This document shows, in pieces, positions 1 to 64,000 of a DNA stretch of 64,000 nucleotides. The position numbers and the translations under genes were made by a program. The DNA is taken from assembly GCA_019745415.1 (NCBI GenBank), contig JAIETF010000009.1:64503-128502 (forward strand), read 5' to 3'. The stretch is from Candidatus Obscuribacterales bacterium (GTDB taxonomy: Bacteria > Cyanobacteriota > Vampirovibrionia > Obscuribacterales > Obscuribacteraceae). The notes below the pieces were generated by a model that had not been told where the DNA came from, made no database searches, and saw only the letters and a program-made list of their open reading frames with translations. How positions within the stretch are numbered: the first letter of the stretch is position 1; every line of letters begins with the position of its first letter.

Positions 1-1
1 A

Positions 2-400
2 GATACTGAGAGAGTTTGCCAGCCTGCCACCATTGCCGAAAGAGCCGATGTGCCAGGGCAAGCCACTGCTCTGGGCTTCCCTGAACGCAGCCGTACCTTG
101 CAAGCCTCACCCGGCATCGTCGAAAGAACAACCGCAGGAACAAACCTACGGGCGGCTATCCACAGTTTACCCGGCGAAAGAGCCAACCGCCCCCTTCTAG
201 ACATGAGCATGCACACCAGACCCGGCAATTCGGGCGGTCCAGTCTTTAACGAAAGGGGTGAAGTGCAAGGTCTGGTCTATGGTGGACCACCGAGCGGTCG
301 TGCCCATATCGAAAGAACCTGGGCGACTCCTATAGACCGGGCTCGCATTGACGGCATGCTCAGCCGCGTGCAGCCAAACAGGCAAAGAGCCGCCTGGTAG
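2..400 (+). CDS. Trypsin-like (chymotrypsin-fold) serine protease, C-terminal part; 5' end lies outside the window
   Basis: The frame stays open from the window edge (DTERVCQPATIAERAD...) into ORF 50-400. Catalytic-serine motif GNSGGPV. Collinear with the paralog at 14901-15842 (VCxP, ALGFPxxSRxLxASPG, GxSGGPV). Confidence 0.65.
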   Translation, partial: DTERVCQPATIAERADVPGQATALGFPERSRTLQASPGIVERTTAGTNLRAAIHSLPGERANRPLLDMSMHTRPGNSGGPVFNERGEVQGLVYGGPPSGRAHIERTWATPIDRARIDGMLSRVQPNRQRAAW

Positions 401-403
401 CAG

Positions 404-877
404 TCACATAAACTTAAGAGCCTCATCTACCGAGTCGACTCGTCCTGAAACAAACTTGACACGCATAATCAGGTTATCACCAACCAGAAAATACTCAAAC
501 TGTCCACAGATTTCAATGGACAGGTCCTGATTACTGCTGCCGCCGGCGGGAGGCAAAATCTGCAGCTCCGCGCTGGAAGCGCCGAGGTCGCTTGCGTCAG
601 GCATGCCAAGCCGTGCAATCACCTGTGAGTGAGTTAGCCCGTTCAAAACATGTTTCTTGATCAAAGCTTGGGATAACCTCTGCAGACAAAGCTCTTCTTT
701 AGATAGACGTGCCTTGCGCCATGCCTCTGGGCTGAACTCCAAGGCAGGATAAAGGCCAATCGGTCTGGCATGGAGGACAAAGAGAGGTAAGCCGACAAAC
801 AGAGCGTAAACTCCGATTGCCACAGCAATTAGAATCTGAACATGTTTACTGCGCAATAGACTAGACAATGGAGCCAC
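404..877 (-). CDS. Hypothetical membrane-anchored protein
   Basis: 157-aa ORF with a GTG start and one N-terminal hydrophobic helix (ILIAVAIGVYALFVGLPLFVL). No family recognised. Convergent with the protease gene, 3 bp from its stop. Confidence 0.4.
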   Translation of the reverse strand: MAPLSSLLRSKHVQILIAVAIGVYALFVGLPLFVLHARPIGLYPALEFSPEAWRKARLSKEELCLQRLSQALIKKHVLNGLTHSQVIARLGMPDASDLGASSAELQILPPAGGSSNQDLSIEICGQFEYFLVGDNLIMRVKFVSGRVDSVDEALKFM

Positions 878-1776
878 CGCACGGCTTGGGAAAAGGACTC
901 CTTTGCTACTTTACCGCTTTGCCAGCCTGAGAAGCTTGGGCAGACTTCAATAAAATGCATTCGAGACATCAGTAAACCAGAACGGTGCCGTTCTTACGCC
1001 TACGCACTGAAACTTCACCAATTCGCCTTTATGAATCCTTCGCTTAACCGTGCGGTAGCAGGCACCACCGCTCCAAACAAGACAGTCGGCTAGCGTACTA
1101 AAAGAACACTCTGCTTAGCGCCGCCGCCAGCCAAACAACATACTGCAGACTCAGCAGCCACTATCTATAGAAACCAAACACCTATCAAATGGTAGGCTGT
1201 ACAGATAAGTGAACCAACATATCTGCAAATTCACTTTGGCTCCATCACTCTAGTCAATCCTATAAAGCCATCACATGCTCGCGGATGAGGCAGAGCAGCA
1301 TCTTCTGACTCGCTTAAGGCTGCCAAGGCTCGGAACGAAAGAACCATCAGAAGTAATGCCTTGCACGAAAAACGTCAAGTCACAGGAACAGAGAAAAGCC
1401 AAACTGAATACAACCAATGCAGCTTACTTTCTTTGGGGGGAGAGGGTCAAAAGCCCATACTCAATGACACTAGAGAAGTAAGAAATTACTGTCCGAACTC
1501 TAAAAAGAAGATGTTGCGAGAACAAATTCACACAAAATCACGAACAAACATTAGAGACGCCCAGCAAAAGCCAAAGCATAAGCCCTTAAATTTACGACAT
1601 TTTTCCCTTTGCCGCCGAATTCCAAGAGCTGCGCCAACAATAGGACACAGCCATTTTTGGCCATCCACGGCCCTTCCGCGAGATTAAGCGACTCCAATTG
1701 CGCAACATCAAACCATAGATAAACTACTCTTTTGCTGCGTGATTTTCGAGACATTTCTTTCCGATCGGTAACAAAG

Positions 1777-2586
1777 ATGCTAGACAAGACACAAATTGAC
1801 TTCTTCAACAGAAACGGTTTCATTCGAATTCCCGGAGTCTTGGACAAAGAAAAGGCGGAAGAGTTTAGGAAAGATAGTCTTAGTTTGTTTCAAAAGGAAG
1901 CGCAATTGCAAGACTCGGACAAACTACGCGCCAACATGTTTGCTCGCCACCACGAAATGAGATGGCTCCTCACCGACCCATGCATCAACTCTCTCGTAAA
2001 GGATTTGCTAGGACAGGAATTTACCTACATAGAAAGAGAAGCTTCCGTGGGTCTGAACTGGTACACCTCATGGCATAGAGACACTGAAGGACCAGAACTA
2101 GGTGGAGAAGCTTGGGCGTGGAAACCAAATCTCAAGCTAGTTCAACTGATGTGGTATCTACAGACAGAATGTCCTGAGTACGGAGGAGGCCTTGAGGTAA
2201 TTCCAGGCTCTCATTTGCGCCGAGATTGGAAGAAAACAGACTACGAAGGCTCCCAGGTAGTCAGAGGCTTCCGCCGCAGGGCTCTGCACTGGATTAGAAA
2301 CAAAACTGACATGACCGAGCCCATACAGGGTCTGCCATATGTCATTCCAAACGATCCAGGAGATCTCATTGTTTTCAACATGAGAATCTTGCATAAAGCG
2401 ACCTTTCCCACAATATGCAAGGAAAGCGAAGTTCCCAAGGAAAGGGAAAAAATACTAGTTTCTTACGTTGCCGCGCCAAAAAATGAGGACTGCATCAACT
2501 ACAAGAACTATCTTGCAAAATGCTCAAACAAGGTCTACGACGAGACACCTCAATCGAATACAAAAGCCGAAGCTGTTGTGTCATAG
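1777..2586 (+). CDS. Phytanoyl-CoA dioxygenase (PhyH)-family Fe(II)/2-oxoglutarate oxygenase
   Basis: N-terminus QIDFFNRNGFIRIPGVLD is typical of PhyH. WHRD (HxD) and IPGSHL motifs present. The ORF opens at TTG 1732; the first ATG is at 1777. Confidence 0.65.
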   Translation: MLDKTQIDFFNRNGFIRIPGVLDKEKAEEFRKDSLSLFQKEAQLQDSDKLRANMFARHHEMRWLLTDPCINSLVKDLLGQEFTYIEREASVGLNWYTSWHRDTEGPELGGEAWAWKPNLKLVQLMWYLQTECPEYGGGLEVIPGSHLRRDWKKTDYEGSQVVRGFRRRALHWIRNKTDMTEPIQGLPYVIPNDPGDLIVFNMRILHKATFPTICKESEVPKEREKILVSYVAAPKNEDCINYKNYLAKCSNKVYDETPQSNTKAEAVVS

Positions 2587-2651
2587 AATACGCACCAACG
2601 TCAACAAAAGCTGGCCAGCAAATACCTTACAAGAGACTCGACTCAAGCCAT

Positions 2652-4499
2652 TCAGAGCCTCAAGACCTCTGACTCGGCATGCAATGTACTCAAACCAAGC
2701 CCATCACCAGCACTTACCACCTGATAGTTCCTCCACATCGCTGCCAGTTGTCCATTCTTAGCCAAGAGTTCGCTAAAACTGCCAGATTCTACAACTCTGC
2801 CGTTATCTAGAACATAGATACAATCAAAGAGCTCTAAAAGATGCAACTTGTGTATAGATGAAACCAAACATCTATCGGCGAATTTTCTCAGCACGGCAGA
2901 ATATATCAGCCTTTCATTGGCAGTATCGACACTGCTTGTAGGCTCATCCATCAAAATAATGCTGCTTTCTCTGGCAAAGAAAATACCGCGCGCCAAAGCC
3001 AGCCGCTGCTTTTCGCCACCGCTCAAATTGACCCCTTTCTCGGCTATATTTGTCTCGAGCCCGTCAGGCAGACGACCTAGCACTGACGCAAAACGAGCTG
3101 CCTCAACTGCATCAATCATATCGGCTCGATCTGCATCCATACCGAAAGCAATATTGAATGCAATGGTATCAGCAAAGATTTCTGGGTCTTGAGGCATGAG
3201 TGTCGTAGCAGCAGCGAGATGCCTTAAGCCATGGGGCATCTGCGTACCATCAACCACAACCGAGACAGTCTGAGGCTTCTGCAAACCCCTAAGCAAATTA
3301 AGTAATGTACTTTTGCCGCTGCCGCTTTCACCAACGAGGGCAATTGATTTACCTCTCACCAGCTCAATTGCCACATCGTTCAAATGATGCAAACGATGTT
3401 TATCGTCCTCATACGTGAAATTGAGGTTCTGCACCCGGATTTTCCGCCAATCATAAGATAGAGGCTCTGCCTGGTCGGCAGAATGATCCAGCTCTTCATA
3501 TGCATCACTAATGGTATCGACACCACGCAGGTCGGCGGCTTGCCTAACAACCACGCCATAATAACCGGCAAAAGTATAAAACGACTCGCCGATACGTCGC
3601 AAATACTCAAAGAGAGTAAAGAATGTACCGGCAAGAATTACCTGCTTTGCCAACAAATTGCTCTGCACATACCAGAACATGACCATAACCGTCATTCCCA
3701 TCACAATAAAGGAAGTTAGAGCCCACTTAATCTCGTTCACCTTGGCGTTAACCGTGAAAAGTGACTGCGAGCGATAAATGCGCCTCAAGACCTCGGCAAG
3801 AGTGCGATTCTCGAGCCTCAATGTAATCACTGAAACAATATTGCTTACATAGTCGTGAATGGCAGATGCCACATGGTTATCCATGATATTGAGCTCGTCA
3901 TACTGCTTGTCTAGAATGCGATCGAACAAAGCAATAATCAAAAGCGACAAGAGCGTAGCACCGAGGGCGGCAGCCGCGGCAATCGGCATAAAGTAGAAGA
4001 GAATCACCAGGGTGCCCAAAAGGCGCAAGACCATATAGACAATTTCAAAAGTGTCTTGAAAGAAGTTAGACATGGCTGTGGTGGCGCGATTGATCTTGTC
4101 TATGGTTTGTCCTGAATGGTGACCCGAATGCCATTGCACAGGCAGGGCGGTAACCTTTCTGAACAGTTCAGCTTTGAAGCTCGACCTGATTTGAAAAGCG
4201 ACATAGCGCTCTATAACCCGAGCCGGACCATGGAAAGCCCAGAAGCCCACCGATACTCCAAGAAGCATAAGCAGATACTTGCCGACATCAAGCAAAAGTT
4301 TGTCGCCAAGCTTGAGCCCGGCAGCCAAATCAATCTGCACATCATTGAGCATGCGCCCAATCACGAAAGGCTCTATCAGCTCAAAAGCCTGAGCGCCTAC
4401 AAACATAAGCATATAGATTACAAAGAGCTTTCTATGAGAACCGGCGTAATGCCAGCCCCTAGAAAACAACAAAGCGAAGGCGTTATTTCGTAAATTCAT
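2652..4499 (-). CDS. ABC exporter, fused permease plus ATPase (MsbA/multidrug type)
   Basis: Six-helix N-terminal half. Walker A GESGSGKST, signature LSGGEKQRLALAR, Walker B IILMDEPTS. The ORF extends to 4649, but the ATG at 4499 (MNLRNNAF...) gives a normal length. Confidence 0.9.
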   Translation of the reverse strand: MNLRNNAFALLFSRGWHYAGSHRKLFVIYMLMFVGAQAFELIEPFVIGRMLNDVQIDLAAGLKLGDKLLLDVGKYLLMLLGVSVGFWAFHGPARVIERYVAFQIRSSFKAELFRKVTALPVQWHSGHHSGQTIDKINRATTAMSNFFQDTFEIVYMVLRLLGTLVILFYFMPIAAAAALGATLLSLLIIALFDRILDKQYDELNIMDNHVASAIHDYVSNIVSVITLRLENRTLAEVLRRIYRSQSLFTVNAKVNEIKWALTSFIVMGMTVMVMFWYVQSNLLAKQVILAGTFFTLFEYLRRIGESFYTFAGYYGVVVRQAADLRGVDTISDAYEELDHSADQAEPLSYDWRKIRVQNLNFTYEDDKHRLHHLNDVAIELVRGKSIALVGESGSGKSTLLNLLRGLQKPQTVSVVVDGTQMPHGLRHLAAATTLMPQDPEIFADTIAFNIAFGMDADRADMIDAVEAARFASVLGRLPDGLETNIAEKGVNLSGGEKQRLALARGIFFARESSIILMDEPTSSVDTANERLIYSAVLRKFADRCLVSSIHKLHLLELFDCIYVLDNGRVVESGSFSELLAKNGQLAAMWRNYQVVSAGDGLGLSTLHAESEVLRL

Positions 4500-4995
4500 A
4501 AAATATTTGATCTCGCAAAGGGAAAAGGCACACGCCACTTCCGGCGGTGCTCGCGGTCCTCTCCACGACATGTGCAGATGCGAAAGCACAAGCAAAAACG
4601 ATGCCGGGAAGATCTTAACCAGCTTCAAATCGACCTTGCAATCAAGCAAGCAATCAATATGGCTGGTCGGTTTATCCGCCGACAGACCGCGTTTGCAGCA
4701 AATTAATTGTGAAAATCAATGACGATCGATTGACTTAACAACACACAGCAGAGGCGGCGAGTCTGAGCTAAAGCGTCCAGTTGAGGCGGCTTTGGCTGCT
4801 AGAAAGCGGAGGCTATTTAATTTCTTGTCTACCATTAGAACTCCTCCGGTGACCTCTGCCCGTGACTCTATCTATGATTTAAGCGGCTCTGCCGCAAAGA
4901 ATAAATCACGGTTGTTTATATCGATTTTTCGATTCTCGCACAAGAACTTTTATTTGCCAAGCAGACTTTTCCAGAAATTAATATCTAGCCTCAAG

Positions 4996-5382
4996 CTATG
5001 TCATAGAGAAATAAATCAAAACAGGATAGACAATTACAATCAATATAAAGCTGGCAGTAAGCCCGCCTGGAATAGATCCAGCGCCTTCACGCCTGAACTT
5101 CGGCAAGATATAGAGCAACAAATAAAGAGACTTGTATACAACTTGAAGCATCAAGACAGCGACAAATCTCTCTGGATAGATTAGGCCCAAACAAGAAAGC
5201 AATAAAATTGAAGACCAGAGACAAGCAACCAAAAGGCGCAGCCCTTCTGAATTCTCCACACGCCCTTGAAAGGCTCTTATAGACTTGCCACCGCTATCGG
5301 TGAACATTAAAAAAAGCACCGGCAGCAAAATCAAAATGTTCGCCGCATATGCATACACAAGAATATTGGGCATGGAATTCAA
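4996..5382 (-). CDS. Hypothetical small polytopic membrane protein
   Basis: 128-aa ORF with about four hydrophobic helices. No family recognised. Confidence 0.4.
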   Translation of the reverse strand: MNSMPNILVYAYAANILILLPVLFLMFTDSGGKSIRAFQGRVENSEGLRLLVACLWSSILLLSCLGLIYPERFVAVLMLQVVYKSLYLLLYILPKFRREGAGSIPGGLTASFILIVIVYPVLIYFSMT

Positions 5383-5425
5383 CTCTCCTGGGCAACCTGT
5401 CCAGCTACAGGCACGGGCAAGTCAC

Positions 5426-5887
5426 TTACAAAGCTTTAGAACGCATTAGTTTTGTCAACTCACGATCAAAAGCAGAGGCAAACTGTCGCTTTTCTTTATC
5501 GCCAAAAGGAGCGGGACCACCGCCTATCATGCCGCTGTCACGCAGTTCTGTCAGCAAATCGCGCACCCCAAGACGCTCTCCAATATTGTCTGGAGTGAAG
5601 ACGGTCCCGCGTGGTTCGATGACCACCACTCCCTTTGGAACGAGAGCGGCAGCAAGCGGTATGTCTTGCGAGACTACCAGATCTCCGGGCTGGGCGTGTT
5701 CAACGATATACGCATCGGCAAGATCTGGTCCAGCCGGCACAAGATGAAAACTATAGAGCGAATTGGCAGGTATATTGAGCTGTTTATTGGCAACAAAGGC
5801 TACCGGCAAAGACAACCTCAAGGCAGCCTTTGTGACTATATCGCGCACAGCCGAGGGGCAGGCGTCGGCATCAATCCAAATTTTCAT
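5426..5887 (-). CDS. yaiI: UPF0178 / DUF188 protein (YaiI/YqxD family)
   Basis: MKIWIDADACP...VANK...DIPLAA...PRG...RD...GGP is collinear with E. coli YaiI as I remember it. ATG at 5887, five codons inside the ORF. Confidence 0.85.
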   Translation of the reverse strand: MKIWIDADACPSAVRDIVTKAALRLSLPVAFVANKQLNIPANSLYSFHLVPAGPDLADAYIVEHAQPGDLVVSQDIPLAAALVPKGVVVIEPRGTVFTPDNIGERLGVRDLLTELRDSGMIGGGPAPFGDKEKRQFASAFDRELTKLMRSKAL

Positions 5888-6017
5888 GGCTATCCAATCC
5901 ACCTAAACACCAAGCAATTATCTTAGCAGTTCGGACCGCCGATGCCCCGGAACTGTCACAAAACCATCCTAAACTGACCCTACGCAAAAGTGTGTTCCCC
6001 ACCCACGCATTTTTCTT

Positions 6018-7271
6018 ATGGACAACACAAATACAGTAAGCTGCAAAGAAAACCAGGTCTTCCTATCACTTGTCTCTAGAGTGGTAACACAACTGTATGA
6101 CGTTTCAGGCGCGCGCCAGGTAATGGACAAAGCCGACAAGCTGCAATGCAGCAAGGACGGCGAAGACGCCGTAAAGCAAGCCCAGCAAGCCACCCTGGTG
6201 CTCGACGACCCTTTTACAAAAGTGCTTGACGCCAAGCAAAAAGCCGACCTAGATGACCGTATGAATGGGAAGGAAAAGGGCAATGGGCTAGACCTCGACC
6301 TTTTTCTCAATCCATCTGCCGATGGCAAGAAAACCAATTCACATATAGATTTGGCGGTGCGAGATGTGCTGCCGGGTTCACCGGCAGCACTGGCGGGGCT
6401 GAAACCAGGCGACAAAATTGAAAAACTGAATGGCAGACCAGTCTCAGATTTCACGGTCAATGAAATCACCGCCCTTGTAGCCAGCGAAAGATTCAGAGTC
6501 GATGCCTCAAGAGAAGGTAAGTCTATCTCTGCTGAAATCAAACAGGCTGAACTGCAAACGCCTAAGGTGCTCGATAGAGATCTTGGCGATGGTGTCGCCT
6601 ATATTCGCATCAGAGACTTCATTGCCCAAGACACAGACAAAGCCGTCGAGCAGGCATTTCGTCGCAATAAAGGAGCCAAAGCCTTTGTTCTAGACCTTCG
6701 CAACAATCCAGGCGGCAGAGTAGTGGATTCGCTCAACATTGCCTCGATGCTTGTGGAACACGGCAAGCTTGCAGTAGCCGAAGAAAGATTGCCATCGAGC
6801 CTATCCTCTCCTCTCTTTACCACTAGGCAGTTCAGCGTCAGCAAGGAATCGCAAATAATTGAAAGCGATACAAAAGAGGTGACGCCACGCCAGTTCCCAT
6901 ATCTACTTAACGGTCGCCCCCTCATTGTTCTGGTCAATGGCAATAGCGCTTCGGCATCAGAACTATTGACCGGCGCCCTTATGGCCAAACCAAATATATT
7001 GATCGCCGGAGAGAAGACCTACGGTAAAGGCGTCGGACAAACCGTAAGCGAAAAAATGACCGGCGGCAACGGCGTCAATGTCACCAATATCAAATTCTTT
7101 GCACCGAACGGTCTCAATGCCGGCGACGGGCACAATAAACGTGCAGGCTTCTCGACCGACATACCCCTGCCAAAACGCCTACCGACCCCAAGCGAACCGG
7201 ACAGCCAAATCAAAGATGCCAAAGACATGCTAAAGGGTCTCATGAAGGTGAGAGGGCGGCTCGGCAGTTGA
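6018..7271 (+). CDS. S41 family C-terminal processing peptidase with PDZ domain
   Basis: PDZ-like GLKPGDKIEKLNGRPV. S41 motifs VLDLRNNPGGRV, VLVNGNSASASELLTGAL and GEKTYGKGVGQ. Confidence 0.85.
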   Translation: MDNTNTVSCKENQVFLSLVSRVVTQLYDVSGARQVMDKADKLQCSKDGEDAVKQAQQATLVLDDPFTKVLDAKQKADLDDRMNGKEKGNGLDLDLFLNPSADGKKTNSHIDLAVRDVLPGSPAALAGLKPGDKIEKLNGRPVSDFTVNEITALVASERFRVDASREGKSISAEIKQAELQTPKVLDRDLGDGVAYIRIRDFIAQDTDKAVEQAFRRNKGAKAFVLDLRNNPGGRVVDSLNIASMLVEHGKLAVAEERLPSSLSSPLFTTRQFSVSKESQIIESDTKEVTPRQFPYLLNGRPLIVLVNGNSASASELLTGALMAKPNILIAGEKTYGKGVGQTVSEKMTGGNGVNVTNIKFFAPNGLNAGDGHNKRAGFSTDIPLPKRLPTPSEPDSQIKDAKDMLKGLMKVRGRLGS

Positions 7272-7285
7272 CCTTGGTATTGGCT

Positions 7286-7888
7286 TTACTGCAGGGTATT
7301 CTCCGACCCTACCAGCTTCAATTTCTTCTCTATATCGATTCTGTGCAGAGTGTTCTCGGCACGAAGTTTGACAAAGGGATTATCATCGGCAGCCAATATA
7401 TTGAGCGCATCCTCAGGAAGATTAGCATCTTCTGCCATACTGAAGCGAACATCAGGATTCTCATCCCTGACCATGATCATTATTGACGCCAAAGGAGTGT
7501 TCGGATTGCCTGCGGCAGCAATGCGAATTTCGGCCAGAGCTTGATAGGACAAACAAGCCAGAGTGCTCGGCCAACTGTGTCTATTTTCGGCAATTCGCTC
7601 CAACAGCTCGGGTGAGCCTTCGGTGCAAAGATCTTGCAAAACCGAAGGCGGCGTATGTGGATTAATGGCAAGAAGCCAGGCAACCTCTAAGAGCTGTGCA
7701 TCGGTAAGTCCCAACTTATTGCGAATAGCCAAGCTCAGCTGCGGCGCTTTCGATGGCTGATTGAGCCACTTTGACACCACTTTCTTCAAGGAAGCGGAAA
7801 TCTGAGGGTTAGGACATTCACTAACAAAGTCATATAAGAAAGTCAACTCCTCTGCATCATGTTTGTGTGGTTGAATGGAACTCTGCAT
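7286..7888 (-). CDS. HEAT / leucine-rich-repeat-variant-like repeat protein
   Basis: Repeated NPxTP / NPDVR helical-repeat motifs (AINPHTPPSVL, AGNPNTPLASI, DENPDVRF, DDNPFVKL). ATG at 7888 is preceded by AAGGAG. The ORF's upstream extension to 8005 looks non-coding. Confidence 0.5.
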   Translation of the reverse strand: MQSSIQPHKHDAEELTFLYDFVSECPNPQISASLKKVVSKWLNQPSKAPQLSLAIRNKLGLTDAQLLEVAWLLAINPHTPPSVLQDLCTEGSPELLERIAENRHSWPSTLACLSYQALAEIRIAAAGNPNTPLASIMIMVRDENPDVRFSMAEDANLPEDALNILAADDNPFVKLRAENTLHRIDIEKKLKLVGSENTLQ

Positions 7889-8597
7889 GGAATTCTCCTT
7901 ATAAAAATCTTGGAAGTAATATCTAACTACTCTCTGCAATACCAAAGAAGGTTGAAAGCAGGAGCAGAAAGAAAATAGCGAAAAAGACAACCGGAACGAC
8001 CACAAGGCCGAAACATATCAGGAAGCTAGTACTCAGCATAATCAAACCTCCGATATGCTGCGCTCGAAAAACGCAGCATCTACACCGTCAAATTGCAAAG
8101 ACGGGCAAAGCGAGTAATCAACAAAACCTCTATGAGGGTTTGACTTTTGGCAAAAGAAACAAAACAAAGTGAACTTTAAAACCCCAATAAGCACGGTTCT
8201 AGTCCGAGTGCAAATAGAGGCGTATCAACCGAGATCCAAGTCTCAGGAATGGCACAACTTCACAAACTTTCTATATTCATACTAGCACGCGCCGACTTGC
8301 ATATCTCGCCGCTTAAATATCTAAAGACTGGCAAGGTGTTCAGGCTCGCTCTATACAGGTTAATTAATTCCTCAATTCAAGCCGCTGCGATTGCTGGTTA
8401 TAACAATGTCTTTACAGTGGGACATCGATACTTTCGCGGCAAAGTCTAGAAAACGAGTATTCACCAACCTTTCAAAGCTTATACACGTTTTCGTCCAAAC
8501 GGACCTGATAATATACGCCACCGCAAGCTTTGCCTAACATCAAAACAGGCAGCCGCGAACTTACTAAAATTTTCAACTCGAAATACTGGAGAAACTC

Positions 8598-8777
8598 ATG
8601 TTTTACCTTCTGGCTTTGTGCGCTCTTACCATCAGTTTTGCTCCTCCCGCTCATGCATATATAGACGCCTGCACCGGCAGCTACGCTGTGCAATTCTTCT
8701 TCGGCACAGTGCTTACTTTTCTTTTGCCATTGCAAAGAGCAGTGCGTAACTTCTTCAATAGAAAAACAGGCAAATAA
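8598..8777 (+). CDS. Small (59 aa) signal-peptide/membrane protein, below the ORF-track length cutoff
   Basis: ATG preceded by GGAGAA at 6 nt. Translation: MFYLLALCALTISFAPPAHAYIDACTGSYAVQFFFGTVLTFLLPLQRAVRNFFNRKTGK. TAA at 8775-8777, 3 nt before the ATG of the next gene. Confidence 0.45.
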   Translation: MFYLLALCALTISFAPPAHAYIDACTGSYAVQFFFGTVLTFLLPLQRAVRNFFNRKTGK

Positions 8778-8780
8778 GCC

Positions 8781-10181
8781 ATGCAGACAACATTCAAGAA
8801 ACTCTCGTACCGGGATAAATGCGCCACGGTATATCGAAAGAACTCGCTCGTATTTCGCTTCATCTCAAGCCAATATGAGCCCGCCTATCGCAAGCTTATG
8901 CAGAGCGGGCTCTATAAGCACCTAACAGAGGAAGGTCTGCTAATCTGCCATGAAGAAGTGGAAGCGCCGGATTCCTTGAGCGAGAGACAAGATGACTTTC
9001 AAACTGTGATCAAACCCTGCAAAATACCTTTCATTTCTTATCCCTATGAATGGTGCTTTTCACAACTAAAAGATGCAGCACTTTTGACCTTGCGCATTCA
9101 AAAACTTGCCTTAGCCTATGGCATGACTTTGAAAGATGCCAATGCCTGGAACGTTCAGTTTCACGGCGGCAAGCCGGTCTTCATCGACACATCTAGTTTC
9201 GAAATTCACGAAGAAGGCTCACCTTGGTCGGCTTATGGGCAGTTCTGTCGCTTCTTTCTATTGCCCTTGGTGCTTATGTCAAAATGCGAACCTCGACTCA
9301 ACTCGCTGCTGCTCGCCTATCCAGACGGCATACCATTAGATATAGGCATAAAATTATTACCACTGAGCACCTGGTTAAACCCCAGTCTTATCGGGCATCT
9401 CGCTGTCACAGCCTTTATGAATGCTCACTACAGAAAAAGTGAGGGGCATGGAAGCGACAGTAAGCAAAGGGTGAAACTGCAACAGTTGCTCAATGTGCTC
9501 AATGACCTTGAAGACACTATCTCAAATCTCAGACTCAAACAAGAAGACTCAGTTTGGAGCGCTTACTATAAAGATAATGCCTATAGCCCCAAAGCTTTTG
9601 CCGCTAAGGAAGAAATAGTACAGAGAATTCTGGTTCAATCAAAGCGCAAGAGAATCTGGGATCTCGGAGCCAACACCGGACATTACAGCCGACTGGCTTC
9701 TCCGCATGCAGACATGGTTCTAGCCATGGATTACGATGCCCTGTGTGTAGAAAACAACTATCTTGCTTTGAAGAAGCAAGGTAAAAGCAATATTCTGCCC
9801 CTTCTGATGGACTGCACGGCGCCTTCTCCGGCTCTCGGCTGGGCTCTGCTGGAAAGGTTGAGTTTGCCCGAACGCGGTCCCTGCGACCTGCTGATGGCCT
9901 TGGCTCTAATTCATCACTTGGTGATTGGCAGAAGCATCAACCTGGAAGAAGTTGCGGCCTATATGGCGAAGCTAGGGCAAGAACTAATCATAGAGTTTGT
10001 GCCAGAAGACGATAGTCAGGTTGAACTGCTACGAAAACAGAAAGCAGGAGTTTGCCAGACCTATAATCAGACCGCCTTTGAAGAGGCATTCTGCAGTCAC
10101 TTTGTGCTAATTGACAAACAAGTGATAGCAGACTCGAAGCGGATGATTTATCACTTTGTGCGACTGAGCGGAGACAGATAG
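8781..10181 (+). CDS. Class I SAM-dependent methyltransferase with a large N-terminal domain
   Basis: Motif I IWDLGANTGHYS in the C-terminal half. The 466-aa architecture resembles uncharacterised methyltransferases. Confidence 0.65.
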   Translation: MQTTFKKLSYRDKCATVYRKNSLVFRFISSQYEPAYRKLMQSGLYKHLTEEGLLICHEEVEAPDSLSERQDDFQTVIKPCKIPFISYPYEWCFSQLKDAALLTLRIQKLALAYGMTLKDANAWNVQFHGGKPVFIDTSSFEIHEEGSPWSAYGQFCRFFLLPLVLMSKCEPRLNSLLLAYPDGIPLDIGIKLLPLSTWLNPSLIGHLAVTAFMNAHYRKSEGHGSDSKQRVKLQQLLNVLNDLEDTISNLRLKQEDSVWSAYYKDNAYSPKAFAAKEEIVQRILVQSKRKRIWDLGANTGHYSRLASPHADMVLAMDYDALCVENNYLALKKQGKSNILPLLMDCTAPSPALGWALLERLSLPERGPCDLLMALALIHHLVIGRSINLEEVAAYMAKLGQELIIEFVPEDDSQVELLRKQKAGVCQTYNQTAFEEAFCSHFVLIDKQVIADSKRMIYHFVRLSGDR

Positions 10182-11768
10182 GTGGCAAAGCTTAACGAGA
10201 TTCCGCTTTATCCGGTGGCAGCCGGTATATTGCCGGTGCTGGTCACGTACAACATAAGAGGCGCCAATCATGTGGCTTTGCAAAATCTATTGCCGCCCCT
10301 AATTGTTTCAGCCTTACTAAGCGTAATTGTTTATGCCTTCTTCAGGCAACTTTGGACCAACCGAATAGACAATGCCCCCATCTGCGCCTGGCTTGCTCTG
10401 ACCACGCTTTTTGCCTTTACCTATGTTGTGATCGGCTTCGACTTCTGTTTGATGACCTTATCCATCAAAGATGCAGGGTTTGCCATAATAGCCGGACAAA
10501 TCTTCATTTCTCTAGCTGTGGCACTTACTCTGGCAATTATCTTCGCCCTCATTACTCAAAAAACCTGGCTAAAAAAAATCGATAGCTTAGTCTGCCGAGC
10601 CACCGGTTTTCTATTGATTTTGCAGCTAGTGGTGCTGTTCCAGCACGAGTTCAATTACTTCTTTGCTATTGAGCCGCAAGTGGCTATAGCTCAGGCAGAA
10701 ATGATGCCTAAAATAAAAACCAGCAAGACAACTAGCAGGCGCGACATCTATATGATTGTGCTTGATGAGATGGCTAGCCCTGAGGTACTCTCGCGTGTCT
10801 TTGCCTATGATAATTCAGACTTTGTCAGTCAACTGCGCCAGCGCGGTTTTCTCGTAGATGAGGCAAGCCTCAGCAACTACCCGCTCACCAGGCTCTCGCT
10901 TGCCTCTATCTTGAATATGAGTTATCTAGACTTTCTTGGCGACACCCAAACCAAACAAAATCAAAAAGACTATGCACCCACAACGCGCCTTCTACAAAGA
11001 AGCAACCTTGCTAAATTTCTGCAACAGCAAGGCTATGACTATATACATATCGGCTCAGAGATGCCGCCCACAGACAGCACTGTCATGGCTAATCAGAATA
11101 GATATCCGCTCATAGATGAGTTTTCTCTGCGATTCTGGCAATCGACCACACTTGGTCAGACACCGGGTTTCAGTAATTTTCTCGCGCATCTGCGCAGGAA
11201 ATCTAGACTGGACGCCATAAAATATCTAGAGATGGCCGATGCCGGCAAGAGACCCAAGTTTGTGCTATGCCATATTCTTTGCCCTCATGAACCTTTTGAT
11301 ATAAATGCCGACGGCAGCCCCCGCCAAGAGATCATGCCCAATCGAGTAGAAAGCGCCTGGGACGCAGAAGCGAGAAGCGCCTATCTAGGTCAGGTAAAAT
11401 TTATCGAGAAGAGAATACTTACCGCCATAGACAACATTATAGAGAAGAGCAAAAACCAACCGATAATTGTTTTGCAAGGCGACCATGGCACATATGCTGA
11501 AGACGAAATGGCTAAAGACTTTCCCAAAGAAGAACTTTACCAAGAGCGCTACGGTATTCTCAATGCCTATTTGGTGCCCTCTGATATGAAAGAAAAAATC
11601 TATCGCGGCATTACACCCGTCAACTCTTTCAGGGTAATTCTCTCCGAACTCTTTGGTGCCGATCTGCCGGCGCTTGCCGACAGGCAAATTTATGCCACCT
11701 ATGGTCAACCTTTCAAATTTCGCGACGTCAGCGATCGAGTGCGAAAGCTGCAAGCAGCTCTGAAGTAG
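10182..11768 (+). CDS. Polytopic membrane protein with C-terminal sulfatase / alkaline-phosphatase-superfamily domain (LTA-synthase or phosphotransferase-like)
   Basis: About five N-terminal TM helices. Motifs DIYMIVLDEMAS, CHILCPHEPF and VLQGDHG. The GTG start abuts the upstream stop. Confidence 0.6.
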   Translation: MAKLNEIPLYPVAAGILPVLVTYNIRGANHVALQNLLPPLIVSALLSVIVYAFFRQLWTNRIDNAPICAWLALTTLFAFTYVVIGFDFCLMTLSIKDAGFAIIAGQIFISLAVALTLAIIFALITQKTWLKKIDSLVCRATGFLLILQLVVLFQHEFNYFFAIEPQVAIAQAEMMPKIKTSKTTSRRDIYMIVLDEMASPEVLSRVFAYDNSDFVSQLRQRGFLVDEASLSNYPLTRLSLASILNMSYLDFLGDTQTKQNQKDYAPTTRLLQRSNLAKFLQQQGYDYIHIGSEMPPTDSTVMANQNRYPLIDEFSLRFWQSTTLGQTPGFSNFLAHLRRKSRLDAIKYLEMADAGKRPKFVLCHILCPHEPFDINADGSPRQEIMPNRVESAWDAEARSAYLGQVKFIEKRILTAIDNIIEKSKNQPIIVLQGDHGTYAEDEMAKDFPKEELYQERYGILNAYLVPSDMKEKIYRGITPVNSFRVILSELFGADLPALADRQIYATYGQPFKFRDVSDRVRKLQAALK

Positions 11769-11854
11769 GGCTACTTGAGTGCTCTATTAACTATACCTTG
11801 TAAACGCTTGGCTACAGCCCCTCCGAAACCAATTCGAAATTTTATCGAAAAGTC

Positions 11855-12364
11855 TTAACTTCTAGCGCCAAGAAGAAGTGATTTGAGCTTACCCGGACCA
11901 AGTACAGCATTCAGTTCGCGCCAAATGAACATCAAATAGAACACAAAAACAAGACAAAACAATCTCGTGCAATCCATGATTAATCTCTGCTGCATCGCCA
12001 CTTCAGCCGCATGCCGAGCGAAAATCTTCTCTTCTATTTGGCCGCCGATAAAGACGATAACAGCCAGACTCAATGCCTTCACTAAGGCAGATATGACTAT
12101 TGGACGCTTGTCCAGAGTATTCTTCATAAAAGGTAGGTTATGGCAAAGAAGAACAATTTTTCCCAAACCTAAAGCCTCTACCGCAGCCACCGTGTAACCG
12201 TGCACAAAGTCGTGAATACCCAGCTGAATCAAAATTAGCGACTTAACGGTAGCTAGAAAGGCAAAACAAATACCCAGATAGGAGGCAATGATTGAAAACT
12301 CACGCAGTTCTTCCTTGAGATGAGCTTTCGCTTCTTTTTTCTTCTCTTCTTTATCCGGCTTCAA
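11855..12364 (-). CDS. Hypothetical membrane protein
   Basis: 169-aa ORF with a TTG start, a Lys/Glu-rich N-terminus and about four TM helices. Confidence 0.4.
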   Translation of the reverse strand: MKPDKEEKKKEAKAHLKEELREFSIIASYLGICFAFLATVKSLILIQLGIHDFVHGYTVAAVEALGLGKIVLLCHNLPFMKNTLDKRPIVISALVKALSLAVIVFIGGQIEEKIFARHAAEVAMQQRLIMDCTRLFCLVFVFYLMFIWRELNAVLGPGKLKSLLLGARS

Positions 12365-12492
12365 TTGCTTGCCTTCCTTTTTCTATCGCTTATCTAAAAA
12401 CGACCCACAATCTTCACAATGATACTACAGTCAGTGCTATGACATCATCCAAAGGCATCAGAGGCTCCGGCGACTTAACCACCCAAAAGCCC

Positions 12493-12523
12493 AAACAGTT
12501 AATCAACAGTTGATTAACTGTTT
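12493..12523. promoter_or_regulatory. Perfect 31-bp palindrome (15-bp arms, 1-nt centre) in a divergent intergenic region; candidate operator
   Basis: AAACAGTTAATCAAC-A-GTTGATTAACTGTTT. It ends 65 nt before the ATG at 12589 and starts 128 nt from the start of the minus-strand gene at 12364. Confidence 0.5.
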
Positions 12524-12588
12524 AGCTCCTACCTGCGATTGTCAGGTACTGCCTATACTAGCAAAACAACCAATCTGATGGTGACAAA

Positions 12589-13542
12589 ATGAAAGCTGCG
12601 CCGCCAATGCAAGAATTTGCCGCCATGTTCTGGAATGATCTAACATGCGCGTTCTCACTGAACCAGTGGAGAAACTGCCTGCAAAAGCTGTCCAAGGTAA
12701 ACAGAAGAGTGCTTTTTTCAAATCTAGTTGCAATAATTCCGCAAATAGCAGTTTTCTATGCTCTACTTTCACCGGCTGTGGCTAGCCCGCTCTACAACAA
12801 AATTCTCTTCTATCCAAGCAAAGAACACGCATTTGCGGTAGAAAGTCTGGCCGGCACCGCCAAAGAAAACATCTTTATAGCGTCAGGGGGCGAGAAACTA
12901 AACGCCTGGTTATTTGACAAAACCGGGGCTAAGGGTACGGTATTGATAAGCCACGGCAATGCCGGCAATATCTCACATCGCATACCGATAATCGAATACT
13001 TCCTCTCTCAAAATTTTTCTGTGCTGGCGTACGACTATCAAGGTTATGGCTTGAGCACAGGTGAGCCGGGCATCGACAAAATATGCCAAGACGGACTAGC
13101 CGCCTATGATTACCTTAGCAAAGAAAGAAAAATCCCCCCAGAAAAAATCGTACTTTTCGGTGAATCACTGGGCGGAGGCGTCAGCGCTCATATCGCCGGC
13201 AATAGAGAAGCGGCAGCCATAGTTCTACAGTCTACATTCTCTTCTTTGCCCCATGTGGCGCGCTCTAAGATGCTTCTTATGCGAGCCTATCCAAACTTTC
13301 TCTTTCCCAAAAACAAAATGGACTCAGCTAAGATCCTCGCTGGAGCGCATCCACCGCTCCTCATCATTCACGGTACAGGCGATGGCATCATTCCATGCAA
13401 AGAAAGCAAGCTTATCTATGAAAAAGCAGCAGAACCCAAAAAACTTTTACTGATAGAAGGTGGCGGTCATAATGACCTCTTTTATGAGTACAAAGATGAA
13501 ACACTGAAAGGGCTGAGCGAGTTTCTCAAGAACGGTTTTTGA
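12589..13542 (+). CDS. Alpha/beta hydrolase (Bem46/ABHD13-like)
   Basis: Nucleophile elbow GESLGGG, then IIHGTGDGIIP and GGGHND. N-terminal hydrophobic segment. Confidence 0.8.
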   Translation: MKAAPPMQEFAAMFWNDLTCAFSLNQWRNCLQKLSKVNRRVLFSNLVAIIPQIAVFYALLSPAVASPLYNKILFYPSKEHAFAVESLAGTAKENIFIASGGEKLNAWLFDKTGAKGTVLISHGNAGNISHRIPIIEYFLSQNFSVLAYDYQGYGLSTGEPGIDKICQDGLAAYDYLSKERKIPPEKIVLFGESLGGGVSAHIAGNREAAAIVLQSTFSSLPHVARSKMLLMRAYPNFLFPKNKMDSAKILAGAHPPLLIIHGTGDGIIPCKESKLIYEKAAEPKKLLLIEGGGHNDLFYEYKDETLKGLSEFLKNGF

Positions 13543-13569
13543 ATCTTAGAAAAACCAGAGTTGGATATT

Positions 13570-13920
13570 CTAAAGGTCATCTGAAATCCAGAGAACTTCC
13601 CGCATCACCGGCTTAAACTCGGACATAAAGAGCTGATAGGCAATTCTGGCATCAATACCGTCATCTTCGCCGCCTCTGACACAAACACAAGTCGTGCCCT
13701 TGCCTACCGAACAGCCTGTATAAAGCTCAAAATAGAGATTGCTGCCGGCAAAGCTAACGGCGGCAAAGTTATCAACCAAAGGTTCGTCGACAATCTGAGC
13801 AAACTCAATCTTATACCGCTGCGCAATCTGCTCAGGTGTTAGAGCCAGAGTCAACAAATACTCCCGCGGCAAAGCTCGGGCTTTAAGCACGGCAAAGTCA
13901 ACTTGAGTAAAATCGCGCAA
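13570..13920 (-). CDS. Hypothetical protein
   Basis: 116-aa ORF with a TTG start, downstream of 13977-14714 on the same strand. No family recognised. Confidence 0.35.
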   Translation of the reverse strand: MRDFTQVDFAVLKARALPREYLLTLALTPEQIAQRYKIEFAQIVDEPLVDNFAAVSFAGSNLYFELYTGCSVGKGTTCVCVRGGEDDGIDARIAYQLFMSEFKPVMREVLWISDDL

Positions 13921-13976
13921 ACTGCTTCTCCAGACAAGAAAGCTAAACCATAGAAAAGGACAGTGCCCCTAGAATA

Positions 13977-14714
13977 TCAATAATTACTTCCGGCCAGGGT
14001 ATCATCATTCAAAAACTTGGCAATAATCTCTTCTTCCACTACGGCAAAGTCTGCTTGCGGCGCTACACAAGTCGAATTAATCACCCTTGAACCCGGAGAA
14101 TTTTCGACAACTGCGCTATGCAAAACTCCCTGCCACTTAGGCGTTTCTTTCGAGTAAGCAGTGCAGCTATTGTTGACCACCAAAATCTGATAGGTTCCAG
14201 CATCAAAGCAGTCAATGTCCCAGGCAAAGTCCGCCAGTTCAGCTAGCCCCCGCTCATACGCCTGTGTATACATAGGATTGAAATCCTCCAGAAACTGCTC
14301 GGGCGTGATGCCGCGGGCGACGGAACGTGCCGAATAATCATACATAGAAAGGCGACTCTTCACCTCGCTAGGCTCATACCCGAGTATCAACAAAGACTCG
14401 GCAGGAGCCGCATCGCGATGGGGCTTGGTTGTATTCTTCTGGTCGAAGCGAATCATATTGAACCATTCCAGAGGCAGTCCACGGGCGGCAGAGTGTAGGG
14501 CGGAAAGACCCTCCTTAAGAGCAACCATCATACGCCGCTGCTTTTGAGAACCGAAATCGGCTGGAAGCATTATAAGGGCGAAGCCGCAAGAACTGTGGTC
14601 AGTACGACAAACCAGATTGAAAACCTGAGCTGAGAGTGCAGCCATATCAAATTCTCGGTCAGCCAACTGAGGGTCTGCCGAATAAAACTGCGACTCAATC
14701 AAATACGCTTCCAT
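13977..14714 (-). CDS. Hypothetical protein, possible HxD...H metal site (cupin / 2OG-oxygenase-like)
   Basis: 245-aa ORF with KPHRD followed by LLILGY, and a distal GVLHSA. Weak resemblance only. Confidence 0.45.
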   Translation of the reverse strand: MEAYLIESQFYSADPQLADREFDMAALSAQVFNLVCRTDHSSCGFALIMLPADFGSQKQRRMMVALKEGLSALHSAARGLPLEWFNMIRFDQKNTTKPHRDAAPAESLLILGYEPSEVKSRLSMYDYSARSVARGITPEQFLEDFNPMYTQAYERGLAELADFAWDIDCFDAGTYQILVVNNSCTAYSKETPKWQGVLHSAVVENSPGSRVINSTCVAPQADFAVVEEEIIAKFLNDDTLAGSNY

Positions 14715-14900
14715 GGCTCGGCGGCTCCCTCTCGCTAATCTATATTAAATACCAACGAGATTCGAGATTAACGACTCGATTACAAAATCTCATTATTCTA
14801 GCGTCTATACCACCTCACTTTTCTAACCCCCTAAAGCTCCAGGCACGAACAGACCCTTAAGAGGGGTCTTCTCAGGCTGAGCAGTTACCAGGTTATCGCC

Positions 14901-15842
14901 ATGACTGAAAAGCAAAACATTGCAGAAAAGCCCGCCCAAGCTGCCGATTCGCAAAAAGAAAGCACTTCGCGAATTCTTTTTGACGACATAGATAGCGGCA
15001 AGACAATCGGTAGATTCACCCATGCCGACGCCAAAGCCTGCAAAACCAATCCGGAAGAAGGCACGGTGCCCACCCTGATGCCTGGTAAAAACAGCAACGG
15101 CTGCGATTTCAAAGGCATGAAAGACCTGCCCAAAGATCTCAAACATCTAGACTTTCCAGATATCTATAACAAAGCCGCCGAGAGCACTGTGCGCATAGAC
15201 TCGACCATGACCGACCCTCACGACAAGAAAGGACGCTACAAACAAGAAGGTCCAGCCGGAACCGGCGCCATTATAGGCAAAGATGTGGAAAAGGGTGAAT
15301 GTCTTGTCGCCACAGCTAATCATGTAATCAATGGCGGTAAAGAAGTAAACATCTCAAACATCAAGGCAGTCAGTGCCGACGGCAAGAAATATGACACCGA
15401 AGTGCGCTATACCGAACCCAAGAAAGATACTGCAGTAATTGCCATGAAGACCGGCGCAGACACTGAAAAAGTTTGCAAACCATTCACCGCTGTTCAAGAC
15501 GTCAACGATGAAGCCGGCAAAGGCAAAAACGTAGTAGCGCTGGGCTTTCCACAGGGCTCTCGCGCCCTCTATGCCTCCCCAGGCAAATCAGACGGCATCA
15601 GACCAATGCGCGAAGATATGAGCCCTCGCAATATTAGAGAACTGGGACTGGAGCCGGACGCCAGTCAGCTTAAGGTAAAAAACCATATCAAAGGCGGTCA
15701 ATCGGGCGGTCCGGTTGTTACCTCCGAGGGTCGCCTGGCAGGCTTGAATCAATCGGGACCAGACGGTTACACCCGAGACAGCTATGCCGTGCCTCTCGAT
15801 CAAAGACGTGTAGATGAACTCTTGGCTAAGTCGCGCCGATAA
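14901..15842 (+). CDS. Trypsin-like serine protease
   Basis: Catalytic triad contexts ATANHVI (His), DTAVIAM (Asp) and GGQSGGPV (Ser). Paralog of 2-400. No obvious signal peptide. Confidence 0.8.
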   Translation: MTEKQNIAEKPAQAADSQKESTSRILFDDIDSGKTIGRFTHADAKACKTNPEEGTVPTLMPGKNSNGCDFKGMKDLPKDLKHLDFPDIYNKAAESTVRIDSTMTDPHDKKGRYKQEGPAGTGAIIGKDVEKGECLVATANHVINGGKEVNISNIKAVSADGKKYDTEVRYTEPKKDTAVIAMKTGADTEKVCKPFTAVQDVNDEAGKGKNVVALGFPQGSRALYASPGKSDGIRPMREDMSPRNIRELGLEPDASQLKVKNHIKGGQSGGPVVTSEGRLAGLNQSGPDGYTRDSYAVPLDQRRVDELLAKSRR

Positions 15843-15866
15843 GCAAAACGAAAAACCAAAGACCGA

Positions 15867-16787
15867 CTAAGCCGAAGGTGCGACAGGACTGCCACTAGCA
15901 GCCGCTCCACCTTCGGCTTTAGATTCACCCTCTATATGTTGCAGAAAGAGAATACCGCGCGCAAGAAAGAGGCAATCGATAAAAGAGAGGACGCTCGCCA
16001 AGAGAGCATAATAAAGACTGGACATGCCGAGTTGCCAATTTGTATTGAATTCGAATTTCAGATAATGGGCAAAAAGTTCGGCAGTAACAACAGCAATACC
16101 AAATGCAAAAATCAGAAAATATGCCAAACCGGAGAGCAGACTAAAGGTCCAGGCGAACTGCAAGGCTCGCTCCCTGGAATATTGGAAGCTCTTCCACATG
16201 GCGCTAACTGGATTCATAGAGCGGGTAAAAACAAGCGCTAGAGTCAAATCTGCACGAACTGCAAGCAAGACATAGAACATCGCAAGCAAGCCAAAGAACC
16301 CAGCCGAGCCCTTTGAAAAGGTCAATACAGCAAGGGTCCATAGGAAAGTAAAAAACACGGAAGGGGTCGAAACCACAAGCTGAGATTTTTGATCAGAACG
16401 TAACTGCTCAGGCAGACACCAGAGATAGGAAAAGGAGAGAAGCGGATATAAAAGCCGAAAGCCATACTCTGAAACTTCAGTGATTACTTCTGATTCCGCT
16501 GCCGCTGGAAAGAAATAGGGCAAATAACTAAGAGCCCAAAAAGCAGCAGCAAAGAAGGGGATATGCCACCAGCGACGCCTAAAGAGCATTATTGCAGTGC
16601 GCCAGCTTTGCCCCTGCAATTCTTTAAGAAACCCCGGTAAAGACTTATCTTTACGCCTTCTAGCATGCCAAAAAAAGCAGAAAGGCAAGAAGAGAGACCA
16701 GAGAGTCCAAAGTGCTGTACCGATCCTACAAATATCCCGAACCGTGTCATAGCCATAATCTGCCACGGCTAGGGCGTCAGACGGCAT
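15867..16787 (-). CDS. Hypothetical polytopic membrane protein
   Basis: 306-aa ORF with at least seven hydrophobic helices. Convergent with the protease gene, 24-bp gap. Confidence 0.5.
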   Translation of the reverse strand: MPSDALAVADYGYDTVRDICRIGTALWTLWSLFLPFCFFWHARRRKDKSLPGFLKELQGQSWRTAIMLFRRRWWHIPFFAAAFWALSYLPYFFPAAAESEVITEVSEYGFRLLYPLLSFSYLWCLPEQLRSDQKSQLVVSTPSVFFTFLWTLAVLTFSKGSAGFFGLLAMFYVLLAVRADLTLALVFTRSMNPVSAMWKSFQYSRERALQFAWTFSLLSGLAYFLIFAFGIAVVTAELFAHYLKFEFNTNWQLGMSSLYYALLASVLSFIDCLFLARGILFLQHIEGESKAEGGAAASGSPVAPSA

Positions 16788-16974
16788 CAGCGAAACCCAG
16801 AGTCAAATTTACGAGACAAGTGAAGGCTAGCAATATATGAAATCTCAAAGGTACTACTAACATCTATGCTAGCAAATCAATCGTTCTGAGCTCAATGCCA
16901 AAAGAAAAGGAAAAGGAAAAGACTACCAGTCTAGCTTGCCTAGAGCAGCTGCTATAGCAAAGGACGCCTCTATA

Positions 16975-18312
16975 TCAAGCTTTGAATCTATCTTTGAGCT
17001 TGAGAAAAGGCTTTTCAATCAAGAAATAAGAGAAGCTCGCCAGCCCCAGACAAAGTGAGTATTTCACCAAATCGACATGGTCGGTTAAATGCGGCTGGCA
17101 CTTGATCAAGACCTCATAAATTTGATCGGTGGCAAGGCAATGCCACAAATAAAGACTATAAGAAAGCCTTCCTAGAAAAGCCACCAGGCTATTCGAGAGC
17201 AGCCAATGCACCGGTGAGTTTTGATTGGCGCACTTAAACAGTGAGAGCAAAAGCGCCGTGGTCACAAGCGAATGCAAAGGCAACTTCAACATCCACCAAT
17301 TCAAAATGCCATTGGGATTGCGACTAAAGATGCGCTCGGGATGCCCAATCTTCAAAGTGGAATAAACAAAGCCGGCAAACAAAAGCACAACCACAAGCCA
17401 ATGTACGCTCAGCTTGGTAAAGCGCGGGAAAGCCTCTTTGTAGTGCAGCAAGACGGCACTGGCGGCACCAAGCAAAAGCCCATCAAGATGGGTGTCGAAT
17501 CCGGCAAAGAGACGCACCGAAGTAGCGTAGCAAAGATAATGTATAGATCGGTAAGCAACCATGGTCAAAAAGGCAGCAACAAATAAGATAAAAAGATTTC
17601 TGGCCTCACGGTTCTGGTCTAGCCCGGTTAGCCGAGAACGCCAAGCCAAAAGCACCAATGGCAGTATCAAATAGAATTTCTCTTCTATACCCAGTGTCCA
17701 TGTATGAACCAAGGGCATAGCATCAAGATTGACAGGAATAAAATGAGTAACAAGCAAGATATCGAAGCAAGAAAAAGCCGCCACTAAAGCGTAAGGAAGC
17801 CCTGCCCCGAAGGCACAGGCGACGACAAGAAAAACAAGCAAAGCTGGGGCGATTCGCAGAATGCGACGAGCCCAGAAATATTTGAGGTTGAGGGTACCGG
17901 TTTTGCCAAGCTCAGACAGACAGAGTTTGGTAATGAGAAATCCGCTGATGACAAAAAATGTTTCGACGCCTACCCAACCGCTCGAACCAAAGAAGGAGTG
18001 AAGACAATTGCTTACTTGATGAAAACCAAGCACGGGCAAAATCGCCAAAGCCCGAAGACCATCCAGAAAAAGAATCTTCTTCTCGGACTCCTTTGCACCG
18101 GAGTTCAAACTTGCCCTTGAGTCGATCGGCTTATCTAACAGCGCAGACGCAGAAGCACGAGAAGCGGCTCCAGAAGCAGCTTCATCTGCCATGAGAGTTT
18201 GTCTGTCACCTTGCGCCGCTAACACCTGAACCTCCGAGGAAGTCAAGGCTAACATGCAGAGTCTAACTATACCTTTATCGTTATTAACTATCGAGCTTGC
18301 TTGAGAAAGCAT
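16975..18312 (-). CDS. Acyltransferase family 3 (OafA/YrhL-like) membrane O-acyltransferase
   Basis: FLDGLRALAILPVLGFH motif plus about ten TM helices and LGRLSYSLYLWH. Last gene of the nonulosonate operon. Start uncertain (M1, M20 or M41). Confidence 0.8.
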   Translation of the reverse strand: MLSQASSIVNNDKGIVRLCMLALTSSEVQVLAAQGDRQTLMADEAASGAASRASASALLDKPIDSRASLNSGAKESEKKILFLDGLRALAILPVLGFHQVSNCLHSFFGSSGWVGVETFFVISGFLITKLCLSELGKTGTLNLKYFWARRILRIAPALLVFLVVACAFGAGLPYALVAAFSCFDILLVTHFIPVNLDAMPLVHTWTLGIEEKFYLILPLVLLAWRSRLTGLDQNREARNLFILFVAAFLTMVAYRSIHYLCYATSVRLFAGFDTHLDGLLLGAASAVLLHYKEAFPRFTKLSVHWLVVVLLFAGFVYSTLKIGHPERIFSRNPNGILNWWMLKLPLHSLVTTALLLSLFKCANQNSPVHWLLSNSLVAFLGRLSYSLYLWHCLATDQIYEVLIKCQPHLTDHVDLVKYSLCLGLASFSYFLIEKPFLKLKDRFKA

Positions 18313-18369
18313 ACCGGCGGCGATACCGCCTCCAATTTCAAAGAAAGCATCAGCTGCTTACTGGAAGGA

Positions 18370-19434
18370 CTAAGTCAAAGGCTCGTCTATAGGCGCTTCC
18401 AACTCATAGTCCGCCAGTGCGGCTCTGCCAAGCAAGCCACCAAATTGCCGAGGTGACATCTTGCCGAGAGGGCGTTTCACCACAATATTTTCCACACTGA
18501 AAATATCGCCTTTCTTTATCGGCTTTCTAGCAAAGACTCCTTTGCGCACCAACTTGGCAGTTTCCGGCTCGCTAGCCACCGGCTCTTTGTTAGGCGAGCC
18601 AAGCGCCACTTCCACATTGCGAATCATCTGCACCAGACGGGCAAAATCAGCAGGCTCCATCGAAGCCATATGGTCCGGTCCCGGCAGGTCTCTAGATGTG
18701 GTGACATGTTTTTCGATCACCCTCGCCCCCATCGCCACGGCGGCAAGAGCCACTTCCAGACCAGCTGAATGATCAGACAATCCAGTGACAAGACCAAAAC
18801 GCTCGATCAAGGTTGAGATGCAACGCAAATTGATAAACTCAAGAGGGCAAGGATAAATGCTTGTACAATGCAAGACCGAAACACGGCTGTGCAAATCTTT
18901 TCGTACCAAGTCGTTATAGACCAAGTCACCACTACCGGCGATATCATGGTAAGACGCATAAAGGTCAAGTAATGCCGACTCGACATCTTCTAATGTCGAC
19001 ATACCGGTAGAAAGAATGCAGGGCTTGCCGGTGTGCGCGATGGCAGCAAGCAAGGGCGTATTGGTAATTTCCCCCGAAGCGATCTTATAGCGCCGCACAC
19101 CGCACTTTTCTAAAAGCCCAACAGCCTCTACGTCAAAAGGGGTGGAAAGAAACTCAATCTCATTGAGGCGGCAAAATTCAGCCAATTGCAAATGAGCCTC
19201 TTCGCTCAGTTCCAAGCCCTTGAGCAGAGCATGCTGCGAAGCGTCGGAGCCGGTATTTTGTTTTTGATATTCGGCACGGGATGCCGCCTTTGTCACCAGA
19301 CGATCAGCACTAAAGGTCTGAAACTTAACGGCGTCGGCGCCCGCTTCTTTCGAATGCAGAACCAGCTCTTTAGCCAAATCCATTGAACCGTTATGGTTGA
19401 CCCCTATCTCAGCAATGATAAAGCACTCAGACAT
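18370..19434 (-). CDS. neuB: NeuB-family nonulosonic acid synthase (N-acetylneuraminate / legionaminate synthase)
   Basis: CFIIAEIGVNHNGSMDLAKELV...GADAVKFQTF, with a C-terminal SAF-like domain. Overlaps the upstream gene by 8 nt. Confidence 0.9.
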   Translation of the reverse strand: MSECFIIAEIGVNHNGSMDLAKELVLHSKEAGADAVKFQTFSADRLVTKAASRAEYQKQNTGSDASQHALLKGLELSEEAHLQLAEFCRLNEIEFLSTPFDVEAVGLLEKCGVRRYKIASGEITNTPLLAAIAHTGKPCILSTGMSTLEDVESALLDLYASYHDIAGSGDLVYNDLVRKDLHSRVSVLHCTSIYPCPLEFINLRCISTLIERFGLVTGLSDHSAGLEVALAAVAMGARVIEKHVTTSRDLPGPDHMASMEPADFARLVQMIRNVEVALGSPNKEPVASEPETAKLVRKGVFARKPIKKGDIFSVENIVVKRPLGKMSPRQFGGLLGRAALADYELEAPIDEPLT

Positions 19435-20590
19435 GATGAAACCTTTTCCTCAAGAGCTTGCCGACATCGTATTCTTCGGCTATGTTTGCCAATACATCAA
19501 TAATTCTTTGCGATGCGTTGCCGTCTCCATAGGGGCTGACTGTTTCCGAACAATCTAAAGACAGAGCCCTCGCTAGCCCCTGCCTGATTGCATCGATACC
19601 ACCGGCGGTATTGACCACAGATGAAGCGGAAAGTCTGTCTGCTTGCCTGTCGCCTATATTGAGAGTGGCGACCTTTAAAGCCGGCGCTTCATAAAGTCCT
19701 GACGAAGAGTTGCCAACCACACAGTTTGAATGACTCATCAAGCTGAGATACCTTGTTGACCCAAGGTTCTCAAAGAGATGCGCATTGCTATGGCTCGAGA
19801 CAAAAGCCTCCATCAGTTTGCGGGCCTCGGCACCACCGGGATCGTTGTTGGGAGCGGTAAAGACAATGGAATGTTCGTCGTCCAACTCCGAAAAGACCTG
19901 GAGCAAGTTGCCTAGAGAGGTAAGCCATTCACCGGACAGGGTTTCAGGGTGGAAAGTGGTAAGCAGTATCTTCTTTCTGAATCTGATAGATAAAGACTCT
20001 TCCAGCTGTGTACGGCTCAGATAACGCATCGACTTTATATAATCGATGCCTGGACTACCGACTAGATGCACTCTATCAGGCTCTTCCCCCATCTGCACAA
20101 GCAATTTGGCAGCGCGTTCATTGGTGGGAAAATGAAGATGTGAGAGTTTTGTAATAGCATGACGAAAAGAATCATCAAAAGCACCGAGCGTGAGGTCGCC
20201 GCCGGCAATGTGGGCTATAGGCAAAGACATAATCAAAGCAGTTTGGCAGGCTGCAAGCACCTCAAATCGATCACCCAAAACCATCAAAAGATCGGGCTTG
20301 AGAGCGCGATAAGCGTCGGCATAACCAAGAGAAGCGCGGGCAGCGGCTTGGGCGGCGGCATGCGCACTATCGTCACCTTCAGGTTGCAGAGCCTCCACCT
20401 TGTGGGCAACTGCAAAACCGTCCGCCTCTATCTTGTCTAAAGAATAGCCGTGTTGCTTGGAAAGATGCGCCCCAGCCGCTATAACTCTAAGTTCAAGAGC
20501 GGGGTGGGCTTCAATCGCTTTCATTGGATAGTAGAGCAAGCCATAGTCGGCACGGTTAGTGGTGAGAACCGCCACTTTCAACTTTTTCAT
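19427..20590 (-). CDS. neuC: UDP-N-acetylglucosamine 2-epimerase (hydrolysing), NeuC/LegG type
   Basis: MKKLKVAVLTTNRADYGLLYYPMKAI...HIAGGD...GNSSSG, typical of NeuC. Confidence 0.9.
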   Translation of the reverse strand: MKKLKVAVLTTNRADYGLLYYPMKAIEAHPALELRVIAAGAHLSKQHGYSLDKIEADGFAVAHKVEALQPEGDDSAHAAAQAAARASLGYADAYRALKPDLLMVLGDRFEVLAACQTALIMSLPIAHIAGGDLTLGAFDDSFRHAITKLSHLHFPTNERAAKLLVQMGEEPDRVHLVGSPGIDYIKSMRYLSRTQLEESLSIRFRKKILLTTFHPETLSGEWLTSLGNLLQVFSELDDEHSIVFTAPNNDPGGAEARKLMEAFVSSHSNAHLFENLGSTRYLSLMSHSNCVVGNSSSGLYEAPALKVATLNIGDRQADRLSASSVVNTAGGIDAIRQGLARALSLDCSETVSPYGDGNASQRIIDVLANIAEEYDVGKLLRKRFHHV

Positions 20591-20592
20591 AG

Positions 20593-21825
20593 TTAGAGCC
20601 CGGGGCCGCTTGGAATGCAGACTGTACGACTATTGAGACTCTCGCTGACGCTGAGAGGCATACTTGGGCAGCTTTCATACATAGGTAATTTATGCATGGG
20701 CTCCCAGAATGGACGGGTTTGAATGTCTTTCTCAGCCAATCTCTCAAAGATTGACTCAAGACAGGTTTGGTCGAATATTGCTTGCTCGCCCTGTAAGATT
20801 AGACAATTCAGCCAGTAGTTGCTTTTGGCGTATGAGGGTTCGACAAAGAGCTTACAATCGGCAAGATCGGCAAAGAGCCTTTGGTACTCAGCCACGAGCT
20901 GTCGCTTACGCTCTAAAAAGCGCTCGAGACTTTCCATCTGTGCCACACCTAAGGCTGCGTTGATATTAGGCATACGGTAGTTATAACCGACATCATCATG
21001 TATAAAGCGATAAGCATGAGGCTTCTTAGCTGTGGTGGTGAGATGCTTTGCTTTCTTCGCCAGCTCAGGGTCTCTAATCAAAAGTGCCCCGCCGCCGCCG
21101 GTGGTAACGGTCTTATTGCCGTTAAAGCTCAAGGCTGCGATACCACTGATAGTGCCGGTATGACGACCTTTGTAAAAAGACCCTAGTGACTCGGCGGCGT
21201 CTTCCACAAGGGGTAGTCCCCATTTTTCGGCTATCGCCAAAAGCTCATCTAGCTGCACCGGATGACCGAAGGCATGCATCGGCATAATGGCACCGATAGC
21301 CCGACCACTAAGCCGGTTGAAAACCTTGCCGTCGCGCTTCTCACCTATCTCATCAAGCCAATCGGCAAGCTTGACCGGGTCAAGACCGAGGGTGGTCTCG
21401 CTGACATCGCAAAGATGCGGTATGGCGCCGGCATGGCTGACGGCATTAGCAGTGGCGACGAAAGTCAGAGAAGGAATCAAGACCTCCTCGCCCCTTTCCA
21501 CACCGGCAAGCAACAGCGCCATATGCAGTGCCACTGTGCCATTTGTCACAGCGACTGCATAAGGGCTGCCGGTATACTCGGCAAGCATCTGTTCAAACTT
21601 ACCGACAAAGGCACCGGCAGAAGACACCCAGCGGGTCACCACACATTCGCGCACATACTTTTCTTCGTTGCCGTCAAAAACCGGACCGTGCAATTCGACC
21701 GGGCGGGGATGATCTTTAAAGAAATTCTCCAAACGCTCGACTATGCAATCGGCAATCTTGCTATCTTTAGACTCAGTCATGAGATGACCCTTGCTATTAC
21801 CTATATTATTCTTCAATTCGGACAT
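20593..21825 (-). CDS. DegT/DnrJ/EryC1-family PLP aminotransferase (LegC/PglE-like)
   Basis: Fold-type I sugar aminotransferase pattern. FNGNKTVTTGGGGALL carries the PLP lysine. 2-bp gap to neuC. Confidence 0.85.
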   Translation of the reverse strand: MSELKNNIGNSKGHLMTESKDSKIADCIVERLENFFKDHPRPVELHGPVFDGNEEKYVRECVVTRWVSSAGAFVGKFEQMLAEYTGSPYAVAVTNGTVALHMALLLAGVERGEEVLIPSLTFVATANAVSHAGAIPHLCDVSETTLGLDPVKLADWLDEIGEKRDGKVFNRLSGRAIGAIMPMHAFGHPVQLDELLAIAEKWGLPLVEDAAESLGSFYKGRHTGTISGIAALSFNGNKTVTTGGGGALLIRDPELAKKAKHLTTTAKKPHAYRFIHDDVGYNYRMPNINAALGVAQMESLERFLERKRQLVAEYQRLFADLADCKLFVEPSYAKSNYWLNCLILQGEQAIFDQTCLESIFERLAEKDIQTRPFWEPMHKLPMYESCPSMPLSVSESLNSRTVCIPSGPGL

Positions 21826-21853
21826 GCTCTTTTCCTATTTCGCGACTGCCGCG

Positions 21854-22855
21854 CTAAAGTCTATAACCGGCGCCATCATAGTGTGACAAGTTCTCGGGGC
21901 GCGAAAACCATTCGATGGTAGTCTTCAGTTCTCGCTTAAAATCGGCGACCGGATCGGCAGGCATTTTGCCGCCAATCAAGCTGAATAACTTTGAACTATC
22001 GCCGCACAAACGATAAACTTCGCTGTCTTCGGGGCGCAGGCGCTCGGGGTCGATTTTGAGCTTTACCGGCTTGCCTAGAATTTCACCGGCTAGTTTAGCT
22101 GTGTCTTCTATAGAAATCTCTAAACCAGTGCCGATATTTACGGTTTCACCGATAGTGGCATCGCAGTCGGCAATTTTAGTGAGCATTTCGGTGGTATAGC
22201 CAACATAGTTAAAATCGCGAGTGGCCTTGATATTACCTAAATCGAGATTGCCGTCACCTTTGAGCAATTGCACAATAATAGAGGGAATAACAGCACGCAG
22301 CGATTGTCTCGGGCCAAAGGTATTGAACGGTCTAGCCACAGTCACCGGTGTATGGAAAGCATAATAAAAAGAGAGCGCAATCTGATCAGCGCCGATTTTG
22401 GAAGCCGAATAGGGAGACTGTCCTTTCAAAGGATGCTTCTCATCGATAGGCACATATTGCGCCGTACCATACACTTCACTGGTAGACATTTGAATCACGC
22501 GCACATTGCCGTTTTCTCTAGCAGCATGCACCACATTTAGTGCACCACTGATATTGGTCTCTACGTATGAATTAGGCGCATGGTAAGAATAAGGAATAGC
22601 AATCAAAGCAGCCAGGTTATAGACAACCGCGACGTCTTTCATGCTCTCTTTGACATAAAACGAATCTCTGATATCGCCGTCGAAAAACTCAATCTCAGAG
22701 GCAATCTCTTGCGGCACCGTATCGAGCCATCCCCGGCGTCCAGCACTGTTATAGCGCACCAGAGCCTTGACCGAATGACCGTCGCGAACTAGCCTCTCCG
22801 CCAGATGCGAGCCGATAAAGCCGGCCGCCCCGGTAACAAGGACTTTCTTTGACAT
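21854..22855 (-). CDS. NAD-dependent sugar-nucleotide 4,6-dehydratase / epimerase (SDR, LegB-like)
   Basis: VLVTGAAGFIGSHL Rossmann motif and catalytic YSASKIGAD. ATG at 22855 is preceded by AAGGAG. Confidence 0.8.
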   Translation of the reverse strand: MSKKVLVTGAAGFIGSHLAERLVRDGHSVKALVRYNSAGRRGWLDTVPQEIASEIEFFDGDIRDSFYVKESMKDVAVVYNLAALIAIPYSYHAPNSYVETNISGALNVVHAARENGNVRVIQMSTSEVYGTAQYVPIDEKHPLKGQSPYSASKIGADQIALSFYYAFHTPVTVARPFNTFGPRQSLRAVIPSIIVQLLKGDGNLDLGNIKATRDFNYVGYTTEMLTKIADCDATIGETVNIGTGLEISIEDTAKLAGEILGKPVKLKIDPERLRPEDSEVYRLCGDSSKLFSLIGGKMPADPVADFKRELKTTIEWFSRPENLSHYDGAGYRL

Positions 22856-22950
22856 CCTCTGTCTCCTTAGCAAGCATGCAGATCATACAAGAGAACCAAC
22901 AGGAACTGAAGCTCAGGGTAAAATCTAGTGACGATTTAGAGAGTGGTTCA

Positions 22951-23550
22951 ATGAAGATATACATTGCCGGTGCCGGTGGTCATGCAAAAGTAGTAACAGC
23001 CGCCGCCCACAGCCAGGGTCTAGAAATAGAAGCCTATCTAGACGATGCCAAAGCCGGAACAACCCTGATGGGCCGCCCGGTAATAAAGGAAGAAGCAGAC
23101 TTAAACCAGGAGCTTCCCTTTGTTGTCGCCATAGGCAACAACCAGGTGCGAAAAGCATGCTTTGTCAGGCTGATAGAACGAGGGCTAAAGCCTATTCTCA
23201 TAAACCATGGTCGAGCCATTATCGACGGCGCCGAATGCGAGGCAGGCAGCCAAATAATTGCCGGAGCCATTTTGAATCAAGATGCTCGCATCGGGCGCAA
23301 TTGCATCATCAACAGCGGCGCCATTGTGGAACATGACTGCCAAGTCGAAGACCATTGCCATGTGGCACCCGGGGCAGTGATGGGCGGGGGCAGCAGCCTG
23401 GGCGAGGGCAGCCTGCTTGGCTTAGGGGCTGTGCTTTTGCCAGGCGTCAAAGTGGGAAAGAATGTAACTATAGGCGCCGGATCAGTGGTTATCAAGGATA
23501 TAGAAAGCGGCGCCAGGGTTGCTGGAGCACCGGCTCGAAATCTTACATAA
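22951..23550 (+). CDS. NeuD/PglD-family left-handed beta-helix N-acetyltransferase
   Basis: MKIYIAGAGGHAKVV N-terminal Rossmann-like domain followed by hexapeptide repeats. Divergent from the dehydratase gene. Confidence 0.8.
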   Translation: MKIYIAGAGGHAKVVTAAAHSQGLEIEAYLDDAKAGTTLMGRPVIKEEADLNQELPFVVAIGNNQVRKACFVRLIERGLKPILINHGRAIIDGAECEAGSQIIAGAILNQDARIGRNCIINSGAIVEHDCQVEDHCHVAPGAVMGGGSSLGEGSLLGLGAVLLPGVKVGKNVTIGAGSVVIKDIESGARVAGAPARNLT

Positions 23551-23663
23551 CTCTTAAATCGCAGTCTTTTCAAGTGATCCTTTAACCAGCCTTAACCCAC
23601 GCAAAGGCAGAATCGGAGTGTTGTCAAGCGTCGTTTTCTTAAATGCAAAAGCGGTAATAAACA

Positions 23664-24644
23664 ATGCAAATAAATCAATCCAGGCTCAAGACTTTCTGCT
23701 TAGCCTTTATTGCACCGGTTTATCTTTTGGGGCTATTGGTTTGTTTCTGCGCTATGGCTGAGAGTGCAGCAGCAGATGAAGTAAGAGATTTCAACGTCAT
23801 CGCCACTCTCGACAAAGAGGGAAAACTGGCAGTGGAAGAGACGATCAGAGTCTATTTCAACGAACCGGACAAACACGGACTACTAAGAAAGATTCCATTA
23901 GATTTTGCATCTAACGCTGCCGACTTAAGCATTCAAGCTGTGCAATGTCCACCTGGCGTAGACACTGAGTTTCAAAAAAGCGAGCTGAATAAGTCATACC
24001 AAATCAAAATAGGCAATAAATACAAAAAAGTCAGCGGCAACAAAGTTTATTTCATCAAGTACACCCTGTCTAATATTTTCGACAAAACAGGCAAGACCAA
24101 TTGGTCGCCCAACGGCAAGAATTGGCTAATGCCAATTGATCATATGAGCGTAAAAATCAAAAGTGAAGGAAACTCATTACCTACTGTCGCTTCGCTTTCT
24201 AGCAACAATTGGCAGCCTAAGACAGCATCGCAAAAGCAAAAGGGCAGTGTCACTTTTGAAACCGGACGCCTTGAGCCGGGGCAAGCCCTGCGACTGAGCC
24301 TCACTGGCATTCCGCTTAAGGACGGCTACAAAAAATCGCCGACTGTCACTAGCAGCAGCAGCGACACTATCTGGGGCGTAGTTTTCATTTTGATTGTCAC
24401 ACTTTTCTTGTGTGCAGCGCTGAGAAACATGACTCGCCCCAGAACCTACGGCGGCGGCTATAGCAATAACAATTCATATTCAAACTACAATTCGTACTCA
24501 AACTACAATTCTTATTCAGACTATGACTCGTCAGATTGGTCTAGTTCGTCAGGCTCATCAGGCTGGTCAAGTTCAGATTCGTCCAGTTCTTCAGATTCTT
24601 CCAGCTCAGACAGCGGCTCAAGCGGTGGCGGCGACAGTTGGTAA
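23664..24644 (+). CDS. DUF2207-like secreted/membrane protein with Ser/Tyr/Asn-rich tail
   Basis: Signal peptide. FNVIATLDKEGKLAVEETIRVYFNEPDKHGLLRKIP matches the DUF2207 N-terminal pattern. One TM helix near the C-terminus, then the tail YSNYNSYSNYNSYSDYDSS...SGGGDSW. Confidence 0.6.
   Translation: MQINQSRLKTFCLAFIAPVYLLGLLVCFCAMAESAAADEVRDFNVIATLDKEGKLAVEETIRVYFNEPDKHGLLRKIPLDFASNAADLSIQAVQCPPGVDTEFQKSELNKSYQIKIGNKYKKVSGNKVYFIKYTLSNIFDKTGKTNWSPNGKNWLMPIDHMSVKIKSEGNSLPTVASLSSNNWQPKTASQKQKGSVTFETGRLEPGQALRLSLTGIPLKDGYKKSPTVTSSSSDTIWGVVFILIVTLFLCAALRNMTRPRTYGGGYSNNNSYSNYNSYSNYNSYSDYDSSDWSSSSGSSGWSSSDSSSSSDSSSSDSGSSGGGDSW
24471..24524 (+). repeat. 3 x 18-bp in-frame tandem repeat (NSYSNY units)
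   Basis: aattcatattcaaactac / aattcgtactcaaactac / aattcttattcagactat. Confidence 0.75.
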
Positions 24645-24706
24645 GAGATTTAGAATTGTTTTTTGAGGTTGCAAGCTTCACCTAAATAATTAAATGATAC
24701 TGCGAC

Positions 24707-25846
24707 TCACCGAACTACTTGCCTAACTTTAATGAATAAAAGACTTAGCCAAAGAGGATTCGACTTGATAAACAAAACGGTTGCCCAAAAGTAATCACAG
24801 GCTGCGTTAGCATACGTCTTGCACTTCACATTGATCGATGCACGGTGCAGGTATGCCTCCCTAATCTCACCATTAATGCTGATTACAGCGCTGAGGTCAT
24901 CGATGGCACGCTGGTAGTTGCCCTGTCTTTCATGAATAAGAGCCCTATTGAATCGACTAGCCCAATTTTGCGGGAGCACAGCAATCTCTTTCTCCAAATC
25001 ATTGGCTGATTGCCTCCAATAGGCTAACTGTTGGTGCATTGAAGTAAAGTCGAAATAGCGAATTGACTCGGTAGGTTTAATCAATTCTGCATTGAGCATA
25101 TCTTCGATTCCCTGCTGCGGATTGCCCATACACCAAAGTAACCAAGCTCGATTGATAAAAACTGATCTTTCTTTCGGAATAAGTTTTACAGCATTATCGA
25201 TATCTGCCATAGCCTTTTGATACTCTTTCAGGTTGACATATACCTGCGCCCGATCGAGGTAAACATAGGCGTCCTTGGGATTTAGACACAAGGCGGTGTT
25301 TAAGTCAGTAATCTCGTTCTGATAGTCACAACGTTTTTCGTACAGCCAGGCTCGCTCGACATAGGCATAGGCGTCTTTTCGATTAAGCTGAATGACGCCG
25401 TTCAGATCATTCAATGCACCGTCGTAGTCATGGAGCCAGTTGCACTTTAACCAAGAGCGCAGAAAATACAGTTCCGGGTCGGAGCTAGGCTCTAGCCTGA
25501 TCGCAGTATTCAAATCATCTAGGGACCTTTGAAATTGTCCAAAATCATAATATTGCAAAGCTCGGTATTTGTAAGCTCTTGTGTAGGTTGGTCGCAATCG
25601 CAAAGCCTCATCCAAATCTTCAAGCCCACGCTGATACTGGGGTAAGTGGCTCTTAGCCCAGCCTCGCATGCAGTAAGCATAAGCATCGCTTGGATTGGCC
25701 TTTATCGCCAAGTCGGACCTTTCAACAATTTCCTGAAACTGGACTGTCTGCGCAAGACCATCTAAGGCTTCGCGCGCCACAACGACTGGCACTGCAATTA
25801 ATATCACAGCATAGAATGCGAAAAACAGTGTGCGAAATCTTCTCAT
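24707..25846 (-). CDS. TPR repeat protein with N-terminal signal/anchor
   Basis: Hydrophobic N-terminus, then at least eight TPR-like units (AYxxRG/Axx...Y..A..D...AI.L.P). Confidence 0.8.
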   Translation of the reverse strand: MRRFRTLFFAFYAVILIAVPVVVAREALDGLAQTVQFQEIVERSDLAIKANPSDAYAYCMRGWAKSHLPQYQRGLEDLDEALRLRPTYTRAYKYRALQYYDFGQFQRSLDDLNTAIRLEPSSDPELYFLRSWLKCNWLHDYDGALNDLNGVIQLNRKDAYAYVERAWLYEKRCDYQNEITDLNTALCLNPKDAYVYLDRAQVYVNLKEYQKAMADIDNAVKLIPKERSVFINRAWLLWCMGNPQQGIEDMLNAELIKPTESIRYFDFTSMHQQLAYWRQSANDLEKEIAVLPQNWASRFNRALIHERQGNYQRAIDDLSAVISINGEIREAYLHRASINVKCKTYANAACDYFWATVLFIKSNPLWLSLLFIKVRQVVR

Positions 25847-25913
25847 GGAACCAAATTGAATTTTAAAAATTGCTGCCTCTATTCACCTTACCAAAACACT
25901 CGCCGCCAGTGTT

Positions 25914-25959
25914 CCACTGTTAGTAAATGCCCATCCCGTTGGCATTTACCAAACAGTGG
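25914..25959 (-). terminator. Imperfect hairpin downstream of 25977-26591 (weak terminator candidate)
   Basis: ccactgttagtaaatgcc / ggcatttaccaaacagtgg pair over 8+9 bp around a small internal loop, with a 9-nt apical loop. No clear U-tract on the minus strand. Confidence 0.3.
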
Positions 25960-25976
25960 TCCATAACTAATGATGG

Positions 25977-26591
25977 CTACTTATTCTGTTGGATATCCGA
26001 TTCGATGAGGATTTGCCCTACTTCTAAATCATACTTGGCTTTGCTCCCGACAGCGTTCTTCTGAGTCACGAAAGCGAAGCCGAAGTTTTTCGGTTCGAAG
26101 TTGCGTTCTTCTATAGAATCCTTCGTAATGATTTGGCCCTTTGGAATTCTCTTAATTACGTACACCGCAGTCTTGATGGTAGATATCTTGATTCCGTCCA
26201 CGGGAAAATAGAAGAAACTGATATCTCTCGTGGTGTGGGAAGGAACCTTGCGGCACAGCGTGCCGGTCGCGGTCACAAAACAGTGATCGTACTTCGCTTC
26301 AAGCGCCCTTACCTGGGTCGCTAGCTTTTGCGAGTCTTCTGGAGGTAAAGACCTCCAAGTGCGACCCTTCTGGCTCGCTATGACGATTCCAGTTCGGCGA
26401 TCTTCTAGCCAAATCATCAGACCTGGCTTGCCACGAGCAATCCACCCGTTTACAGTTACTTGCCGGCCAACCTGCTTCTGGAATTGCGTTGTGTCGTCGA
26501 TGTTGACCTCAACATCGGTTTCATGTGCGAGTGAAATCGGACTCAGTAGGAAAGTCAGGGCTATTGCTAGAAGAAACAGGCTTGTACGCAT
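25977..26591 (-). CDS. Secreted protein with C-terminal SAF-like domain (FlgA/CpaB-type fold)
   Basis: Signal peptide MRTSLFLLAIALTFLLSPISLAHE. The C-terminus VYVIKRIPKGQIITKDSIEE...AVGSKAKYDLEVGQILIESDI fits the SAF pattern. GGAG lies upstream of the ATG. Confidence 0.5.
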   Translation of the reverse strand: MRTSLFLLAIALTFLLSPISLAHETDVEVNIDDTTQFQKQVGRQVTVNGWIARGKPGLMIWLEDRRTGIVIASQKGRTWRSLPPEDSQKLATQVRALEAKYDHCFVTATGTLCRKVPSHTTRDISFFYFPVDGIKISTIKTAVYVIKRIPKGQIITKDSIEERNFEPKNFGFAFVTQKNAVGSKAKYDLEVGQILIESDIQQNK

Positions 26592-26640
26592 TCACTTAAT
26601 CTCCAAACAGTCGTTGGTTCTATATTTAGCAATTGCGCGG

Positions 26641-27168
26641 TTACTTGCCCTTCTTTTTCAGGCATGTTGCGCAGCACATCGTACCATTCATCGAGGGAGA
26701 TATAGCGGCGCCAGGTATGTTCGGAGATGAATAGCCGCATCCTCCGGACGTGTTCATTCCAATGAACGTGTTTGTCTCAGGGAAGTAGACACTGTAGTTG
26801 AAGAGTCCGCCACTATTATCCCAAGGCCCCGCTGGATCAGAAACGGGACTTCCTGATGGCCCGCGCGAGCCTTGATCCACATAGCCTTGCTTACACCAGA
26901 TAACTTTCTTGGTTCCGGATGGACATTTGTAGGCACATGCCTTCTTCTTCGCTGGTCCAACATCTGAGAGGTTTCCTGGCGATCAGCCCCACCAACAATG
27001 GGTACTGCCAGAAGGCAATCCAGAATGGGGAGATTCTGGCAAACTTCCAGGGTTGATGCCAAGATAAAAGCCAGCAACTGCCACGCAGCCCGCTCCGAAG
27101 ACATTCTTTCTATGAGGAGCACCAGTCACATTCTCAAACATTATTGGCACAGAGGGGTTTCCTGCCAT
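26641..27168 (-). other. One reading frame open for 175 codons but interrupted by a single TGA (26983-26985); Cys-rich product. Pseudogene, recoding site or two small genes.
   Basis: ORFs 26983-27168 and 26641-26880 are in the same frame (27168 and 26880 are both 0 mod 3). The 32 codons between the TGA and the GTG at 26880 contain no stop: ...THCWWG-TGA-SPGNLSDVGPAKKKACAYKCPSGTKKVIWCKQGY... Confidence 0.35.
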
Positions 27169-27203
27169 CTAAGATATGCTGTCGGAAACATTCTCGCGGT
27201 TCT

Positions 27204-27554
27204 CTACGAATAGAGATGCTTAATACATTCCACCAAAGATGGTCTGGATACGGAAAGTTGCACCACGGTGTCAATGAAACAAAGAGTACTCACCATACAA
27301 ATCGGAATAGCCGCGATAAACATCAGCCCGACAAAAACTCGACCTTCAATAGGAGACACTTGTTTAAGGCTGTGCAAAACAAAGCTTTCAAGTGGGGGGA
27401 TCATAGCTCCCACCATCACAAAGATCAAAACCATAACTACTGAAACGATTAAGCTTGAAGGAAAGCCGGTTGGTTTTATCAGGGAGAACGCTGACACCAA
27501 GGACGCTGCTAGAAGTAGAAAGAGGCAAATCTTCATTGCTTTATAGACAAACAT
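27204..27554 (-). CDS. Hypothetical small membrane protein (about 3 TM)
   Basis: 116-aa ORF. ATG preceded by GGAG at about 9 nt. Hydrophobic helices. Confidence 0.5.
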   Translation of the reverse strand: MFVYKAMKICLFLLLAASLVSAFSLIKPTGFPSSLIVSVVMVLIFVMVGAMIPPLESFVLHSLKQVSPIEGRVFVGLMFIAAIPICMVSTLCFIDTVVQLSVSRPSLVECIKHLYS

Positions 27555-27659
27555 TCTTTCACTCCAATAACAGTTGTCTCAATCAATAGCAAATCAGAGT
27601 TACTAAGTCCATAGTAAAAGTACGGTAGTCAGTACCTAAGGCGACTTAGCTGGGACAAG

Positions 27660-27684
27660 TGTAAGTTTCAGAATTATTTGGCAC
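27660..27684. repeat. 25-bp direct repeat, copy A
   Basis: tgtaagtttcagaattatttggcac. 23/25 identical to copy B, which lies 688 bp away. Confidence 0.65.
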
Positions 27685-27814
27685 ACTTAACCACCCCAAA
27701 AATCTTTTGGAGAGACACTCCTCTGGCGCCGGTACTGGCGCCACTACCTACAGTGGCTGCAATAAGGTGAGTCGTTCAATTCAACTCTGAATACAGAGTG
27801 AAATCAGATCGGTG

Positions 27815-28372
27815 CTAGGCCTCAGAGGCAAGCAGAGGCACCTGCTTTGACAACCTTCCGGGCTTTCCAAAAATCATCATCTCACGGGCTGCTTCAACAA
27901 CCTCACGGGTTACCTCTCTAACAACGTCTTCGTTGATTTTCAGAATCTTTGCAATCATAGAGAACAGGTTTACCAGCCCTCTCAGAACACCCTGTGTGTA
28001 CCAGTGAATTAGCTTATACACCTCTTCTGGAGGCTTTGGAAGCCCCATTATTTCAAGCGGTTTGTCAATGAACTGGTTCGTCTCTGCTTCGCTAAGCGGC
28101 TTCAATTCTTCCACCTTAGAGACCCGGACGGAGAAGAGCCACATGCGGCTTAAGGCTCTCTCAAAGCCTGGGTCAGCCATAAGCAAGGTCCCGTCATCCC
28201 ACTCTTCCTTTATGTCTCGCAACTGTTCCAGCGCCTGATACTTCAGACTGAAGGCTTCGTCAACCACTATGAGCTTCACGTGCTGATTCTGAATCTCCTT
28301 AGCCCAATCTGCCGGACGGTACCAGTTTACTGCCTTTAGATAGGCGTTGTAAGTTTCAGAATTAAATGGCAC
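27815..28372 (-). pseudogene. N-terminally truncated AAA+ ATPase of the TniB / ExeA (transposition-helper) type; mobile-element remnant
   Basis: Walker B KLIVVDEA lies only about 35 aa from the GTG start and no Walker A is present. The downstream pattern (LEQLRD..., LKPLSEAETNQFI, GVLRGLVNLFSMIAKI) fits this family. No transposase gene is adjacent. Confidence 0.5.
28348..28372. repeat. 25-bp direct repeat, copy B (overlaps the first codons of the ATPase fragment)
   Basis: tgtaagtttcagaattaaatggcac. Confidence 0.65.
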
Positions 28373-28882
28373 GGACCCTCTGTGACTATGATGTCTTAAA
28401 CAAGTCCGGGGAAAAGTTTACTGTAGCCCTGGAACAAAACAGCTAGAGCTTGCAAATCCATTCAATAAGCCATGTAAGGCTGAAGAATCAAAAATAAAAC
28501 AGTCAATAAGCAAGCTTTCGAATGTAACGGACCTCTTACTACTATGCCGACTTCTTCATGCTGTCAATCCGGACGTATGCGAATTGGAAAATAGAGCAAT
28601 CTACAAACGAGTAGAATTCGCAGAGTATGTGGTGGCTCGCAATCTTTCCCAAAGATCTGACACTCTATCTAAAGAAGGACTAAAGATGATCAAGGCATAT
28701 CACAAAGAGAACGCGACCTTTTCTCTCACGCTGGACGAACTCATTGCAATACAGCAGAAGGCAAAATAGCTTTAGCCTCAAAGCCGACCTAAAAAATCGA
28801 GCTTCGCCACACAGGTTGGAATCAAGTAGTTCAAGCGGCAATCCATAGATATTTGATGATAGATACACGCCCTAATCAACTA

Positions 28883-28920
28883 CACCTGTTGCCACACTCT
28901 CGATTGTCTGGCAACAGGTG
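28883..28920. repeat. Perfect 11-bp inverted repeat with 16-nt spacer in an ORF-poor region
   Basis: cacctgttgcc-N16-ggcaacaggtg. No flanking T-tract on either strand. Confidence 0.5.
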
Positions 28921-29046
28921 ATAGCTTAAAAACGCACCGCTCATGCGATATGACCGCTCGACGGCGTGAACGAAGAATAGAAGTATATATAACACTAAAG
29001 GTCACAAGCCGCCATAGCAACCGAAAGTTCTACCCCAAGCGATTCC

Positions 29047-29328
29047 TCAGCGCGAAAGCAACTGCGCCGTATCGAGTATCGAAAACACGGCGATAACGAC
29101 TAGATTAATGGCTACGAGCAACAAAAGCGTCTTCTTCTGGACCAAGAAAGACCGATTGAAGCCTAAGTTCTTTACCATCAAAAGAATACAGAGTACGACC
29201 AGAAGACTTATGTTGACTCCAAAGAACTCCCAGGGAAGGACCTTTGGATAAGCCAAATACAGACACCATGAAAAACCCAAAGCCAAAAGAAAATACATGC
29301 TGGCTTTGAAGTCATCTTTCATTGGCAT
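29047..29328 (-). CDS. Hypothetical small membrane protein (3 TM)
   Basis: 93-aa ORF with an ATG start and three hydrophobic helices. Confidence 0.4.
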   Translation of the reverse strand: MPMKDDFKASMYFLLALGFSWCLYLAYPKVLPWEFFGVNISLLVVLCILLMVKNLGFNRSFLVQKKTLLLLVAINLVVIAVFSILDTAQLLSR

Positions 29329-29471
29329 GTCTCACTTCTCAGCTCGGTAGAAAACACTACAGTCTAGTTTAAAGGTCTCAAATAATTATCTTATCTCAGC
29401 CATCTCGGTCCAGCCTCCCAAACGGCAAAACTGGCGGCGACAACTGCTAAAACAGAAACCTTTGCCCCCTA

Positions 29472-30731
29472 TCAACTCCACCCCAAACTCTCAGCCAAGC
29501 GACAAAGTTCAAGATCTTGACCAGGCAAGGCAAGCAAGCCGAGCGGAAAATCCAAGTGCCCGAGAACTAGTTCGGGAAAACCAAGAAAAGAACCGGGAGA
29601 GTTAAGCAGAAGATTCTTGCGCCGATTGTCGAAAAGTTCGCGGTCAGAAGCGTTCAACAAGGGCGGCAAATCACACACCACTGGCAATACCATTACCGTG
29701 ACGCAAGGCAAGCCATTGTGGCGAGTTTCTCGTATGCCTTCCGCCTGCAGCCAAGCTATAGTCTCACTTATGATCGCTTCTCGTCTTGCTTGCCCTTCTC
29801 TGTACTGCGCTTCTGTGATTGTCGCCCCAGCCAGCAAACGCTCGGCTATGGCAGGCGAGAGAGCCGGTTTGCTCTCTCTAAACCACTTTCCATAGTGCTG
29901 CCAAGCTTCATAGCCGCGCATTACAGCAAACAATCCCACCATCTCTTCTAAATCGTAAGGCGGCTCTACAAACTTTCCAAGATCAAAAGCGGCAGCAAGC
30001 GAAGAGTCAAAACGCGCTTGATTGGCTGCATCTAATAGCCGGCGAGCCGATGCATCAACCAAAACCATTAGTTCTTCTCTCTTCGCCAACACATTTCCTG
30101 ACGCATCATCGGGCGACTTATCAAATTCGCACCCTGAGCTTACACCCAGCAAGACAGAAAGCACTCGTGTCAATACTTGGGCTTGACGGGAAAATATGCC
30201 GACAGCGTCAAATGTCTCACCTAAAGGCAAAACCCCGTCCTTACTCAAAAGACCGTGGCTGCTGCGCAAACCGTAGGTGCCGCAATATGCTGCCGGCACA
30301 CGCACCGAGCCCGAGGTATCGGTACCGATGGCGAAATCAGCGTGTCCGGCGCCCACCACCGAGGCTGAACCGCTGGAAGATCCGCCGGGAATTCTCTCAG
30401 GATAGCGGGGATTGACCGGAGTACCATAAAAGGCATTTATCCCATCCATACTAAGGGTGAGCTCATCGCAAATAGTTGTGCCGACCAGTTCGGCTGCCGC
30501 ATCAAGCACTTTCTGCACACAGTCTGCATGGGCTTGCGCCGGGCTCTGCATGTTAGCCCAGAAAGGCGAGCCAAAACCAGCAACCATTCCCTGCACTGCT
30601 ATGTTGTCTTTGACTGCAAAAGTCAAATCTTGAAGAGCTCCGCTTGCAGCATTCTTAAGATGCAGCCTTTGCACGAAGCCGTCGCTTCTGTCGTTACCTG
30701 CTTTTGATTGCTTATCTAAGTCGGTCGCCAT
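29472..30731 (-). CDS. Amidase-signature family amidase
   Basis: GGSSSGSASVVGAGHADFAIGTDTSGSVRVPAAYCG is the canonical AS motif with the Ser-cisSer-Lys context. Confidence 0.85.
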   Translation of the reverse strand: MATDLDKQSKAGNDRSDGFVQRLHLKNAASGALQDLTFAVKDNIAVQGMVAGFGSPFWANMQSPAQAHADCVQKVLDAAAELVGTTICDELTLSMDGINAFYGTPVNPRYPERIPGGSSSGSASVVGAGHADFAIGTDTSGSVRVPAAYCGTYGLRSSHGLLSKDGVLPLGETFDAVGIFSRQAQVLTRVLSVLLGVSSGCEFDKSPDDASGNVLAKREELMVLVDASARRLLDAANQARFDSSLAAAFDLGKFVEPPYDLEEMVGLFAVMRGYEAWQHYGKWFRESKPALSPAIAERLLAGATITEAQYREGQARREAIISETIAWLQAEGIRETRHNGLPCVTVMVLPVVCDLPPLLNASDRELFDNRRKNLLLNSPGSFLGFPELVLGHLDFPLGLLALPGQDLELCRLAESLGWS

Positions 30732-30772
30732 AAATTAGTTAAACTGAGCTCGCAATAATTCGTTTTACTTTG

Positions 30773-30801
30773 TTGACACAAAATGTCTTTGCCATTTTAC
30801 T
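30773..30801 (+). promoter_or_regulatory. Candidate sigma70-type promoter for the arg leader (TTGACA-17 nt-TTTACT)
   Basis: Perfect -35 at 30773-30778 and a weak -10 at 30796-30801. This would place the TSS near the leader ATG, implying a leaderless leader ORF. Confidence 0.25.
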
Positions 30802-30807
30802 AAGCTT

Positions 30808-30858
30808 ATGCTCAAAACAGTTAATACCGTTAGCCGTCGTCGCCGCGAGTTCAATTGA
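30808..30858 (+). CDS. Candidate arg operon leader peptide (16 aa, four consecutive Arg codons)
   Basis: ATG CTC AAA ACA GTT AAT ACC GTT AGC CGT CGT CGC CGC GAG TTC AAT TGA = MLKTVNTVSRRRREFN*. No clear SD. Confidence 0.55.
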   Translation: MLKTVNTVSRRRREFN

Positions 30859-30860
30859 AC

Positions 30861-30902
30861 CCGAGGGATTAGCGGCTTGCAGCAAGATCATTAAATCCCC
30901 GG
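30861..30902 (+). promoter_or_regulatory. Candidate antiterminator pairing (segment 2 with segment 3)
   Basis: CCGAGGGATT (30861-30870) equals the terminator 3' arm CCGGGGATT plus one extra A, so it can pair with AATCCCCGG (30894-30902). Confidence 0.55.
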
Positions 30903-30923
30903 ATGCACCGGGGATTTTTTTTT
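30893..30923 (+). terminator. Intrinsic terminator 22 nt upstream of the argF ATG (attenuator terminator)
   Basis: AAATCCCCGG / loop ATGCA / CCGGGGATTT, followed by a run of 9 T. There is no upstream plus-strand gene for it to terminate. Confidence 0.75.
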
Positions 30924-30945
30924 AGCGCAATACAAGGAACAAAGA

Positions 30946-31977
30946 ATGGACCTAGCAGCAGAAATAACTAAGTTTGACGCCAATAAGCTCAACAGTAATA
31001 AGCCTCAGCGTATGGCAAAGCCGGACGGTCCATCAGCCCTAGAATATGTACTATATGAACAGAGCTTGCGGGGCAAAGATATAATCGGCATCGAGCATCT
31101 CAATGCTCAAGAGCTGATGCTTATTTTAGACCTGGCGGCAAAACTAAAGGCTAATAAGTTCGACGAGACTCAGACTCTTTTCGGCAAGGGTCAAACCTTG
31201 GCTATGCTCTTTGAGAAACCATCACTGCGCACCAGAGTCACCTTTGAAGCCGGTATGACTCAGCTGGGCGGACACGCCATCTATTTGGAAGGCAAGTTGG
31301 GCGAGCGCGAAGCGATAAACGATATCGGCAAAAATCTAGAGCGCTGGGTAGACGCAGTCATGGCCCGCACTTTCGCCCACGAAACGGTGATCAGCTTGGC
31401 CGCCAATGCCAATATTCCAGTCATCAACGGGCTTTCCGACAAAGAGCATCCCTGCCAAGCTCTGGCAGACTTTCAAACAATTATCGAGCACAAAGGCAAA
31501 CTCAAAGGCATCAAACTTGCCTATGTGGGCGATTCCAACAATGTTTCCAACTCGCTGCTCTTTACTGCAGCGACACTGGGCACCGACTTTGCCATGGCTT
31601 GTCCCCATAAATATGAACCACAAGCCTCGGTCTGGATGAAAGCTCTTGAGCTGGCAGGAAAATCGGGCGCCAAGCTCAGTTTAACTGCTGATCCGGCGGC
31701 GGCGGTAGCTGATGCCGACGCTGTCTATACCGATGTTTGGACATCAATGGGGCAAGAAGCCGAGGCGAAAGAAAGAGAAAGTATCTTTGCCCCCTATCAG
31801 CTCAACAGCAATCTTTTGAAAGCTGCTAAGCCTGACCATATAGTTATGCACTGCCTGCCCGCCCATCGCGGACTAGAAATCACCGACGAGGTCATAGACG
31901 GACCCAATTCGGTTGTTTTTGATCAAGCAGAAAACCGACTGCATGCCCAGAAAGCCATTATGGCTCTGATTATGTAA
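30946..31977 (+). CDS. argF: Ornithine carbamoyltransferase
   Basis: Motifs SLRTRVTFE, HPCQALAD, DVWTSMG and HCLPAHRG. AAGGA upstream of the ATG. About 35-aa N-terminal extension relative to typical OTCases. Confidence 0.9.
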   Translation: MDLAAEITKFDANKLNSNKPQRMAKPDGPSALEYVLYEQSLRGKDIIGIEHLNAQELMLILDLAAKLKANKFDETQTLFGKGQTLAMLFEKPSLRTRVTFEAGMTQLGGHAIYLEGKLGEREAINDIGKNLERWVDAVMARTFAHETVISLAANANIPVINGLSDKEHPCQALADFQTIIEHKGKLKGIKLAYVGDSNNVSNSLLFTAATLGTDFAMACPHKYEPQASVWMKALELAGKSGAKLSLTADPAAAVADADAVYTDVWTSMGQEAEAKERESIFAPYQLNSNLLKAAKPDHIVMHCLPAHRGLEITDEVIDGPNSVVFDQAENRLHAQKAIMALIM

Positions 31978-32027
31978 GCAAAAATTTTCCCTTTATTTAA
32001 ATCTGTACATTGAGCGAGGTCATACAA

Positions 32028-33248
32028 ATGAAAAAAATTCTTCTAGCATACAGCGGCGGGCTTGATACAAGCTGCATTCTCACCTGGCTCAAAGAAAAGT
32101 ACCAAGTGCCAATCGTGGCTTATCTAGCCGATGTAGGTCAAGAAGAAGACTTTGACAAAGTAATCGAGAAAGCCCACAAGACAGGCGCAGAAAAATGCAT
32201 TATCGATGATCTAAAGGCCGACTTCGCTCAAAACTTTATCTTTCCTTCTATCAAAGCCAATGCCGTCTATGAGCTGGTTTATCTGATGGGTACATCGCTG
32301 GCCCGCCCTTGCATAGCCAAAGGTATGGTGGAAGCAGCTCTTAGAGAAGGCTGCGACACTATCGCCCACGGCGCCACAGGCAAAGGCAACGATCAAGTAC
32401 GTTTTGAACTAGCCATCAAAAGTCTTGCCCCTCAACTAAACGTAATCGCGCCCTGGCGCGAATGGGAATTTCAAGGCAGAAGCGATCTCTTCGCCTATGC
32501 AGAAAAGCACGGTATTCCCTTGCCTGTAACCAAAGACAAACCCTATTCTATAGACGCCAATCTAATGCATATTAGCTATGAAGGCGGCATTCTTGAAGAC
32601 CCTTGGGCAGAAGCGCCGGAAGACATTTATATGTGGACGAAAAATCCAGAAGAGGCGCCGGACAAGCCTGAGTTTGTCGAGATAGAATTTGACGCCGGTT
32701 GCCCAGTGGCCATCAACGGCGAGAAATTAGAACCGGCCAAACTAGTGGCAAAAGCCAATGAAATTGCCGCCGCCCATGGGGTTGGTCGTATAGATTTGGT
32801 AGAGAACCGCTACATCGGCATCAAATCTAGAGGTGTTTATGAAACACCAGGGGTGACTATACTGATGCAAGCCCACCAGGCTGTTGAGTCTTTGACTCTA
32901 GATAAAGAAGTGGCCCATCTGAAAGCGAGCTTGATAGGCAAAATAGCCGAATTGACCTATAACGGCTATTGGTTTGCCCCAGAAACAAAACTTTTGCACA
33001 ACCTCATCGAAGAATCACAGAACACTGTCAGCGGCACAGTCAAGCTGAAGCTCTATAAGGGGCATTCGATGGTGGTGGCAAGAAAGTCAGAACAGTCTCT
33101 CTATAGCGAAAAGATGACAAGCTTTGAAAACATGAGCAGCTTCAACCCTGCCGATTCAGGCGGTTTCATCAATATTAGCGGACTAAGACTTTCCACCTGG
33201 AGCAAGAAAAATGGAAGTATTAAGAAAAGCCTTCAGCCAAAAGCTTGA
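32028..33248 (+). CDS. argG: Argininosuccinate synthase
   Basis: AYSGGLDTS and GATGKGNDQVRFE. ATG at 32028 is preceded by GAGG. The ORF opens at TTG 32010. Confidence 0.95.
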   Translation: MKKILLAYSGGLDTSCILTWLKEKYQVPIVAYLADVGQEEDFDKVIEKAHKTGAEKCIIDDLKADFAQNFIFPSIKANAVYELVYLMGTSLARPCIAKGMVEAALREGCDTIAHGATGKGNDQVRFELAIKSLAPQLNVIAPWREWEFQGRSDLFAYAEKHGIPLPVTKDKPYSIDANLMHISYEGGILEDPWAEAPEDIYMWTKNPEEAPDKPEFVEIEFDAGCPVAINGEKLEPAKLVAKANEIAAAHGVGRIDLVENRYIGIKSRGVYETPGVTILMQAHQAVESLTLDKEVAHLKASLIGKIAELTYNGYWFAPETKLLHNLIEESQNTVSGTVKLKLYKGHSMVVARKSEQSLYSEKMTSFENMSSFNPADSGGFINISGLRLSTWSKKNGSIKKSLQPKA

Positions 33249-34575
33249 CCAGGCGCTCACCGAATTTGTCGGCTCGATAGATGCCGATGAATTTCTCGTC
33301 GAAGCCGATATCAGGGGTAGTATCGCCCATGCCACTATGCTTGCCGGCGGCGGTCTCTTGACCGCCGCTCAGGCAGACAATATTGTTGGCGGGCTGCAAA
33401 CAATTCTCGACCTATATAAAGCAGGCGCTTTCAAGCTCAACCCGGCTTTCGAAGACGTGCATATGAATGTCGAGAAGAAACTGCAAGAACTAATTGGTGA
33501 AGATGCCCTCAGGCTGCACACGGCGCGCAGTCGCAATGACCAAGTGGCGCTCGATATTAGACTTTATGCCTTGGGCTGCATCGAAGCCAATCTTAACGAT
33601 ATCAACGAACTGGTGGAAACAATCAAGGTTGTAGCGGCTGAAAATATCGATGCTATTTTGCCGGGCTATACCCATCTACAACGAGCACAACCGGTGCATT
33701 TCGCCCATGCGCTCTTAGCCTTTGTCGAGATGCTCGAAAGAGACAAAGCGAGATTGCAAGATCTAACCAAGCGCGTGGCTGTTTCGCCATTGGGGGCGGG
33801 CGCCCAAGCCGGTACTGGCTTGAATATCAACCCAGCTCTAAGCGCCAAGCTTTTGGGTATGCCATCGCATTTTGCCAATTCAATCGATGCGGTGAGCGAT
33901 CGTGATTTTGTTGCCGAATATCTATTTGTCGCAGCTATGTGCGGCGTGCATTTAAGTCAAATGGCAGAGACATTTATTATCTACGCCAGCAAAGAATTCA
34001 GCTTCATTTCATTCAGCGACGCAGTGACCACGGCCTCAAGCTTGATGCCTCAGAAAAAGAATCCCGACCCAGTGGAGTTAATCAGGGGCAAATGCGGCTC
34101 AATGGTTGGTGAACTGGTCAATATATTGGTCACCTTGAAAGGCTTACCGCTCGGGTACAACCGCGATCTACAAGAGACCAAGCCTCCCTTAATCAAGACA
34201 GCTAAAGAAATAGGCAATTGCCTGCGGGTCATGACCGTGGTTTTGCAATGCCTGAGCGTCAATAAAGAAACAACCCTAAAGGCTGCATATGATGCCGAGA
34301 TGATTAGCACCGACCTGGTGGAGTACTTGGTCAATAAGGGCGTGCCCTTTCGCAAAGCCCACGAAGATATCTCAGCCCTGGTTGCCCACGCGAGAGAAAG
34401 CGGCGTGCCCTTGAATGAACTGAGTCTTTCAGCTTGCCAAACATTCAATCAAGCTTTTGAGAGCGATCTCTTTAAACTATTTGACCCAAAAGGTTCGCTG
34501 CAGGCGAAAACATCGCCCGGCAGCACCGGCACCGAACAAGTCAAAGCGGCTCTCTCTAAAGCTGCTAAAATCTAG
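33211..34575 (+). CDS. argH: Argininosuccinate lyase
   Basis: PGYTHLQRAQP and SSLMPQKKNPD. The N-terminus aligns residue-for-residue with E. coli ArgH as I remember it. Overlaps argG by 38 nt. Confidence 0.95.
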   Translation: MEVLRKAFSQKLDQALTEFVGSIDADEFLVEADIRGSIAHATMLAGGGLLTAAQADNIVGGLQTILDLYKAGAFKLNPAFEDVHMNVEKKLQELIGEDALRLHTARSRNDQVALDIRLYALGCIEANLNDINELVETIKVVAAENIDAILPGYTHLQRAQPVHFAHALLAFVEMLERDKARLQDLTKRVAVSPLGAGAQAGTGLNINPALSAKLLGMPSHFANSIDAVSDRDFVAEYLFVAAMCGVHLSQMAETFIIYASKEFSFISFSDAVTTASSLMPQKKNPDPVELIRGKCGSMVGELVNILVTLKGLPLGYNRDLQETKPPLIKTAKEIGNCLRVMTVVLQCLSVNKETTLKAAYDAEMISTDLVEYLVNKGVPFRKAHEDISALVAHARESGVPLNELSLSACQTFNQAFESDLFKLFDPKGSLQAKTSPGSTGTEQVKAALSKAAKI

Positions 34576-34659
34576 AGATTGTTCAATGCAAATTCGAATT
34601 TTAATGCGAATGCAAAACGAATAAATAGCAATCTAGACAGTTCGGGGCAAGCAAGAGAA

Positions 34660-35301
34660 ATGGCTGAAGAGCACCAGTTAAAAGAAGTACAAAAGCAAGG
34701 CTATGACTGGGATGAACGCTATAAGGTAAAAGACCTGCCTTGGGACACCGGGCTTGTGGCACCTGAATTGAGCGAGTATTATGCGGCGCTGGCGCCGCAA
34801 GAGAAACCGGCGGCGGTTTTGGAAGTAGGTTGCGGCACCGGCACTAACGCCGTCTGGATGGCCCAGCAGGGTGCCAAAGTAAATGCTACTGAAATTGCTC
34901 CCACAGCCTTAGAACAGGCAGTGGCGCGGGCGGCAAGCTTGCAGGTGAAAGTTGATTTCCATTTGCTTGATATTTGCCAGAAAGACCCGGTTGAAGCGGG
35001 CTCACAAGACTTTGTTTTTGACCGCGGCGTCTACCACGTCATTCCCCAAGAAAGCCGCCCTCTCTTTGCTGCCAAACTACATAAAGCGCTTAAGCCCGCA
35101 GGTAGATGGCTTTGTATTGCGGGCTCTAAAGATGAAGCCAGAGAGAACCCCGAAGTAGGACCGCCGCAGCTAAGTGCTCTTGAATTATTGAGCGAAACCG
35201 AACCATTTTTTGAACTAATCAGCCTGGGTCGCACCTACTTTGTGCTGCCTGACGGCAAGAAATATCTAGCCTGGAAAGCCCTTTTTCAAAGACGCAAATA
35301 G
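34660..35301 (+). CDS. Class I SAM-dependent methyltransferase (TPMT/TehB-like)
   Basis: VLEVGCGTGTNAVWMAQQG motif I. ATG at 34660; the ORF opens at TTG 34579, right after the argH stop. Confidence 0.7.
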   Translation: MAEEHQLKEVQKQGYDWDERYKVKDLPWDTGLVAPELSEYYAALAPQEKPAAVLEVGCGTGTNAVWMAQQGAKVNATEIAPTALEQAVARAASLQVKVDFHLLDICQKDPVEAGSQDFVFDRGVYHVIPQESRPLFAAKLHKALKPAGRWLCIAGSKDEARENPEVGPPQLSALELLSETEPFFELISLGRTYFVLPDGKKYLAWKALFQRRK

Positions 35302-35386
35302 AGCCGAGCAGTTTTAATGCTTTTGCTTGTGAGCAAAGACTTACTGCCAAGTCTTAGTATTAATCTGTAAAGCCAAGCTTAAAGCA

Positions 35387-35452
35387 AAGCAAAACGGCAA
35401 TTCCCTTATTCAAGCCCTTAAGAGGGTTATGCTTGGAATTGCCGTTTTGTTT
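35387..35452 (+). terminator. Long hairpin after the arg/methyltransferase operon (terminator-like)
   Basis: aaagcaaaacggcaattcc ... ggaattgccgttttgttt forms an 18-bp stem (one G-U pair) with a 30-nt loop, followed by a T-rich tail. Confidence 0.5.
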
Positions 35453-35711
35453 AGCTTTCGGTGGCAACAACCACCGCAGTGAGAGCTCTAAGTTGGGAAC
35501 GAAATCTTTAGTGTTGCTCGCTATCAGGAGCATCTCTTTTATTCTTAAACTTCCTCTTGAGCGCCTCTCTTAAATCCACGTTTTTATAATAGCGCCGCCG
35601 CCGACATTCAACATCAGCATGAAGACTGATTCAAAATTTAGCTCATAGGTCGTTTTAATCATCCCAAAGGTTGGCATAGGGCTCTAGAAGGCTCCTATAA
35701 AAGAGGTGAAT

Positions 35712-37709
35712 ATGCCCCGAGATCTCCCTATCGGCAATGGCAATGTGCTTGTTAATTTTGATGGACAATACCAAATTAGAGACATATATTTCCCGAGGGT
35801 GGGGCAGGACAATCAGACAGTCGGGCGGGTCAATCATCTAGGATTCTGGGTGGATGGGCAATTCTCGTGGATTAACGAAGACTGGCATATCGAGAAACGC
35901 TACTTGAAAGAGAGCCTGGTCACCGATGTGCTTTTGCGCAATGACCGCTTGCACATAGAAGTGCGCATGCACGACCTGGTTGACGCCCAAGACAACATCT
36001 TGCTGAGAGAAGTGCATATCAAATCACTGGATGGCAAAGATCACCTGGTCAGAGTCTTTTTTCACCAAGACTTCAGCATCTCGGAAAATGAAGTGGGCGA
36101 CACGGCATTTTATGACCCCCGCACACTCTCTGTCATTCACTATAAGAAAAATCGCTGGTTTTTGATAAGCACAAAGACCCCGCTTAAATGCGGCGTCACC
36201 GACTGGTCGGTGGGCAAAAAAGGTGTAGATGGGCTGGAAGGCACATATAAAGATGCCGAAGACGGCAAATTAGGCGGCAACCCGATTGTGCAGGGTTCGG
36301 TCGATTCGGTAGTCGGGCTTAATTTGTCGGTGCCTGCCAATGGTGAAGCTTGCGGACATTACTGGATGTGCATGGGCCGCAACTATGAAGAAGTAAAGGC
36401 TCTCAACGATGAGATGATCAAAGAGGAGCATGCCGAGCGCATGGTACCCCGCAACCAGAACTATTGGAAGCTCTGGGTCAATCCCGAGCATATAGATTTT
36501 CATGGTCTGCCCCCGAAAGTAACCGAGCTTTTCAAACGCTCGCTCTTGACCATAAGAACCCAGGTGGACAACGGAGGCGCCATCATCGCCGCCAACGATC
36601 ACGATATCACTCAGTTTGCCCGCGACACCTATAGCTATATGTGGCCGCGCGATGGGGCGCTGGTTGCCTATGCCATGACCAAAGCCGGTCACCGCGACCT
36701 GACCCAGCGCTTCTTCAAATTTTGCAGCGACGTCATCAAAGAAGACGGCTATCTCTTGCACAAATACAATCCAGACCGCAGCGTCGCCTCAAGCTGGCAC
36801 CCCTGGCTGAAAGACGGCAAAGAAGTTTTACCTATACAAGAAGATGAAACAGCCTTGGTGATTTGGTCGCTCTGGCATCATTTCAAAAAATTCCGCAATA
36901 TCGAGTTTATTCGCTCGGTGGCCGACAATCTAATTTTCAAAGCGGCCGATTTTCTCTGCAACTACCGTGACGAAGAAACCAAGTTGCCGCATCCATCTTA
37001 TGACCTCTGGGAAGAGAGATGGGGCGTGCATCTTTTCACCGTCTGTAGTGTCATAGGCGGGCTCAATGCTGCCGCCAATTTCTGCCAGGCTATAGGCGAG
37101 TTGACTAAAGCGCACCGCTATCAAGCAGTTGCCGATGAAATACAAGAAGCCATGGTCGAACATATGTGGAGCAAAGAGCATAAACGCTTCTGCCGCATGG
37201 CCACCCGCACCGAAAGCGGCTATAACCTCGACATGAATATAGACGCCGCCATGTATGCCTTGTTTGCTTTCGGCAATATGAGCCCCCATGACTCAAAAGT
37301 AGCAGCCACAATGAAAGCCATCAAAGATAGACTGTGGATTAAGACCGAAGTGGGTGGTCTGGCTCGTTATGAAAACGACTATTATCATCAGATCTCGCAA
37401 GATGTTGAAAATGTGCCGGGCAACCCCTGGTTCATCTGTACGATGTGGCTGGCCCAATATGACATTGCCGCCGCCCGCAGCCCTGAAGATTTGAAAGATG
37501 CAGTCAAAATGATGGAATGGGTAGCCAATCGCGCCTTGATGTCGGGCGTCTTGGCTGAACAAGTGCATCCCTACAGCAACGAGCCCCTCTCTGTATCACC
37601 GCTGACTTGGAGCCATGCCACTTTTGTCACTTGCGTGCTGGAATATCTAGACCGCAAGAAGCAATTGATGAGCGAGAATGTCTTCGCCCAAACAATTATT
37701 CCTGTTTAG
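35712..37709 (+). CDS. Glycoside hydrolase family 15 (glucoamylase / glucodextranase / trehalase-like)
   Basis: N-terminal beta-domain LPIGNGNVLVNFD. Catalytic-domain motifs GAIIAANDHDI and YSYMWPRDGA. ATG at 35712 is preceded by AAGAGG. Confidence 0.85.
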   Translation: MPRDLPIGNGNVLVNFDGQYQIRDIYFPRVGQDNQTVGRVNHLGFWVDGQFSWINEDWHIEKRYLKESLVTDVLLRNDRLHIEVRMHDLVDAQDNILLREVHIKSLDGKDHLVRVFFHQDFSISENEVGDTAFYDPRTLSVIHYKKNRWFLISTKTPLKCGVTDWSVGKKGVDGLEGTYKDAEDGKLGGNPIVQGSVDSVVGLNLSVPANGEACGHYWMCMGRNYEEVKALNDEMIKEEHAERMVPRNQNYWKLWVNPEHIDFHGLPPKVTELFKRSLLTIRTQVDNGGAIIAANDHDITQFARDTYSYMWPRDGALVAYAMTKAGHRDLTQRFFKFCSDVIKEDGYLLHKYNPDRSVASSWHPWLKDGKEVLPIQEDETALVIWSLWHHFKKFRNIEFIRSVADNLIFKAADFLCNYRDEETKLPHPSYDLWEERWGVHLFTVCSVIGGLNAAANFCQAIGELTKAHRYQAVADEIQEAMVEHMWSKEHKRFCRMATRTESGYNLDMNIDAAMYALFAFGNMSPHDSKVAATMKAIKDRLWIKTEVGGLARYENDYYHQISQDVENVPGNPWFICTMWLAQYDIAAARSPEDLKDAVKMMEWVANRALMSGVLAEQVHPYSNEPLSVSPLTWSHATFVTCVLEYLDRKKQLMSENVFAQTIIPV

Positions 37710-37711
37710 AG

Positions 37712-40273
37712 CTATTGCGATACAGACTGCATAAGCTTGAGGGCTTGTACAGTGCGGTCATCTTTATCACCAAATAGAGATTTTCGAATCTCATAGGACC
37801 CTTTGGCATACTCTAAGGCTTTGCCTTTGTCTTTCTGCGCCTTGCAAACCATAGCCAGACAGAACTGGGCATCAGCTAACCCCTCTTGTCTTGCACCGCC
37901 ACTGCGCTTGTTTATATCTAGAGCCCGCTCAAAATGCTGGTGGGCTTCATCTAGACGCTTGGCGTGATACTCGATTGAACCAAGAGTGATTAGCGAATTG
38001 GCAATAGCTGGATTATCAGGACTGAGACTTTTCTCTCGTAAATCGAGAGCTTTCTTGTAAAGATCGCGAGCTTTCATCCACTCGCCTGTAAATTGATATG
38101 CCTGCCCAAGTGCGCTCTCGATATTGGCTTTGTCGATAGGGTTGAAAGCCAGAGAAAACTCGGCAATCTTGAGAGCCTGAGATAAATACTTCACCGCCTC
38201 TTTTGGCTTATTCTGAGAGAGAGAGAGATTACCCAGAGCAGCCAACGTCTCTGCTACTTTGTCTTTCTCGGGACCGGTGAAAGTTTTGCGTACCTTCAAA
38301 GCTCGGTCTAAATAAAGACGAGACTCCTTGAAGTTACCCATAGCCAAATAAATTTCGCCCATATCATTGAGAGCTTCGCTGGCCTCCGGCGAACTAATCT
38401 GACCGGCACTCTCTCTTACTTTCAAAACAGCCCGGCAGGCTTCAAGGGCTTCGTCGAACTTACCAAGCTCAAAACAAGCTTTATTGATCCAAATTTGTGC
38501 TTCCGGCACCTGCTTTTCATAGCGACCCTTTTCTTTAGCTAGAGCAAGGGCGCTTTTGTACTGATCTAGGGCGACATCATAGTCACCGTGTTCGAAAGCA
38601 GAGTGGCCTCGCTTCATGATCTCTTCAAAAGCCAGACCAGCAGCGGGTTTATTGTCACCGCCGCCCACCACATTGAGAACGCTATTGAAACCGCCCAGAC
38701 CTGTGCTAGACCCGCCTGAACCAGAAGAAGAGTTTCTGCCGGGCTCGGCATGCTTGCCCGAGAATGCCATAAAGGAAAGAACACCAACAATAAGCACCAG
38801 CACTACAGCGCCGATCAAGACCGGGCGGGGCAAGGCACTGCTGTCGTATTTTCTGCTGGCTGCTACATTTTGACTTTTGACCGAGCCGCCACTAGATCTC
38901 GCACCTGACCCGGCACCTGAACCGGCACCTGACCCGGCACCTGAACCAACAAAAGTGCGCAACTGCGCTTCATCTACTTTCTGCGCCCCGGTCTGCGACT
39001 GTTTCTCGGCGCTTACTGTTGGTTTAGCGGCTTCCGCCGTATCTTTGCCTGACGCCGCCCGCGCTTGTTCGGGAGTGCGCGCATCGGTGGTAATGGAGCG
39101 GAAGACCGGCGGAGCATCGGCTCCGGTGCCCGACGGCACTCGCACCGTTTGTGATACCACCTCTTCATCGGCAGCGGCGACACCCTCGGCGCGAGCCTGT
39201 GCTGCCGCTTCGCTCATATTGAGGCTGGCCACCGAATTGGTTTCTTTCTGGGCATAAATCGAACCTGAGAGAGTGCCATAAAGCCCAGACATCTCTTTGC
39301 GCGCCAACTCGACCAGATCGTCCTTGAGCTCATCCATGCTTTGATAGCGCTGGTCAGGATCTTTAGCCATAGCTTTAAAGACAATTTCTTCTAAACCAGG
39401 GGGGAACTGAAAATCAGGCACGACTTCGGCAAAGGAGCGAGGCACTCCGCTTACATGATTGGAGAAGCACTCGATGGCACTTTGCCCTGAAACTGCCGTG
39501 ACGCCGGTCAGAACCCGATACATAACACAGCCCACCGAATAAATATCAGAGCGGGCATCTAGGGTCTTACCCATGCACTGCTCTGGGCTCATATAAAGCG
39601 GGCTGCCGAATACTTCTCCGCTCTTCGTGAGGTCTTCAGACTCACCGTCCACTGCTCCGGTGATTTTAGCCATGCCGAAATCGACTACTTTGACGAAATT
39701 CTTGCGCCCTTCCCATTCCACCAACATAATGTTGGCAGGCTTCAAGTCTCGATGCACAATACCTTTGCGATGAGCATGACCAAGCCCTGATGCTGTTTGA
39801 ATAAAGATATCGATGGCGGCATCAAGAGGCAAATGCTGATTGGCATCAAGCATTTTGGAAAGATTGGTGCCTTCCAAAAAGTCCATGACCAGATATGGCA
39901 TGCCATCAGGAGTGACACCAAAGTCATAAACAGTAAGAATATTTGGATGATTGAGACTGCTTGCCGCCTGCGCTTCTTGTTTGAAGCGCTTCAGAGCTGA
40001 GACACTGGCAATGAGCTGGGGCAGCATTATTTTGATCGCTACCATTCTCTTCATGAGAGTATGTTTGGCTTTATAGACCAAGCCCATGCCGCCGGCACCA
40101 AGCTTCTCGAGAATCTCGTACTTGCCCGAAAGTATTGTGCCTATCAAACTATCGGTCTTTACCGGTGTCAATAACTCATCATCGTCCGGACAGAGTACGA
40201 TGTCCTCTGTGAACTCTTTGCCGCAGGTCATACAGACCTTGCGATAGGAACCGGACTGAGCTTCTTTTGACAA
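37712..40273 (-). CDS. Hanks-type Ser/Thr protein kinase with N-terminal zinc-ribbon-like motif, one TM helix and C-terminal TPR repeats
   Basis: CMTCG...CPDD, then GxGGMG...AIK, HRDLKPANIM, DFGMAK and SPEQ. A (GSGA)4 linker, a TM helix (VLIGAVVLVLIVGVLSFMAF), then at least seven TPR units. TTG start. Confidence 0.9.
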   Translation of the reverse strand: MSKEAQSGSYRKVCMTCGKEFTEDIVLCPDDDELLTPVKTDSLIGTILSGKYEILEKLGAGGMGLVYKAKHTLMKRMVAIKIMLPQLIASVSALKRFKQEAQAASSLNHPNILTVYDFGVTPDGMPYLVMDFLEGTNLSKMLDANQHLPLDAAIDIFIQTASGLGHAHRKGIVHRDLKPANIMLVEWEGRKNFVKVVDFGMAKITGAVDGESEDLTKSGEVFGSPLYMSPEQCMGKTLDARSDIYSVGCVMYRVLTGVTAVSGQSAIECFSNHVSGVPRSFAEVVPDFQFPPGLEEIVFKAMAKDPDQRYQSMDELKDDLVELARKEMSGLYGTLSGSIYAQKETNSVASLNMSEAAAQARAEGVAAADEEVVSQTVRVPSGTGADAPPVFRSITTDARTPEQARAASGKDTAEAAKPTVSAEKQSQTGAQKVDEAQLRTFVGSGAGSGAGSGAGSGARSSGGSVKSQNVAASRKYDSSALPRPVLIGAVVLVLIVGVLSFMAFSGKHAEPGRNSSSGSGGSSTGLGGFNSVLNVVGGGDNKPAAGLAFEEIMKRGHSAFEHGDYDVALDQYKSALALAKEKGRYEKQVPEAQIWINKACFELGKFDEALEACRAVLKVRESAGQISSPEASEALNDMGEIYLAMGNFKESRLYLDRALKVRKTFTGPEKDKVAETLAALGNLSLSQNKPKEAVKYLSQALKIAEFSLAFNPIDKANIESALGQAYQFTGEWMKARDLYKKALDLREKSLSPDNPAIANSLITLGSIEYHAKRLDEAHQHFERALDINKRSGGARQEGLADAQFCLAMVCKAQKDKGKALEYAKGSYEIRKSLFGDKDDRTVQALKLMQSVSQ
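38900..38947 (-). repeat. 4 x 12-bp in-frame tandem repeat encoding (GSGA)4
   Basis: Units gcacctgaMccg repeated four times on the plus strand. Confidence 0.75.
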
Positions 40274-40507
40274 CTAAAATTACCAGGCTATAGATCTAGT
40301 TAAATATCCAGCATTGACAACCACTTTTGGCTCAAAGTGACAATTCTTTTGACCTTTTGGCTTCTTCTTTTCTTCTAGGGCTTCTTAATTGTTCTTTTGA
40401 CATCTTCTTTCTTTTTATCATCCCTTAGACTCTTGCGCTCAGACCGCCAAACCCCTAGATTTTCTTTACAATGACCTAAGTGGTGGAAGAGCAAAGCAGG
40501 GAGTTTT

Positions 40508-41311
40508 ATGAAAGCGAAAAGAAGCCTATCTTTATTAGCTTACAGCTTGGCGGCTCTAGCCATCACAGCCGTCATTCCGGCTCTAGGCGGCGGCACTGGC
40601 TATCAACTGGTAAAGCCCAAGAGCTATAAAGGCAAAAGCACAAGCAATGTAGCTGCCGGTAGGGCACTTTTTGAAAAGAATAACTGTCAAAATTGCCATT
40701 CAGTAGGTGAGAAGGGCGGTTGCCTGGCACCACCGCTAGACGGCATCGGCGCCTATCGTGGACGTCCATATATTATCGCCCGCATCACGTTGGGTGATAA
40801 ATTCATCAAAGACTTCGCCCGCCGCTATAAAGACGAAGAGCTTATGCCCCACCCCCGTCTGCCTCTGAAAGATTCTTCGGCAATCGCAGACTATTTGCTC
40901 AGCCTCTCTTCGCCTGAAAGCGGCTATAAAGTCTATGGCCATAACCGCGAAGAAACAAGCGAAGAGAAGTTGACCAATCCCTTGCCCCCGGCAGATAAGA
41001 AGTTGCCGGGCGATCTGGCTCTCAGCGAAGAGGGGCGCAATAAGTTTCTGCAATCAGGCTGCCTGGCCTGTCATTCCATCGGCAATCTAGGCGGCAGGTT
41101 GGCGCCAAATTTAGCTGGTATCGGCAGCAGAAAAACTATAGACAGCATCGAAAGTCGCATCACCAGAGCCGAACTGCAACCCGCCACCCTTGATGATGTG
41201 AAGGAAGGCTCTTCCAGCGGCATACAACATAGCAGCGTCATGCCCGCTTCTGCTTTGAGCCCGGAAGAAATTCATGCCATAGCGGCTTTCTTGTCCACAC
41301 TAACCAAATAG
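40508..41311 (+). CDS. Dihaem c-type cytochrome (two class I domains), secreted
   Basis: Signal peptide. Two CxxCH motifs (CQNCH, CLACH), each with a downstream Met. AGGGAG upstream of the ATG. Confidence 0.8.
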   Translation: MKAKRSLSLLAYSLAALAITAVIPALGGGTGYQLVKPKSYKGKSTSNVAAGRALFEKNNCQNCHSVGEKGGCLAPPLDGIGAYRGRPYIIARITLGDKFIKDFARRYKDEELMPHPRLPLKDSSAIADYLLSLSSPESGYKVYGHNREETSEEKLTNPLPPADKKLPGDLALSEEGRNKFLQSGCLACHSIGNLGGRLAPNLAGIGSRKTIDSIESRITRAELQPATLDDVKEGSSSGIQHSSVMPASALSPEEIHAIAAFLSTLTK

Positions 41312-41324
41312 CCTCGGCTGCTCG

Positions 41325-42386
41325 CTATTTGAGCTTACGAATGGCTCGCAGCGGAGCAGTTAATTTCCACGATATAGAACTATGAATCTTATCGATTTCG
41401 TTTTGAAAATTGATATGGTCTTTTTCACGGCAGCGCTTCAGATGGTCTAGCTCGGCGATAGTGGGGCTGATATAGCGTAAAGCCAAAAATAACATCTGGG
41501 CATAATCATCCGAGAGATCAGGTCTGCCGCCGGGTATAGCTTCGGGCGCGTTGCGTCTCACTGCTTGCAGCGAAAGCCCTTGCTCGCGCACAAGATAATC
41601 AACTTGCAGGGACGAGAATTCAATCAACCTTTTGAAGTAATGGTCGAGACTTTCACCAATCTCTTCCAGATACGAATAATATTGCACACCCAGCTTGAAA
41701 CAATCGATCAAGTCACGCAAATGGCGATGATTGACCGTAGTAGTTCCGCCTTCATGTAAGCGAAAAGAACAAAGCGGCTCATTAATGAAATAGAGATCGC
41801 CTTTCTCTAAAATGCGAAACCAATACTCGAGATCGCCGAAATGGAAATAACGAGTATCGTAACCATAGCCTTTATCTTTCGCGCGAAACATACCGACAAC
41901 CGGCTCACCAAGCCGATTATCGAGGAGAATCAAACTCCAGGTGATCAGGAACTTGCCGGGGAAAACACATTCACGATTGAGAGAAGGCGCAGGCGTCTCG
42001 CCTCCTTGTCCATCGAGTATAGACTTGGCAGTGAGCACCAGCGAAACTTGCGGATGCTCATTGAGGGCGCGACGTGCCTTGGCTAGATAATGCGGAGAAA
42101 GCTTATCGTCTTGGGCGAAAGGTTTGATGAACTCTCCGGCAGCTAAATTCATACATTGGTTGTAATTGCCGAATAAACCAAGATTGCTTTCGTTCTTGTG
42201 TACCTTAAGCTGAGGAAAGCGAGCGGCGTAGTTATGCAGGATAGAAAGGCTTTCGTCGGTAGAACCGTCATCACAAGCGATCACTTCGAAGTTTTGATCG
42301 GTCTGAGCAAAGAGACTGTCCAAAGCCGACTCAAGATACTTCGCGCCGTTATAAACGGGCAAAAGAATAGATATCAAACCAGACAT
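41325..42386 (-). CDS. Family 2 glycosyltransferase
   Basis: ISILLPVYNGAKYLESALDSLFAQTDQNFEVIACDDGSTDES. Confidence 0.85.
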   Translation of the reverse strand: MSGLISILLPVYNGAKYLESALDSLFAQTDQNFEVIACDDGSTDESLSILHNYAARFPQLKVHKNESNLGLFGNYNQCMNLAAGEFIKPFAQDDKLSPHYLAKARRALNEHPQVSLVLTAKSILDGQGGETPAPSLNRECVFPGKFLITWSLILLDNRLGEPVVGMFRAKDKGYGYDTRYFHFGDLEYWFRILEKGDLYFINEPLCSFRLHEGGTTTVNHRHLRDLIDCFKLGVQYYSYLEEIGESLDHYFKRLIEFSSLQVDYLVREQGLSLQAVRRNAPEAIPGGRPDLSDDYAQMLFLALRYISPTIAELDHLKRCREKDHINFQNEIDKIHSSISWKLTAPLRAIRKLK

Positions 42387-43178
42387 TTAAGACACTGGCG
42401 CCGTAAAACGCTTCACTGCAACTTTCTCATGATGGGCCATGAGATCTTCAAAGGCATCGACGACTTCGTTCACATTACCAATCTTGACTGTGCGACCGCC
42501 ATTTAAAAGAACTGCTTGATCGCACCAAGACTTGACCATATTCATGTCATGGGTAACAAAAATGATCGTCTTGCCTGACTGCTTCATCTGCCAGATATGG
42601 TCTCTGCACTTCACCTGAAAGCTCTGATCGCCGACAGCCATAGCTTCATCAACAAGAAGAATCTCGGGCTCGACACTAACAGCGGTGGCAAATGCCAAAC
42701 GCACTATCATGCCGCTGGAATAAGTCTTTATAGGCTGATCGAAGAAATCACCAATCTCGGCAAATTCAGCGATTGACTCGACTCGCTCTTCCATTTCTTC
42801 TCTAGGAATACCAAGAATCATGCCGTTTAAAAGCACGTTCTCGCGACCGCTATAGTCGGGTTGAAAACCGGCGCCAAGCTCTAATATGGCGGTAATGCGA
42901 CCACGCCGCTCGACAATGCCGGTAGTGGGTTCAAGCACACCGGCGATTATCTGCAGAAGTGTCGATTTACCCGAACCATTCGGACCAATTAGAGCAGTGA
43001 CCCCCTTAGGAAACTGCACATTAATGTCGCGCAGAGCCCAGTACTCGCGATGACAGCAAATCTTGTTGCGAGTAATTATTTCTTTCAGGCGATCTACCGG
43101 ACGTTCGTAGATGTTGTATCTCTTCGAGACACCGGTTACTTCGACTTTAAATTGCTCTTTAGAACTTTCGGAACTCAT
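42387..43178 (-). CDS. ABC transporter ATP-binding protein, polysaccharide/teichoic-acid export type (Wzt/TagH/KpsT-like)
   Basis: GPNGSGKSTLLQIIAG, YSSGMIVRLAFA and LLVDEAMAVGD. ATG at 43178 (MSSESSKEQFKVEV...). The stop abuts the GT2 start codon. Confidence 0.85.
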   Translation of the reverse strand: MSSESSKEQFKVEVTGVSKRYNIYERPVDRLKEIITRNKICCHREYWALRDINVQFPKGVTALIGPNGSGKSTLLQIIAGVLEPTTGIVERRGRITAILELGAGFQPDYSGRENVLLNGMILGIPREEMEERVESIAEFAEIGDFFDQPIKTYSSGMIVRLAFATAVSVEPEILLVDEAMAVGDQSFQVKCRDHIWQMKQSGKTIIFVTHDMNMVKSWCDQAVLLNGGRTVKIGNVNEVVDAFEDLMAHHEKVAVKRFTAPVS

Positions 43179-43269
43179 AAGGCTTTCGGAATTAGTTCCC
43201 AAGATGCTAGCACAAAAGCTCTGCCTGCCCATGAAAAGCCTTAAATTCTCACTGGTACAAAGAGCAAAA

Positions 43270-43680
43270 TCAGGGACTATTGCCGCCTCGACCAACATTA
43301 CTGCCATCTTGTTGCATGGCTTGACGCTGGGCACGCCGAGCTTCGCGGGCTTGCTTCATGGCTTGCTTTTCGCTGTCGTCTAAGACGCCATCGCCATTGC
43401 TGTCAAAACGCTTGAGCATTTTCGCCTTGCGATCGCCGTTCTGCCCCATCTTGCCCCTGCCGCCACCACGGCGACCACGATGCCCTCGGTGACGACCACC
43501 GTGACGACCAGCCATCTGCGTGCCGTCGGCAGCCCCACCCCCAGCCCCACCTATAGATGCGCCCCCTGAGTCACCAGAAGGAGCCATGTCTTGTCCCTGG
43601 GCAAAAGCCGACCCGGCTAGACCAATTGCAGCAAAGGCAAAGAGCGAGACTACTCTTGTTAGATTGGCTGTGAAATTCAT
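43270..43680 (-). CDS. Secreted Gly/Arg-rich protein with EF-hand-like calcium loop
   Basis: Signal peptide ...GSAFAQ. GHRGRRGGGRG low-complexity segment. DSNGDGVLDDSE loop (DxNxDGxxD). Confidence 0.6.
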   Translation of the reverse strand: MNFTANLTRVVSLFAFAAIGLAGSAFAQGQDMAPSGDSGGASIGGAGGGAADGTQMAGRHGGRHRGHRGRRGGGRGKMGQNGDRKAKMLKRFDSNGDGVLDDSEKQAMKQAREARRAQRQAMQQDGSNVGRGGNSP

Positions 43681-43792
43681 TTCAGACTTACCTCATACAT
43701 AAACGGTCGAAAAATAACGCCTATTCTCTAAACGTAATTTCGAGCGAAAAGGTTCAAAATTCTGAGCTGAATTAATCCAAATTAAAAACTAT

Positions 43793-44647
43793 TTAGACGA
43801 TACTGATTCGATTGACCGAAACAAAAGAGGCTTCTTCTGTCTCAATAACCTGCACAGTTGGAGGTTCGGCAGCTTTCACATAGGAGAGACCCTGATTGCT
43901 CTGCCTCAAAGCGTTATTGGCCGCATAACTGACCACCGGCGAGAAGAAAAGCGAGAGGAAGAGCTTCTCCATATCGGACCGCAGCTCACTTATATCTCTG
44001 ACGTTATTTATTGAACGCCAGAATGCCTGAGACTTGAAGGCATGCAACTGACCCTTTTCAGCCAGCAGCGGGAAAGTAACCTGTTCCTGCGAACCGCGAT
44101 CGGGCAAGAGTTCATAGATGCTTGGATCGATCACATAAATGCCGGCATTGACCCAATAGGGCAGTTCCGGTTTTTCTCTAAAAGCAGTTACCTGCCCTTT
44201 CTCGTTAAAGTCGACAACGCCGTAAGGACTGACCATGGGCACCGAAACCATGGTCACTTTGGCTTTGCGTAAATCATGATAGGCAAAAACATCGCCTAGA
44301 TTGAGATTGGTTATCGAATCGGCATTAACCACCAAAACAGGCTCGTCTGAAGCCGGCGCCAGGAAGCGCAGGGCATTTTTGACGGCGCCGCCTGAGCCCA
44401 AAGGCTCATCTTCTAAAAGATAGTTGATATTGACGCCCATAGTCTGGCCGTCTCCAAAATATTCGCGGATCATCTCATAGCGATGAGAACAAGTAATGGT
44501 GATATTGCGGATGCCGTTGGCTGAAAGCCACTGAATAAGGCAAGCAAGTAAGGGACGGCCCATCACCGAAATCATCGATGTTGGCTTGTCATCCTGCACC
44601 GGTCTCACTTTGTCACCGCTGCCTGCAAGTATCACGGCATGTTTCAT
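43793..44647 (-). CDS. Sugar-1-phosphate nucleotidyltransferase (NTP_transferase family)
   Basis: MKHAVILAGSGDKVRP...KPTSMISVMGRPLL, GSGGAVKNA and VVNADSI. About 60-aa C-terminal extension. ATG at 44647. Confidence 0.75.
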   Translation of the reverse strand: MKHAVILAGSGDKVRPVQDDKPTSMISVMGRPLLACLIQWLSANGIRNITITCSHRYEMIREYFGDGQTMGVNINYLLEDEPLGSGGAVKNALRFLAPASDEPVLVVNADSITNLNLGDVFAYHDLRKAKVTMVSVPMVSPYGVVDFNEKGQVTAFREKPELPYWVNAGIYVIDPSIYELLPDRGSQEQVTFPLLAEKGQLHAFKSQAFWRSINNVRDISELRSDMEKLFLSLFFSPVVSYAANNALRQSNQGLSYVKAAEPPTVQVIETEEASFVSVNRISIV

Positions 44648-44676
44648 GGTCTGACCCACCCTCGACGAATATACAT

Positions 44677-46428
44677 ATGCAGCATATTAAGACAGAGGCT
44701 AGCAGATCACAAAAAGAAATATTTAAGAGGGAAGGACCATGCTCTAGAATTCAAATACTCTTTGGAAAGGACTTTTGCTTGAGCGCCCACTTGCAGCAAA
44801 GTGAGGACAATAACCGCCTCTACCTGCCGGCTTTGCTGGTCGGTGTAGTCTTTGCCCTGCTTTTGGCACTCTGGTGGAGCCTAGACCACAGCTATCCTAT
44901 TTGGGATGCCGGCTCGCACTTTCAAGACGCCATCAAATACGCCGAGTTGATTCGCCACCCTAAGCTTTTGAACGGCAAATTCTGGCAGGAATTCCTCACA
45001 GTCAACTTCAACTACCCCCTCACCCAGCACTTTATTTACGGGCTTTCAAAAGCATTGTTCGGCTGCGGCAGATTTTCGGATGCTCTAGTCAATCTTTTAT
45101 TCTCGCTTACTCTTTCAATAGCGCTTGCTCTTTTGACAAAATTCTGCGGCGGCTCAAAAAAGGCCATGGCCCTTTCAATTGCCCTGATCAATTTCTATCC
45201 GGCCACAATTCAGTTCAGCCACAGCCAGATGCTAGATTTCGGACATCTGGCCCTTTCGGCTTTAGCATTGGCGGCACTGGCAGCTTTTCAGCAAAAACAA
45301 AACGGCAAAACTTTTCTTTTTTTAGCTTTGGCTCTTGCCTTAGGGGCAACGGCAAAACAGGCAGCGGCAGTCTTTCTGGTTGCCCCATCTCTTTTTCTTT
45401 TGCTTTATTTTTTTAAGCAAGGGAACTGGCGGGCAGTGGCCGGTCTTGCCACCGCCGGCGGCATCACCGCTCTGGCGCTTCTTTTATGGATTTTGCCCAA
45501 TTATAAGGCCCTAAAAGAGTGGCGCGACTATTACCAGCCTCAAACCGGCGCCTCATTGGGAGCAGCCGGGCAGGCACCGGTATTCTTCGAACATTTGAGA
45601 CTTTACCTGGAAGGGCTCGTCGGACTAATGTCGCCTCTTTTGCTCGGTCTCTTTCTTATTGCACTGGCAGTCAGTTTTAGACGGTTCAAGAAACGCAGCC
45701 TGGTGGAAAATCTGCTCCTTATTAGCGCCGTCAGTGGTATTCCTCTTATGTCTATCTTGGCGATGAACAATGCTGAGGCTCGCTATGTCATGCCGGTTCT
45801 CACATGGGCAGCCGTGCAGTCGGCCCTCCTCCTCGAAACACTGCTAGAGAAAGGCAAACTTACTAGTCTGCTTGCTGCCTGCACAATCGCTCTAGCTTTC
45901 ACTCAGTACGCGGTGCTCTCATTTAGTCCTTATCCGCTCGCCCTGGGCAAAGAGCTAACGGCTGCCGTAAAAAAATTGGCCATGGCCGAATTTGATTTCA
46001 CAGGTCCACCTTTTTCACCAAGCCCGCCCGATGATCCCTGGGGACAGCACTGGCTTATTGAAAATATCGAGAAAGACGCCGCCGGCAAGCCTGTTTTTCT
46101 AAACTTGTTGCCTAGCACCAGAGAACTGAGCGTGCACACACTGACAGTGGCCTTCAAGCTCGAAAGCAAACAGCCGGTTGCCATCTCGACTTTCAGACGC
46201 TTTACCCTAAATGGAGATGTCTTTGAATACAGCCCGGAACAACTGGCTTTTTATCAATACTATTTAGTGAAAGACGGCTATAACGGCAAACCGCTGCTAG
46301 ATGAGAGCAGCAGTAAAAACTGGAAAACACTGCTCGAAACTCTCATCGACAAGCAAAAATATGTTGAACTGGGGCGCAAAACAGTAAGCGACGGCAGCGT
46401 AATGCGACTCTACAAGCGCATTTTCTAG
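44677..46428 (+). CDS. Large polytopic membrane protein, GT-C-fold (ArnT/PMT-like) glycosyltransferase candidate
   Basis: At least ten TM helices followed by a soluble C-terminal domain of about 170 aa. This is an architecture-level call only. ATG at 44677 avoids overlap with the divergent gene. Confidence 0.45.
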   Translation: MQHIKTEASRSQKEIFKREGPCSRIQILFGKDFCLSAHLQQSEDNNRLYLPALLVGVVFALLLALWWSLDHSYPIWDAGSHFQDAIKYAELIRHPKLLNGKFWQEFLTVNFNYPLTQHFIYGLSKALFGCGRFSDALVNLLFSLTLSIALALLTKFCGGSKKAMALSIALINFYPATIQFSHSQMLDFGHLALSALALAALAAFQQKQNGKTFLFLALALALGATAKQAAAVFLVAPSLFLLLYFFKQGNWRAVAGLATAGGITALALLLWILPNYKALKEWRDYYQPQTGASLGAAGQAPVFFEHLRLYLEGLVGLMSPLLLGLFLIALAVSFRRFKKRSLVENLLLISAVSGIPLMSILAMNNAEARYVMPVLTWAAVQSALLLETLLEKGKLTSLLAACTIALAFTQYAVLSFSPYPLALGKELTAAVKKLAMAEFDFTGPPFSPSPPDDPWGQHWLIENIEKDAAGKPVFLNLLPSTRELSVHTLTVAFKLESKQPVAISTFRRFTLNGDVFEYSPEQLAFYQYYLVKDGYNGKPLLDESSSKNWKTLLETLIDKQKYVELGRKTVSDGSVMRLYKRIF

Positions 46429-46439
46429 AGGCAAGACAT

Positions 46440-48322
46440 CTATCTAGTCGCCTCTAGCAGCAAGGTCACTTTATCATCACTGAGACGCTCTTTATCGGCA
46501 TAAGCAGGCAGGGTGGCTAAATCATTGCCGATACCCCAGATGCCTACTTTCAGAGAAGCTGTATTCTCTAGTTCCCGGCTAGAGAGCAGAATCTTATCTT
46601 GATAGAGCGTGCCGGCGGGCAGAAGGTCTTCTCGCCAAGCTCTTTTATAATCTCGACGCTTGTAATATTCATCTTTGGCAGTACGCAATTGCAATGAGAC
46701 AAAACCTTCAAGGCGCTGCTCTTTAAGAGTGCGCCATGTCAGATAGCAAATCGCACCTTCCGGTTTTCTTTCCAGTCTAGAGGCAACCAGTTCCACCTCT
46801 TCACCAAAGCGGGCCGGTCCCGCAGTAGAAACAAGAGAAGAAGCAAGTCTTGAGTCTGCATTATTCTGCTCTGCACTAACTTTCGCCACTGCGCTCTGTC
46901 CAAAATGTATAAAAAGAAGAAGAGCGGCAATGAACAAGCAATCCAGTGCCAAAAAGCAACGATTAAACCAAGCGAGGCGAGGAATTTGCCAAACCGGCTT
47001 CTTTGTTTTCCAGTAAGAAACAATTGCTTGGCGACAAGGACATTCGACGAAAACATAGAGTAAGTGACTGGCAGCGAGAACAGCTGCAGCATAAAGTGTT
47101 ATGGGCAGCCAACCTTCGTAGGTGGCAAAATGATTGTAGTAATAGTACAAGAGCAAGCGGTGCACAAGATAAACCGAAAAGCTAATCTCGCCCAAATATA
47201 CTAAGAGAGGCAAACTCAAGGCACGGCTCAGCCAGCCTCGATTGAGGGCAAAAACCACAATCGTCAAAGCGAAGGCTGGAGCGACAGTACCGGCATGATA
47301 TAGCCAGGTAAAGAGAGGGGCTTGGGCGGCAGTTTGGAAAGTGAGCAAAGCCGATAAATAATGGGCGATACGCTCGCTATAGAACGCACTTGTAATGGCT
47401 GCGGCAACTGCTACTAATTCAAAAACAGTAAAGAGTAAGGTATCTAGTTTCGCCGGTTTTGCCGCCGACGCCTGCCTGACCTCAAGAAAAGATAGTAAGC
47501 GGTTATGCCGAGCATAAACTCAAAAACACGACAAAGAGGTCCGGCATAGAGGAGTTCATGATAAGAAACCGTGCCGCAAGCCATTTCAGGTAAGTGCAGC
47601 AAGCCGCTGAGAGCCACAAAGAAAGTGACCGAAAGAAGGGTAATGGTCAAATTAGCCAGACGACGTGCGGATAAATTACTCTTCCAAATCAATAGCGGAA
47701 AAACCAGATAGAAGAAAAACTCAGCCGAAAGACTCCAACTGACACTATTGAAAGCAAAGGTAGTATCTAGTAGCGGAATCCAGGCTTGTACCAAGAGGAG
47801 CGAAGCAAGCATGTTCAAAGGACTGTAGTCGGCTTGAAACTTGGCTGGTAGAAGCAGCAGAGTTAAGAGCAAACAGGCGATGTGCAAAGGCCAAATACGA
47901 GCCAGTCGAGCCACTAAGAAGCTGGATACGAGCTGACCCCAAGCCTTCTTTTCAGAGAAAGAAGCACCGACCTTCTGTAATCTGGCGCCGTAAACAAAGC
48001 TCAAGATAAAGCCAGAAAGAACAAAGAAGAAGCTTACCCCCTGGTCGAGGGCAAAGGGTTCTAAGAACTGCGAACCAAGACCGAAATGCCCCTTCATATG
48101 GTGCAAGACAACACAAAGAGCAGCAAAGAAACGCAGCGCCGTCAATGAATCTATCTTATCTGGCTTTATCGACTCACCAGCAGATACAATCGAACCAACT
48201 TGACCAACCACGCCAGTTGGCGAGGCGACACTTTTTTCGACTTCAGCTGTTCCGACCATTAATTCCAGTACCGAACCATTTGAAAAGGTCAGCTTCGAGA
48301 AGACCCAAAGAAAGCCGACCAC
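46440..48322 (-). pseudogene. Acyltransferase family 3 gene with C-terminal extracytoplasmic domain, split by a frameshift near 47470-47520
   Basis: ORF 47444-48322 carries the AT3 N-terminus (KIDSLTALRFFAALCVVLHH). ORF 46440-47348 carries the AT3 C-terminus (YLGEISFSVYLVHRLL) plus a 170-aa domain. The second frame is already open from 47519 (VYARHNRLLSFLEVRQASAAKPAKLDTLLFTVFELVAVAAAITSAFY...) and so overlaps the end of the first. Confidence 0.6.
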
Positions 48323-48553
48323 TTGGCATGATACAGCTTGTCCGACCAGCTTTCCTTACATAAAGATCAGCCTCAAAAATAAAGGCAAAAGCTGCAGATA
48401 ATAACTAGCTTTACTTATTTGACAAGATTGTCATCAAATATGCATGAAAATAGGGCAATCGTGGCTTAAACTAACTATGGTCGGCTTTGCCGCCCAGCCA
48501 GGCGATGAGCTTGAAAACTTACCAGTTATCCCCGTTAGTAAGCCCAGAATAAG

Positions 48554-50683
48554 ATGCTGCGACCAGGAAAAGGACCAGACCAGGGAAAAATTCGCCTGCC
48601 CAGGCAGACGGCGGCACCGGGCGTGCGCGAATTGCAAGCGCTCTATGAACAGGCAAGAGAGAACCGCGGGCGCGAAGTGGAGCTTATTTGGCAGGTTCCC
48701 GGCACCTATAAAACTTATAGCATTTTGATCAAATTCGACCGGGTCACCCCGCATCCGCTCTGGCAGGTTTGGGAAGACAACGGTAGAGAAACAAAAATGG
48801 TCTGGCGCTTTGAAACTTCAGACATAAACATGCTCTTCGACGTCATTGCCATGCTCGAAGTTACTCACCAAAAAACCACCGGCACGGTACAAACTCTTTC
48901 ACAGAGCCAGACTGGCATGAGCGCGCCCACTCCAAGAGCCACCGGGTCATTCCCAGCCCTGGGACAAACTCCAAGAGCGACCGGCTCCTTCCCGGCTATG
49001 GGCAATAATGGGCAAGCCCAGCGGTCAGGCATTGTAGGCAGCGGCGGCGCCGCCAACTCTGGGGTTTTCGGCACCAGTTCGGGTAATTACCAAAACGCCC
49101 CGCCCCAACAGCAGACAAGCGGCTGGAAGCCGGCAGAAGAAGGCAGCGCCTGGAAAGCCGCCGACCAAGGCACAGCCAGCGGCACCTGGCAAGCGGCGCC
49201 ACAAAACTCCATGCCCGGGCAGGGCATGACAGGCTGGAAACCAGCCGCCGAACCGCCGGTACCAGCGCCCGCCCCCACTGGTCTTAACCCATTGCAAGCA
49301 GCTATGGCCAATCTGGCAGCCGGTCAGCCCCTGCCAAATACACCACCCTTACCGGCCAGCCAAGCTCTTATCAAGGCAGGACAAGCCCCGGCGCCGATGG
49401 CACCGCCGGTTAATCCGCAAGTTTCGCAGCAAGCTTTGCTTGCCGGTACTTCCAATCACGGTATGCCGGAAGGCTCTTTACCAGCAGATTTCTTTTCAGA
49501 TGCACCGGCCACCATAGCCGGAGCGGCGCCTGTTAGAAGTAGCGCCATTGAAGGTCTGATCGAACAAAATCCTCTCAATACAGTGCTCACCAATATTGGT
49601 ATGCAGCAACTGACCGGCAAATTGGAATGCGTGAGCGACACAGCCGTTGCCCATGTCTATTTCGAAAACGGTATACCCAAAGACGCCCAAACCTCGACGA
49701 ACCGGGGCGATGAAGCTATAAAAGAGCTGGTTTTGTGGCGCAAAGGCAATTATCTTTTCAAACAAGGGCTGCGCACCGAAATGTCTTCGGTAGAGCGCAG
49801 TTTACAGACAGTTTTGCTGGAAGGCGTGGCCCTTTTGGACCAGCTCAAGCACCTTGAAAAAGCCGGGCTTGTCTATGAGTCGATTTTGGTGCAAAAGCAG
49901 AAAAATCTAGGCGAGCCGGAGCTCAAGCTCATGCTGTCTAAGGGACATCCCCTTGATTTTCAAACCCAAAAAGTAATTTACGATGCCCTCAGTCACAAGA
50001 AGACTTTCACCGACTTGCTGCGCGACCATCCCATGGAACAAACCCAATGGGCGCCAATCTTATTCAACCTGCTTTATTGCGGGCTGATAGAAATCAAAGC
50101 GCCGGCCGCCACCAGAGGTGGTGCGCTAGACTTTCTTGGCGAAGGCAAGCAAATAATTCAAAACCTGGCCCATCACTTTGTAAGACCAGACACAGGCATT
50201 GTCAGCTTCGAAGCCTTGCTCTATTTCTTAGAATACGAGTATTATCGTTATGAAGCCTATAACTGGCCCCTTTCGATAATTGCTTTCGAAATGAGTCTGC
50301 GCCGCCCCGGCTCTGCCATCGGCGAGACAGAGCCCTTACCTATCCAGGCTCTATCTTCGGCAGCGATGAGAATCGGTCTGGTCAAGCGTCCACTCGATTT
50401 GCTCACTCATTTCCAGGTTAATGAATTCGCCATTCTCATGCCGAACACTAAGGCTTCACAAGCAGCCTTCGTAGCCAATCGCATCCTTGACGCCCTGACC
50501 GTGACACCGCTTTCACCCGGAATCGACCGCGCCAATATTTCGCTATCTTTCGGCATCGCCAATTTGCCCTCCGACGGCGAAGATATCGAAAGCCTGCTGC
50601 AAGCGGCAGAACAAGCCAGATTGGAAGCAAGAGAGGGAACTTTCCCGATTGTCCTGGCTAGAACACTGACCACAAGACTTTAG
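48554..50683 (+). CDS. Multidomain signalling protein: unknown N-domain, Pro/Gln/Gly-rich linker, DUF4388/PATAN-like domain, degenerate GGDEF domain with intact RxxD I-site
   Basis: LTGKLECVSDTAVAHVYFENGIPKDA...GDEAIKELVLWRKGNYLF is DUF4388-like. The C-terminus RPLD-LLTHF-QVNEF-AILMPNT...SLSFGIA...AEQARLEAREG is a GGDEF fold with QVNEF replacing GGDEF. Confidence 0.65.
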   Translation: MLRPGKGPDQGKIRLPRQTAAPGVRELQALYEQARENRGREVELIWQVPGTYKTYSILIKFDRVTPHPLWQVWEDNGRETKMVWRFETSDINMLFDVIAMLEVTHQKTTGTVQTLSQSQTGMSAPTPRATGSFPALGQTPRATGSFPAMGNNGQAQRSGIVGSGGAANSGVFGTSSGNYQNAPPQQQTSGWKPAEEGSAWKAADQGTASGTWQAAPQNSMPGQGMTGWKPAAEPPVPAPAPTGLNPLQAAMANLAAGQPLPNTPPLPASQALIKAGQAPAPMAPPVNPQVSQQALLAGTSNHGMPEGSLPADFFSDAPATIAGAAPVRSSAIEGLIEQNPLNTVLTNIGMQQLTGKLECVSDTAVAHVYFENGIPKDAQTSTNRGDEAIKELVLWRKGNYLFKQGLRTEMSSVERSLQTVLLEGVALLDQLKHLEKAGLVYESILVQKQKNLGEPELKLMLSKGHPLDFQTQKVIYDALSHKKTFTDLLRDHPMEQTQWAPILFNLLYCGLIEIKAPAATRGGALDFLGEGKQIIQNLAHHFVRPDTGIVSFEALLYFLEYEYYRYEAYNWPLSIIAFEMSLRRPGSAIGETEPLPIQALSSAAMRIGLVKRPLDLLTHFQVNEFAILMPNTKASQAAFVANRILDALTVTPLSPGIDRANISLSFGIANLPSDGEDIESLLQAAEQARLEAREGTFPIVLARTLTTRL
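48932..49009 (+). repeat. Imperfect 2 x 39-bp tandem duplication (PRATGSFPA[L/M]G units)
   Basis: ccaagagccaccgggtcattcccagccctgggacaaact / ccaagagcgaccggctccttcccggctatgggcaataat. Confidence 0.6.
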
Positions 50684-50727
50684 AGCGTTCTTTAGAGAGT
50701 TCATGCACTTAAACAGGGAATTCAACG

Positions 50728-51933
50728 GTGTCGGAAGGGCAAACCATACAACTAGGCGATCTTTTGGTGAAAGCAGGGCTTTTGCCGGAAGAGAAGCTTG
50801 ATGAAGCCAGCCGTCTCGCCCTAAAAATGCGCCTGCCCATCGGTCGCATTCTCACCATGCACGGACATGTGAGCGAAGCCATCTTAGCCAAAGCCATAGA
50901 GGTGCAGGCTAGAATTAGAGACCAAGCCATAAGCATCGAACTTGGCATCAAAGCCCTGGCTCTGGTCGCCAGAGAAAATCTAGATATTGACCAGGCAGTG
51001 GAAAAGCTCACCCCAAAAGCCAAGCCTTTGCCGGTACCGACCGAAAATCGTCTCGGCGAAATAATTATGGCCGCCGGCTATGCCACTCCCAAACAAGTAC
51101 AAGAAGCCATGGTACACGCCGCCGAAACAGGGCTGCCACTAGGGATGGTGCTGGTCAGCAAGGGCATCATCACTCGCTCCGGTCTAAACTCCGCTCTCGG
51201 GGCCCAAAGACTGATTAGACTCGGCGAGAACGAAAGAGACAAGATTATCTTCGCCCTGAAAGAAGCTAGACTGCGAGCCAAGAGTTTCAGCGAGACTTTG
51301 CGCAAAAACGCCATAGACCCATCAGTACTAGAGCAAGACTTCGGTGTTGGTGAATTGCTGGTTATGGCCGGTGTACTTTCTGAAAGTCAGCTGCTTACAG
51401 CTAAAGAGCAAGAAGTGGTGGAAGGCACGCCCCTGGAAAAAGCAATCACCAACTGTGGAGCAGCCTCTGAGCCCTGCGTACAAACGGCGAATCAGCTTTT
51501 GAAAATGATCAAAGAAGGCATGCTCTTCGAAAATCAAGCCGCCAACATACTGAAAAAGATTCAGTTTGTTACCTCTTACGATGAGCTGAACAAAGTATTG
51601 GCTTCCATCGATGAAATTCAAGAAGAGATGGACGAAGAAAACGTAGAAGTTGAAATTCCCGAAATTCTCAAAAAAGCCGGTTTGCTCTCTGATAAAGAGC
51701 TGCAAATAGCCACCAATCTCGCTCTTTCAAATCGTCAGCCTTTGCTCAAGACACTTATCGACGCCAAACTGGTCAGTGAACGCAATTTGACCATTGCCAA
51801 CCAGTGCAAGGTCTATTTAGACCATAAGCTGATTCAGCCCAATCAAGCCACAATTGCAATTGTCTACGCCCTAGAAAACAACTTAACTATAGACGAAACC
51901 CTTGATAGTTTCGGCTGGTCGGCACCCGCTTGA
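50728..51933 (+). CDS. Stand-alone protein built from four tandem T2SSE_N / MshEN-like modules (no ATPase domain)
   Basis: Four repeats of the pattern xLGxxLLxxGLLxxxxLxxxLxx-5aa-xLGxxLLxxGxIxxxxLxxALxxQ. Module 2 (51049-51207) is RLGEIIMAAGYATPKQVQEAMVHA-AETGL-PLGMVLVSKGIITRSGLNSALGAQ. GTG start. Confidence 0.65.
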   Translation: MSEGQTIQLGDLLVKAGLLPEEKLDEASRLALKMRLPIGRILTMHGHVSEAILAKAIEVQARIRDQAISIELGIKALALVARENLDIDQAVEKLTPKAKPLPVPTENRLGEIIMAAGYATPKQVQEAMVHAAETGLPLGMVLVSKGIITRSGLNSALGAQRLIRLGENERDKIIFALKEARLRAKSFSETLRKNAIDPSVLEQDFGVGELLVMAGVLSESQLLTAKEQEVVEGTPLEKAITNCGAASEPCVQTANQLLKMIKEGMLFENQAANILKKIQFVTSYDELNKVLASIDEIQEEMDEENVEVEIPEILKKAGLLSDKELQIATNLALSNRQPLLKTLIDAKLVSERNLTIANQCKVYLDHKLIQPNQATIAIVYALENNLTIDETLDSFGWSAPA

Positions 51934-51966
51934 GACAATGTAAATAGTTGAGATTAGCTCAATAGA

Positions 51967-52170
51967 TCAGCTACTAAAATAGAGCCTGGTCAAACTAACC
52001 AGAAAGACTAGGACAAAAGCACAAGCGGCAAGCAAAAACGCAGTCTCTATCAGGCCCGCCTGCGGAATTGATAAGGACGCCGTTTGGCTAAGAAAAGCAC
52101 TGGTCTCAACCAATTGCTCAAAATTACCGCCCTGGATGCCACAAATTGATGCCGACATAAGCGCGCTCAT
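51967..52170 (-). CDS. Small (67 aa) C-terminally anchored membrane protein downstream of the MBOAT gene
   Basis: ATG preceded by GGAAGGGGG. C-terminal TM helix (AFLLAACAFVLVFLVSL), then TRLYFSS. Confidence 0.45.
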   Translation of the reverse strand: MSALMSASICGIQGGNFEQLVETSAFLSQTASLSIPQAGLIETAFLLAACAFVLVFLVSLTRLYFSS

Positions 52171-52288
52171 ATAAGCCCCCTTCCAGATTAATCTAAGAGT
52201 TAGCCAGTTCCTATATATAAGACGTAATTTGCCAACAAAAAGTTCAAAGACGCGAGCAAATTCTTAGATTAATCCTGCGCTTCTAGAG

Positions 52289-53749
52289 CTAGAACTGGAA
52301 GTAAATGAAGGGCGCCGAGTTGTCAGGCTGGAAAGTGACCATAGCTACAATCAACAAGGTGCAAAAGACAGCCTGAACAATGGCTGGAGTGCGTTGGAAG
52401 AAGCGTTTTTCGTTGAGCCAGCTCACTGGTAGGTTGGTGAGCAATAAACCAAGCACCATGATCATTACTATCGGCACAATCACCGGCATTTCCTGACGCA
52501 TAACCAGAAAATGTTCGGGAGCCCCCATGCTGTAAAAGGGACGCATGATCAGCATGCGCTTTACCATCAGAAAAGCAGCATTGATGTCTTGAATACGGAA
52601 GAAGACCCAGCCGATGCAAACCGCATGGAAAGTGAGGAAGAGAGACAAATAGTGCCAGATCTGACCGCCAATCTTGCTCTCGATAAAAGATTTGACACCA
52701 GGAATAGTGGCACGCCAAGCTGCGAATTCACGATGAACGATAAGAGCCAGTCCGTGGAAGACACCCCAAACTACAAAGTTCCAAGAAGCGCCGTGCCAGA
52801 GACCACCAAGAGCCATAGTCAAGAAAAGATTGCGATTGGTCAGCCATCTACCGCCACGCGAACCACCCAAAGGAATGAAGAGATAATCACGCAACCAGGT
52901 CGATAGCGAGACATGCCAGCGGTGCCAGAAATCAGCCATATTGGCGGCGATATAGGGCATGTTGAAGTTGATTGGAATATGATAGCCGAAGAGCAGAGCA
53001 GAACCGCGTCCTACATCTGTATAACCGGAAAAGTCAAAATAAATCTGGAAGGCGAAAGCATAGGCAAAGAGCCATAATTCAGGGCCGCTGTATAGTTCGG
53101 GATGTTCCATGCCCATCTGCACAAAGACCGAAAGATTGTCGGCGAGCAGAAGCTTTTTAGCCAGACCAATGATGATGAGCGGTACACCTTCGTCAAAATA
53201 GCTGAGCTTGACTTTGTTGTCGGCCTGCATCTGGGCGACGAAATCAGGGAAACGCTTGATTGGTCCGGCTATCTGGGTCGGGAAGAAAGCGGCAAACAAA
53301 GCAAAGAGCACGAAAGAATCTATCGGTTTCTTGCCGCGATAGATCTCGAACAAATAGTGAATGAACTCGAAGGTAAAAAAGGAGATGCCCAGCGGCAGAA
53401 TGATATTGAAACTCCAGTGCGGATTTTGCGCACCAAAGAAAGGAAAGAGCGCCCCCACTGAATCGGCAAAGAAATTGGCATATTTGAAGATAGCCAGGAC
53501 GACCAAGTTGATCACTATGCCGGCGCCGAGAATCTTTTTGTTGGTATGGTCTTTGACTAAATATTTGCCCCACAACCAGTTGAACAATGTGAGCGGCACG
53601 ATGAGAGCAAGAAACTGCCAGATGAAGCTTGCATAAAAGTAGTAACTGGCGACAAGCAGCATGGGCAGACGCCAAGCTCTGGGCAAGACCCAGAACAATG
53701 CCACGATGATTGGCAAGAAAACTAAATACTGCAAACTTGTGAAAAGCAT
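52289..53749 (-). CDS. MBOAT-family membrane O-acyltransferase (AlgI/DltB/PatA-like)
   Basis: FWHRWHVSLSTWLRDYLFIPLGGSRGG with the catalytic His context. At least ten TM helices. The C-terminus ends ...SAPFIYFQF. Confidence 0.9.
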   Translation of the reverse strand: MLFTSLQYLVFLPIIVALFWVLPRAWRLPMLLVASYYFYASFIWQFLALIVPLTLFNWLWGKYLVKDHTNKKILGAGIVINLVVLAIFKYANFFADSVGALFPFFGAQNPHWSFNIILPLGISFFTFEFIHYLFEIYRGKKPIDSFVLFALFAAFFPTQIAGPIKRFPDFVAQMQADNKVKLSYFDEGVPLIIIGLAKKLLLADNLSVFVQMGMEHPELYSGPELWLFAYAFAFQIYFDFSGYTDVGRGSALLFGYHIPINFNMPYIAANMADFWHRWHVSLSTWLRDYLFIPLGGSRGGRWLTNRNLFLTMALGGLWHGASWNFVVWGVFHGLALIVHREFAAWRATIPGVKSFIESKIGGQIWHYLSLFLTFHAVCIGWVFFRIQDINAAFLMVKRMLIMRPFYSMGAPEHFLVMRQEMPVIVPIVMIMVLGLLLTNLPVSWLNEKRFFQRTPAIVQAVFCTLLIVAMVTFQPDNSAPFIYFQF

Positions 53750-53844
53750 CTATTGACTCTTCGGTGAGGAATTGGCGTGATAATACCACCCTTCCTCTTT
53801 TCAAGCCCTAAGCCCAGTTAAGCCAGCCAGTCGTAAAACTTTTC

Positions 53845-54738
53845 TTATCTTAATTTGTACATGGCGATACGCAGATAAGCCAGCGACATCAAACCGCAAT
53901 AGGCGATGCCGTCCAGCCACCAGCGACCGCCGCGATAGTGCTTATGCCAAAAGCGATAGAGCCCTTTGTGCGATGAAATAATCATCGGCACCTTCACCTG
54001 CTTTATCGACTGGCCGTAATGATGCACAACCTGAGCACTGGGCGTAAACCAGATTTCGTAACCGCTTTGAATAATGCGAAAGCACCAATCAACTTCTTCG
54101 AATAGCATGAAATAACCTTCATCGAGGCTTCCCACTTTCTCAAAAATCTCGCGTTTGACCATCAAGCAAGCGCCCTCAGGTTGGTCGACACAGCGCTCAT
54201 CATCATGGTTCCAGTCAAGCATCTTATAGCGGCGAAACTCTTTGCCGAATTTGCTTGAGGCTGGGAAGAGCCTGGATAGACCAAGAAGCTCATAGAGCAT
54301 GCCGGTAAAAGTAGGAAACTCGCGGCAAGATCTCTGAATGGAGCCGTCGCTGTTGAGCAATTGCGGCGCCACAACGCCGCAGCGCGGGTGCTTAGCAAAG
54401 AACCGCAACAGAGTGGCCAGGGCTCCCGGCTTGATTTCGGTATCGGGATTGAGCAGAAGAATATAGTCGCCGCCGGCTAGTTTGAAAGCCTGATTGTTAG
54501 CTTTGGCAAAGCCCAAATTTTGATCGTTGGCAATAAGATGCACCCAAGGGTGCTCGCTTCTAGCCATATCAGCCGAGCCATCGGCCGAAGCATTGTCGAC
54601 AAGGAAGACCTCTACGTCGTTATGCGAGGCAAAATCGCTTTCAGACTTTAGCCTCTCAATCTCAGCCTGCAGAGCCACAAGACAGGCCCGCAAGAGATCT
54701 CTAGTATTCCAACTGACGATTACGATAGATAAGAGCAT
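53845..54738 (-). CDS. Family 2 glycosyltransferase (rhamnosyltransferase/WbbL-like)
   Basis: LSIVIVSWNTRDLL..., VDNASADGS and NLGFAKANNQA...LLLNPDTE. Confidence 0.85.
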   Translation of the reverse strand: MLLSIVIVSWNTRDLLRACLVALQAEIERLKSESDFASHNDVEVFLVDNASADGSADMARSEHPWVHLIANDQNLGFAKANNQAFKLAGGDYILLLNPDTEIKPGALATLLRFFAKHPRCGVVAPQLLNSDGSIQRSCREFPTFTGMLYELLGLSRLFPASSKFGKEFRRYKMLDWNHDDERCVDQPEGACLMVKREIFEKVGSLDEGYFMLFEEVDWCFRIIQSGYEIWFTPSAQVVHHYGQSIKQVKVPMIISSHKGLYRFWHKHYRGGRWWLDGIAYCGLMSLAYLRIAMYKLR

Positions 54739-54883
54739 TTCTTTGACATTTTTAAAACCGCCTTAGTTTAGCCCTTTCGAGCGGCGATTAATTTAGGTCA
54801 TTTTTATAAGCGCTTTTTATACTGTTGTTCATGCGCGCCCTGTCCACATCTTTTAGACTTATCTATCAAGTTCAGACTTCAGC

Positions 54884-55474
54884 GTGTTTGTGGGACTTTT
54901 AGATAGCCTAATGCTTGCCAAGAGACTTACCGACTTTATCATTTCCGCTTCCGCCCTGGTGGTATTGGCACCAATACTCATTCTTATCGCCTTGGCCATC
55001 AAGCTAGATTCAAAAGGTCCAGTTATCTTTAAGCAGCGAAGAGTGGGTCAAAACGGCGAATTCTTTGAAATTTATAAATTTCGCACCATGCGCACAGGTA
55101 CGCCGGATCTGCCCACAGACCAGATGCTCAAACTACCCAGCCCTATAACCAGGGTAGGAAATTTCCTGCGCAAAACCAGTCTAGATGAGCTTCCGCAGCT
55201 ATTCAATGTCCTTTCAGGACAGATGAGCTTAGTAGGACCTAGGCCGGCTCTGTATAATCAACTGGAATTGACGGAGCGGAGAAAGGACGAAGGGGTCCTT
55301 AAGTTTCTCCCCGGCATAACTGGTTGGGCCCAGGTCAATGGCAGAGACGAACTTCCCGATGAAGTCAAAGTCAAAGCCGACAAGTGGTACTGCGATCACT
55401 GGAGTTACTGGCTCGATTTGCGCATTATATTTATGACGTTCGGCGCGGTGTTCAGCAAGAAAGGAGCCAATTGA
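54884..55474 (+). CDS. Monotopic phosphoglycosyl transferase (bacterial sugar transferase, PglC/WbaP C-terminal type); priming enzyme
   Basis: DFIISASALVVLAPILILIALAIKLDSKGPVIFKQRRVG...YKFRTM...DELPQLFNVLSGQMSLVGPRP. GTG start; alternative ATG at 54911. Confidence 0.85.
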   Translation: MFVGLLDSLMLAKRLTDFIISASALVVLAPILILIALAIKLDSKGPVIFKQRRVGQNGEFFEIYKFRTMRTGTPDLPTDQMLKLPSPITRVGNFLRKTSLDELPQLFNVLSGQMSLVGPRPALYNQLELTERRKDEGVLKFLPGITGWAQVNGRDELPDEVKVKADKWYCDHWSYWLDLRIIFMTFGAVFSKKGAN

Positions 55475-55499
55475 GGCTCGTTTTCTAAGGAGAGAAGAA

Positions 55500-56573
55500 A
55501 TGAAAGGTCTAATATTGAGCGGCGGAAAAGGCACAAGAATGCGCCCGATCACACATACAGCCGCCAAGCAGCTTCTACCCGTGGCCAACAAGCCTATTTT
55601 GTTTTACGGCATCGAAGCCCTCATCGATGCAGGTATCAAGGAAATAGGCATCATCATCAGCCCAGAAACCGGCAATGATGTGAAAGAATGCGTCGGCGAC
55701 GGCAGCCGCTGGGGCATAAAAATAGATTACATTCTGCAGGCTGAACCACTCGGACTCGCCCATGCAGTCAAGACAGCGAGAGACTTCCTGAAAGATTCTC
55801 CCTTTGTTATGTACTTGGGCGACAACTTGATCAAAGATGGGGTCGGACCTTTGGTGGAGCGCTTCAAGCAAGGCGGCGCCGATGCCTTCATTCTGCTCAA
55901 AGAAGTGGCTAATCCTAGTTCTTTCGGCGTGGCGCTTCTTGATCCGGATGGTCGCATCAACTGCCTGGAAGAAAAACCGGCCAAACCTAAGAGCAATCTA
56001 GCCCTAGTTGGTGTTTATCTTTTCAACCCTAAAATTCACGTAGCTATAGACCGCATCAAGCCCAGCAAACGAGGCGAGTTGGAAATTACCGACGCCATTC
56101 AAGAGCTGATCAATACCGGAAACCGCGTCGACAGTCACATTCTCACATCGTGGTGGTTGGACACCGGTAAAAAAGACGACATGCTCGAAGCCAATCGCGT
56201 CGTTTTAGACGAAATGACCGACGTAGCCATGAACGGCGATTTGGACGGGAGCTCGCGAGTATCAGGTCGCGTACAAATCGGCAAGGGCAGCAAGCTGATC
56301 AACTGCACAGTCAGGGGCCCGGCTGTCATCGGCGAAAACTGCCACCTAGAAAACAGCTATGTCGGTCCCTTCACATCAATCGGCGACGGCGCCCGGGTCA
56401 GCCATGCCGAAATAGAACACTGCATTTTGCGTGAGAAGTGCCAGATCATGGAATTCCATGGACGCATTGCCGACAGTTTGATTGGTGTAAATGTGGAGCT
56501 GACTCGCTCAAACAACAAACCACATGCATTTCGCCTCATGATCGGCGACGACTCTAAAGTGGAAGTAGTCTAG
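55500..56573 (+). CDS. rfbA: Glucose-1-phosphate thymidylyltransferase, long form with C-terminal beta-helix
   Basis: MKGLILSGGKGTRMRPITHTAAKQLLPVANKP. At 357 aa it has LbH-type repeats at the C-terminus. First gene of the dTDP-rhamnose set. Confidence 0.8.
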   Translation: MKGLILSGGKGTRMRPITHTAAKQLLPVANKPILFYGIEALIDAGIKEIGIIISPETGNDVKECVGDGSRWGIKIDYILQAEPLGLAHAVKTARDFLKDSPFVMYLGDNLIKDGVGPLVERFKQGGADAFILLKEVANPSSFGVALLDPDGRINCLEEKPAKPKSNLALVGVYLFNPKIHVAIDRIKPSKRGELEITDAIQELINTGNRVDSHILTSWWLDTGKKDDMLEANRVVLDEMTDVAMNGDLDGSSRVSGRVQIGKGSKLINCTVRGPAVIGENCHLENSYVGPFTSIGDGARVSHAEIEHCILREKCQIMEFHGRIADSLIGVNVELTRSNNKPHAFRLMIGDDSKVEVV

Positions 56574-56605
56574 AGAGCACACCGTTAAGTTAAATAATTC
56601 TGAGC

Positions 56606-56633
56606 AATTTAAGGCGCTATAGCGCCTTAAATT
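56606..56633. promoter_or_regulatory. Perfect 28-bp palindrome between rfbA and rfbB (hairpin or operator)
   Basis: AATTTAAGGCGC-TATA-GCGCCTTAAATT. Starts 32 nt after the rfbA stop and ends 88 nt before the rfbB ATG. Confidence 0.5.
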
Positions 56634-56721
56634 ACCCGTTTTCGCTTGATCCGAAGCACCTTTCAAGTGGAAAATTGCATATCTGTAGAAGACCCGTATT
56701 TTGAATCACGAGGAAATTTCG

Positions 56722-57783
56722 ATGAGACTTCTCATTACCGGCGGATTGGGCTTTATCGGCAGCAATCTTGTTAGATACTTGCTTGAGACCCATCCCGACT
56801 ATGAAATCATCAATCTCGACGCCGAGACCTATGCCGGTCACAGAGAAAATCTGGCCGACGTAGACAAAAATCCCAAGTACAAATTGGTAGTCGGCCGCGT
56901 CGAAGACGAGAAGCTGGTTGATGAAATAGTCTCTGGTAAGAAATTCGGCACCATCGACGGCATAATCAACTTGGCTGCTGAAAGCCATGTCGACCGCTCC
57001 ATCTCAGACCCCTTTGTTTTTGTGAAGAGCAATGTCATGGGCACCCATGTGCTACTCGACGCCGCCTTCAGACACGGTCTAAAAGCCGGCGCCAGCCAGC
57101 CCTATAAGCCGGAAGATTACACAATCAAATATGTCCAGGTCTCGACCGACGAAGTTTATGGATCTCTGGGACCGGAAGGTCTCTTCACCGAAGAAACCCC
57201 GCTTCAACCGAATAGCCCTTATTCTGCCAGTAAGGCATCGGCCGATATGCTCTGCCGGGCTTACTTCCATACCTATGGCATGCCCACCGTCATCACCCGT
57301 TGTTCCAACAACTACGGACCCTATCAGCATCCCGAAAAGCTAATTCCTCTTTTCATCACCAATCTGCTCAAGGGCGAGAAAGTACCGGTTTACGGCGATG
57401 GTCTCAATGTCAGAGATTGGTTGCAAGTGGAAGACCACTGTTCAGCCATCGATCTAGCCTTCCACAAAGGCGTTCCGGGCGAAGTCTACAACGTAGGCGG
57501 TCATAATGAGCGCACCAATATGTACATAACCAAACTAATCATTTCTGAACTGGGCAAAGGCGAAGAGATGATCAAATACGTACAAGACAGACTGGGCCAC
57601 GACCGTCGCTATGCCATCGACTCCAGCAAAATTCAAAAGGAACTGGGCTGGAAGCCGAAACACACATTCGAAACCGGTATCAGAGCCACTATCAAGTGGT
57701 ACACCGAGAACACCGAGTGGGTAAATACCGTCAGCACGCCTCACAAAGAAGCGGTGCGCGAACTGGCCAAGACAACTCACTAA
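56722..57783 (+). CDS. rfbB: dTDP-glucose 4,6-dehydratase
   Basis: LLITGGLGFIGSNLVRY, STDEVYG and YSASKASADML. ATG at 56722 is preceded by GAGGA. Confidence 0.9.
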   Translation: MRLLITGGLGFIGSNLVRYLLETHPDYEIINLDAETYAGHRENLADVDKNPKYKLVVGRVEDEKLVDEIVSGKKFGTIDGIINLAAESHVDRSISDPFVFVKSNVMGTHVLLDAAFRHGLKAGASQPYKPEDYTIKYVQVSTDEVYGSLGPEGLFTEETPLQPNSPYSASKASADMLCRAYFHTYGMPTVITRCSNNYGPYQHPEKLIPLFITNLLKGEKVPVYGDGLNVRDWLQVEDHCSAIDLAFHKGVPGEVYNVGGHNERTNMYITKLIISELGKGEEMIKYVQDRLGHDRRYAIDSSKIQKELGWKPKHTFETGIRATIKWYTENTEWVNTVSTPHKEAVRELAKTTH

Positions 57784-57797
57784 ATTAGGCGCAGGAA

Positions 57798-58679
57798 GTG
57801 ACTGAAGATCTTAAGCGACAAAAAATACTTGTCACCGGTGCTGGTGGCATGTTGGGCAGCGCCCTCGCCCCCTGTCTCAAGAAAAGGGGACATGAAGTCG
57901 TAGCGCTGCCCAAAGAAGACCTAGACGTCACTAGCTATGCTCAGGTAGGAAGCACTCTCAAAGGTGTCAGACCCGAGCTGGTGATTCACTGTGCAGCCTA
58001 TACCAAGGTAGACCAGGCCGAGTCTGAACCCGGCCTGGCTTACCTAATCAACGGTTATGGCAGCGAAAATCTAGCGCTTGCCGCTCAAGCTCTAGATATC
58101 CCGGTTGTCTATATTAGTTCAGACTATGTTTTCGACGGCGAACAAACCAGCCCCTACACCACCTGGGACAAAACTCGCCCGCTTTCAATCTATGGCAAGT
58201 CTAAGCTAGCCGGTGAAGAAGCCATTCAAAGACATCTGAACAAGTTTTATATTGTCAGGACAAGCTGGCTTTATGGACCGAACGGACCAAACTTTGTAGA
58301 TACAATCAGCCGCATGGCCAAAGAAGGCAAACCACTGAAAGTGGTCTGTGACCAGATTGGCACGCCCACCTGCACTCTTACCTTATCGGAATATCTTGCC
58401 GATCTTATCGCCACAGGCAGATATGGTGTTTATCACGCCACCGACGAAGGCGTTACCAACTGGTACGAATTCGCCAAAGAGATTGTGAAAGACTTGAAAG
58501 TAGAAGTTTCGCCCATAGAAACAAAAGACTTCCCAAGACCGGCAACCAGACCAAAATACTCAGTGCTTGACAAAACCACTCTGGTGCACACAATCGGCAA
58601 AGAGTTAACACCCTGGAAAAAGGCTCTTGCTGATTATCTCGCCTCGGTAAGAGAGGCACAGAAAGCAGCCAGTCACTAA
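57798..58679 (+). CDS. rfbD: dTDP-4-dehydrorhamnose reductase
   Basis: ILVTGAGGMLGSAL...YGKSKLAGE...RTSWLYG. GTG start after AGGAA. Confidence 0.9.
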   Translation: MTEDLKRQKILVTGAGGMLGSALAPCLKKRGHEVVALPKEDLDVTSYAQVGSTLKGVRPELVIHCAAYTKVDQAESEPGLAYLINGYGSENLALAAQALDIPVVYISSDYVFDGEQTSPYTTWDKTRPLSIYGKSKLAGEEAIQRHLNKFYIVRTSWLYGPNGPNFVDTISRMAKEGKPLKVVCDQIGTPTCTLTLSEYLADLIATGRYGVYHATDEGVTNWYEFAKEIVKDLKVEVSPIETKDFPRPATRPKYSVLDKTTLVHTIGKELTPWKKALADYLASVREAQKAASH

Positions 58680-58731
58680 TGTTATAATTGCCGAGTCGTA
58701 GTAGCCGCCAACACATTAACAGTCGATAATT

Positions 58732-59292
58732 ATGCTCATGTTGAAACCCTTAACACACGAAGCCATCGGAGAAGAGTACAACAAAGAACTCTCCGTGCAA
58801 GATTATTCAAAAAAGACAGTCATTGACGGTGTAAAAATCATTACCCTCAATATGTTTGTCGATGATGGCGGCTCACTGGCTGAAATCGTACGCTTCGACG
58901 ACAACGGCAATCTGCAAATTTTGCCAGATTTCAAAGTCAAGCAATCGACTTATTCACAGATGTTGCCCGGCACAATCAAAGCTTTTCACCTGCATTACAA
59001 TCAAGAAGATGTCTGGTTCATAATGCCTTACGACCGTCTTCTCATCGGTCTCTTCGATGCCAGAAAAGATTCACCCACCTACAATCAAACCATGCGTTTC
59101 GTACTGGGTGCAGGACGAGCCCAAGCTCTCTATATTCCCCGCGGCGTTGCCCATGGGCTAGCTAATCCCTGGCAAAATCCTGCCAATATGATCTATTTCG
59201 TCAATCAATGCTTCGATCCAAATGAGCCTGATGAGAGAAGATTGCCTTGGGATATCCTCGGCGAAGATTTCTGGCAAATTCGCAAAGGCTAG
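58732..59292 (+). CDS. rfbC: dTDP-4-dehydrorhamnose 3,5-epimerase (RmlC cupin)
   Basis: AFHLHYNQEDVWFI...ALYIPRGVAHGLAN. Completes the rfbA-B-D-C set. Confidence 0.8.
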   Translation: MLMLKPLTHEAIGEEYNKELSVQDYSKKTVIDGVKIITLNMFVDDGGSLAEIVRFDDNGNLQILPDFKVKQSTYSQMLPGTIKAFHLHYNQEDVWFIMPYDRLLIGLFDARKDSPTYNQTMRFVLGAGRAQALYIPRGVAHGLANPWQNPANMIYFVNQCFDPNEPDERRLPWDILGEDFWQIRKG

Positions 59293-60376
59293 ACAGAGCG
59301 ATGAATTTTTTGAAAGAGCGATTACAAAATCGCTCTTTTTTCTTTTTCCAAATATGCCCGTCTAAATGAAAGTGCCAGAGCTGAAAGATGACAAAGAGAG
59401 TGGCAATAACTTTCCAACCGCTGCCCAAAAATAAAAGCCAAGGCAAGCCATACAGAAGCAACACCAAGACAAAACTGACCGGGTAAAAGAAGATGCTGTA
59501 GTCTTTCAGTGACTCTTTCAAGTTCTCTTTGAGCCTCTCGTTGACCACGACTAAATACTGCAAGCCATGAAAGAAAGATGGCACAAAGAGCCAGAGTTCC
59601 TTGACGCACCAGATAGGCAGCAAAAAGAAAGCCAGCCCGCTAGCTAGTAAGAGTATGGCAATCCAGGGTACGCTGTTAACCTTTCGCCCAAGCCCAAACA
59701 AAAGTCGACCGCAAAAGCAAAAAGCGAAGACGCTCAAAAGTAAGCGCAAAATATTGACAAAGCTCTCGCTAAAGAGAGCCCAGGCTGGCAATTCTTGAAA
59801 AAGAAAGGTCTGCCCGGCCTGCTGACCCGACGACAAAAGAAAAGCAACCCAGTAAAAAGCAGTTATATGAAAGAGAAAATCCAACTGTCTGCGCCCGCTA
59901 CTATCGAGAGTAAAGCCGCCTCTTCGGCAATAAATGAGGAAGATACCCTTGATTTGGAAGAGGAAGTGATAAGGCACGAGCAAAAGATAATACTTACAAA
60001 GCACCGCTATTAGTGGCAGCCTCAGCCAAACATCAAGCGATAGAATTATGGCGGCTACAATAATTAAAGCGAAAAGCGAGCCCAGTCCCGGCTTACAAGA
60101 AGAACAAAGTGAAGACTTAAAACTAGATTTTTCGCTATTAAAATTCTCAACCGCTTCCAAGACCGGAGTGGCGAGAGAATGGCAAGCCGAAAGGAAGACA
60201 GCCCCGAGGGCGGAGATCTGATAAAGAAGCTGCATTTGGTGGCTATTGCTTGTTTGAGAACTTACAGAAAGCGTCATAGCAAATAAGATCCAGACGGCAC
60301 CGCCGCAGACAAAAAGCGAGTCGAATAGAGGCGAAACAAAATATGGTCTCATTTCTTTCTCACTGCTTATTTTCAT
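59201..60376 (-). CDS. Hypothetical polytopic membrane protein with conserved-looking His motifs
   Basis: 391-aa ORF with at least nine TM helices. Motifs FFHGLQY and LWHFHLDGHIWKK. The 3' tail overlaps rfbC by 92 nt. Confidence 0.5.
   Translation of the reverse strand: MKISSEKEMRPYFVSPLFDSLFVCGGAVWILFAMTLSVSSQTSNSHQMQLLYQISALGAVFLSACHSLATPVLEAVENFNSEKSSFKSSLCSSCKPGLGSLFALIIVAAIILSLDVWLRLPLIAVLCKYYLLLVPYHFLFQIKGIFLIYCRRGGFTLDSSGRRQLDFLFHITAFYWVAFLLSSGQQAGQTFLFQELPAWALFSESFVNILRLLLSVFAFCFCGRLLFGLGRKVNSVPWIAILLLASGLAFFLLPIWCVKELWLFVPSFFHGLQYLVVVNERLKENLKESLKDYSIFFYPVSFVLVLLLYGLPWLLFLGSGWKVIATLFVIFQLWHFHLDGHIWKKKKERFCNRSFKKFIALSSLCEFARNLRRGYPKAIFSHQAHLDRSID
59313..59347 (+). terminator. Intrinsic terminator of the rfb operon
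   Basis: AAAGAGCGATT / loop ACAA / AATCGCTCTTT (11-bp perfect stem), followed by TTTCTTTTT. Confidence 0.8.
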
Positions 60377-60385
60377 TTTTTCAGC

Positions 60386-60688
60386 TCACCAAGAAAAGAT
60401 CACACTATCCAAAACGGCAGCCAAAGCCCAATTTACAAAAACAGGCACAAAGAAACCGAGGGTGAGCAGGCCGCCGCCAAGAGCGCAGCCATTCTTGTGG
60501 AGAGCTTGGGGAAGCAGTTGCTTGCCCATTTTCTTATAGAAATAGATGCCGGAGAATAAGAAGAAAAAACCACTAAGCATGAGACCAATCTGCAATGTAC
60601 TGGAGAAAAAATTGAGAAATGCCTCAAGACAAGCAAGCATATTGACCCTAAATGCGGTGCTGGTCCCCTGAACCACAAACTCGTCCAT
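60386..60688 (-). CDS. Hypothetical small membrane protein (2-3 TM)
   Basis: 100-aa ORF ending 9 bp upstream of the start of 59201-60376 on the same strand. Confidence 0.4.
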   Translation of the reverse strand: MDEFVVQGTSTAFRVNMLACLEAFLNFFSSTLQIGLMLSGFFFLFSGIYFYKKMGKQLLPQALHKNGCALGGGLLTLGFFVPVFVNWALAAVLDSVIFSW

Positions 60689-60814
60689 GGCAGACCTCCT
60701 CTATATAAAAGTAGTAAGTGCAGCTAGCTTATGCTTTGACAAGGACCAAGAACAGGTTGAAAACCCTATGGCGCGCTCGCGCAAAATACTAGTTCTGAAT
60801 CGCCAAAGCAGCCT

Positions 60815-61747
60815 TTAAGCTCTTCTAGCCGTATTGATGAGCCAAACAGCAAAAAGTACAGTCAGCCCAGAAAGCAAGACCCTGGGCGTCAAAGCCTCGC
60901 CATTCCAGAGCCAGCCTAGAAAGACAGCCACTATCGGATTGACATAGGCATAGGTGGCCACTCTTGATGGGGTAACATTCTGCAAGAGATAAACATAAGC
61001 AGAGAAAGCAACAATCGAGCCAAACACCGCTAAATAGGCGAGAGCCAGCCAAGCTTCGCCCTTGGCGTTTGCTAGAGCCGACCAACTATGACCACTTTCG
61101 CCGGTAAGAAAAGAAAGCACAAAGAGAATAAGTCCGGCGGCAAGCATCTGCATACCCACTGAATAGACCTGGGAAGGATGATTAACTGCCTTACGAGTAT
61201 AGATAGCCCCGCAGGCCGAACCAAAGGCACCGACAAGCACACAAGTGGCGCCGAACAGGTCGACCTCGCCGTCCTTATCTAGACTATCGAGATCGAGCAA
61301 AAGAGAAAGCCCGACAATACCCATAAAGAGACCCAACCAAGTCTTACCGGAGGGTCGCTTGCCCGAGAAAAGCCATTGCAAAAGCACAATATAGATTGGC
61401 ACCGATGTCACTAAAAGCGACACCAGACCGGTGGCTACGGTCTTTTCAGCGAGCGCGACACCGGTACTACCAAAGACCAAAAGCAGGGTGCCCAAAATTG
61501 TGGCTGAAACAAGCTCTTTCATTTGGGGCGGTCTTTCACCACGAAATATAGCCACTAAACACATCAGCAAGCCGGCAAAAGTAAAACGTATGCCGCCCAT
61601 AAAGAAAGGCTGAAAAGACTGAAGGGCGAACTTGATAGCTATATAGGTCGAACCCCAGATAATGTAGACCAGAGCGAAGGAAAGCAAGATCTTGAAAGAA
61701 TTTACCTTATCTTCTTTCTTGAACAGAGAATGGTCCGGGGCTTCCAT
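60815..61747 (-). CDS. EamA/DMT-superfamily transporter
   Basis: Ten TM helices and IIWGSTYIAIKFAL, the typical two-EamA-repeat architecture. Confidence 0.85.
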   Translation of the reverse strand: MEAPDHSLFKKEDKVNSFKILLSFALVYIIWGSTYIAIKFALQSFQPFFMGGIRFTFAGLLMCLVAIFRGERPPQMKELVSATILGTLLLVFGSTGVALAEKTVATGLVSLLVTSVPIYIVLLQWLFSGKRPSGKTWLGLFMGIVGLSLLLDLDSLDKDGEVDLFGATCVLVGAFGSACGAIYTRKAVNHPSQVYSVGMQMLAAGLILFVLSFLTGESGHSWSALANAKGEAWLALAYLAVFGSIVAFSAYVYLLQNVTPSRVATYAYVNPIVAVFLGWLWNGEALTPRVLLSGLTVLFAVWLINTARRA

Positions 61748-61814
61748 AAGAACCTAAAATTTGCCAAAGGCGGGAATAAATGCGGCGCGAAAGACGTTCT
61801 AATAAGCATACTCT

Positions 61815-62300
61815 ATGAAGAAGAGAAGAAAGGTGCGGAGAGAACATATGATGCAAGTATTTAGCAAAGTCGGTCTGACTGCGGCACTTACTATTGCCAC
61901 CGCCATTCTTTCTTTATCTGCCTGCAGTCACAGCCCTGAAAAGCAGGCGGCAAGCTCTGCCGAGGCCAATATAGAAGCAATCTCTATAGAAAAGACCAAC
62001 GACGAGACTTTCAAGAAAGACGTACTAATGTCTAAAGAACCAGTGGTCGTAGACTTTTATGCCGACTGGTGCCAGCCCTGCAAAATGATGGAACCAGTGG
62101 TGGAATCGCTGGCTGACGAATATAAGGGTAAAGTCAAATTCTATAAGCTCAACATAGACGAAAGTCCGATCACCACAGGGCTCTGCGGCATCGGTCCTAT
62201 TCCCACCTTAGCAGTTTTCAAAAACGGTGAACTGGTAGGCGGCAATGTGGGCATGGCGCCCCGCTCTCACTTAAAGATGGTTTTAGAGAAATTTCTCTAA
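61815..62300 (+). CDS. Lipoprotein thioredoxin
   Basis: Lipobox LSLSAC. Thioredoxin fold with WCQPC active site and a cis-Pro context (GPIPTLAVFKNG). Confidence 0.8.
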   Translation: MKKRRKVRREHMMQVFSKVGLTAALTIATAILSLSACSHSPEKQAASSAEANIEAISIEKTNDETFKKDVLMSKEPVVVDFYADWCQPCKMMEPVVESLADEYKGKVKFYKLNIDESPITTGLCGIGPIPTLAVFKNGELVGGNVGMAPRSHLKMVLEKFL

Positions 62301-62317
62301 ATCAATAAACCGATGCT

Positions 62318-63628
62318 CTAAATATAGGCGGCATCGGCCACGGCGTCTGCAACCCGCTGATGCACTTCACGATCGAGGATGCTGGGCACGATATTATCGA
62401 GCTTGGTCTGACGACAGATAGCATGGGCGGCCGCCAACTTCATGGCATCGGTAAAACGCTCTGAATGGGCTTTGAGTGCCCCCTTGAAGAGACCGGGGAA
62501 AGATAGTGCATTATTGATTGTGCGTCCGTCGGCGGCAAAGAGCGCCCCTTGAGCCATAGCCACCTCGGGCAAGATCTCAGGGTCAGGATTGGACAAAGCC
62601 AAAATGACCTGACCTTTTTTGACCATCTCGGGCTTGATTAGACCGGGCACGCCGGTGGTGGTCACCACCACGTCGCAGTCGGACATAATTTCTTTGAGGC
62701 TGACGGCTTTGCCACCCAATGACTCTAGCCTGGAGGCGGCATCAGCTCTGAGGTCGGTGCCGAAGACATGTTGAACGCCGTAAGACAGCAAAAGCTGAGC
62801 GATGCCGGAACCAGCAGCGCCAAGTCCGATGATACCGACTGAGCAGAGGGGCAACTCTAGGCCGTTGCGCATCGCTATGGTCATCAGAGCAGACAAAACA
62901 ACCACGGCTGTGGCATGCTGATCGTCATGCAAAACCGGCACATTTAGCTCGTTCTGCAAACGTCTTTCAATTTCAAAACATTCGGGAGCGGCAATGTCCT
63001 CCAGGTGAATAGCACCAAATGTAGGGGCAATTGCTTTGACTGTTTCAACCACAGTATCAACATCGGTACTGTCGATGAGAATCGGTACCCCACTGACTCC
63101 GACTAACTGTTCATAGAGGACAGACTTACCTTCCATGACCGGCATCCCGGCCACCGGACCAATATTGCCCAGACCAAGAATAGCGGTGCCGTTTGTGACA
63201 ACCGCCACCGAATTACCGATACAGGTGTAGGAGCGGCTGTAAGCGGGCTCGCGCTGAATGAGCTTGCAAATCTGGGCGACGCCGGGGGTATAAATCTTGC
63301 GCATCTGCGCGATACTATCTAAAGGAAAGCGGCTCTTCACCGCTATTTTGCCACCCTCGTGGGCCTGCTCCACCGGATCTAGAACCGATTCCAGACTGAC
63401 GTCTTCTAAGGAAGAGAGACCGGCAATGACAGCGGCTAAATGCTCTTGATTGGTGAACTGTAAACTGATTTCTCTAATTAGAAAGTCTGGGCCTTGGGCA
63501 ACAATGTGGATCTCGCCTATGTTGGCGCCCAACTCACCCAATTTGGTGGCCAATCGTCCCAGATAGCCCGGCTTATCGAGTACTCTAATGCGAAACACGC
63601 GCAAAAGTCGCTGCTCAGCTTTTATCAC
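62318..63628 (-). CDS. NAD(P)-dependent malic enzyme with N-terminal ACT domain
   Basis: ACT-like [34 protein letters not shown]. Malic-enzyme motifs IYTPGVAQ and [26 protein letters not shown], plus [10 protein letters not shown]. Start reassigned to GTG 63628, which is preceded by AAGGA at 7 nt. The ORF extension to 63889 overlaps the next gene. Confidence 0.85.
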
Positions 63629-63752
63629 TTCTAGTTCCTTACGGTGACGCTTAACAAGGTGACGCTCAATGAGCTTACTTGTGAAAGGACCGAATTTTAA
63701 GCCTGTCTGAACAAATGTGACAGTTGTATACTCGATATTTACTTCAAAAACT

Positions 63753-64000
63753 TTAGTTAAGCGAAATGTGATGGTCTTGCACTTCTGTCCAGGTGCCGAA
63801 CCAACGCAAGACCTTACCACTTGCCTCTTTAACCGGTACAGCCCGACAGAGATGCCAGAGATAGTCACGACTAACAGAATCGCGATCACGACCGTTACGG
63901 CGATGGCGATTCAATCCAAGCACACGCTTGAGGCGAAATTGCACCTCGAAGGCTTCGCCTTTGGTCAAAGCTTCGCTCCAGGCTTGATCATAAACCGGCA
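63753..64000 (-). CDS. C-terminal end of a PAS-domain protein; 5' part lies outside the window
   Basis: The frame is open to the window edge: PVYDQAWSEALTKGEAFEVQFRLKR...YLWHLCRAVPVKEASGKVLRWFGTWTEVQDH matches the usual end of PAS domains (fRlkR...yrW...a.Pv.de.Gkv.rwfGt.tDi). Confidence 0.55.
   Translation of the reverse strand, partial: PVYDQAWSEALTKGEAFEVQFRLKRVLGLNRHRRNGRDRDSVSRDYLWHLCRAVPVKEASGKVLRWFGTWTEVQDHHISLN

Follow-up and report, generated by a model that had tools for sequence, protein, structure and literature searches.

What controls argF-argG-argH in Candidatus Obscuribacter phosphatis (Melainabacteria/Vampirovibrionia), a non-photosynthetic cyanobacterium in which an intrinsic terminator stands directly before argF and is itself preceded by a short open reading frame (ORF) with four consecutive arginine codons? 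Arginine biosynthesis is a textbook example of repressor control through ArgR or AhrC, and leader-peptide attenuation is the textbook control of the Trp, His, Phe, Leu, Thr and Ile/Val operons. We analysed a window of 64,000 nucleotides (64 kb), the whole stretch of DNA under study, and documented the sequence elements of the argF leader together with their folding energies, conservation and association with arg genes. We consider it likely that this leader is a ribosome-mediated transcription attenuator, which would tune argF-argG-argH to the supply of charged tRNA-Arg. A previous, sequence-only reading had proposed such a mechanism, and it is supported by conservation of the ORF, the Arg run, the terminator and the antiterminator in about 12 lineages, as well as by Arg-rich leaders before other arg operons.

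An arginine-codon leader upstream of argF-argG-argH

The three biosynthetic genes lie together on the plus strand. Ornithine carbamoyltransferase (argF; 30946-31977; NCBIfam NF001986/TIGR00658, E = 6e-126) is followed by argininosuccinate synthase (argG; 32028-33248; NCBIfam NF001770, E = 3e-176) and argininosuccinate lyase (argH; 33211-34575; NCBIfam TIGR00838, E = 9e-155). We corrected the argG start from TTG 32010, given in a mechanical ORF list, to ATG 32028 (MKKILLAYSGG, 406 aa), which agrees with the 406-aa argG products of relatives; the 38-nt overlap of argH with argG also recurs in relatives. The argF product has about 40 residues N-terminal of the part matched by its NCBIfam profile, which begins at residues 41-44, and the gene has the Shine-Dalgarno sequence AAGGA at 30934-30938. 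We propose argF as the first gene that the putative attenuator would control. On the 5' side of the leader, a divergent amidase gene occupies the minus strand (29472-30731), and the terminator before argF has, as noted earlier, no upstream plus-strand gene to end. Neither argC, argJ nor argB was found elsewhere in the 64-kb window.

The leader ORF, read from the sequence, comprises 16 codons and a stop (MLKTVNTVSRRRREFN; plus strand, 30808-30858; ATG at 30808, TGA at 30856-30858) and ends 88 nt before argF. Its codons 10-13 are CGT CGT CGC CGC (plus strand, 30835-30846), and all the coordinates first reported for the ORF and its Arg run check out. At the 4.7% share that arginine has among codons in the window, about 6e-5 runs of four are expected in an ORF of 16 codons; the arrangement exceeds chance. 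Within O. phosphatis, both substitutions found in the leader ORF are synonymous third-position changes (GTT>GTC and CTC>CTG), and the peptide is identical in L001 and L002 (L numbers are our labels).

Inspection of the sequence before the leader ATG revealed no Shine-Dalgarno sequence, as the sequence-only reading had cautioned. What lies upstream, read directly from the plus strand, is a promoter-like element at 30773-30801, consisting of TTGACA (30773-30778), a 17-nt spacer and TTTACT (30796-30801). These positions are as originally given, and the element recurs at equal spacing in most of the leaders that we inspected by eye: TTGACA-N17-TA(A/C)C(T/C)T occupies the equivalent place before the leaders of L003, L004-L014, L201, L205, L206, L208, L211, L212, L214 and L019. 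Its -10 hexamer lacks the usual A at the second position, and a stricter promoter consensus scan of the window did not list it. A second TTTTACT copy (30763-30769), to which a MAFFT alignment drew attention, has no -35 element at 16-19 nt upstream and was rejected as an alternative, since TTGACA-N17 fits the downstream copy instead. We infer that transcription starts at or adjoining the A of the leader ATG (30808). Judged by promoter spacing, which recurs in these leaders, a leaderless AUG is plausible in the O. phosphatis clade; the leader ORF of Sinorhizobium meliloti trpL provides a precedent (PMC10117765).

Three predicted competing helices in the leader

The intrinsic terminator (plus strand, 30893-30923) was detected by a terminator scan and is predicted to fold at -16.3 kcal/mol (z = -3.95). 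Its G+C-rich, 10-bp stem is formed by AAAUCCCCGG and CCGGGGAUUU around the loop AUGCA (in DNA, AAATCCCCGG at 30893-30902, ATGCA, and CCGGGGATTT at 30908-30917). Nine T (U) follow at 30915-30923, with 22 nt remaining to the argF ATG at 30946, exactly as the sequence-only reading had described.

That reading also held that a segment just downstream of the leader stop codon competes for the 5' arm of the terminator, and our folding bears it out. The segment, CCGAGGGAUU (DNA CCGAGGGATT; plus strand, 30861-30870), resembles the 3' arm of the terminator and forms the 5' strand of an antiterminator by pairing with 30892-30902; the structure spanning 30857-30904 has a predicted energy of -15.2 kcal/mol. 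The terminator and antiterminator were correctly recognized from the outset, but one element was missed. This is P1 (plus strand, 30832-30877; -19.7 kcal/mol, z = -2.8), an anti-antiterminator present in the leader's minimum-energy fold. The 5' arm of P1 (30832-30852) includes all four Arg codons and GAG TTC, its 3' arm (30857-30877) includes the antiterminator strand, and its apical stem GUUC/GAAC closes on the loop AAUU. With the Arg codons inside P1 and the antiterminator strand sequestered by it, the geometry is closer to the trp model than first described, with a full 1:2 / 2:3 / 3:4 design.

The energies of P1, antiterminator and terminator are of comparable size; to compare the latter two had been a suggestion of the sequence-only reading. 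Folded as a whole, the 131-nt leader adopts P1 plus the terminator as its minimum-energy structure (z = -4.1), and none of 200 shuffled sequences folded as well. When we masked a ribosome footprint on any of the Arg codons and placed the polymerase at the terminator loop, the 2:3 helix formed in the window and in L003, L004, L008, L012 and L013. In the model without a ribosome, or with one at the stop codon, the full-length transcript folds into the terminator. Indeed, the terminator is thermodynamically preferred at full length in every state that we modelled, and antitermination must thus be kinetic. Some features of relatives fit the attenuator less well. L004 and L012, modelled with no ribosome and the polymerase at the terminator loop, take up the antiterminator and not P1 in their minimum-energy folds. 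In clades with long ORFs, we estimate from spacing that a ribosome at the stop codon masks only the 3' end of segment 2; in L019, such a ribosome leaves segment 2 wholly unmasked.

We propose that the TTGACA-N17-TTTACT promoter would direct transcription from a start that probably coincides with the leader AUG, and that a ribosome would translate the 16-codon ORF. Segment 1 (30832-30852), which bears the four Arg codons, would be joined by segment 2 (30857-30877) as P1, and segment 3 (30893-30902) could pair either with segment 2, giving the antiterminator, or with segment 4 (30908-30917), giving the terminator with its nine U. With arginine plentiful, the ribosome would pass the Arg codons, reach the UGA at 30856 and mask segment 2, and P1 would re-form once the ribosome was released; either way, segment 3 would be left to segment 4 and transcription would end near 30923. 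With Arg-tRNA scarce, the ribosome would stall on codons 10-13 and occupy segment 1, and the free segment 2 would capture segment 3 before segment 4 exists, so that no terminator would form and the polymerase would read through into argF. Translation of the leader ORF, ribosome stalling and arginine-dependent read-through are what the sequence and its modelled structures lead us to expect.

Codons and helices are conserved among Obscuribacterales

Aligning the argF upstream regions of related genomes had been put forward as a check on the attenuator, and the short ORF, its Arg run and the alternative helices proved to be kept in about 12 Obscuribacterales lineages. In these lineages (family A), a short ORF with RRRR (RRRH in L211) lies upstream of argF-argG-argH, with the same three competing helices after it. 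Relatives whose argF is 71-84% identical have, after this run, one of E, Q, G or D, then F, the terminator and argFGH. Some relatives, L203, L204 and L210, have no leader; there, argF is not followed by argG-argH.

Homologous leader ORFs in 11 further lineages are 24-35 codons long, with an N-terminal part of 9-20 codons that varies in both sequence and length. Eleven of the 12 lineages nonetheless retain an ATG in frame; L211 has only GTG/TTG. All four indels among close relatives (-3, +12, +15 and about -15 nt) keep the frame. Arg codons 1-2 differ solely at the third position (CGU/CGC/CGA), and codons 3-4, which sit within P1, are fixed as CGC CGC. The leader ORF thus appears to evolve as coding sequence, with its frame kept and its regulatory codons conserved.

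The RNA structure is conserved alongside the codons. The terminator was found in all family-A relatives, and in 12 of 12 lineages (the window and 11 others) its 5' arm has its best partner, among all upstream 12-nt windows, in the 3' arm of P1. RNAalifold predicted the P1 core GCC.GC.GUUC / GAAC.CC.GGC. On alignment A5, which was fitted to the P1/terminator structure and whose pair counts for these helices lean towards it, 94.9% of P1 cells are paired and 3 pairs have changed on both sides; the terminator stem co-varies among lineages, with 4 such pairs. Taken together, the two helices are 94.6% paired on A5, with 7 pairs changed on both sides, a result matched by none of 500 shuffles, and slid registers reach at most 62%. 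A5 replaced MAFFT alignments A1 and A3, which have the opposite bias: the terminator and the P1 of the window are out of register in them, making their pair counts unreliable. The antiterminator helix is 98.1% paired across 20 leaders (slid registers at most 72%), a figure inflated by its self-complementary CCCGGG core. Its covariation is weak, with 45 of 500 shuffles reaching the observed score, because its columns are nearly invariant.

Arg-rich leaders precede other arg operons

Leaders of this kind are not confined to argF. In L214, a homologous leader precedes argC and scores 72 bits with our covariance model R1, although that leader lay outside the R1 training set. Upstream of argJ-argB-argD, the same contig has another Arg-rich leader (SSRRNSRRRLLR), likewise equipped with a promoter and a terminator. 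In other Melainabacteria, different Arg-rich leaders stand before argJ in L019, argF in L020 and L017, argG-argH-argF in L015/L016 and, in the Armatimonadota genome L025, argC-J-B-F. These unrelated leader families have in common only in-frame Arg codons. Sister lineages additionally have type B leaders, which end in (S/C)MRRLRA-stop and have no terminator. The presence of separate leaders before argC, argJBD and argFGH suggests that the entire arginine regulon in these organisms may be wired through tRNA-Arg charging.

Several other candidates from the Arg-rich small-ORF screen were rejected as arg leaders. MKRRRLLYS of L065/L066 looks, by eye, antisense to an aminotransferase-like gene; MALLNRRNIRR... 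of L005/L007/L008/L009 sits before a carotenoid-cleavage dioxygenase; and a minus-strand ORF of the window (39524-39604) falls inside an 853-aa ORF. A metagenome pattern scan with CGNCGNCGNCGNSAGTTCNNNNNGARC was too loose: the matches that we read fall in coding sequences from genomes with a high G+C content, many encode a conserved TRRRREFKESIPYWG motif, and a T run lies downstream in only 2 of 120 among the matches listed, which we set aside.

Alternative explanations

The alternative that survives best, itself improbable, is an arrest-peptide sensor. Here free arginine would cause the ribosome to stall on the nascent RRRR(E/D/G/Q)F, or the polybasic peptide would do so by itself, independently of tRNA-Arg charging; the RNA switch would be unchanged but would follow another logic, like that of the fungal arginine attenuator peptide, TnaC or SpeFL. 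The sign of such a response would be wrong, since stalling at high arginine favours the antiterminator and would turn biosynthesis on. Conservation of the RRRR-x-F peptide motif is what an arrest peptide would show, but the residues after RRRR are encoded by nucleotides of the P1 stem, so that their conservation is accounted for by the RNA, and the residue immediately following RRRR varies (E, Q, G or D). Exit-tunnel residues upstream of RRRR are conserved in neither sequence nor length. When eight peptides were aligned, only RRRR, F and one G were invariant, RRRR itself gives way to RRRH in L211, and the conservation expected of an arrest peptide was not found. The C-terminal (S/C)MRRLRA-stop of the terminator-free type B leaders does recall arrest peptides that act at the stop codon. 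A broader and similarly doubtful idea would make both RRRR-x-F and the type B peptides arginine-tuned arrest peptides, a bacterial counterpart of the fungal arginine attenuator peptide, which together with the codon-run leaders would replace ArgR for the whole arg regulon in Vampirovibrionia.

Control by a protein is less probable still. An ArgR-like repressor might bind a palindrome, or an RNA-binding protein might recognize the CGN-repeat RNA and choose between terminator and antiterminator, the ORF being incidental. TRAP and PyrR are proteins able to drive terminator/antiterminator switches, so there is precedent, and the block CGNCGNCGCCGC(G/C)AGTTC is highly conserved in nucleotides. However, variation in the CGN block is restricted to third codon positions, indels keep the frame, and the unrelated leader families share Arg codons in frame and no nucleotide motif. 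The 12-bp palindrome that the window contains, GTTCAATTGAAC (30849-30860), had been noted in the sequence-only reading as a possible protein-binding site. The palindrome itself is confirmed and constitutes the apical stem-loop of P1, but its reading as a binding site does not hold: relatives keep only GTTC...GAAC, around differing 3-5-nt loops that are non-palindromic (TCACC, TCAAC, TTA, CATGA, CAG), and we therefore rejected GTTCAATTGAAC as a conserved DNA operator. No ARG-box match within 3 mismatches was found near 30700-30950, the 12 matches across the window are as many as chance predicts (12.0), and conserved ARG-box palindromes overlapping the promoter, the mark of an ArgR/AhrC operator, were not seen.

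We give equally little credence to an absence of regulation, with the hairpin as a constitutive partial terminator, an insulator or a small-RNA end and the Arg run neutral in a small ORF, expressed or not. The preference of the full-length transcript for the terminator would fit, but a promoter separated from essential biosynthetic genes by a strong terminator, where no upstream gene needs ending, is senseless unless termination is conditional. Lineages whose flanks no longer align still share segment 2, the Arg run and P1, and Arg-rich leaders recur before three different arg operons, in two phyla.

Implications and comparison with known systems

If the attenuator that we favour operates as proposed, arginine would join the amino acids sensed by codon-run attenuators, and the mechanism would gain a new host group in the non-photosynthetic sisters of Cyanobacteria and, it appears, a further one in Armatimonadota. 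To our knowledge, almost nothing is known of gene regulation in Melainabacteria/Vampirovibrionia and Armatimonadota, as these groups are known mainly from metagenomes. Genome annotation could gain a new RNA family with model R1 as its seed, and the element would represent a compact natural sensor of Arg-tRNA charging.

The leader belongs to no curated Rfam leader family (Trp_leader, His_leader, Leu_leader, Thr_leader, Phe_leader and others). Rfam 15 yielded no family at gathering score in the whole 64-kb window, and the best sub-threshold match was Phe_leader (RF01859), at 24.6 bits versus a threshold of 55. We found no leader-peptide attenuator of arginine biosynthesis in the searchable literature and no arginine leader-peptide case in Flavobacterium transcriptome supplements, and a leader-peptide survey lists none (PMC2965389). 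On the evidence of Rfam 15 and the searchable literature, attenuation would indeed be, as the sequence-only reading claimed, an unusual solution for arg genes.

Two bacterial systems nevertheless sense arginine through codons of a small upstream ORF. In the Salmonella speF leader, orf34/speFL has two consecutive Arg codons, at which low-arginine pausing picks between mRNA structures (PMC6386406). The resemblance lies in ribosome pausing at consecutive Arg codons of an upstream ORF that selects an alternative mRNA structure. However, the target of orf34/speFL is ornithine decarboxylase, an enzyme of polyamine synthesis and not of arginine biosynthesis; its Arg codons number two, against four here; and it acts through Rho-dependent termination, unmasking of a ribosome-binding site and RNase G sensitivity, in contrast to the intrinsic terminator here. 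The small upstream ORF rbfL of Staphylococcus aureus likewise senses arginine limitation, by slow decoding of its Arg codons (PMC13009471). It differs in using rare AGA/AGG codons, in exerting translational control by occlusion of the rbf ribosome-binding site, and in having a biofilm regulator as its target.

Other systems serve the same pathway by different means. The fungal arginine attenuator peptide, encoded by a uORF of Neurospora arg-2 and yeast CPA1, arrests the ribosome when free arginine is high, and downstream translation is repressed. There, too, an upstream ORF governs an arginine-biosynthesis gene in response to arginine, but the system is eukaryotic, depends on a conserved nascent peptide, has neither an Arg-codon run nor a terminator, and follows the opposite stalling logic. 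ArgR/AhrC with its ARG boxes is the standard bacterial control of arg genes and shares the pathway and the aim, repression by arginine; it is, however, a DNA-binding protein acting at 18-bp palindromic operators, which have no match near the argF promoter here.

The closest likeness is to the classical attenuators trpL, hisL, pheL, leuL, thrL and ilvL/ivbL. The sequence and structural features of that class are present here: an ORF with a cluster of end-product codons, an intrinsic terminator, an antiterminator, a 1:2 helix over the regulatory codons and evolution of the coding type. As in those leaders, the short ORF has its end-product codon run embedded in segment 1, and the series of 1:2, 2:3 and 3:4 helices closes with an intrinsic terminator immediately upstream of the first biosynthetic gene. 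What sets the present leader apart is that arginine would be the amino acid sensed, that its host belongs to Melainabacteria/Vampirovibrionia, with a relative in Armatimonadota, and that it shares no sequence homology with the leaders in Rfam.

Leader organization in the window

The sequence-only reading, which proposed a ribosome-mediated arginine attenuator upstream of argF-argG-argH, is supported by a conserved RRRR ORF, terminator and antiterminator strand, and is extended here by a third helix, P1. We consider it quite likely, judging from sequence and predicted folding, that the element would work like a trp/his-type attenuator. The elements themselves are real, and on re-reading all were found where that reading had placed them. 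On the plus strand, a 16-codon leader ORF (MLKTVNTVSRRRREFN, 30808-30858) carries the Arg codons CGT CGT CGC CGC (30835-30846), and is followed by the antiterminator strand CCGAGGGATT (30861-30870) and a perfect 10-bp terminator hairpin (30893-30917) with nine T, the last at 30923, 22 nt before the argF ATG at 30946. A promoter-like TTGACA-17-TTTACT (plus strand, 30773-30801) precedes the ORF, and a 12-bp palindrome lies at 30849-30860. Arg accounts for 4.7% of codons in the window, and RRRR is therefore expected only ~6e-5 times in an ORF of 16 codons. The leader folds far better than shuffled sequences (z = -4.1), and the hairpin was recovered by a terminator scan; it ends no plus-strand gene, because the upstream amidase gene lies on the opposite strand.

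The genes 3' of the leader are argF, argG and argH (NCBIfam). In the mechanical ORF list argG begins at TTG 32010, and the true start is likely ATG 32028 (MKKILLAYSGG), judging from an upstream GAGG and a length of 406 aa as in relatives. ArgF carries ~40 extra N-terminal residues ahead of the enzyme-family profile match, which begins at residues 41-44 (window 30946-31070); an extension, variable and ending in a conserved KPQRMA, is also present in relatives. In many ArgF homologues (P0066-P0120; ~485-580 aa; 65-70% identical to the window protein) a Clp_N domain (PF02861) is joined to the N-terminal side of the ornithine carbamoyltransferase, as at an Armatimonadota locus (L018:2600-3020).

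Conservation among relatives

ArgF of the window is 99% and 97% identical to that of two Candidatus Obscuribacter phosphatis assemblies (L001, L002), the next relatives being other Obscuribacterales (non-photosynthetic Melainabacteria/Vampirovibrionia). We compared the sequences preceding argF in genome assemblies (L001-L014) and in contigs from metagenomes found via ArgF homologues (L201, L205, L206, L208, L209, L211, L212); ArgF is 71-84% identical to the window protein in L003-L014 and the metagenome loci. At every compared locus where argF heads argF-argG-argH, the proposed short ORF with its Arg run is kept and is followed by a terminator, the sole exception to RRRR being RRRH in L211; examples of the peptides are MRVNSKALIAVSSRRRRQFSTNRGIIL, MLLLASTTLIANAADRRRREFSPNPGHRLA, MQYQLASHSNSTAANRRRREFLEPGA and MLSLNISSNRRRRGFHENPGPLCRS. 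An in-frame ATG is retained in 11 of 12 lineages, L211 having GTG/TTG only.

The pattern of change suggests that the leader ORF behaves as a coding sequence. The stretch N-terminal to RRRR varies freely in sequence and length among lineages, and close relatives are separated by four indels, of -3, +12, +15 and about -15 nt. In the first two Arg codons only the third position changes (CGU/CGC/CGA); the last two, which are paired in the RNA, are fixed across lineages. The three O. phosphatis ORFs differ at two positions, both synonymous.

No leader was found in two lineages (L203/L204; L210), in both of which argF is not followed by argG-argH. A gene of ~280 aa follows argF instead (L203:2280-2500, L204, L210:2330-2500), and the three upstream regions have GTGACATTACTATTACATTT and TTGCTATTGACAC in common. 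Separately, a conserved Arg-rich small ORF (…ALLNRRNIRR(A/S)HYCT…) is accompanied by a terminator-like hairpin that probably terminates the gene before it. Both precede a gene for a carotenoid-cleavage dioxygenase, which itself lies just upstream of the argF leader (L005:1937-1996, L007:1487-1546, L008:1997-2050, L009:1928-2044).

Competing RNA helices

The terminator (segments 3:4) and antiterminator (2:3) helices of the sequence-only reading were both seen, but it had overlooked P1 (1:2), a 46-nt hairpin at 30832-30877 within the minimum-energy fold. Its 5' arm comprises the whole Arg run together with GAG UUC, and its 3' arm includes the antiterminator strand CCGAGGGAUU. Predicted energies are alike, at -19.7 kcal/mol for P1 and, in the comparison that reading had called for, -15.2 for 2:3 versus -16.3 for 3:4. 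Transcripts were folded with the ribosome footprint masked. With the ribosome on any Arg codon and polymerase positioned at the loop of the terminator, pairing was between segments 2 and 3, both for the window leader and for those of five further lineages; with no ribosome, or with one at the stop codon, the terminator formed in the full-length transcript. The stop codon (30856-30858) lies at the top of P1, and thus a terminating ribosome would cover 30861-30870, as had been proposed.

When every 12-nt stretch upstream was compared as a partner for the terminator 5' arm, the best one started 20-24 nt past the first Arg nucleotide in 12 of 12 lineages, and this stretch is the P1 3' arm. A covariance model of the leader (R1), trained on 17 leaders, matched only the leader itself in the window and recovered all relatives, as well as leaders outside its training set. 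On the model-fitted alignment, which is fitted to P1 and the terminator, these helices are 94.6% paired (slid registers <=62%), with seven pairs changed on both sides and a score reached by 0 of 500 shuffles. The antiterminator, whose CCCGGG core is self-complementary, is 98.1% paired (slid registers <=72%); its columns hardly vary, so its covariation signal is weak, with the observed score attained by 45 of 500 shuffles.

The palindrome had alternatively been read as a protein-binding site. It forms the tip of P1 (GUUC, AAUU, GAAC), and relatives keep GUUC/GAAC while their loops are UCACC, UCAAC, UUA, CAUGA or CAG, so that it is an RNA stem and not a conserved DNA operator.

Promoter and leader start

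TTGACA-N17-TA(A/C)C(T/C)T, read by eye, precedes most leaders homologous to that of the window, the L214 argJ leader and the L019 leader, with slight deviations in L020 (TTGACT-N17-TATCTT) and the L214 argC leader (-10 TAGTGT); L019 and L020 have CCGGACCG in common inside the spacer. The promoter lies 35-55 nt from the ATG in most clades. In the O. phosphatis clade the ATG starts 7 nt past a weak -10 hexamer, and the leader ORF, which has no Shine-Dalgarno sequence, is therefore probably translated from a leaderless mRNA. This agrees with the earlier caveat that the window ORF lacks a clear Shine-Dalgarno sequence and would start leaderless. Sinorhizobium meliloti offers a documented case in its leaderless trpL (PMC10117765).

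TTTTACT occurs twice between argF and the amidase gene, 33 nt apart (30763-30769 and 30796-30802), but a TTGACA at 17 nt accompanies the downstream copy alone; the other might be a remnant or act for the divergent amidase gene. Several leaders homologous to that of the window (L205:2320-2345, L206, L212, L214:3415-3437) have a conserved AGGTGC 14-20 nt ahead of their ATG, a spacing too large for a standard Shine-Dalgarno sequence.

Leaders before other arg operons

On contig L214, which encodes argC and argJ-argB-argD, there are two distinct Arg-rich leaders, and both come with their own promoter and terminator. The argC leader (MSSSNTSTYTSRRRRDFLENSGSIA, L214:3390-3600) is homologous to that of the window (72 bits with R1); the other (MFASDSKNHINNHSIGHSSSRRNSRRRLLRSGFIWLC, containing SSRRNSRRRLLRSG) lies between argC and argJ (L214:4725-5000; also L215:1045-1320). 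Leaders with strong terminators precede argJ in a Melainabacteria locus (…SPRLRRPRF…, L019:1595-1790) and argC-J-B-F in Fimbriimonadaceae (Armatimonadota; …SIRLRRPRIL…, L025:442-600), RLRRPR thus being common to two phyla. An Obscuribacterales leader (MSSSFRTKSNYSLRRRSLIKRQARGILSEFINK, containing SLRRRSLIKRQARG; L020:3592-3860) has a promoter and terminator before argF.

Three further Obscuribacterales leaders (type B, RRRR(RR)…MRRLRA) have a good Shine-Dalgarno sequence, 4-6 consecutive Arg codons and a conserved C-terminal (S/C)MRRLRA-stop, ~230 nt ahead of argG-argH-argF (L015:1000-1071, L016:997-1068) or argF (L017:3619-3687). No terminator-like site was found downstream of them, so their output mechanism must differ; candidates would be Rho, control at the level of translation, or an arrest peptide. 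All that these distant leaders (L019, L025, L020, L015/L016, L017) have in common is in-frame Arg codons preceding genes of arginine biosynthesis, the signature expected if arginine were sensed by translation.

Comparison with known systems

Arginine genes are usually described as under ArgR/AhrC control; an ARG-box search found none near argF, and matches in the window only at chance numbers. The unusualness claimed for this leader holds in the sources searched. It is outside every curated Rfam family: nowhere in the 64 kb of the window did a family of Rfam 15 reach its gathering score (best, Phe_leader, 24.6 bits versus 55), and the window has no tRNA genes either. The fungal arginine attenuator peptide differs in principle. 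No arginine-biosynthesis attenuator of the leader-peptide type emerged from a full-text literature search, and an arginine case is likewise absent from a broad attenuator survey (PMC2965389) and a Flavobacterium transcriptome. The nearest published cases, the Salmonella speF leader (PMC6386406) and S. aureus rbfL (PMC13009471), share pausing at Arg codons but have targets and output mechanisms other than those of the window leader.

Follow-up and report, generated by a model that had tools for sequence, protein, structure and literature searches.

The question raised by this locus is whether two adjacent genes lying among glycan genes, gene A (48554..50683) and gene B (50728..51933), both on the + strand, as are all the features given below, constitute a c-di-GMP sensing unit, and what such a unit would act on. 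The window analysed here is a stretch of 64,000 nucleotides from Candidatus Obscuribacterales bacterium and is Candidatus Obscuribacter-like (Melainabacteria). A first-pass annotation had read the pair as a two-component c-di-GMP sensing/adaptor module controlling production of the locus polysaccharide or of pili. Its observation has been confirmed, including both open reading frames and the 44-nt gap between them, and its interpretation was partly supported.

Gene A starts with ATG and encodes a 709-aa PATAN/degenerate-GGDEF protein for which 81 homologues were found, those with a named source all belonging to Melainabacteria, Obscuribacterales or Cyanobacteria. In the AlphaFold model of this protein (m119fe892061a), the N-terminal domain (residues 8-105, 48575..48868) is an alpha/beta domain (beta-alpha-beta4-alpha) of unknown family, with a pLDDT of about 92 and family-wide conservation; it gave no match in Pfam and NCBIfam and no hhalign likeness to the other domains, and a word-based search yielded nothing beyond short pieces of this same protein. 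It is followed by a Pro/Ala/Gly/Gln-rich linker (residues 106-330, 48869..49543) that is predicted to be disordered (pLDDT < 50) and contains 31 Pro, 22 Gln, 28 Gly and 4 Trp, in agreement with the Trp-containing Pro/Gln/Gly-rich linker described earlier. Both its sequence and its length differ among homologues (variable columns in alignment A2), and its DNA carries one 27-nt repeat in two copies (49118-49172). The short motif PEGSLPADFFS at the linker end (residues 305-315, 49466..49498) is kept in most homologues in alignment A2, while several of the remotest ones lack it or have a diverged form. The PATAN (DUF4388/PatA_N) domain (residues 332-436, 49547..49861) was recognized by Pfam PF14332 (residues 334-431, 36.4 bits against a cutoff of 25), with 98 residues spanning profile positions 2-121, and it is modelled as a beta-rich core from which the inserted helical pair (alpha-clip) is absent. 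The helical middle domain (residues 444-515, 49883..50098), also of unknown family, is conserved and modelled with a pLDDT of 85-90, and no profile match was obtained for it with Pfam, NCBIfam or hhalign.

The C-terminal part of A (residues 531-701, 50144..50656) is a complete GGDEF fold that is catalytically degenerate. The Pfam GGDEF match covers residues 599-694 (38 bits against a cutoff of 23.8), the A family profile matches solved GGDEF domains (3ign, E 6e-11), and in Foldseek superpositions of the AlphaFold model with isolated GGDEF domains TM was 0.76-0.81. The GGDEF and DUF4388/PATAN assignments made in the first-pass annotation were upheld. At the position of the GG[DE]EF active site, A has QVNEF (residues 621-625, 50414..50428), and the RxxD motif of the I-site is present as RPLD (R612-D615, 50387..50398), exactly five residues upstream, both motifs and their spacing being as first described. 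RPLD aligns to RQSD of 3ign, and in a phmmer alignment with a PleD sequence that is assumed here to be correct, it corresponds to RAID, QVNEF to GGEEF, and R643 (50480..50482) to R390, the second I-site arginine (AERIR / ANRIL); the 3ign alignment likewise placed QVNEF at GGEEF and supported the position of R643. The first three active-site positions drift across the A family (QVNEF, YGQDF, ESTEY, EAVDY), and therefore both glycines have been lost everywhere; no G[GAS][DE]EF was found in the A orthologues of 44 loci, and the DxD metal site and guanine-binding Asn/Asp of 3ign correspond to FEMS, S587 and P596 in A. RxxD, on the contrary, shows at least 90% conservation among 35 A homologues while the GG positions drift, which bears out the earlier claim of a degenerate active site with a kept RxxD, and R643 is also conserved in at least 90% of homologues. 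Cyclase chemistry is gone from A and the I-site residues R612, D615 and R643 are retained, and A would bind c-di-GMP at this I-site.

Gene B starts with GTG, 44 nt past the stop codon of A and with AGGGA 8 nt upstream, and encodes 401 aa made of four MshEN_N-type modules and no other domain. The NCBIfam model NF053729 ('c-di-GMP_motif, MshE-related') matches B in four stretches (100.8 bits against a cutoff of 38, E 2.6e-29), and the modules are mutually homologous over about 90 residues each (hhalign probability 95-99%, E 1e-8 to 1e-19). The predicted model is all-helical (4 x 6 helices, pLDDT 79), each module of about 96 residues being a four-helix bundle with an extra helical hairpin. Profile searches recovered GGDEF and DUF4388 with Pfam and the MshE-related motif with NCBIfam, whereas Pfam T2SSE_N gave zero matches on B at E <= 1; the earlier assignment of the four modules of B was upheld. 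NCBIfam also matched B residues 7-116 weakly to the C-terminus of NfrB, and the C-terminal FGWSAP (51910-51930) is nearly invariant. The family to which B belongs is large and unnamed, with 568 clusters at E<=1e-30, and is often fused to TPR repeats; long relatives of B carry TPR repeats or disordered tails and never an enzyme, and thus the target is not indicated by any fusion.

The consensus and 5-residue spacer given in the first-pass annotation agree with the published MshEN motif. No 24-mer of B meets the strict form. The best candidate c-di-GMP site is module 2 (motif at residues 108-160, 51049..51207), previously said to fit almost perfectly, which holds for the relaxed form of the published motif (10/11 and 11/11 key positions in the two halves) and not for the strict consensus. 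Its deviations (GYAT, Val at position 17 and a first half without the terminal Gln) occur in proven binders too, and GYATPxxVQEA in its first half-motif is identical to a segment of the proven binder Bd2402. R108 L109 G110, G117, P137 L138 G139, G146, L153, L157 and Q160 vary hardly or not at all, and module 2 matches the Thermus PilF GSPII domains in sequence (6f8l, E 1.9e-8) and the c-di-GMP-bound 8pfa_B in local structure (probability 1.00, rmsd 1.9 Å, 56 columns). Matches of module 2 to PilF and MshE were thus obtained from sequence and from structure. Module 1 (residues 8-60, 50749..50907; QLG..LL..G / PIG..L..G....L...I..Q) shows intermediate conformity (8/11 and 9/11), with both position-3 glycines present; it had been described as a good fit with Q for the first R, and Q8 is indeed found, but S28, A31 and H47 deviate as well. 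This pattern is kept within the subfamily, the wider family having R or K at position 1. Modules 3 (residues 206-258, 51343..51501) and 4 (residues 309-361, 51652..51810) are degenerate, as had been noted: the second-half position-3 Gly, a position reported critical for binding, is Glu in module 3, and both position-3 glycines are gone in module 4. Module 3 is canonical in the wider B family and its non-motif positions are strongly conserved; module 4 is degenerate family-wide, yet its sequence is well conserved. The nucleotide-binding signature is kept by module 2, and B is predicted to bind one molecule of c-di-GMP, or possibly two, the sites being the four-helix bundle of module 2 and perhaps that of module 1.

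The conservation of the degenerate modules suggests another explanation, which we consider unlikely, namely that the pair is a nucleotide-independent scaffold in which a pseudo-enzyme GGDEF and alpha-clip helical landing pads organise partners without c-di-GMP sensing. Modules 3 and 4 are conserved as much as modules 1-2 without the essential glycines, the terminal Gln is absent from the first half-motif of every module in the whole B family, and the most frequent fusion partners of B-type arrays are TPR repeats and disordered tails, typical scaffold parts. Moreover, GSPII-A of PilF, a documented 'landing pad' with a near-consensus motif, fails to bind c-di-GMP even with the consensus restored, and D. 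geothermalis PilB_3 fails to bind it too, so motif conformity is not sufficient for binding. The c-di-GMP enzymes that would feed a sensor were not seen nearby either: no GGDEF, EAL or HD-GYP match was obtained in the other ORFs of at least 150 aa in the window, as first reported, and neither the window nor the 10 kb around the pair in the other loci contained a diguanylate cyclase, a phosphodiesterase or a riboswitch for c-di-GMP. However, the invariant residues of module 2 (RLG, PLG, both turn glycines, L153, L157, Q160) coincide exactly with those that contact the ligand in MshE, RxxD and the second Arg have persisted while the active-site residues drift freely, and the same motif deviations are shown by proven binders, NfrB, for example, ending its first half-motif with Arg and not Gln.

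A comparison of neighbours, proposed with the first-pass annotation, revealed that in 45/45 related loci the gene next upstream of B, on its strand, is A; the stop codon of the one usually overlaps the start codon of the other. In addition, A and B are fused into a single polypeptide in 5/148 newly retrieved representative relatives, and the two fusions that were looked up both recur in independent samples. Adjacency and fusion support the view that A and B work together, and at the genomic level they are independent support for a PATAN-MshEN partnership. RxxD is kept in 4/5 fusions, the fifth having KKPVD (R to K), and the R643 equivalent is replaced in 2/5; this lack of uniformity of the I-site counts against the reading as a c-di-GMP adaptor.

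The position of the pair among glycan genes, noted earlier for the window, was also found in nearly all related loci with enough flank, but the genes concerned are variable. A GT2 / Bac_transf / NTP_transferase / Rml cluster is located 1.5-10 kb downstream in about 26/42 loci, in about 14 loci, which belong to several subclades, the next gene downstream of B on its strand encodes a YfhO-type GT-C, and other loci have GT4 pairs upstream. The immediate neighbour is an MBOAT gene in this window, a spermine synthase gene in locus L001 and YfhO elsewhere. Since different clades have different glycan genes beside the pair, the glycan link is circumstantial, and as the immediate neighbours vary too, the association may reflect regional synteny and not function. 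A c-di-GMP-responsive adaptor with a type IV pilus, motility or polarity output, in which the PATAN domain of A would engage the PilB/PilC motor like PatA-type regulators and B would compete with or mimic the PilB MshEN region, must also be considered, and seems to us improbable. The sole experimentally defined function of PATAN is binding to PilB1 (N-terminal half) and PilC, which sets pilus polarity, MshEN domains have their native place in the PilB and MshE ATPases, and the PilF GSPII domains are, among solved structures, closest to the B modules. Nevertheless, no pilus, secretion-ATPase or chemotaxis genes were identified in the window or in the Pfam-annotated related loci, and glycan genes adjoin the pair in practically every locus with sufficient flank. 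That A should be a diguanylate cyclase, active at least under some conditions, which supplies c-di-GMP locally to B, as a complete GGDEF fold beside a candidate receptor might suggest (cf. local DgcJ-NfrB signalling), is scarcely credible, because both GGDEF glycines are lost in every homologue and the positions aligned to the metal-binding Asp pair and the guanine-binding Asn/Asp are not conserved.

The reading we prefer, to which we give about an even chance, is that A and B constitute a c-di-GMP adaptor of two subunits, peculiar to this lineage, whose probable point of action is the assembly of envelope glycans. They would together form a single signalling adaptor of the cytoplasm, specific to the Obscuribacterales (Melainabacteria), merged in one polypeptide in some relatives. 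C-di-GMP would be bound by module 2 and perhaps module 1 of B, and by A at its I-site, and the insertion-less PATAN of A may dock on the helical modules of B, by analogy with the PixE PATAN, which binds the MshEN-containing N-terminal part of PilB1. Modules 3-4, degenerate but conserved, together with the N-terminal domain and linker of A, could serve as landing pads recruiting or releasing a partner. The most likely target would be the surrounding membrane glycan-assembly machinery (YfhO/PMT_2-type GT-C, GT2, GT4, priming transferase), so that envelope/exopolysaccharide synthesis would be coupled to the c-di-GMP level. Control of polysaccharides has precedents for MshEN-type domains in NfrB and EpsG and for degenerate GGDEF domains in PelD; the precedent for a pilus or polarity output through a PATAN domain is equally documented.

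MshEN_N-only proteins and degenerate-GGDEF receptors were already known, and the new elements are the constant A-B adjacency, the fusions, the large unnamed B family and the variable glycan neighbours. The I-site receptors with a degenerate GGDEF domain are represented by PelD (Pseudomonas aeruginosa; listed as an inactivated-GGDEF receptor in PMC12448109), PopA and Bdellovibrio CdgA. Such receptors share with A a dead GGDEF domain, RxxD placed five residues ahead of what was the active site, a second Arg and a setting of polysaccharide genes. However, PelD is located in the membrane, contains a GAF domain and is encoded in the defined pel operon, whereas A has no GAF match (Pfam) and has PATAN, an N-terminal domain, a long disordered linker and an obligatory MshEN_N partner.

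The lack of an ATPase beside B, first taken as an anomaly, is not one, as MshEN_N-only architectures have been catalogued (cyanobacterial (MshEN_N)2, MshEN_N-BY-kinase EpsG, GT2-MshEN NfrB). The non-ATPase proteins of Wang et al. 2016, Cyanothece cce_1044 ((MshEN_N)2), Bdellovibrio Bd2402 (REC-MshEN_N) and Methylobacillus EpsG (MshEN_N-AAA_31), resemble B in having only the 53-residue four-helix subdomain, sometimes in tandem, without T2SSE_N1/ATPase. An isolated MshEN_N binds c-di-GMP with a Kd of 0.35 µM, and for Bd2402 the Kd is 0.04 µM (Wang et al. Supplementary Table 6) or 0.4 µM (its footnote). B differs by its four modules of about 96 residues with the extra hairpin, one or two of them with the signature, and by its separate large unnamed family, and it has in every case a PATAN-GGDEF protein as its neighbour or fusion partner. 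Among solved structures, module 2 is most closely related to Thermus thermophilus PilF, whose N-terminus is likewise an MshEN-type array (GSPII-A, -B, -C) in which some copies bind c-di-GMP (GSPII-B at 324 nM, GSPII-C at 12 nM) and a degenerate copy is a proposed protein landing pad; the PilF domains have a C-terminal alpha/beta subdomain and lie ahead of an ATPase, whereas B is modelled as all-helical and free-standing. NfrB of E. coli, a c-di-GMP-activated exopolysaccharide synthase (GT2-MshEN), also has an MshEN-type receptor, which controls a glycosyltransferase, but receptor and enzyme are on one polypeptide with a dedicated cyclase, DgcJ, whereas B is a separate receptor protein without a cyclase nearby, its enzyme target being guessed from the neighbourhood. 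Finally, the PatA-type regulators of Synechocystis (PixE, PixG, LsiR) parallel A-B in that PATAN partners MshEN-type helical repeats, the PixE PATAN domain binding PilB1 residues 1-366, and DUF4388/GspE_N co-occurrence has been noted in the literature; those proteins are PATAN-REC with the alpha-clip insertion and a pilus-ATPase partner, whereas A has no REC and no insertion, a GGDEF-like domain instead, and a partner without ATPase.

Two open reading frames, both on the forward strand, were located at the positions given in the first-pass annotation: gene A (48554-50683, 709 amino acids), coding for a protein with a PATAN (DUF4388) domain and a degenerate GGDEF domain, and gene B (50728-51933, 401 amino acids, GTG start), coding for a protein with four tandem modules of the MshEN_N type. 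The motif coordinates of that annotation were also exact, with RPLD at residues 612-615 of A, QVNEF at residues 621-625 (the former GG[DE]EF position) and the second module of B at residues 108-160. The stop codon of A and the start codon of B are separated by 44 nt, and an AGGGA sequence lies 8 nt upstream from the GTG codon of B. Both start codons are considered credible because the N-termini of the two proteins agree with those of their homologues. Promoter and terminator scans yielded only background-level signals. The nearest relatives of A and B (97-98% identity) are found in Candidatus Obscuribacter phosphatis MAGs, and nearly all matches in the genome collection are labelled Obscuribacterales, Melainabacteria or cyanobacteria, with a few MAG records carrying another taxon label or none. 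Obscuribacterales and Melainabacteria belong to a non-photosynthetic sister lineage of the cyanobacteria, and Obscuribacter is uncultured.

The pairing noticed in the first-pass annotation was found in every locus carrying a B orthologue (45/45, including two in which the contig holds only the end of A), with the A orthologue directly upstream from the B orthologue and on the same strand. The stop codon of A and the start codon of B overlap in most of these related loci. In addition, A and B are fused in a single chain in 5 of the 148 representatives newly retrieved by a profile search of the B family, in the order N-terminal domain, PATAN, middle domain, GGDEF-like domain and four-module array, and the two fusions looked up both recur in independent samples. 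Genes A and B are one unit, and a chance juxtaposition was rejected. The most distant B-like protein of the word-based search (P0048, 22% identity, at 10001-11257 of the related loci L043/L044) has no A orthologue upstream. These loci contain a 631-aa PatA_N protein (4812-6707) at 3.3 kb from P0048 on the opposite strand, adjoining an RND efflux system and a two-component system.

The profile and structural analysis of protein A assigned both the GGDEF and the DUF4388 domains that had been read from the sequence. The PATAN domain (Pfam PF14332, residues 334-431) scored 36.4 bits against a curated cutoff of 25 and was detected in all 80 close homologues (P0049-P0128), and PF00990 (GGDEF) matched residues 599-694, the C-terminal two-thirds of the domain, with 38 bits against a cutoff of 23.8; GGDEF-type matches in NCBIfam were below threshold. 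An AlphaFold model built from a 35-sequence alignment shows a confidently predicted N-terminal alpha/beta domain (residues 8-105), a disordered linker (106-330), a PATAN core devoid of inserted helices (332-436), a helical middle domain (444-515) and a complete GGDEF fold (531-701), the latter with TM values of 0.76-0.81 to isolated GGDEF domains (Foldseek). The family profile of A also matched solved cyclases (3ign, E 6e-11) over almost the whole domain. The middle and N-terminal domains of A are not hidden copies of MshEN or PATAN, because hhalign found no similarity between the domains of A and the modules of B, nor among the domains of A. When A was scanned for motif pairs of the MshEN type, only chance-level matches emerged, and a word-based search with the N-terminal domain of A returned only fragments of the same protein.

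The possibility that A is an active diguanylate cyclase was rejected. QVNEF aligns with GGEEF, both in the 3ign alignment and by phmmer against a PleD sequence, and the active-site loop is never GG in 35 homologues of A, nor in any of 44 orthologous ORFs, the two positions drifting through QV, YG, ES and EA. The metal-binding Asp pair is lost (DID of 3ign aligns with FEMS), as are the guanine-binding Asn and Asp of 3ign, which align with S587 and P596. The variation at the GG positions and the replacement of the catalytic residues therefore mean that A cannot be a cyclase. RPLD, located five residues upstream from QVNEF, aligns with the RxxD of the inhibitory site (I-site), the c-di-GMP site of GGDEF proteins, and R643 aligns with the ER of 3ign. 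The latter residue also aligns with PleD R390, the position of the second I-site arginine (R402 in PelD). With its cyclase active site lost and the three primary inhibitory-site residues retained, A bears, at the sequence level, the signature of degenerate-GGDEF receptors of the PelD/PopA type. The residues K611-R612-P613-L614-D615 and R643 are at least 90% conserved among the 35 homologues, down to 38% identity. In the five fusions RxxD is kept in four and the second arginine is lost in two. Conservation alone is no proof of ligand binding by A, because the segment neighbouring the I-site is highly conserved as well.

Protein B matched the NCBIfam model NF053729 (c-di-GMP_motif, MshE-related, 53 positions) with 100.8 bits (cutoff 38, E 2.6e-29) in four stretches, the best of them at residues 108-160 and covering profile positions 1-53 of 53. 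For the T2SSE_N family, to which the modules had initially been ascribed, PF05157 gave no match at E ≤ 1, and Pfam as a whole gave nothing above threshold. Neither Pfam nor NCBIfam detected an ATPase domain in B. The predicted structure consists of helices only, arranged as four six-helix units with a short-long-short-long helix pattern in every module, and the units share homology with one another along about 90 residues apiece (hhalign probability 95-99%). Each module is therefore a four-helix bundle of the MshEN_N type with one additional hairpin, and lacks the alpha/beta T2SSE_N1 subdomain. By sequence, module 2 matches V. cholerae MshE and the GSPII domains of Thermus PilF. A local Foldseek comparison of this module with c-di-GMP-bound PilF GSPII-B gave a probability of 1.00 and an rmsd of 1.9 Å over 56 columns, which was the sole informative structural match, as the whole model retrieved designed helical repeats and fumarase C-termini.

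The published MshEN consensus (RLGxx[LVI][LVI]xxG[LVI][LVI]xxxxLxxxLxxQ, present twice with a 5-residue spacer) had been given correctly in the first-pass annotation, and the two 24-residue half-motifs show exactly this spacing in all four modules of B. However, the near-perfect fit claimed for module 2 holds only for the relaxed motif of the consensus authors, as no 24-mer of B fits the strict one. When scored by key positions out of 11 for each half-motif, module 2 reaches 10 in half I, which lacks the terminal Gln, and 11 in half II. Its half I departs from the strict consensus at M114, Y118, A119, V124, M128 and A131. The fit of module 1 (8 and 9) is poorer than stated, with deviations at S28, A31 and H47 besides Q8, while the degeneracy ascribed to modules 3 and 4 was borne out: module 3 scores 8 and 7, with the position-3 Gly of half II replaced by Glu, and module 4 scores 6 and 8, with both position-3 glycines lost. 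The position-3 glycines, the backbone amides of which contact the guanines, are kept in both halves of modules 1 and 2 (G10/G39 and G110/G139) and are invariant or nearly so within the family, as are the positions of module 2 that belong to the ligand-contacting set (RLG, PLG, both turn glycines, L153, L157 and Q160).

The strict consensus is not matched by Bd2402 or NfrB either, although both are proven binders. Bd2402, for which binding has been measured, shares the GYATPxxVQEA segment of module 2 and likewise lacks the terminal Gln, which is also missing from the first half-motif of NfrB. Conversely, PilF GSPII-A shows no c-di-GMP binding even with the consensus restored, nor does D. geothermalis PilB_3, and motif conformity is not sufficient for binding. 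Since binders share the departures of module 2 and yet PilF GSPII-A and PilB_3 do not bind, module 2 is judged a plausible c-di-GMP site, module 1 an uncertain one and modules 3 and 4 unlikely ones. Modules 3 and 4 and the C-terminal FGWSAP are strongly conserved although binding by these modules is unlikely, which points to an additional role that does not involve the nucleotide. The reading of B as a truncated secretion ATPase was rejected, all of its approximately 48 homologues being about 400 aa long and ending in the same FGWSAP. The lack of an ATPase, regarded as an anomaly in the first-pass annotation, is not anomalous because architectures with MshEN_N alone or in tandem had already been catalogued in 2016, among them a stand-alone (MshEN_N)2 from a cyanobacterium.

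An exhaustive profile search among 1.84 billion representatives revealed that the B family is far larger than the word-based search had suggested, with 4428 matches at E ≤ 1e-3 and 568 clusters (50% identity) at E ≤ 1e-30. Among the best 150 matches, almost every one is a single aligned stretch across the four modules. About half of the 148 new representatives (P0134-P0281) are stand-alone proteins of about 400 aa; longer relatives carry disordered Pro/Ala/Gln tails, and some members are membrane-anchored (e.g. P0220 and P0239). TPR repeats were found in 27 of the 51 long relatives scanned, and an enzyme domain in none of these 51. Members of the wider family have near-canonical modules 1-3 and a degenerate module 4, and half I always ends in a small residue instead of Gln. 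The 20 relatives looked up by cluster are annotated only as hypothetical proteins, with almost no taxonomy.

Pfam assignments on both sides of the pair (41325-59292) agree with its initial placement amid glycan genes. Upstream are a GT2 (41325-42386, minus strand), an ABC ATPase (42387-43334, minus), an NTP_transferase (43793-44659, minus), a PMT_2-type GT-C (44578-46428, plus) and two Acyl_transf_3 ORFs (46440-48322, minus); downstream are an MBOAT protein (52289-53749, minus), a GT2 (53845-54738, minus), a Bac_transf priming transferase (54884-55474, plus) and RmlA-, RmlB-, RmlD- and RmlC-like genes (55500-59292, plus). A GT2/priming-transferase/Rml block lies 1.5-10 kb downstream from the pair in about 26 of 42 related loci, a YfhO-type GT-C follows B directly on the same strand in about 14, and in several loci the flanks include GT4 pairs, a cytidylyltransferase, Ser/Thr kinases and a phosphatase. 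The association with envelope-glycan genes is recurrent, and as evidence for the output of the pair it is circumstantial because the flanking genes differ between loci.

Other features of the window were also recorded. The Acyl_transf_3 ORF at 47444-48322 (minus) corresponds to profile positions 2-209 and that at 46440-47348 (minus) to positions 239-325 followed by a tail of about 200 aa; the same two-part arrangement occurs in the related loci L004-L007 and L021, and could be a true split or a frameshift that has been conserved. The 5' ends of the NTP_transferase and PMT_2-type GT-C ORFs share about 80 nt, and the GT-C gene probably starts in reality at an ATG farther downstream. A second glycan cluster (16975-23550), comprising NeuB, UDP-GlcNAc 2-epimerase, DegT aminotransferase, 4,6-dehydratase, PglD-like acetyltransferase and Acyl_transf_3 genes, shows the features typical of nonulosonic-acid (legionaminic/pseudaminic-type) biosynthesis. 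An 852-aa Ser/Thr protein kinase (37712-40273, minus) is fused to TPR_12/TPR_10 repeats, the TPR type present in the 27 long B relatives; Ser/Thr kinases and a phosphatase adjoin the A-B pair in other genomes, and a kinase link to the system is possible. An arginine-biosynthesis block (30946-34575; ornithine carbamoyltransferase, argininosuccinate synthase and argininosuccinate lyase in succession) is ordinary housekeeping and unrelated to the pair.

In agreement with the first-pass annotation, no active cyclase or phosphodiesterase was detected in the window, which contains no other GGDEF, EAL or HD-GYP protein among its ORFs of 150 aa or more; Rfam found no riboswitch in it, including those for c-di-GMP. 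A phmmer search with a PleD GGDEF query across about 0.8 Mb of loci retrieved only A orthologues, so that no locus has a cyclase closer than 10 kb to the pair.

We propose that A and B would form a two-subunit c-di-GMP adaptor, in which B may sense the nucleotide in module 2, perhaps also in module 1, and A at its I-site. The PATAN domain of A would dock onto the helical modules of B, a step proposed because the PATAN domain of Synechocystis PixE binds residues 1-366 of PilB1 in yeast two-hybrid assays. Modules 3 and 4, the N-terminal domain of A and the PEGSLPADFFS motif would engage the target, for which the membrane glycan machinery encoded nearby is the likeliest candidate. The sequence analysis establishes the domain identities, the loss of the active site, motif conservation, adjacency and fusion; binding, docking and the target are inferences. 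The authors of the PixE/PilB1 work noted that the alpha-clip insertion of PATAN resembles the N-terminal repeats of secretion ATPases. The lack of this insertion in the PATAN domain of A, together with weak DUF4388 matches of B at profile positions 46-76, the PATAN insertion region, is suggestive of docking. A more specific version, which we regard as rather improbable, is that A and B are a split PATAN/MshEN_N (alpha-clip) module in which the array provides the clip in trans and c-di-GMP, at the array and the I-site, gates docking. If true, it would offer a mechanism by which PATAN regulators in general read c-di-GMP through MshEN regions, extending to PilB in phototactic cyanobacteria, and the hundreds of unnamed four-module and TPR-fused relatives in Melainabacteria would form a class of their own, a new one, of multivalent c-di-GMP adaptors.

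Searches of the available literature library found no paper on Obscuribacter with c-di-GMP or on c-di-GMP in Melainabacteria, and none describing a DUF4388-GGDEF protein. If the receptor pair is real, it would open a way into second-messenger signalling in the non-photosynthetic cyanobacterial sister lineage for the first time, and the large unnamed four-module family would bring numerous candidates to the short list of c-di-GMP receptors. Strict adjacency and fusion support, independently and from genomic data, a PATAN-MshEN partnership that has hitherto been based on the Synechocystis two-hybrid data, and the tie of both domain types to polysaccharide control is established elsewhere.

When compared to known systems, PelD proper has a GAF domain before GGDEF and is encoded in the pel operon, whereas A has no GAF match at E ≤ 1 (Pfam) and its neighbours are not pel genes. 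Unlike PatA-type response regulators, A has a PATAN domain without inserted helices (98 residues across 120 profile positions); no Response_reg match was found in it by Pfam. The T2SSE_N/MshEN regions of secretion and pilus ATPases include an alpha/beta T2SSE_N1 subdomain and a C-terminal ATPase, neither of which is present in B. Degenerate-GGDEF I-site receptors and MshEN_N receptors are both already established; what is new is that both receptor types are obligatorily paired, and occasionally fused, with a PATAN domain, that the module architecture is four-fold with six helices each, that the unnamed B family is so large and that it occurs in Melainabacteria. The A-B result, if confirmed, extends known principles and overturns none of them.
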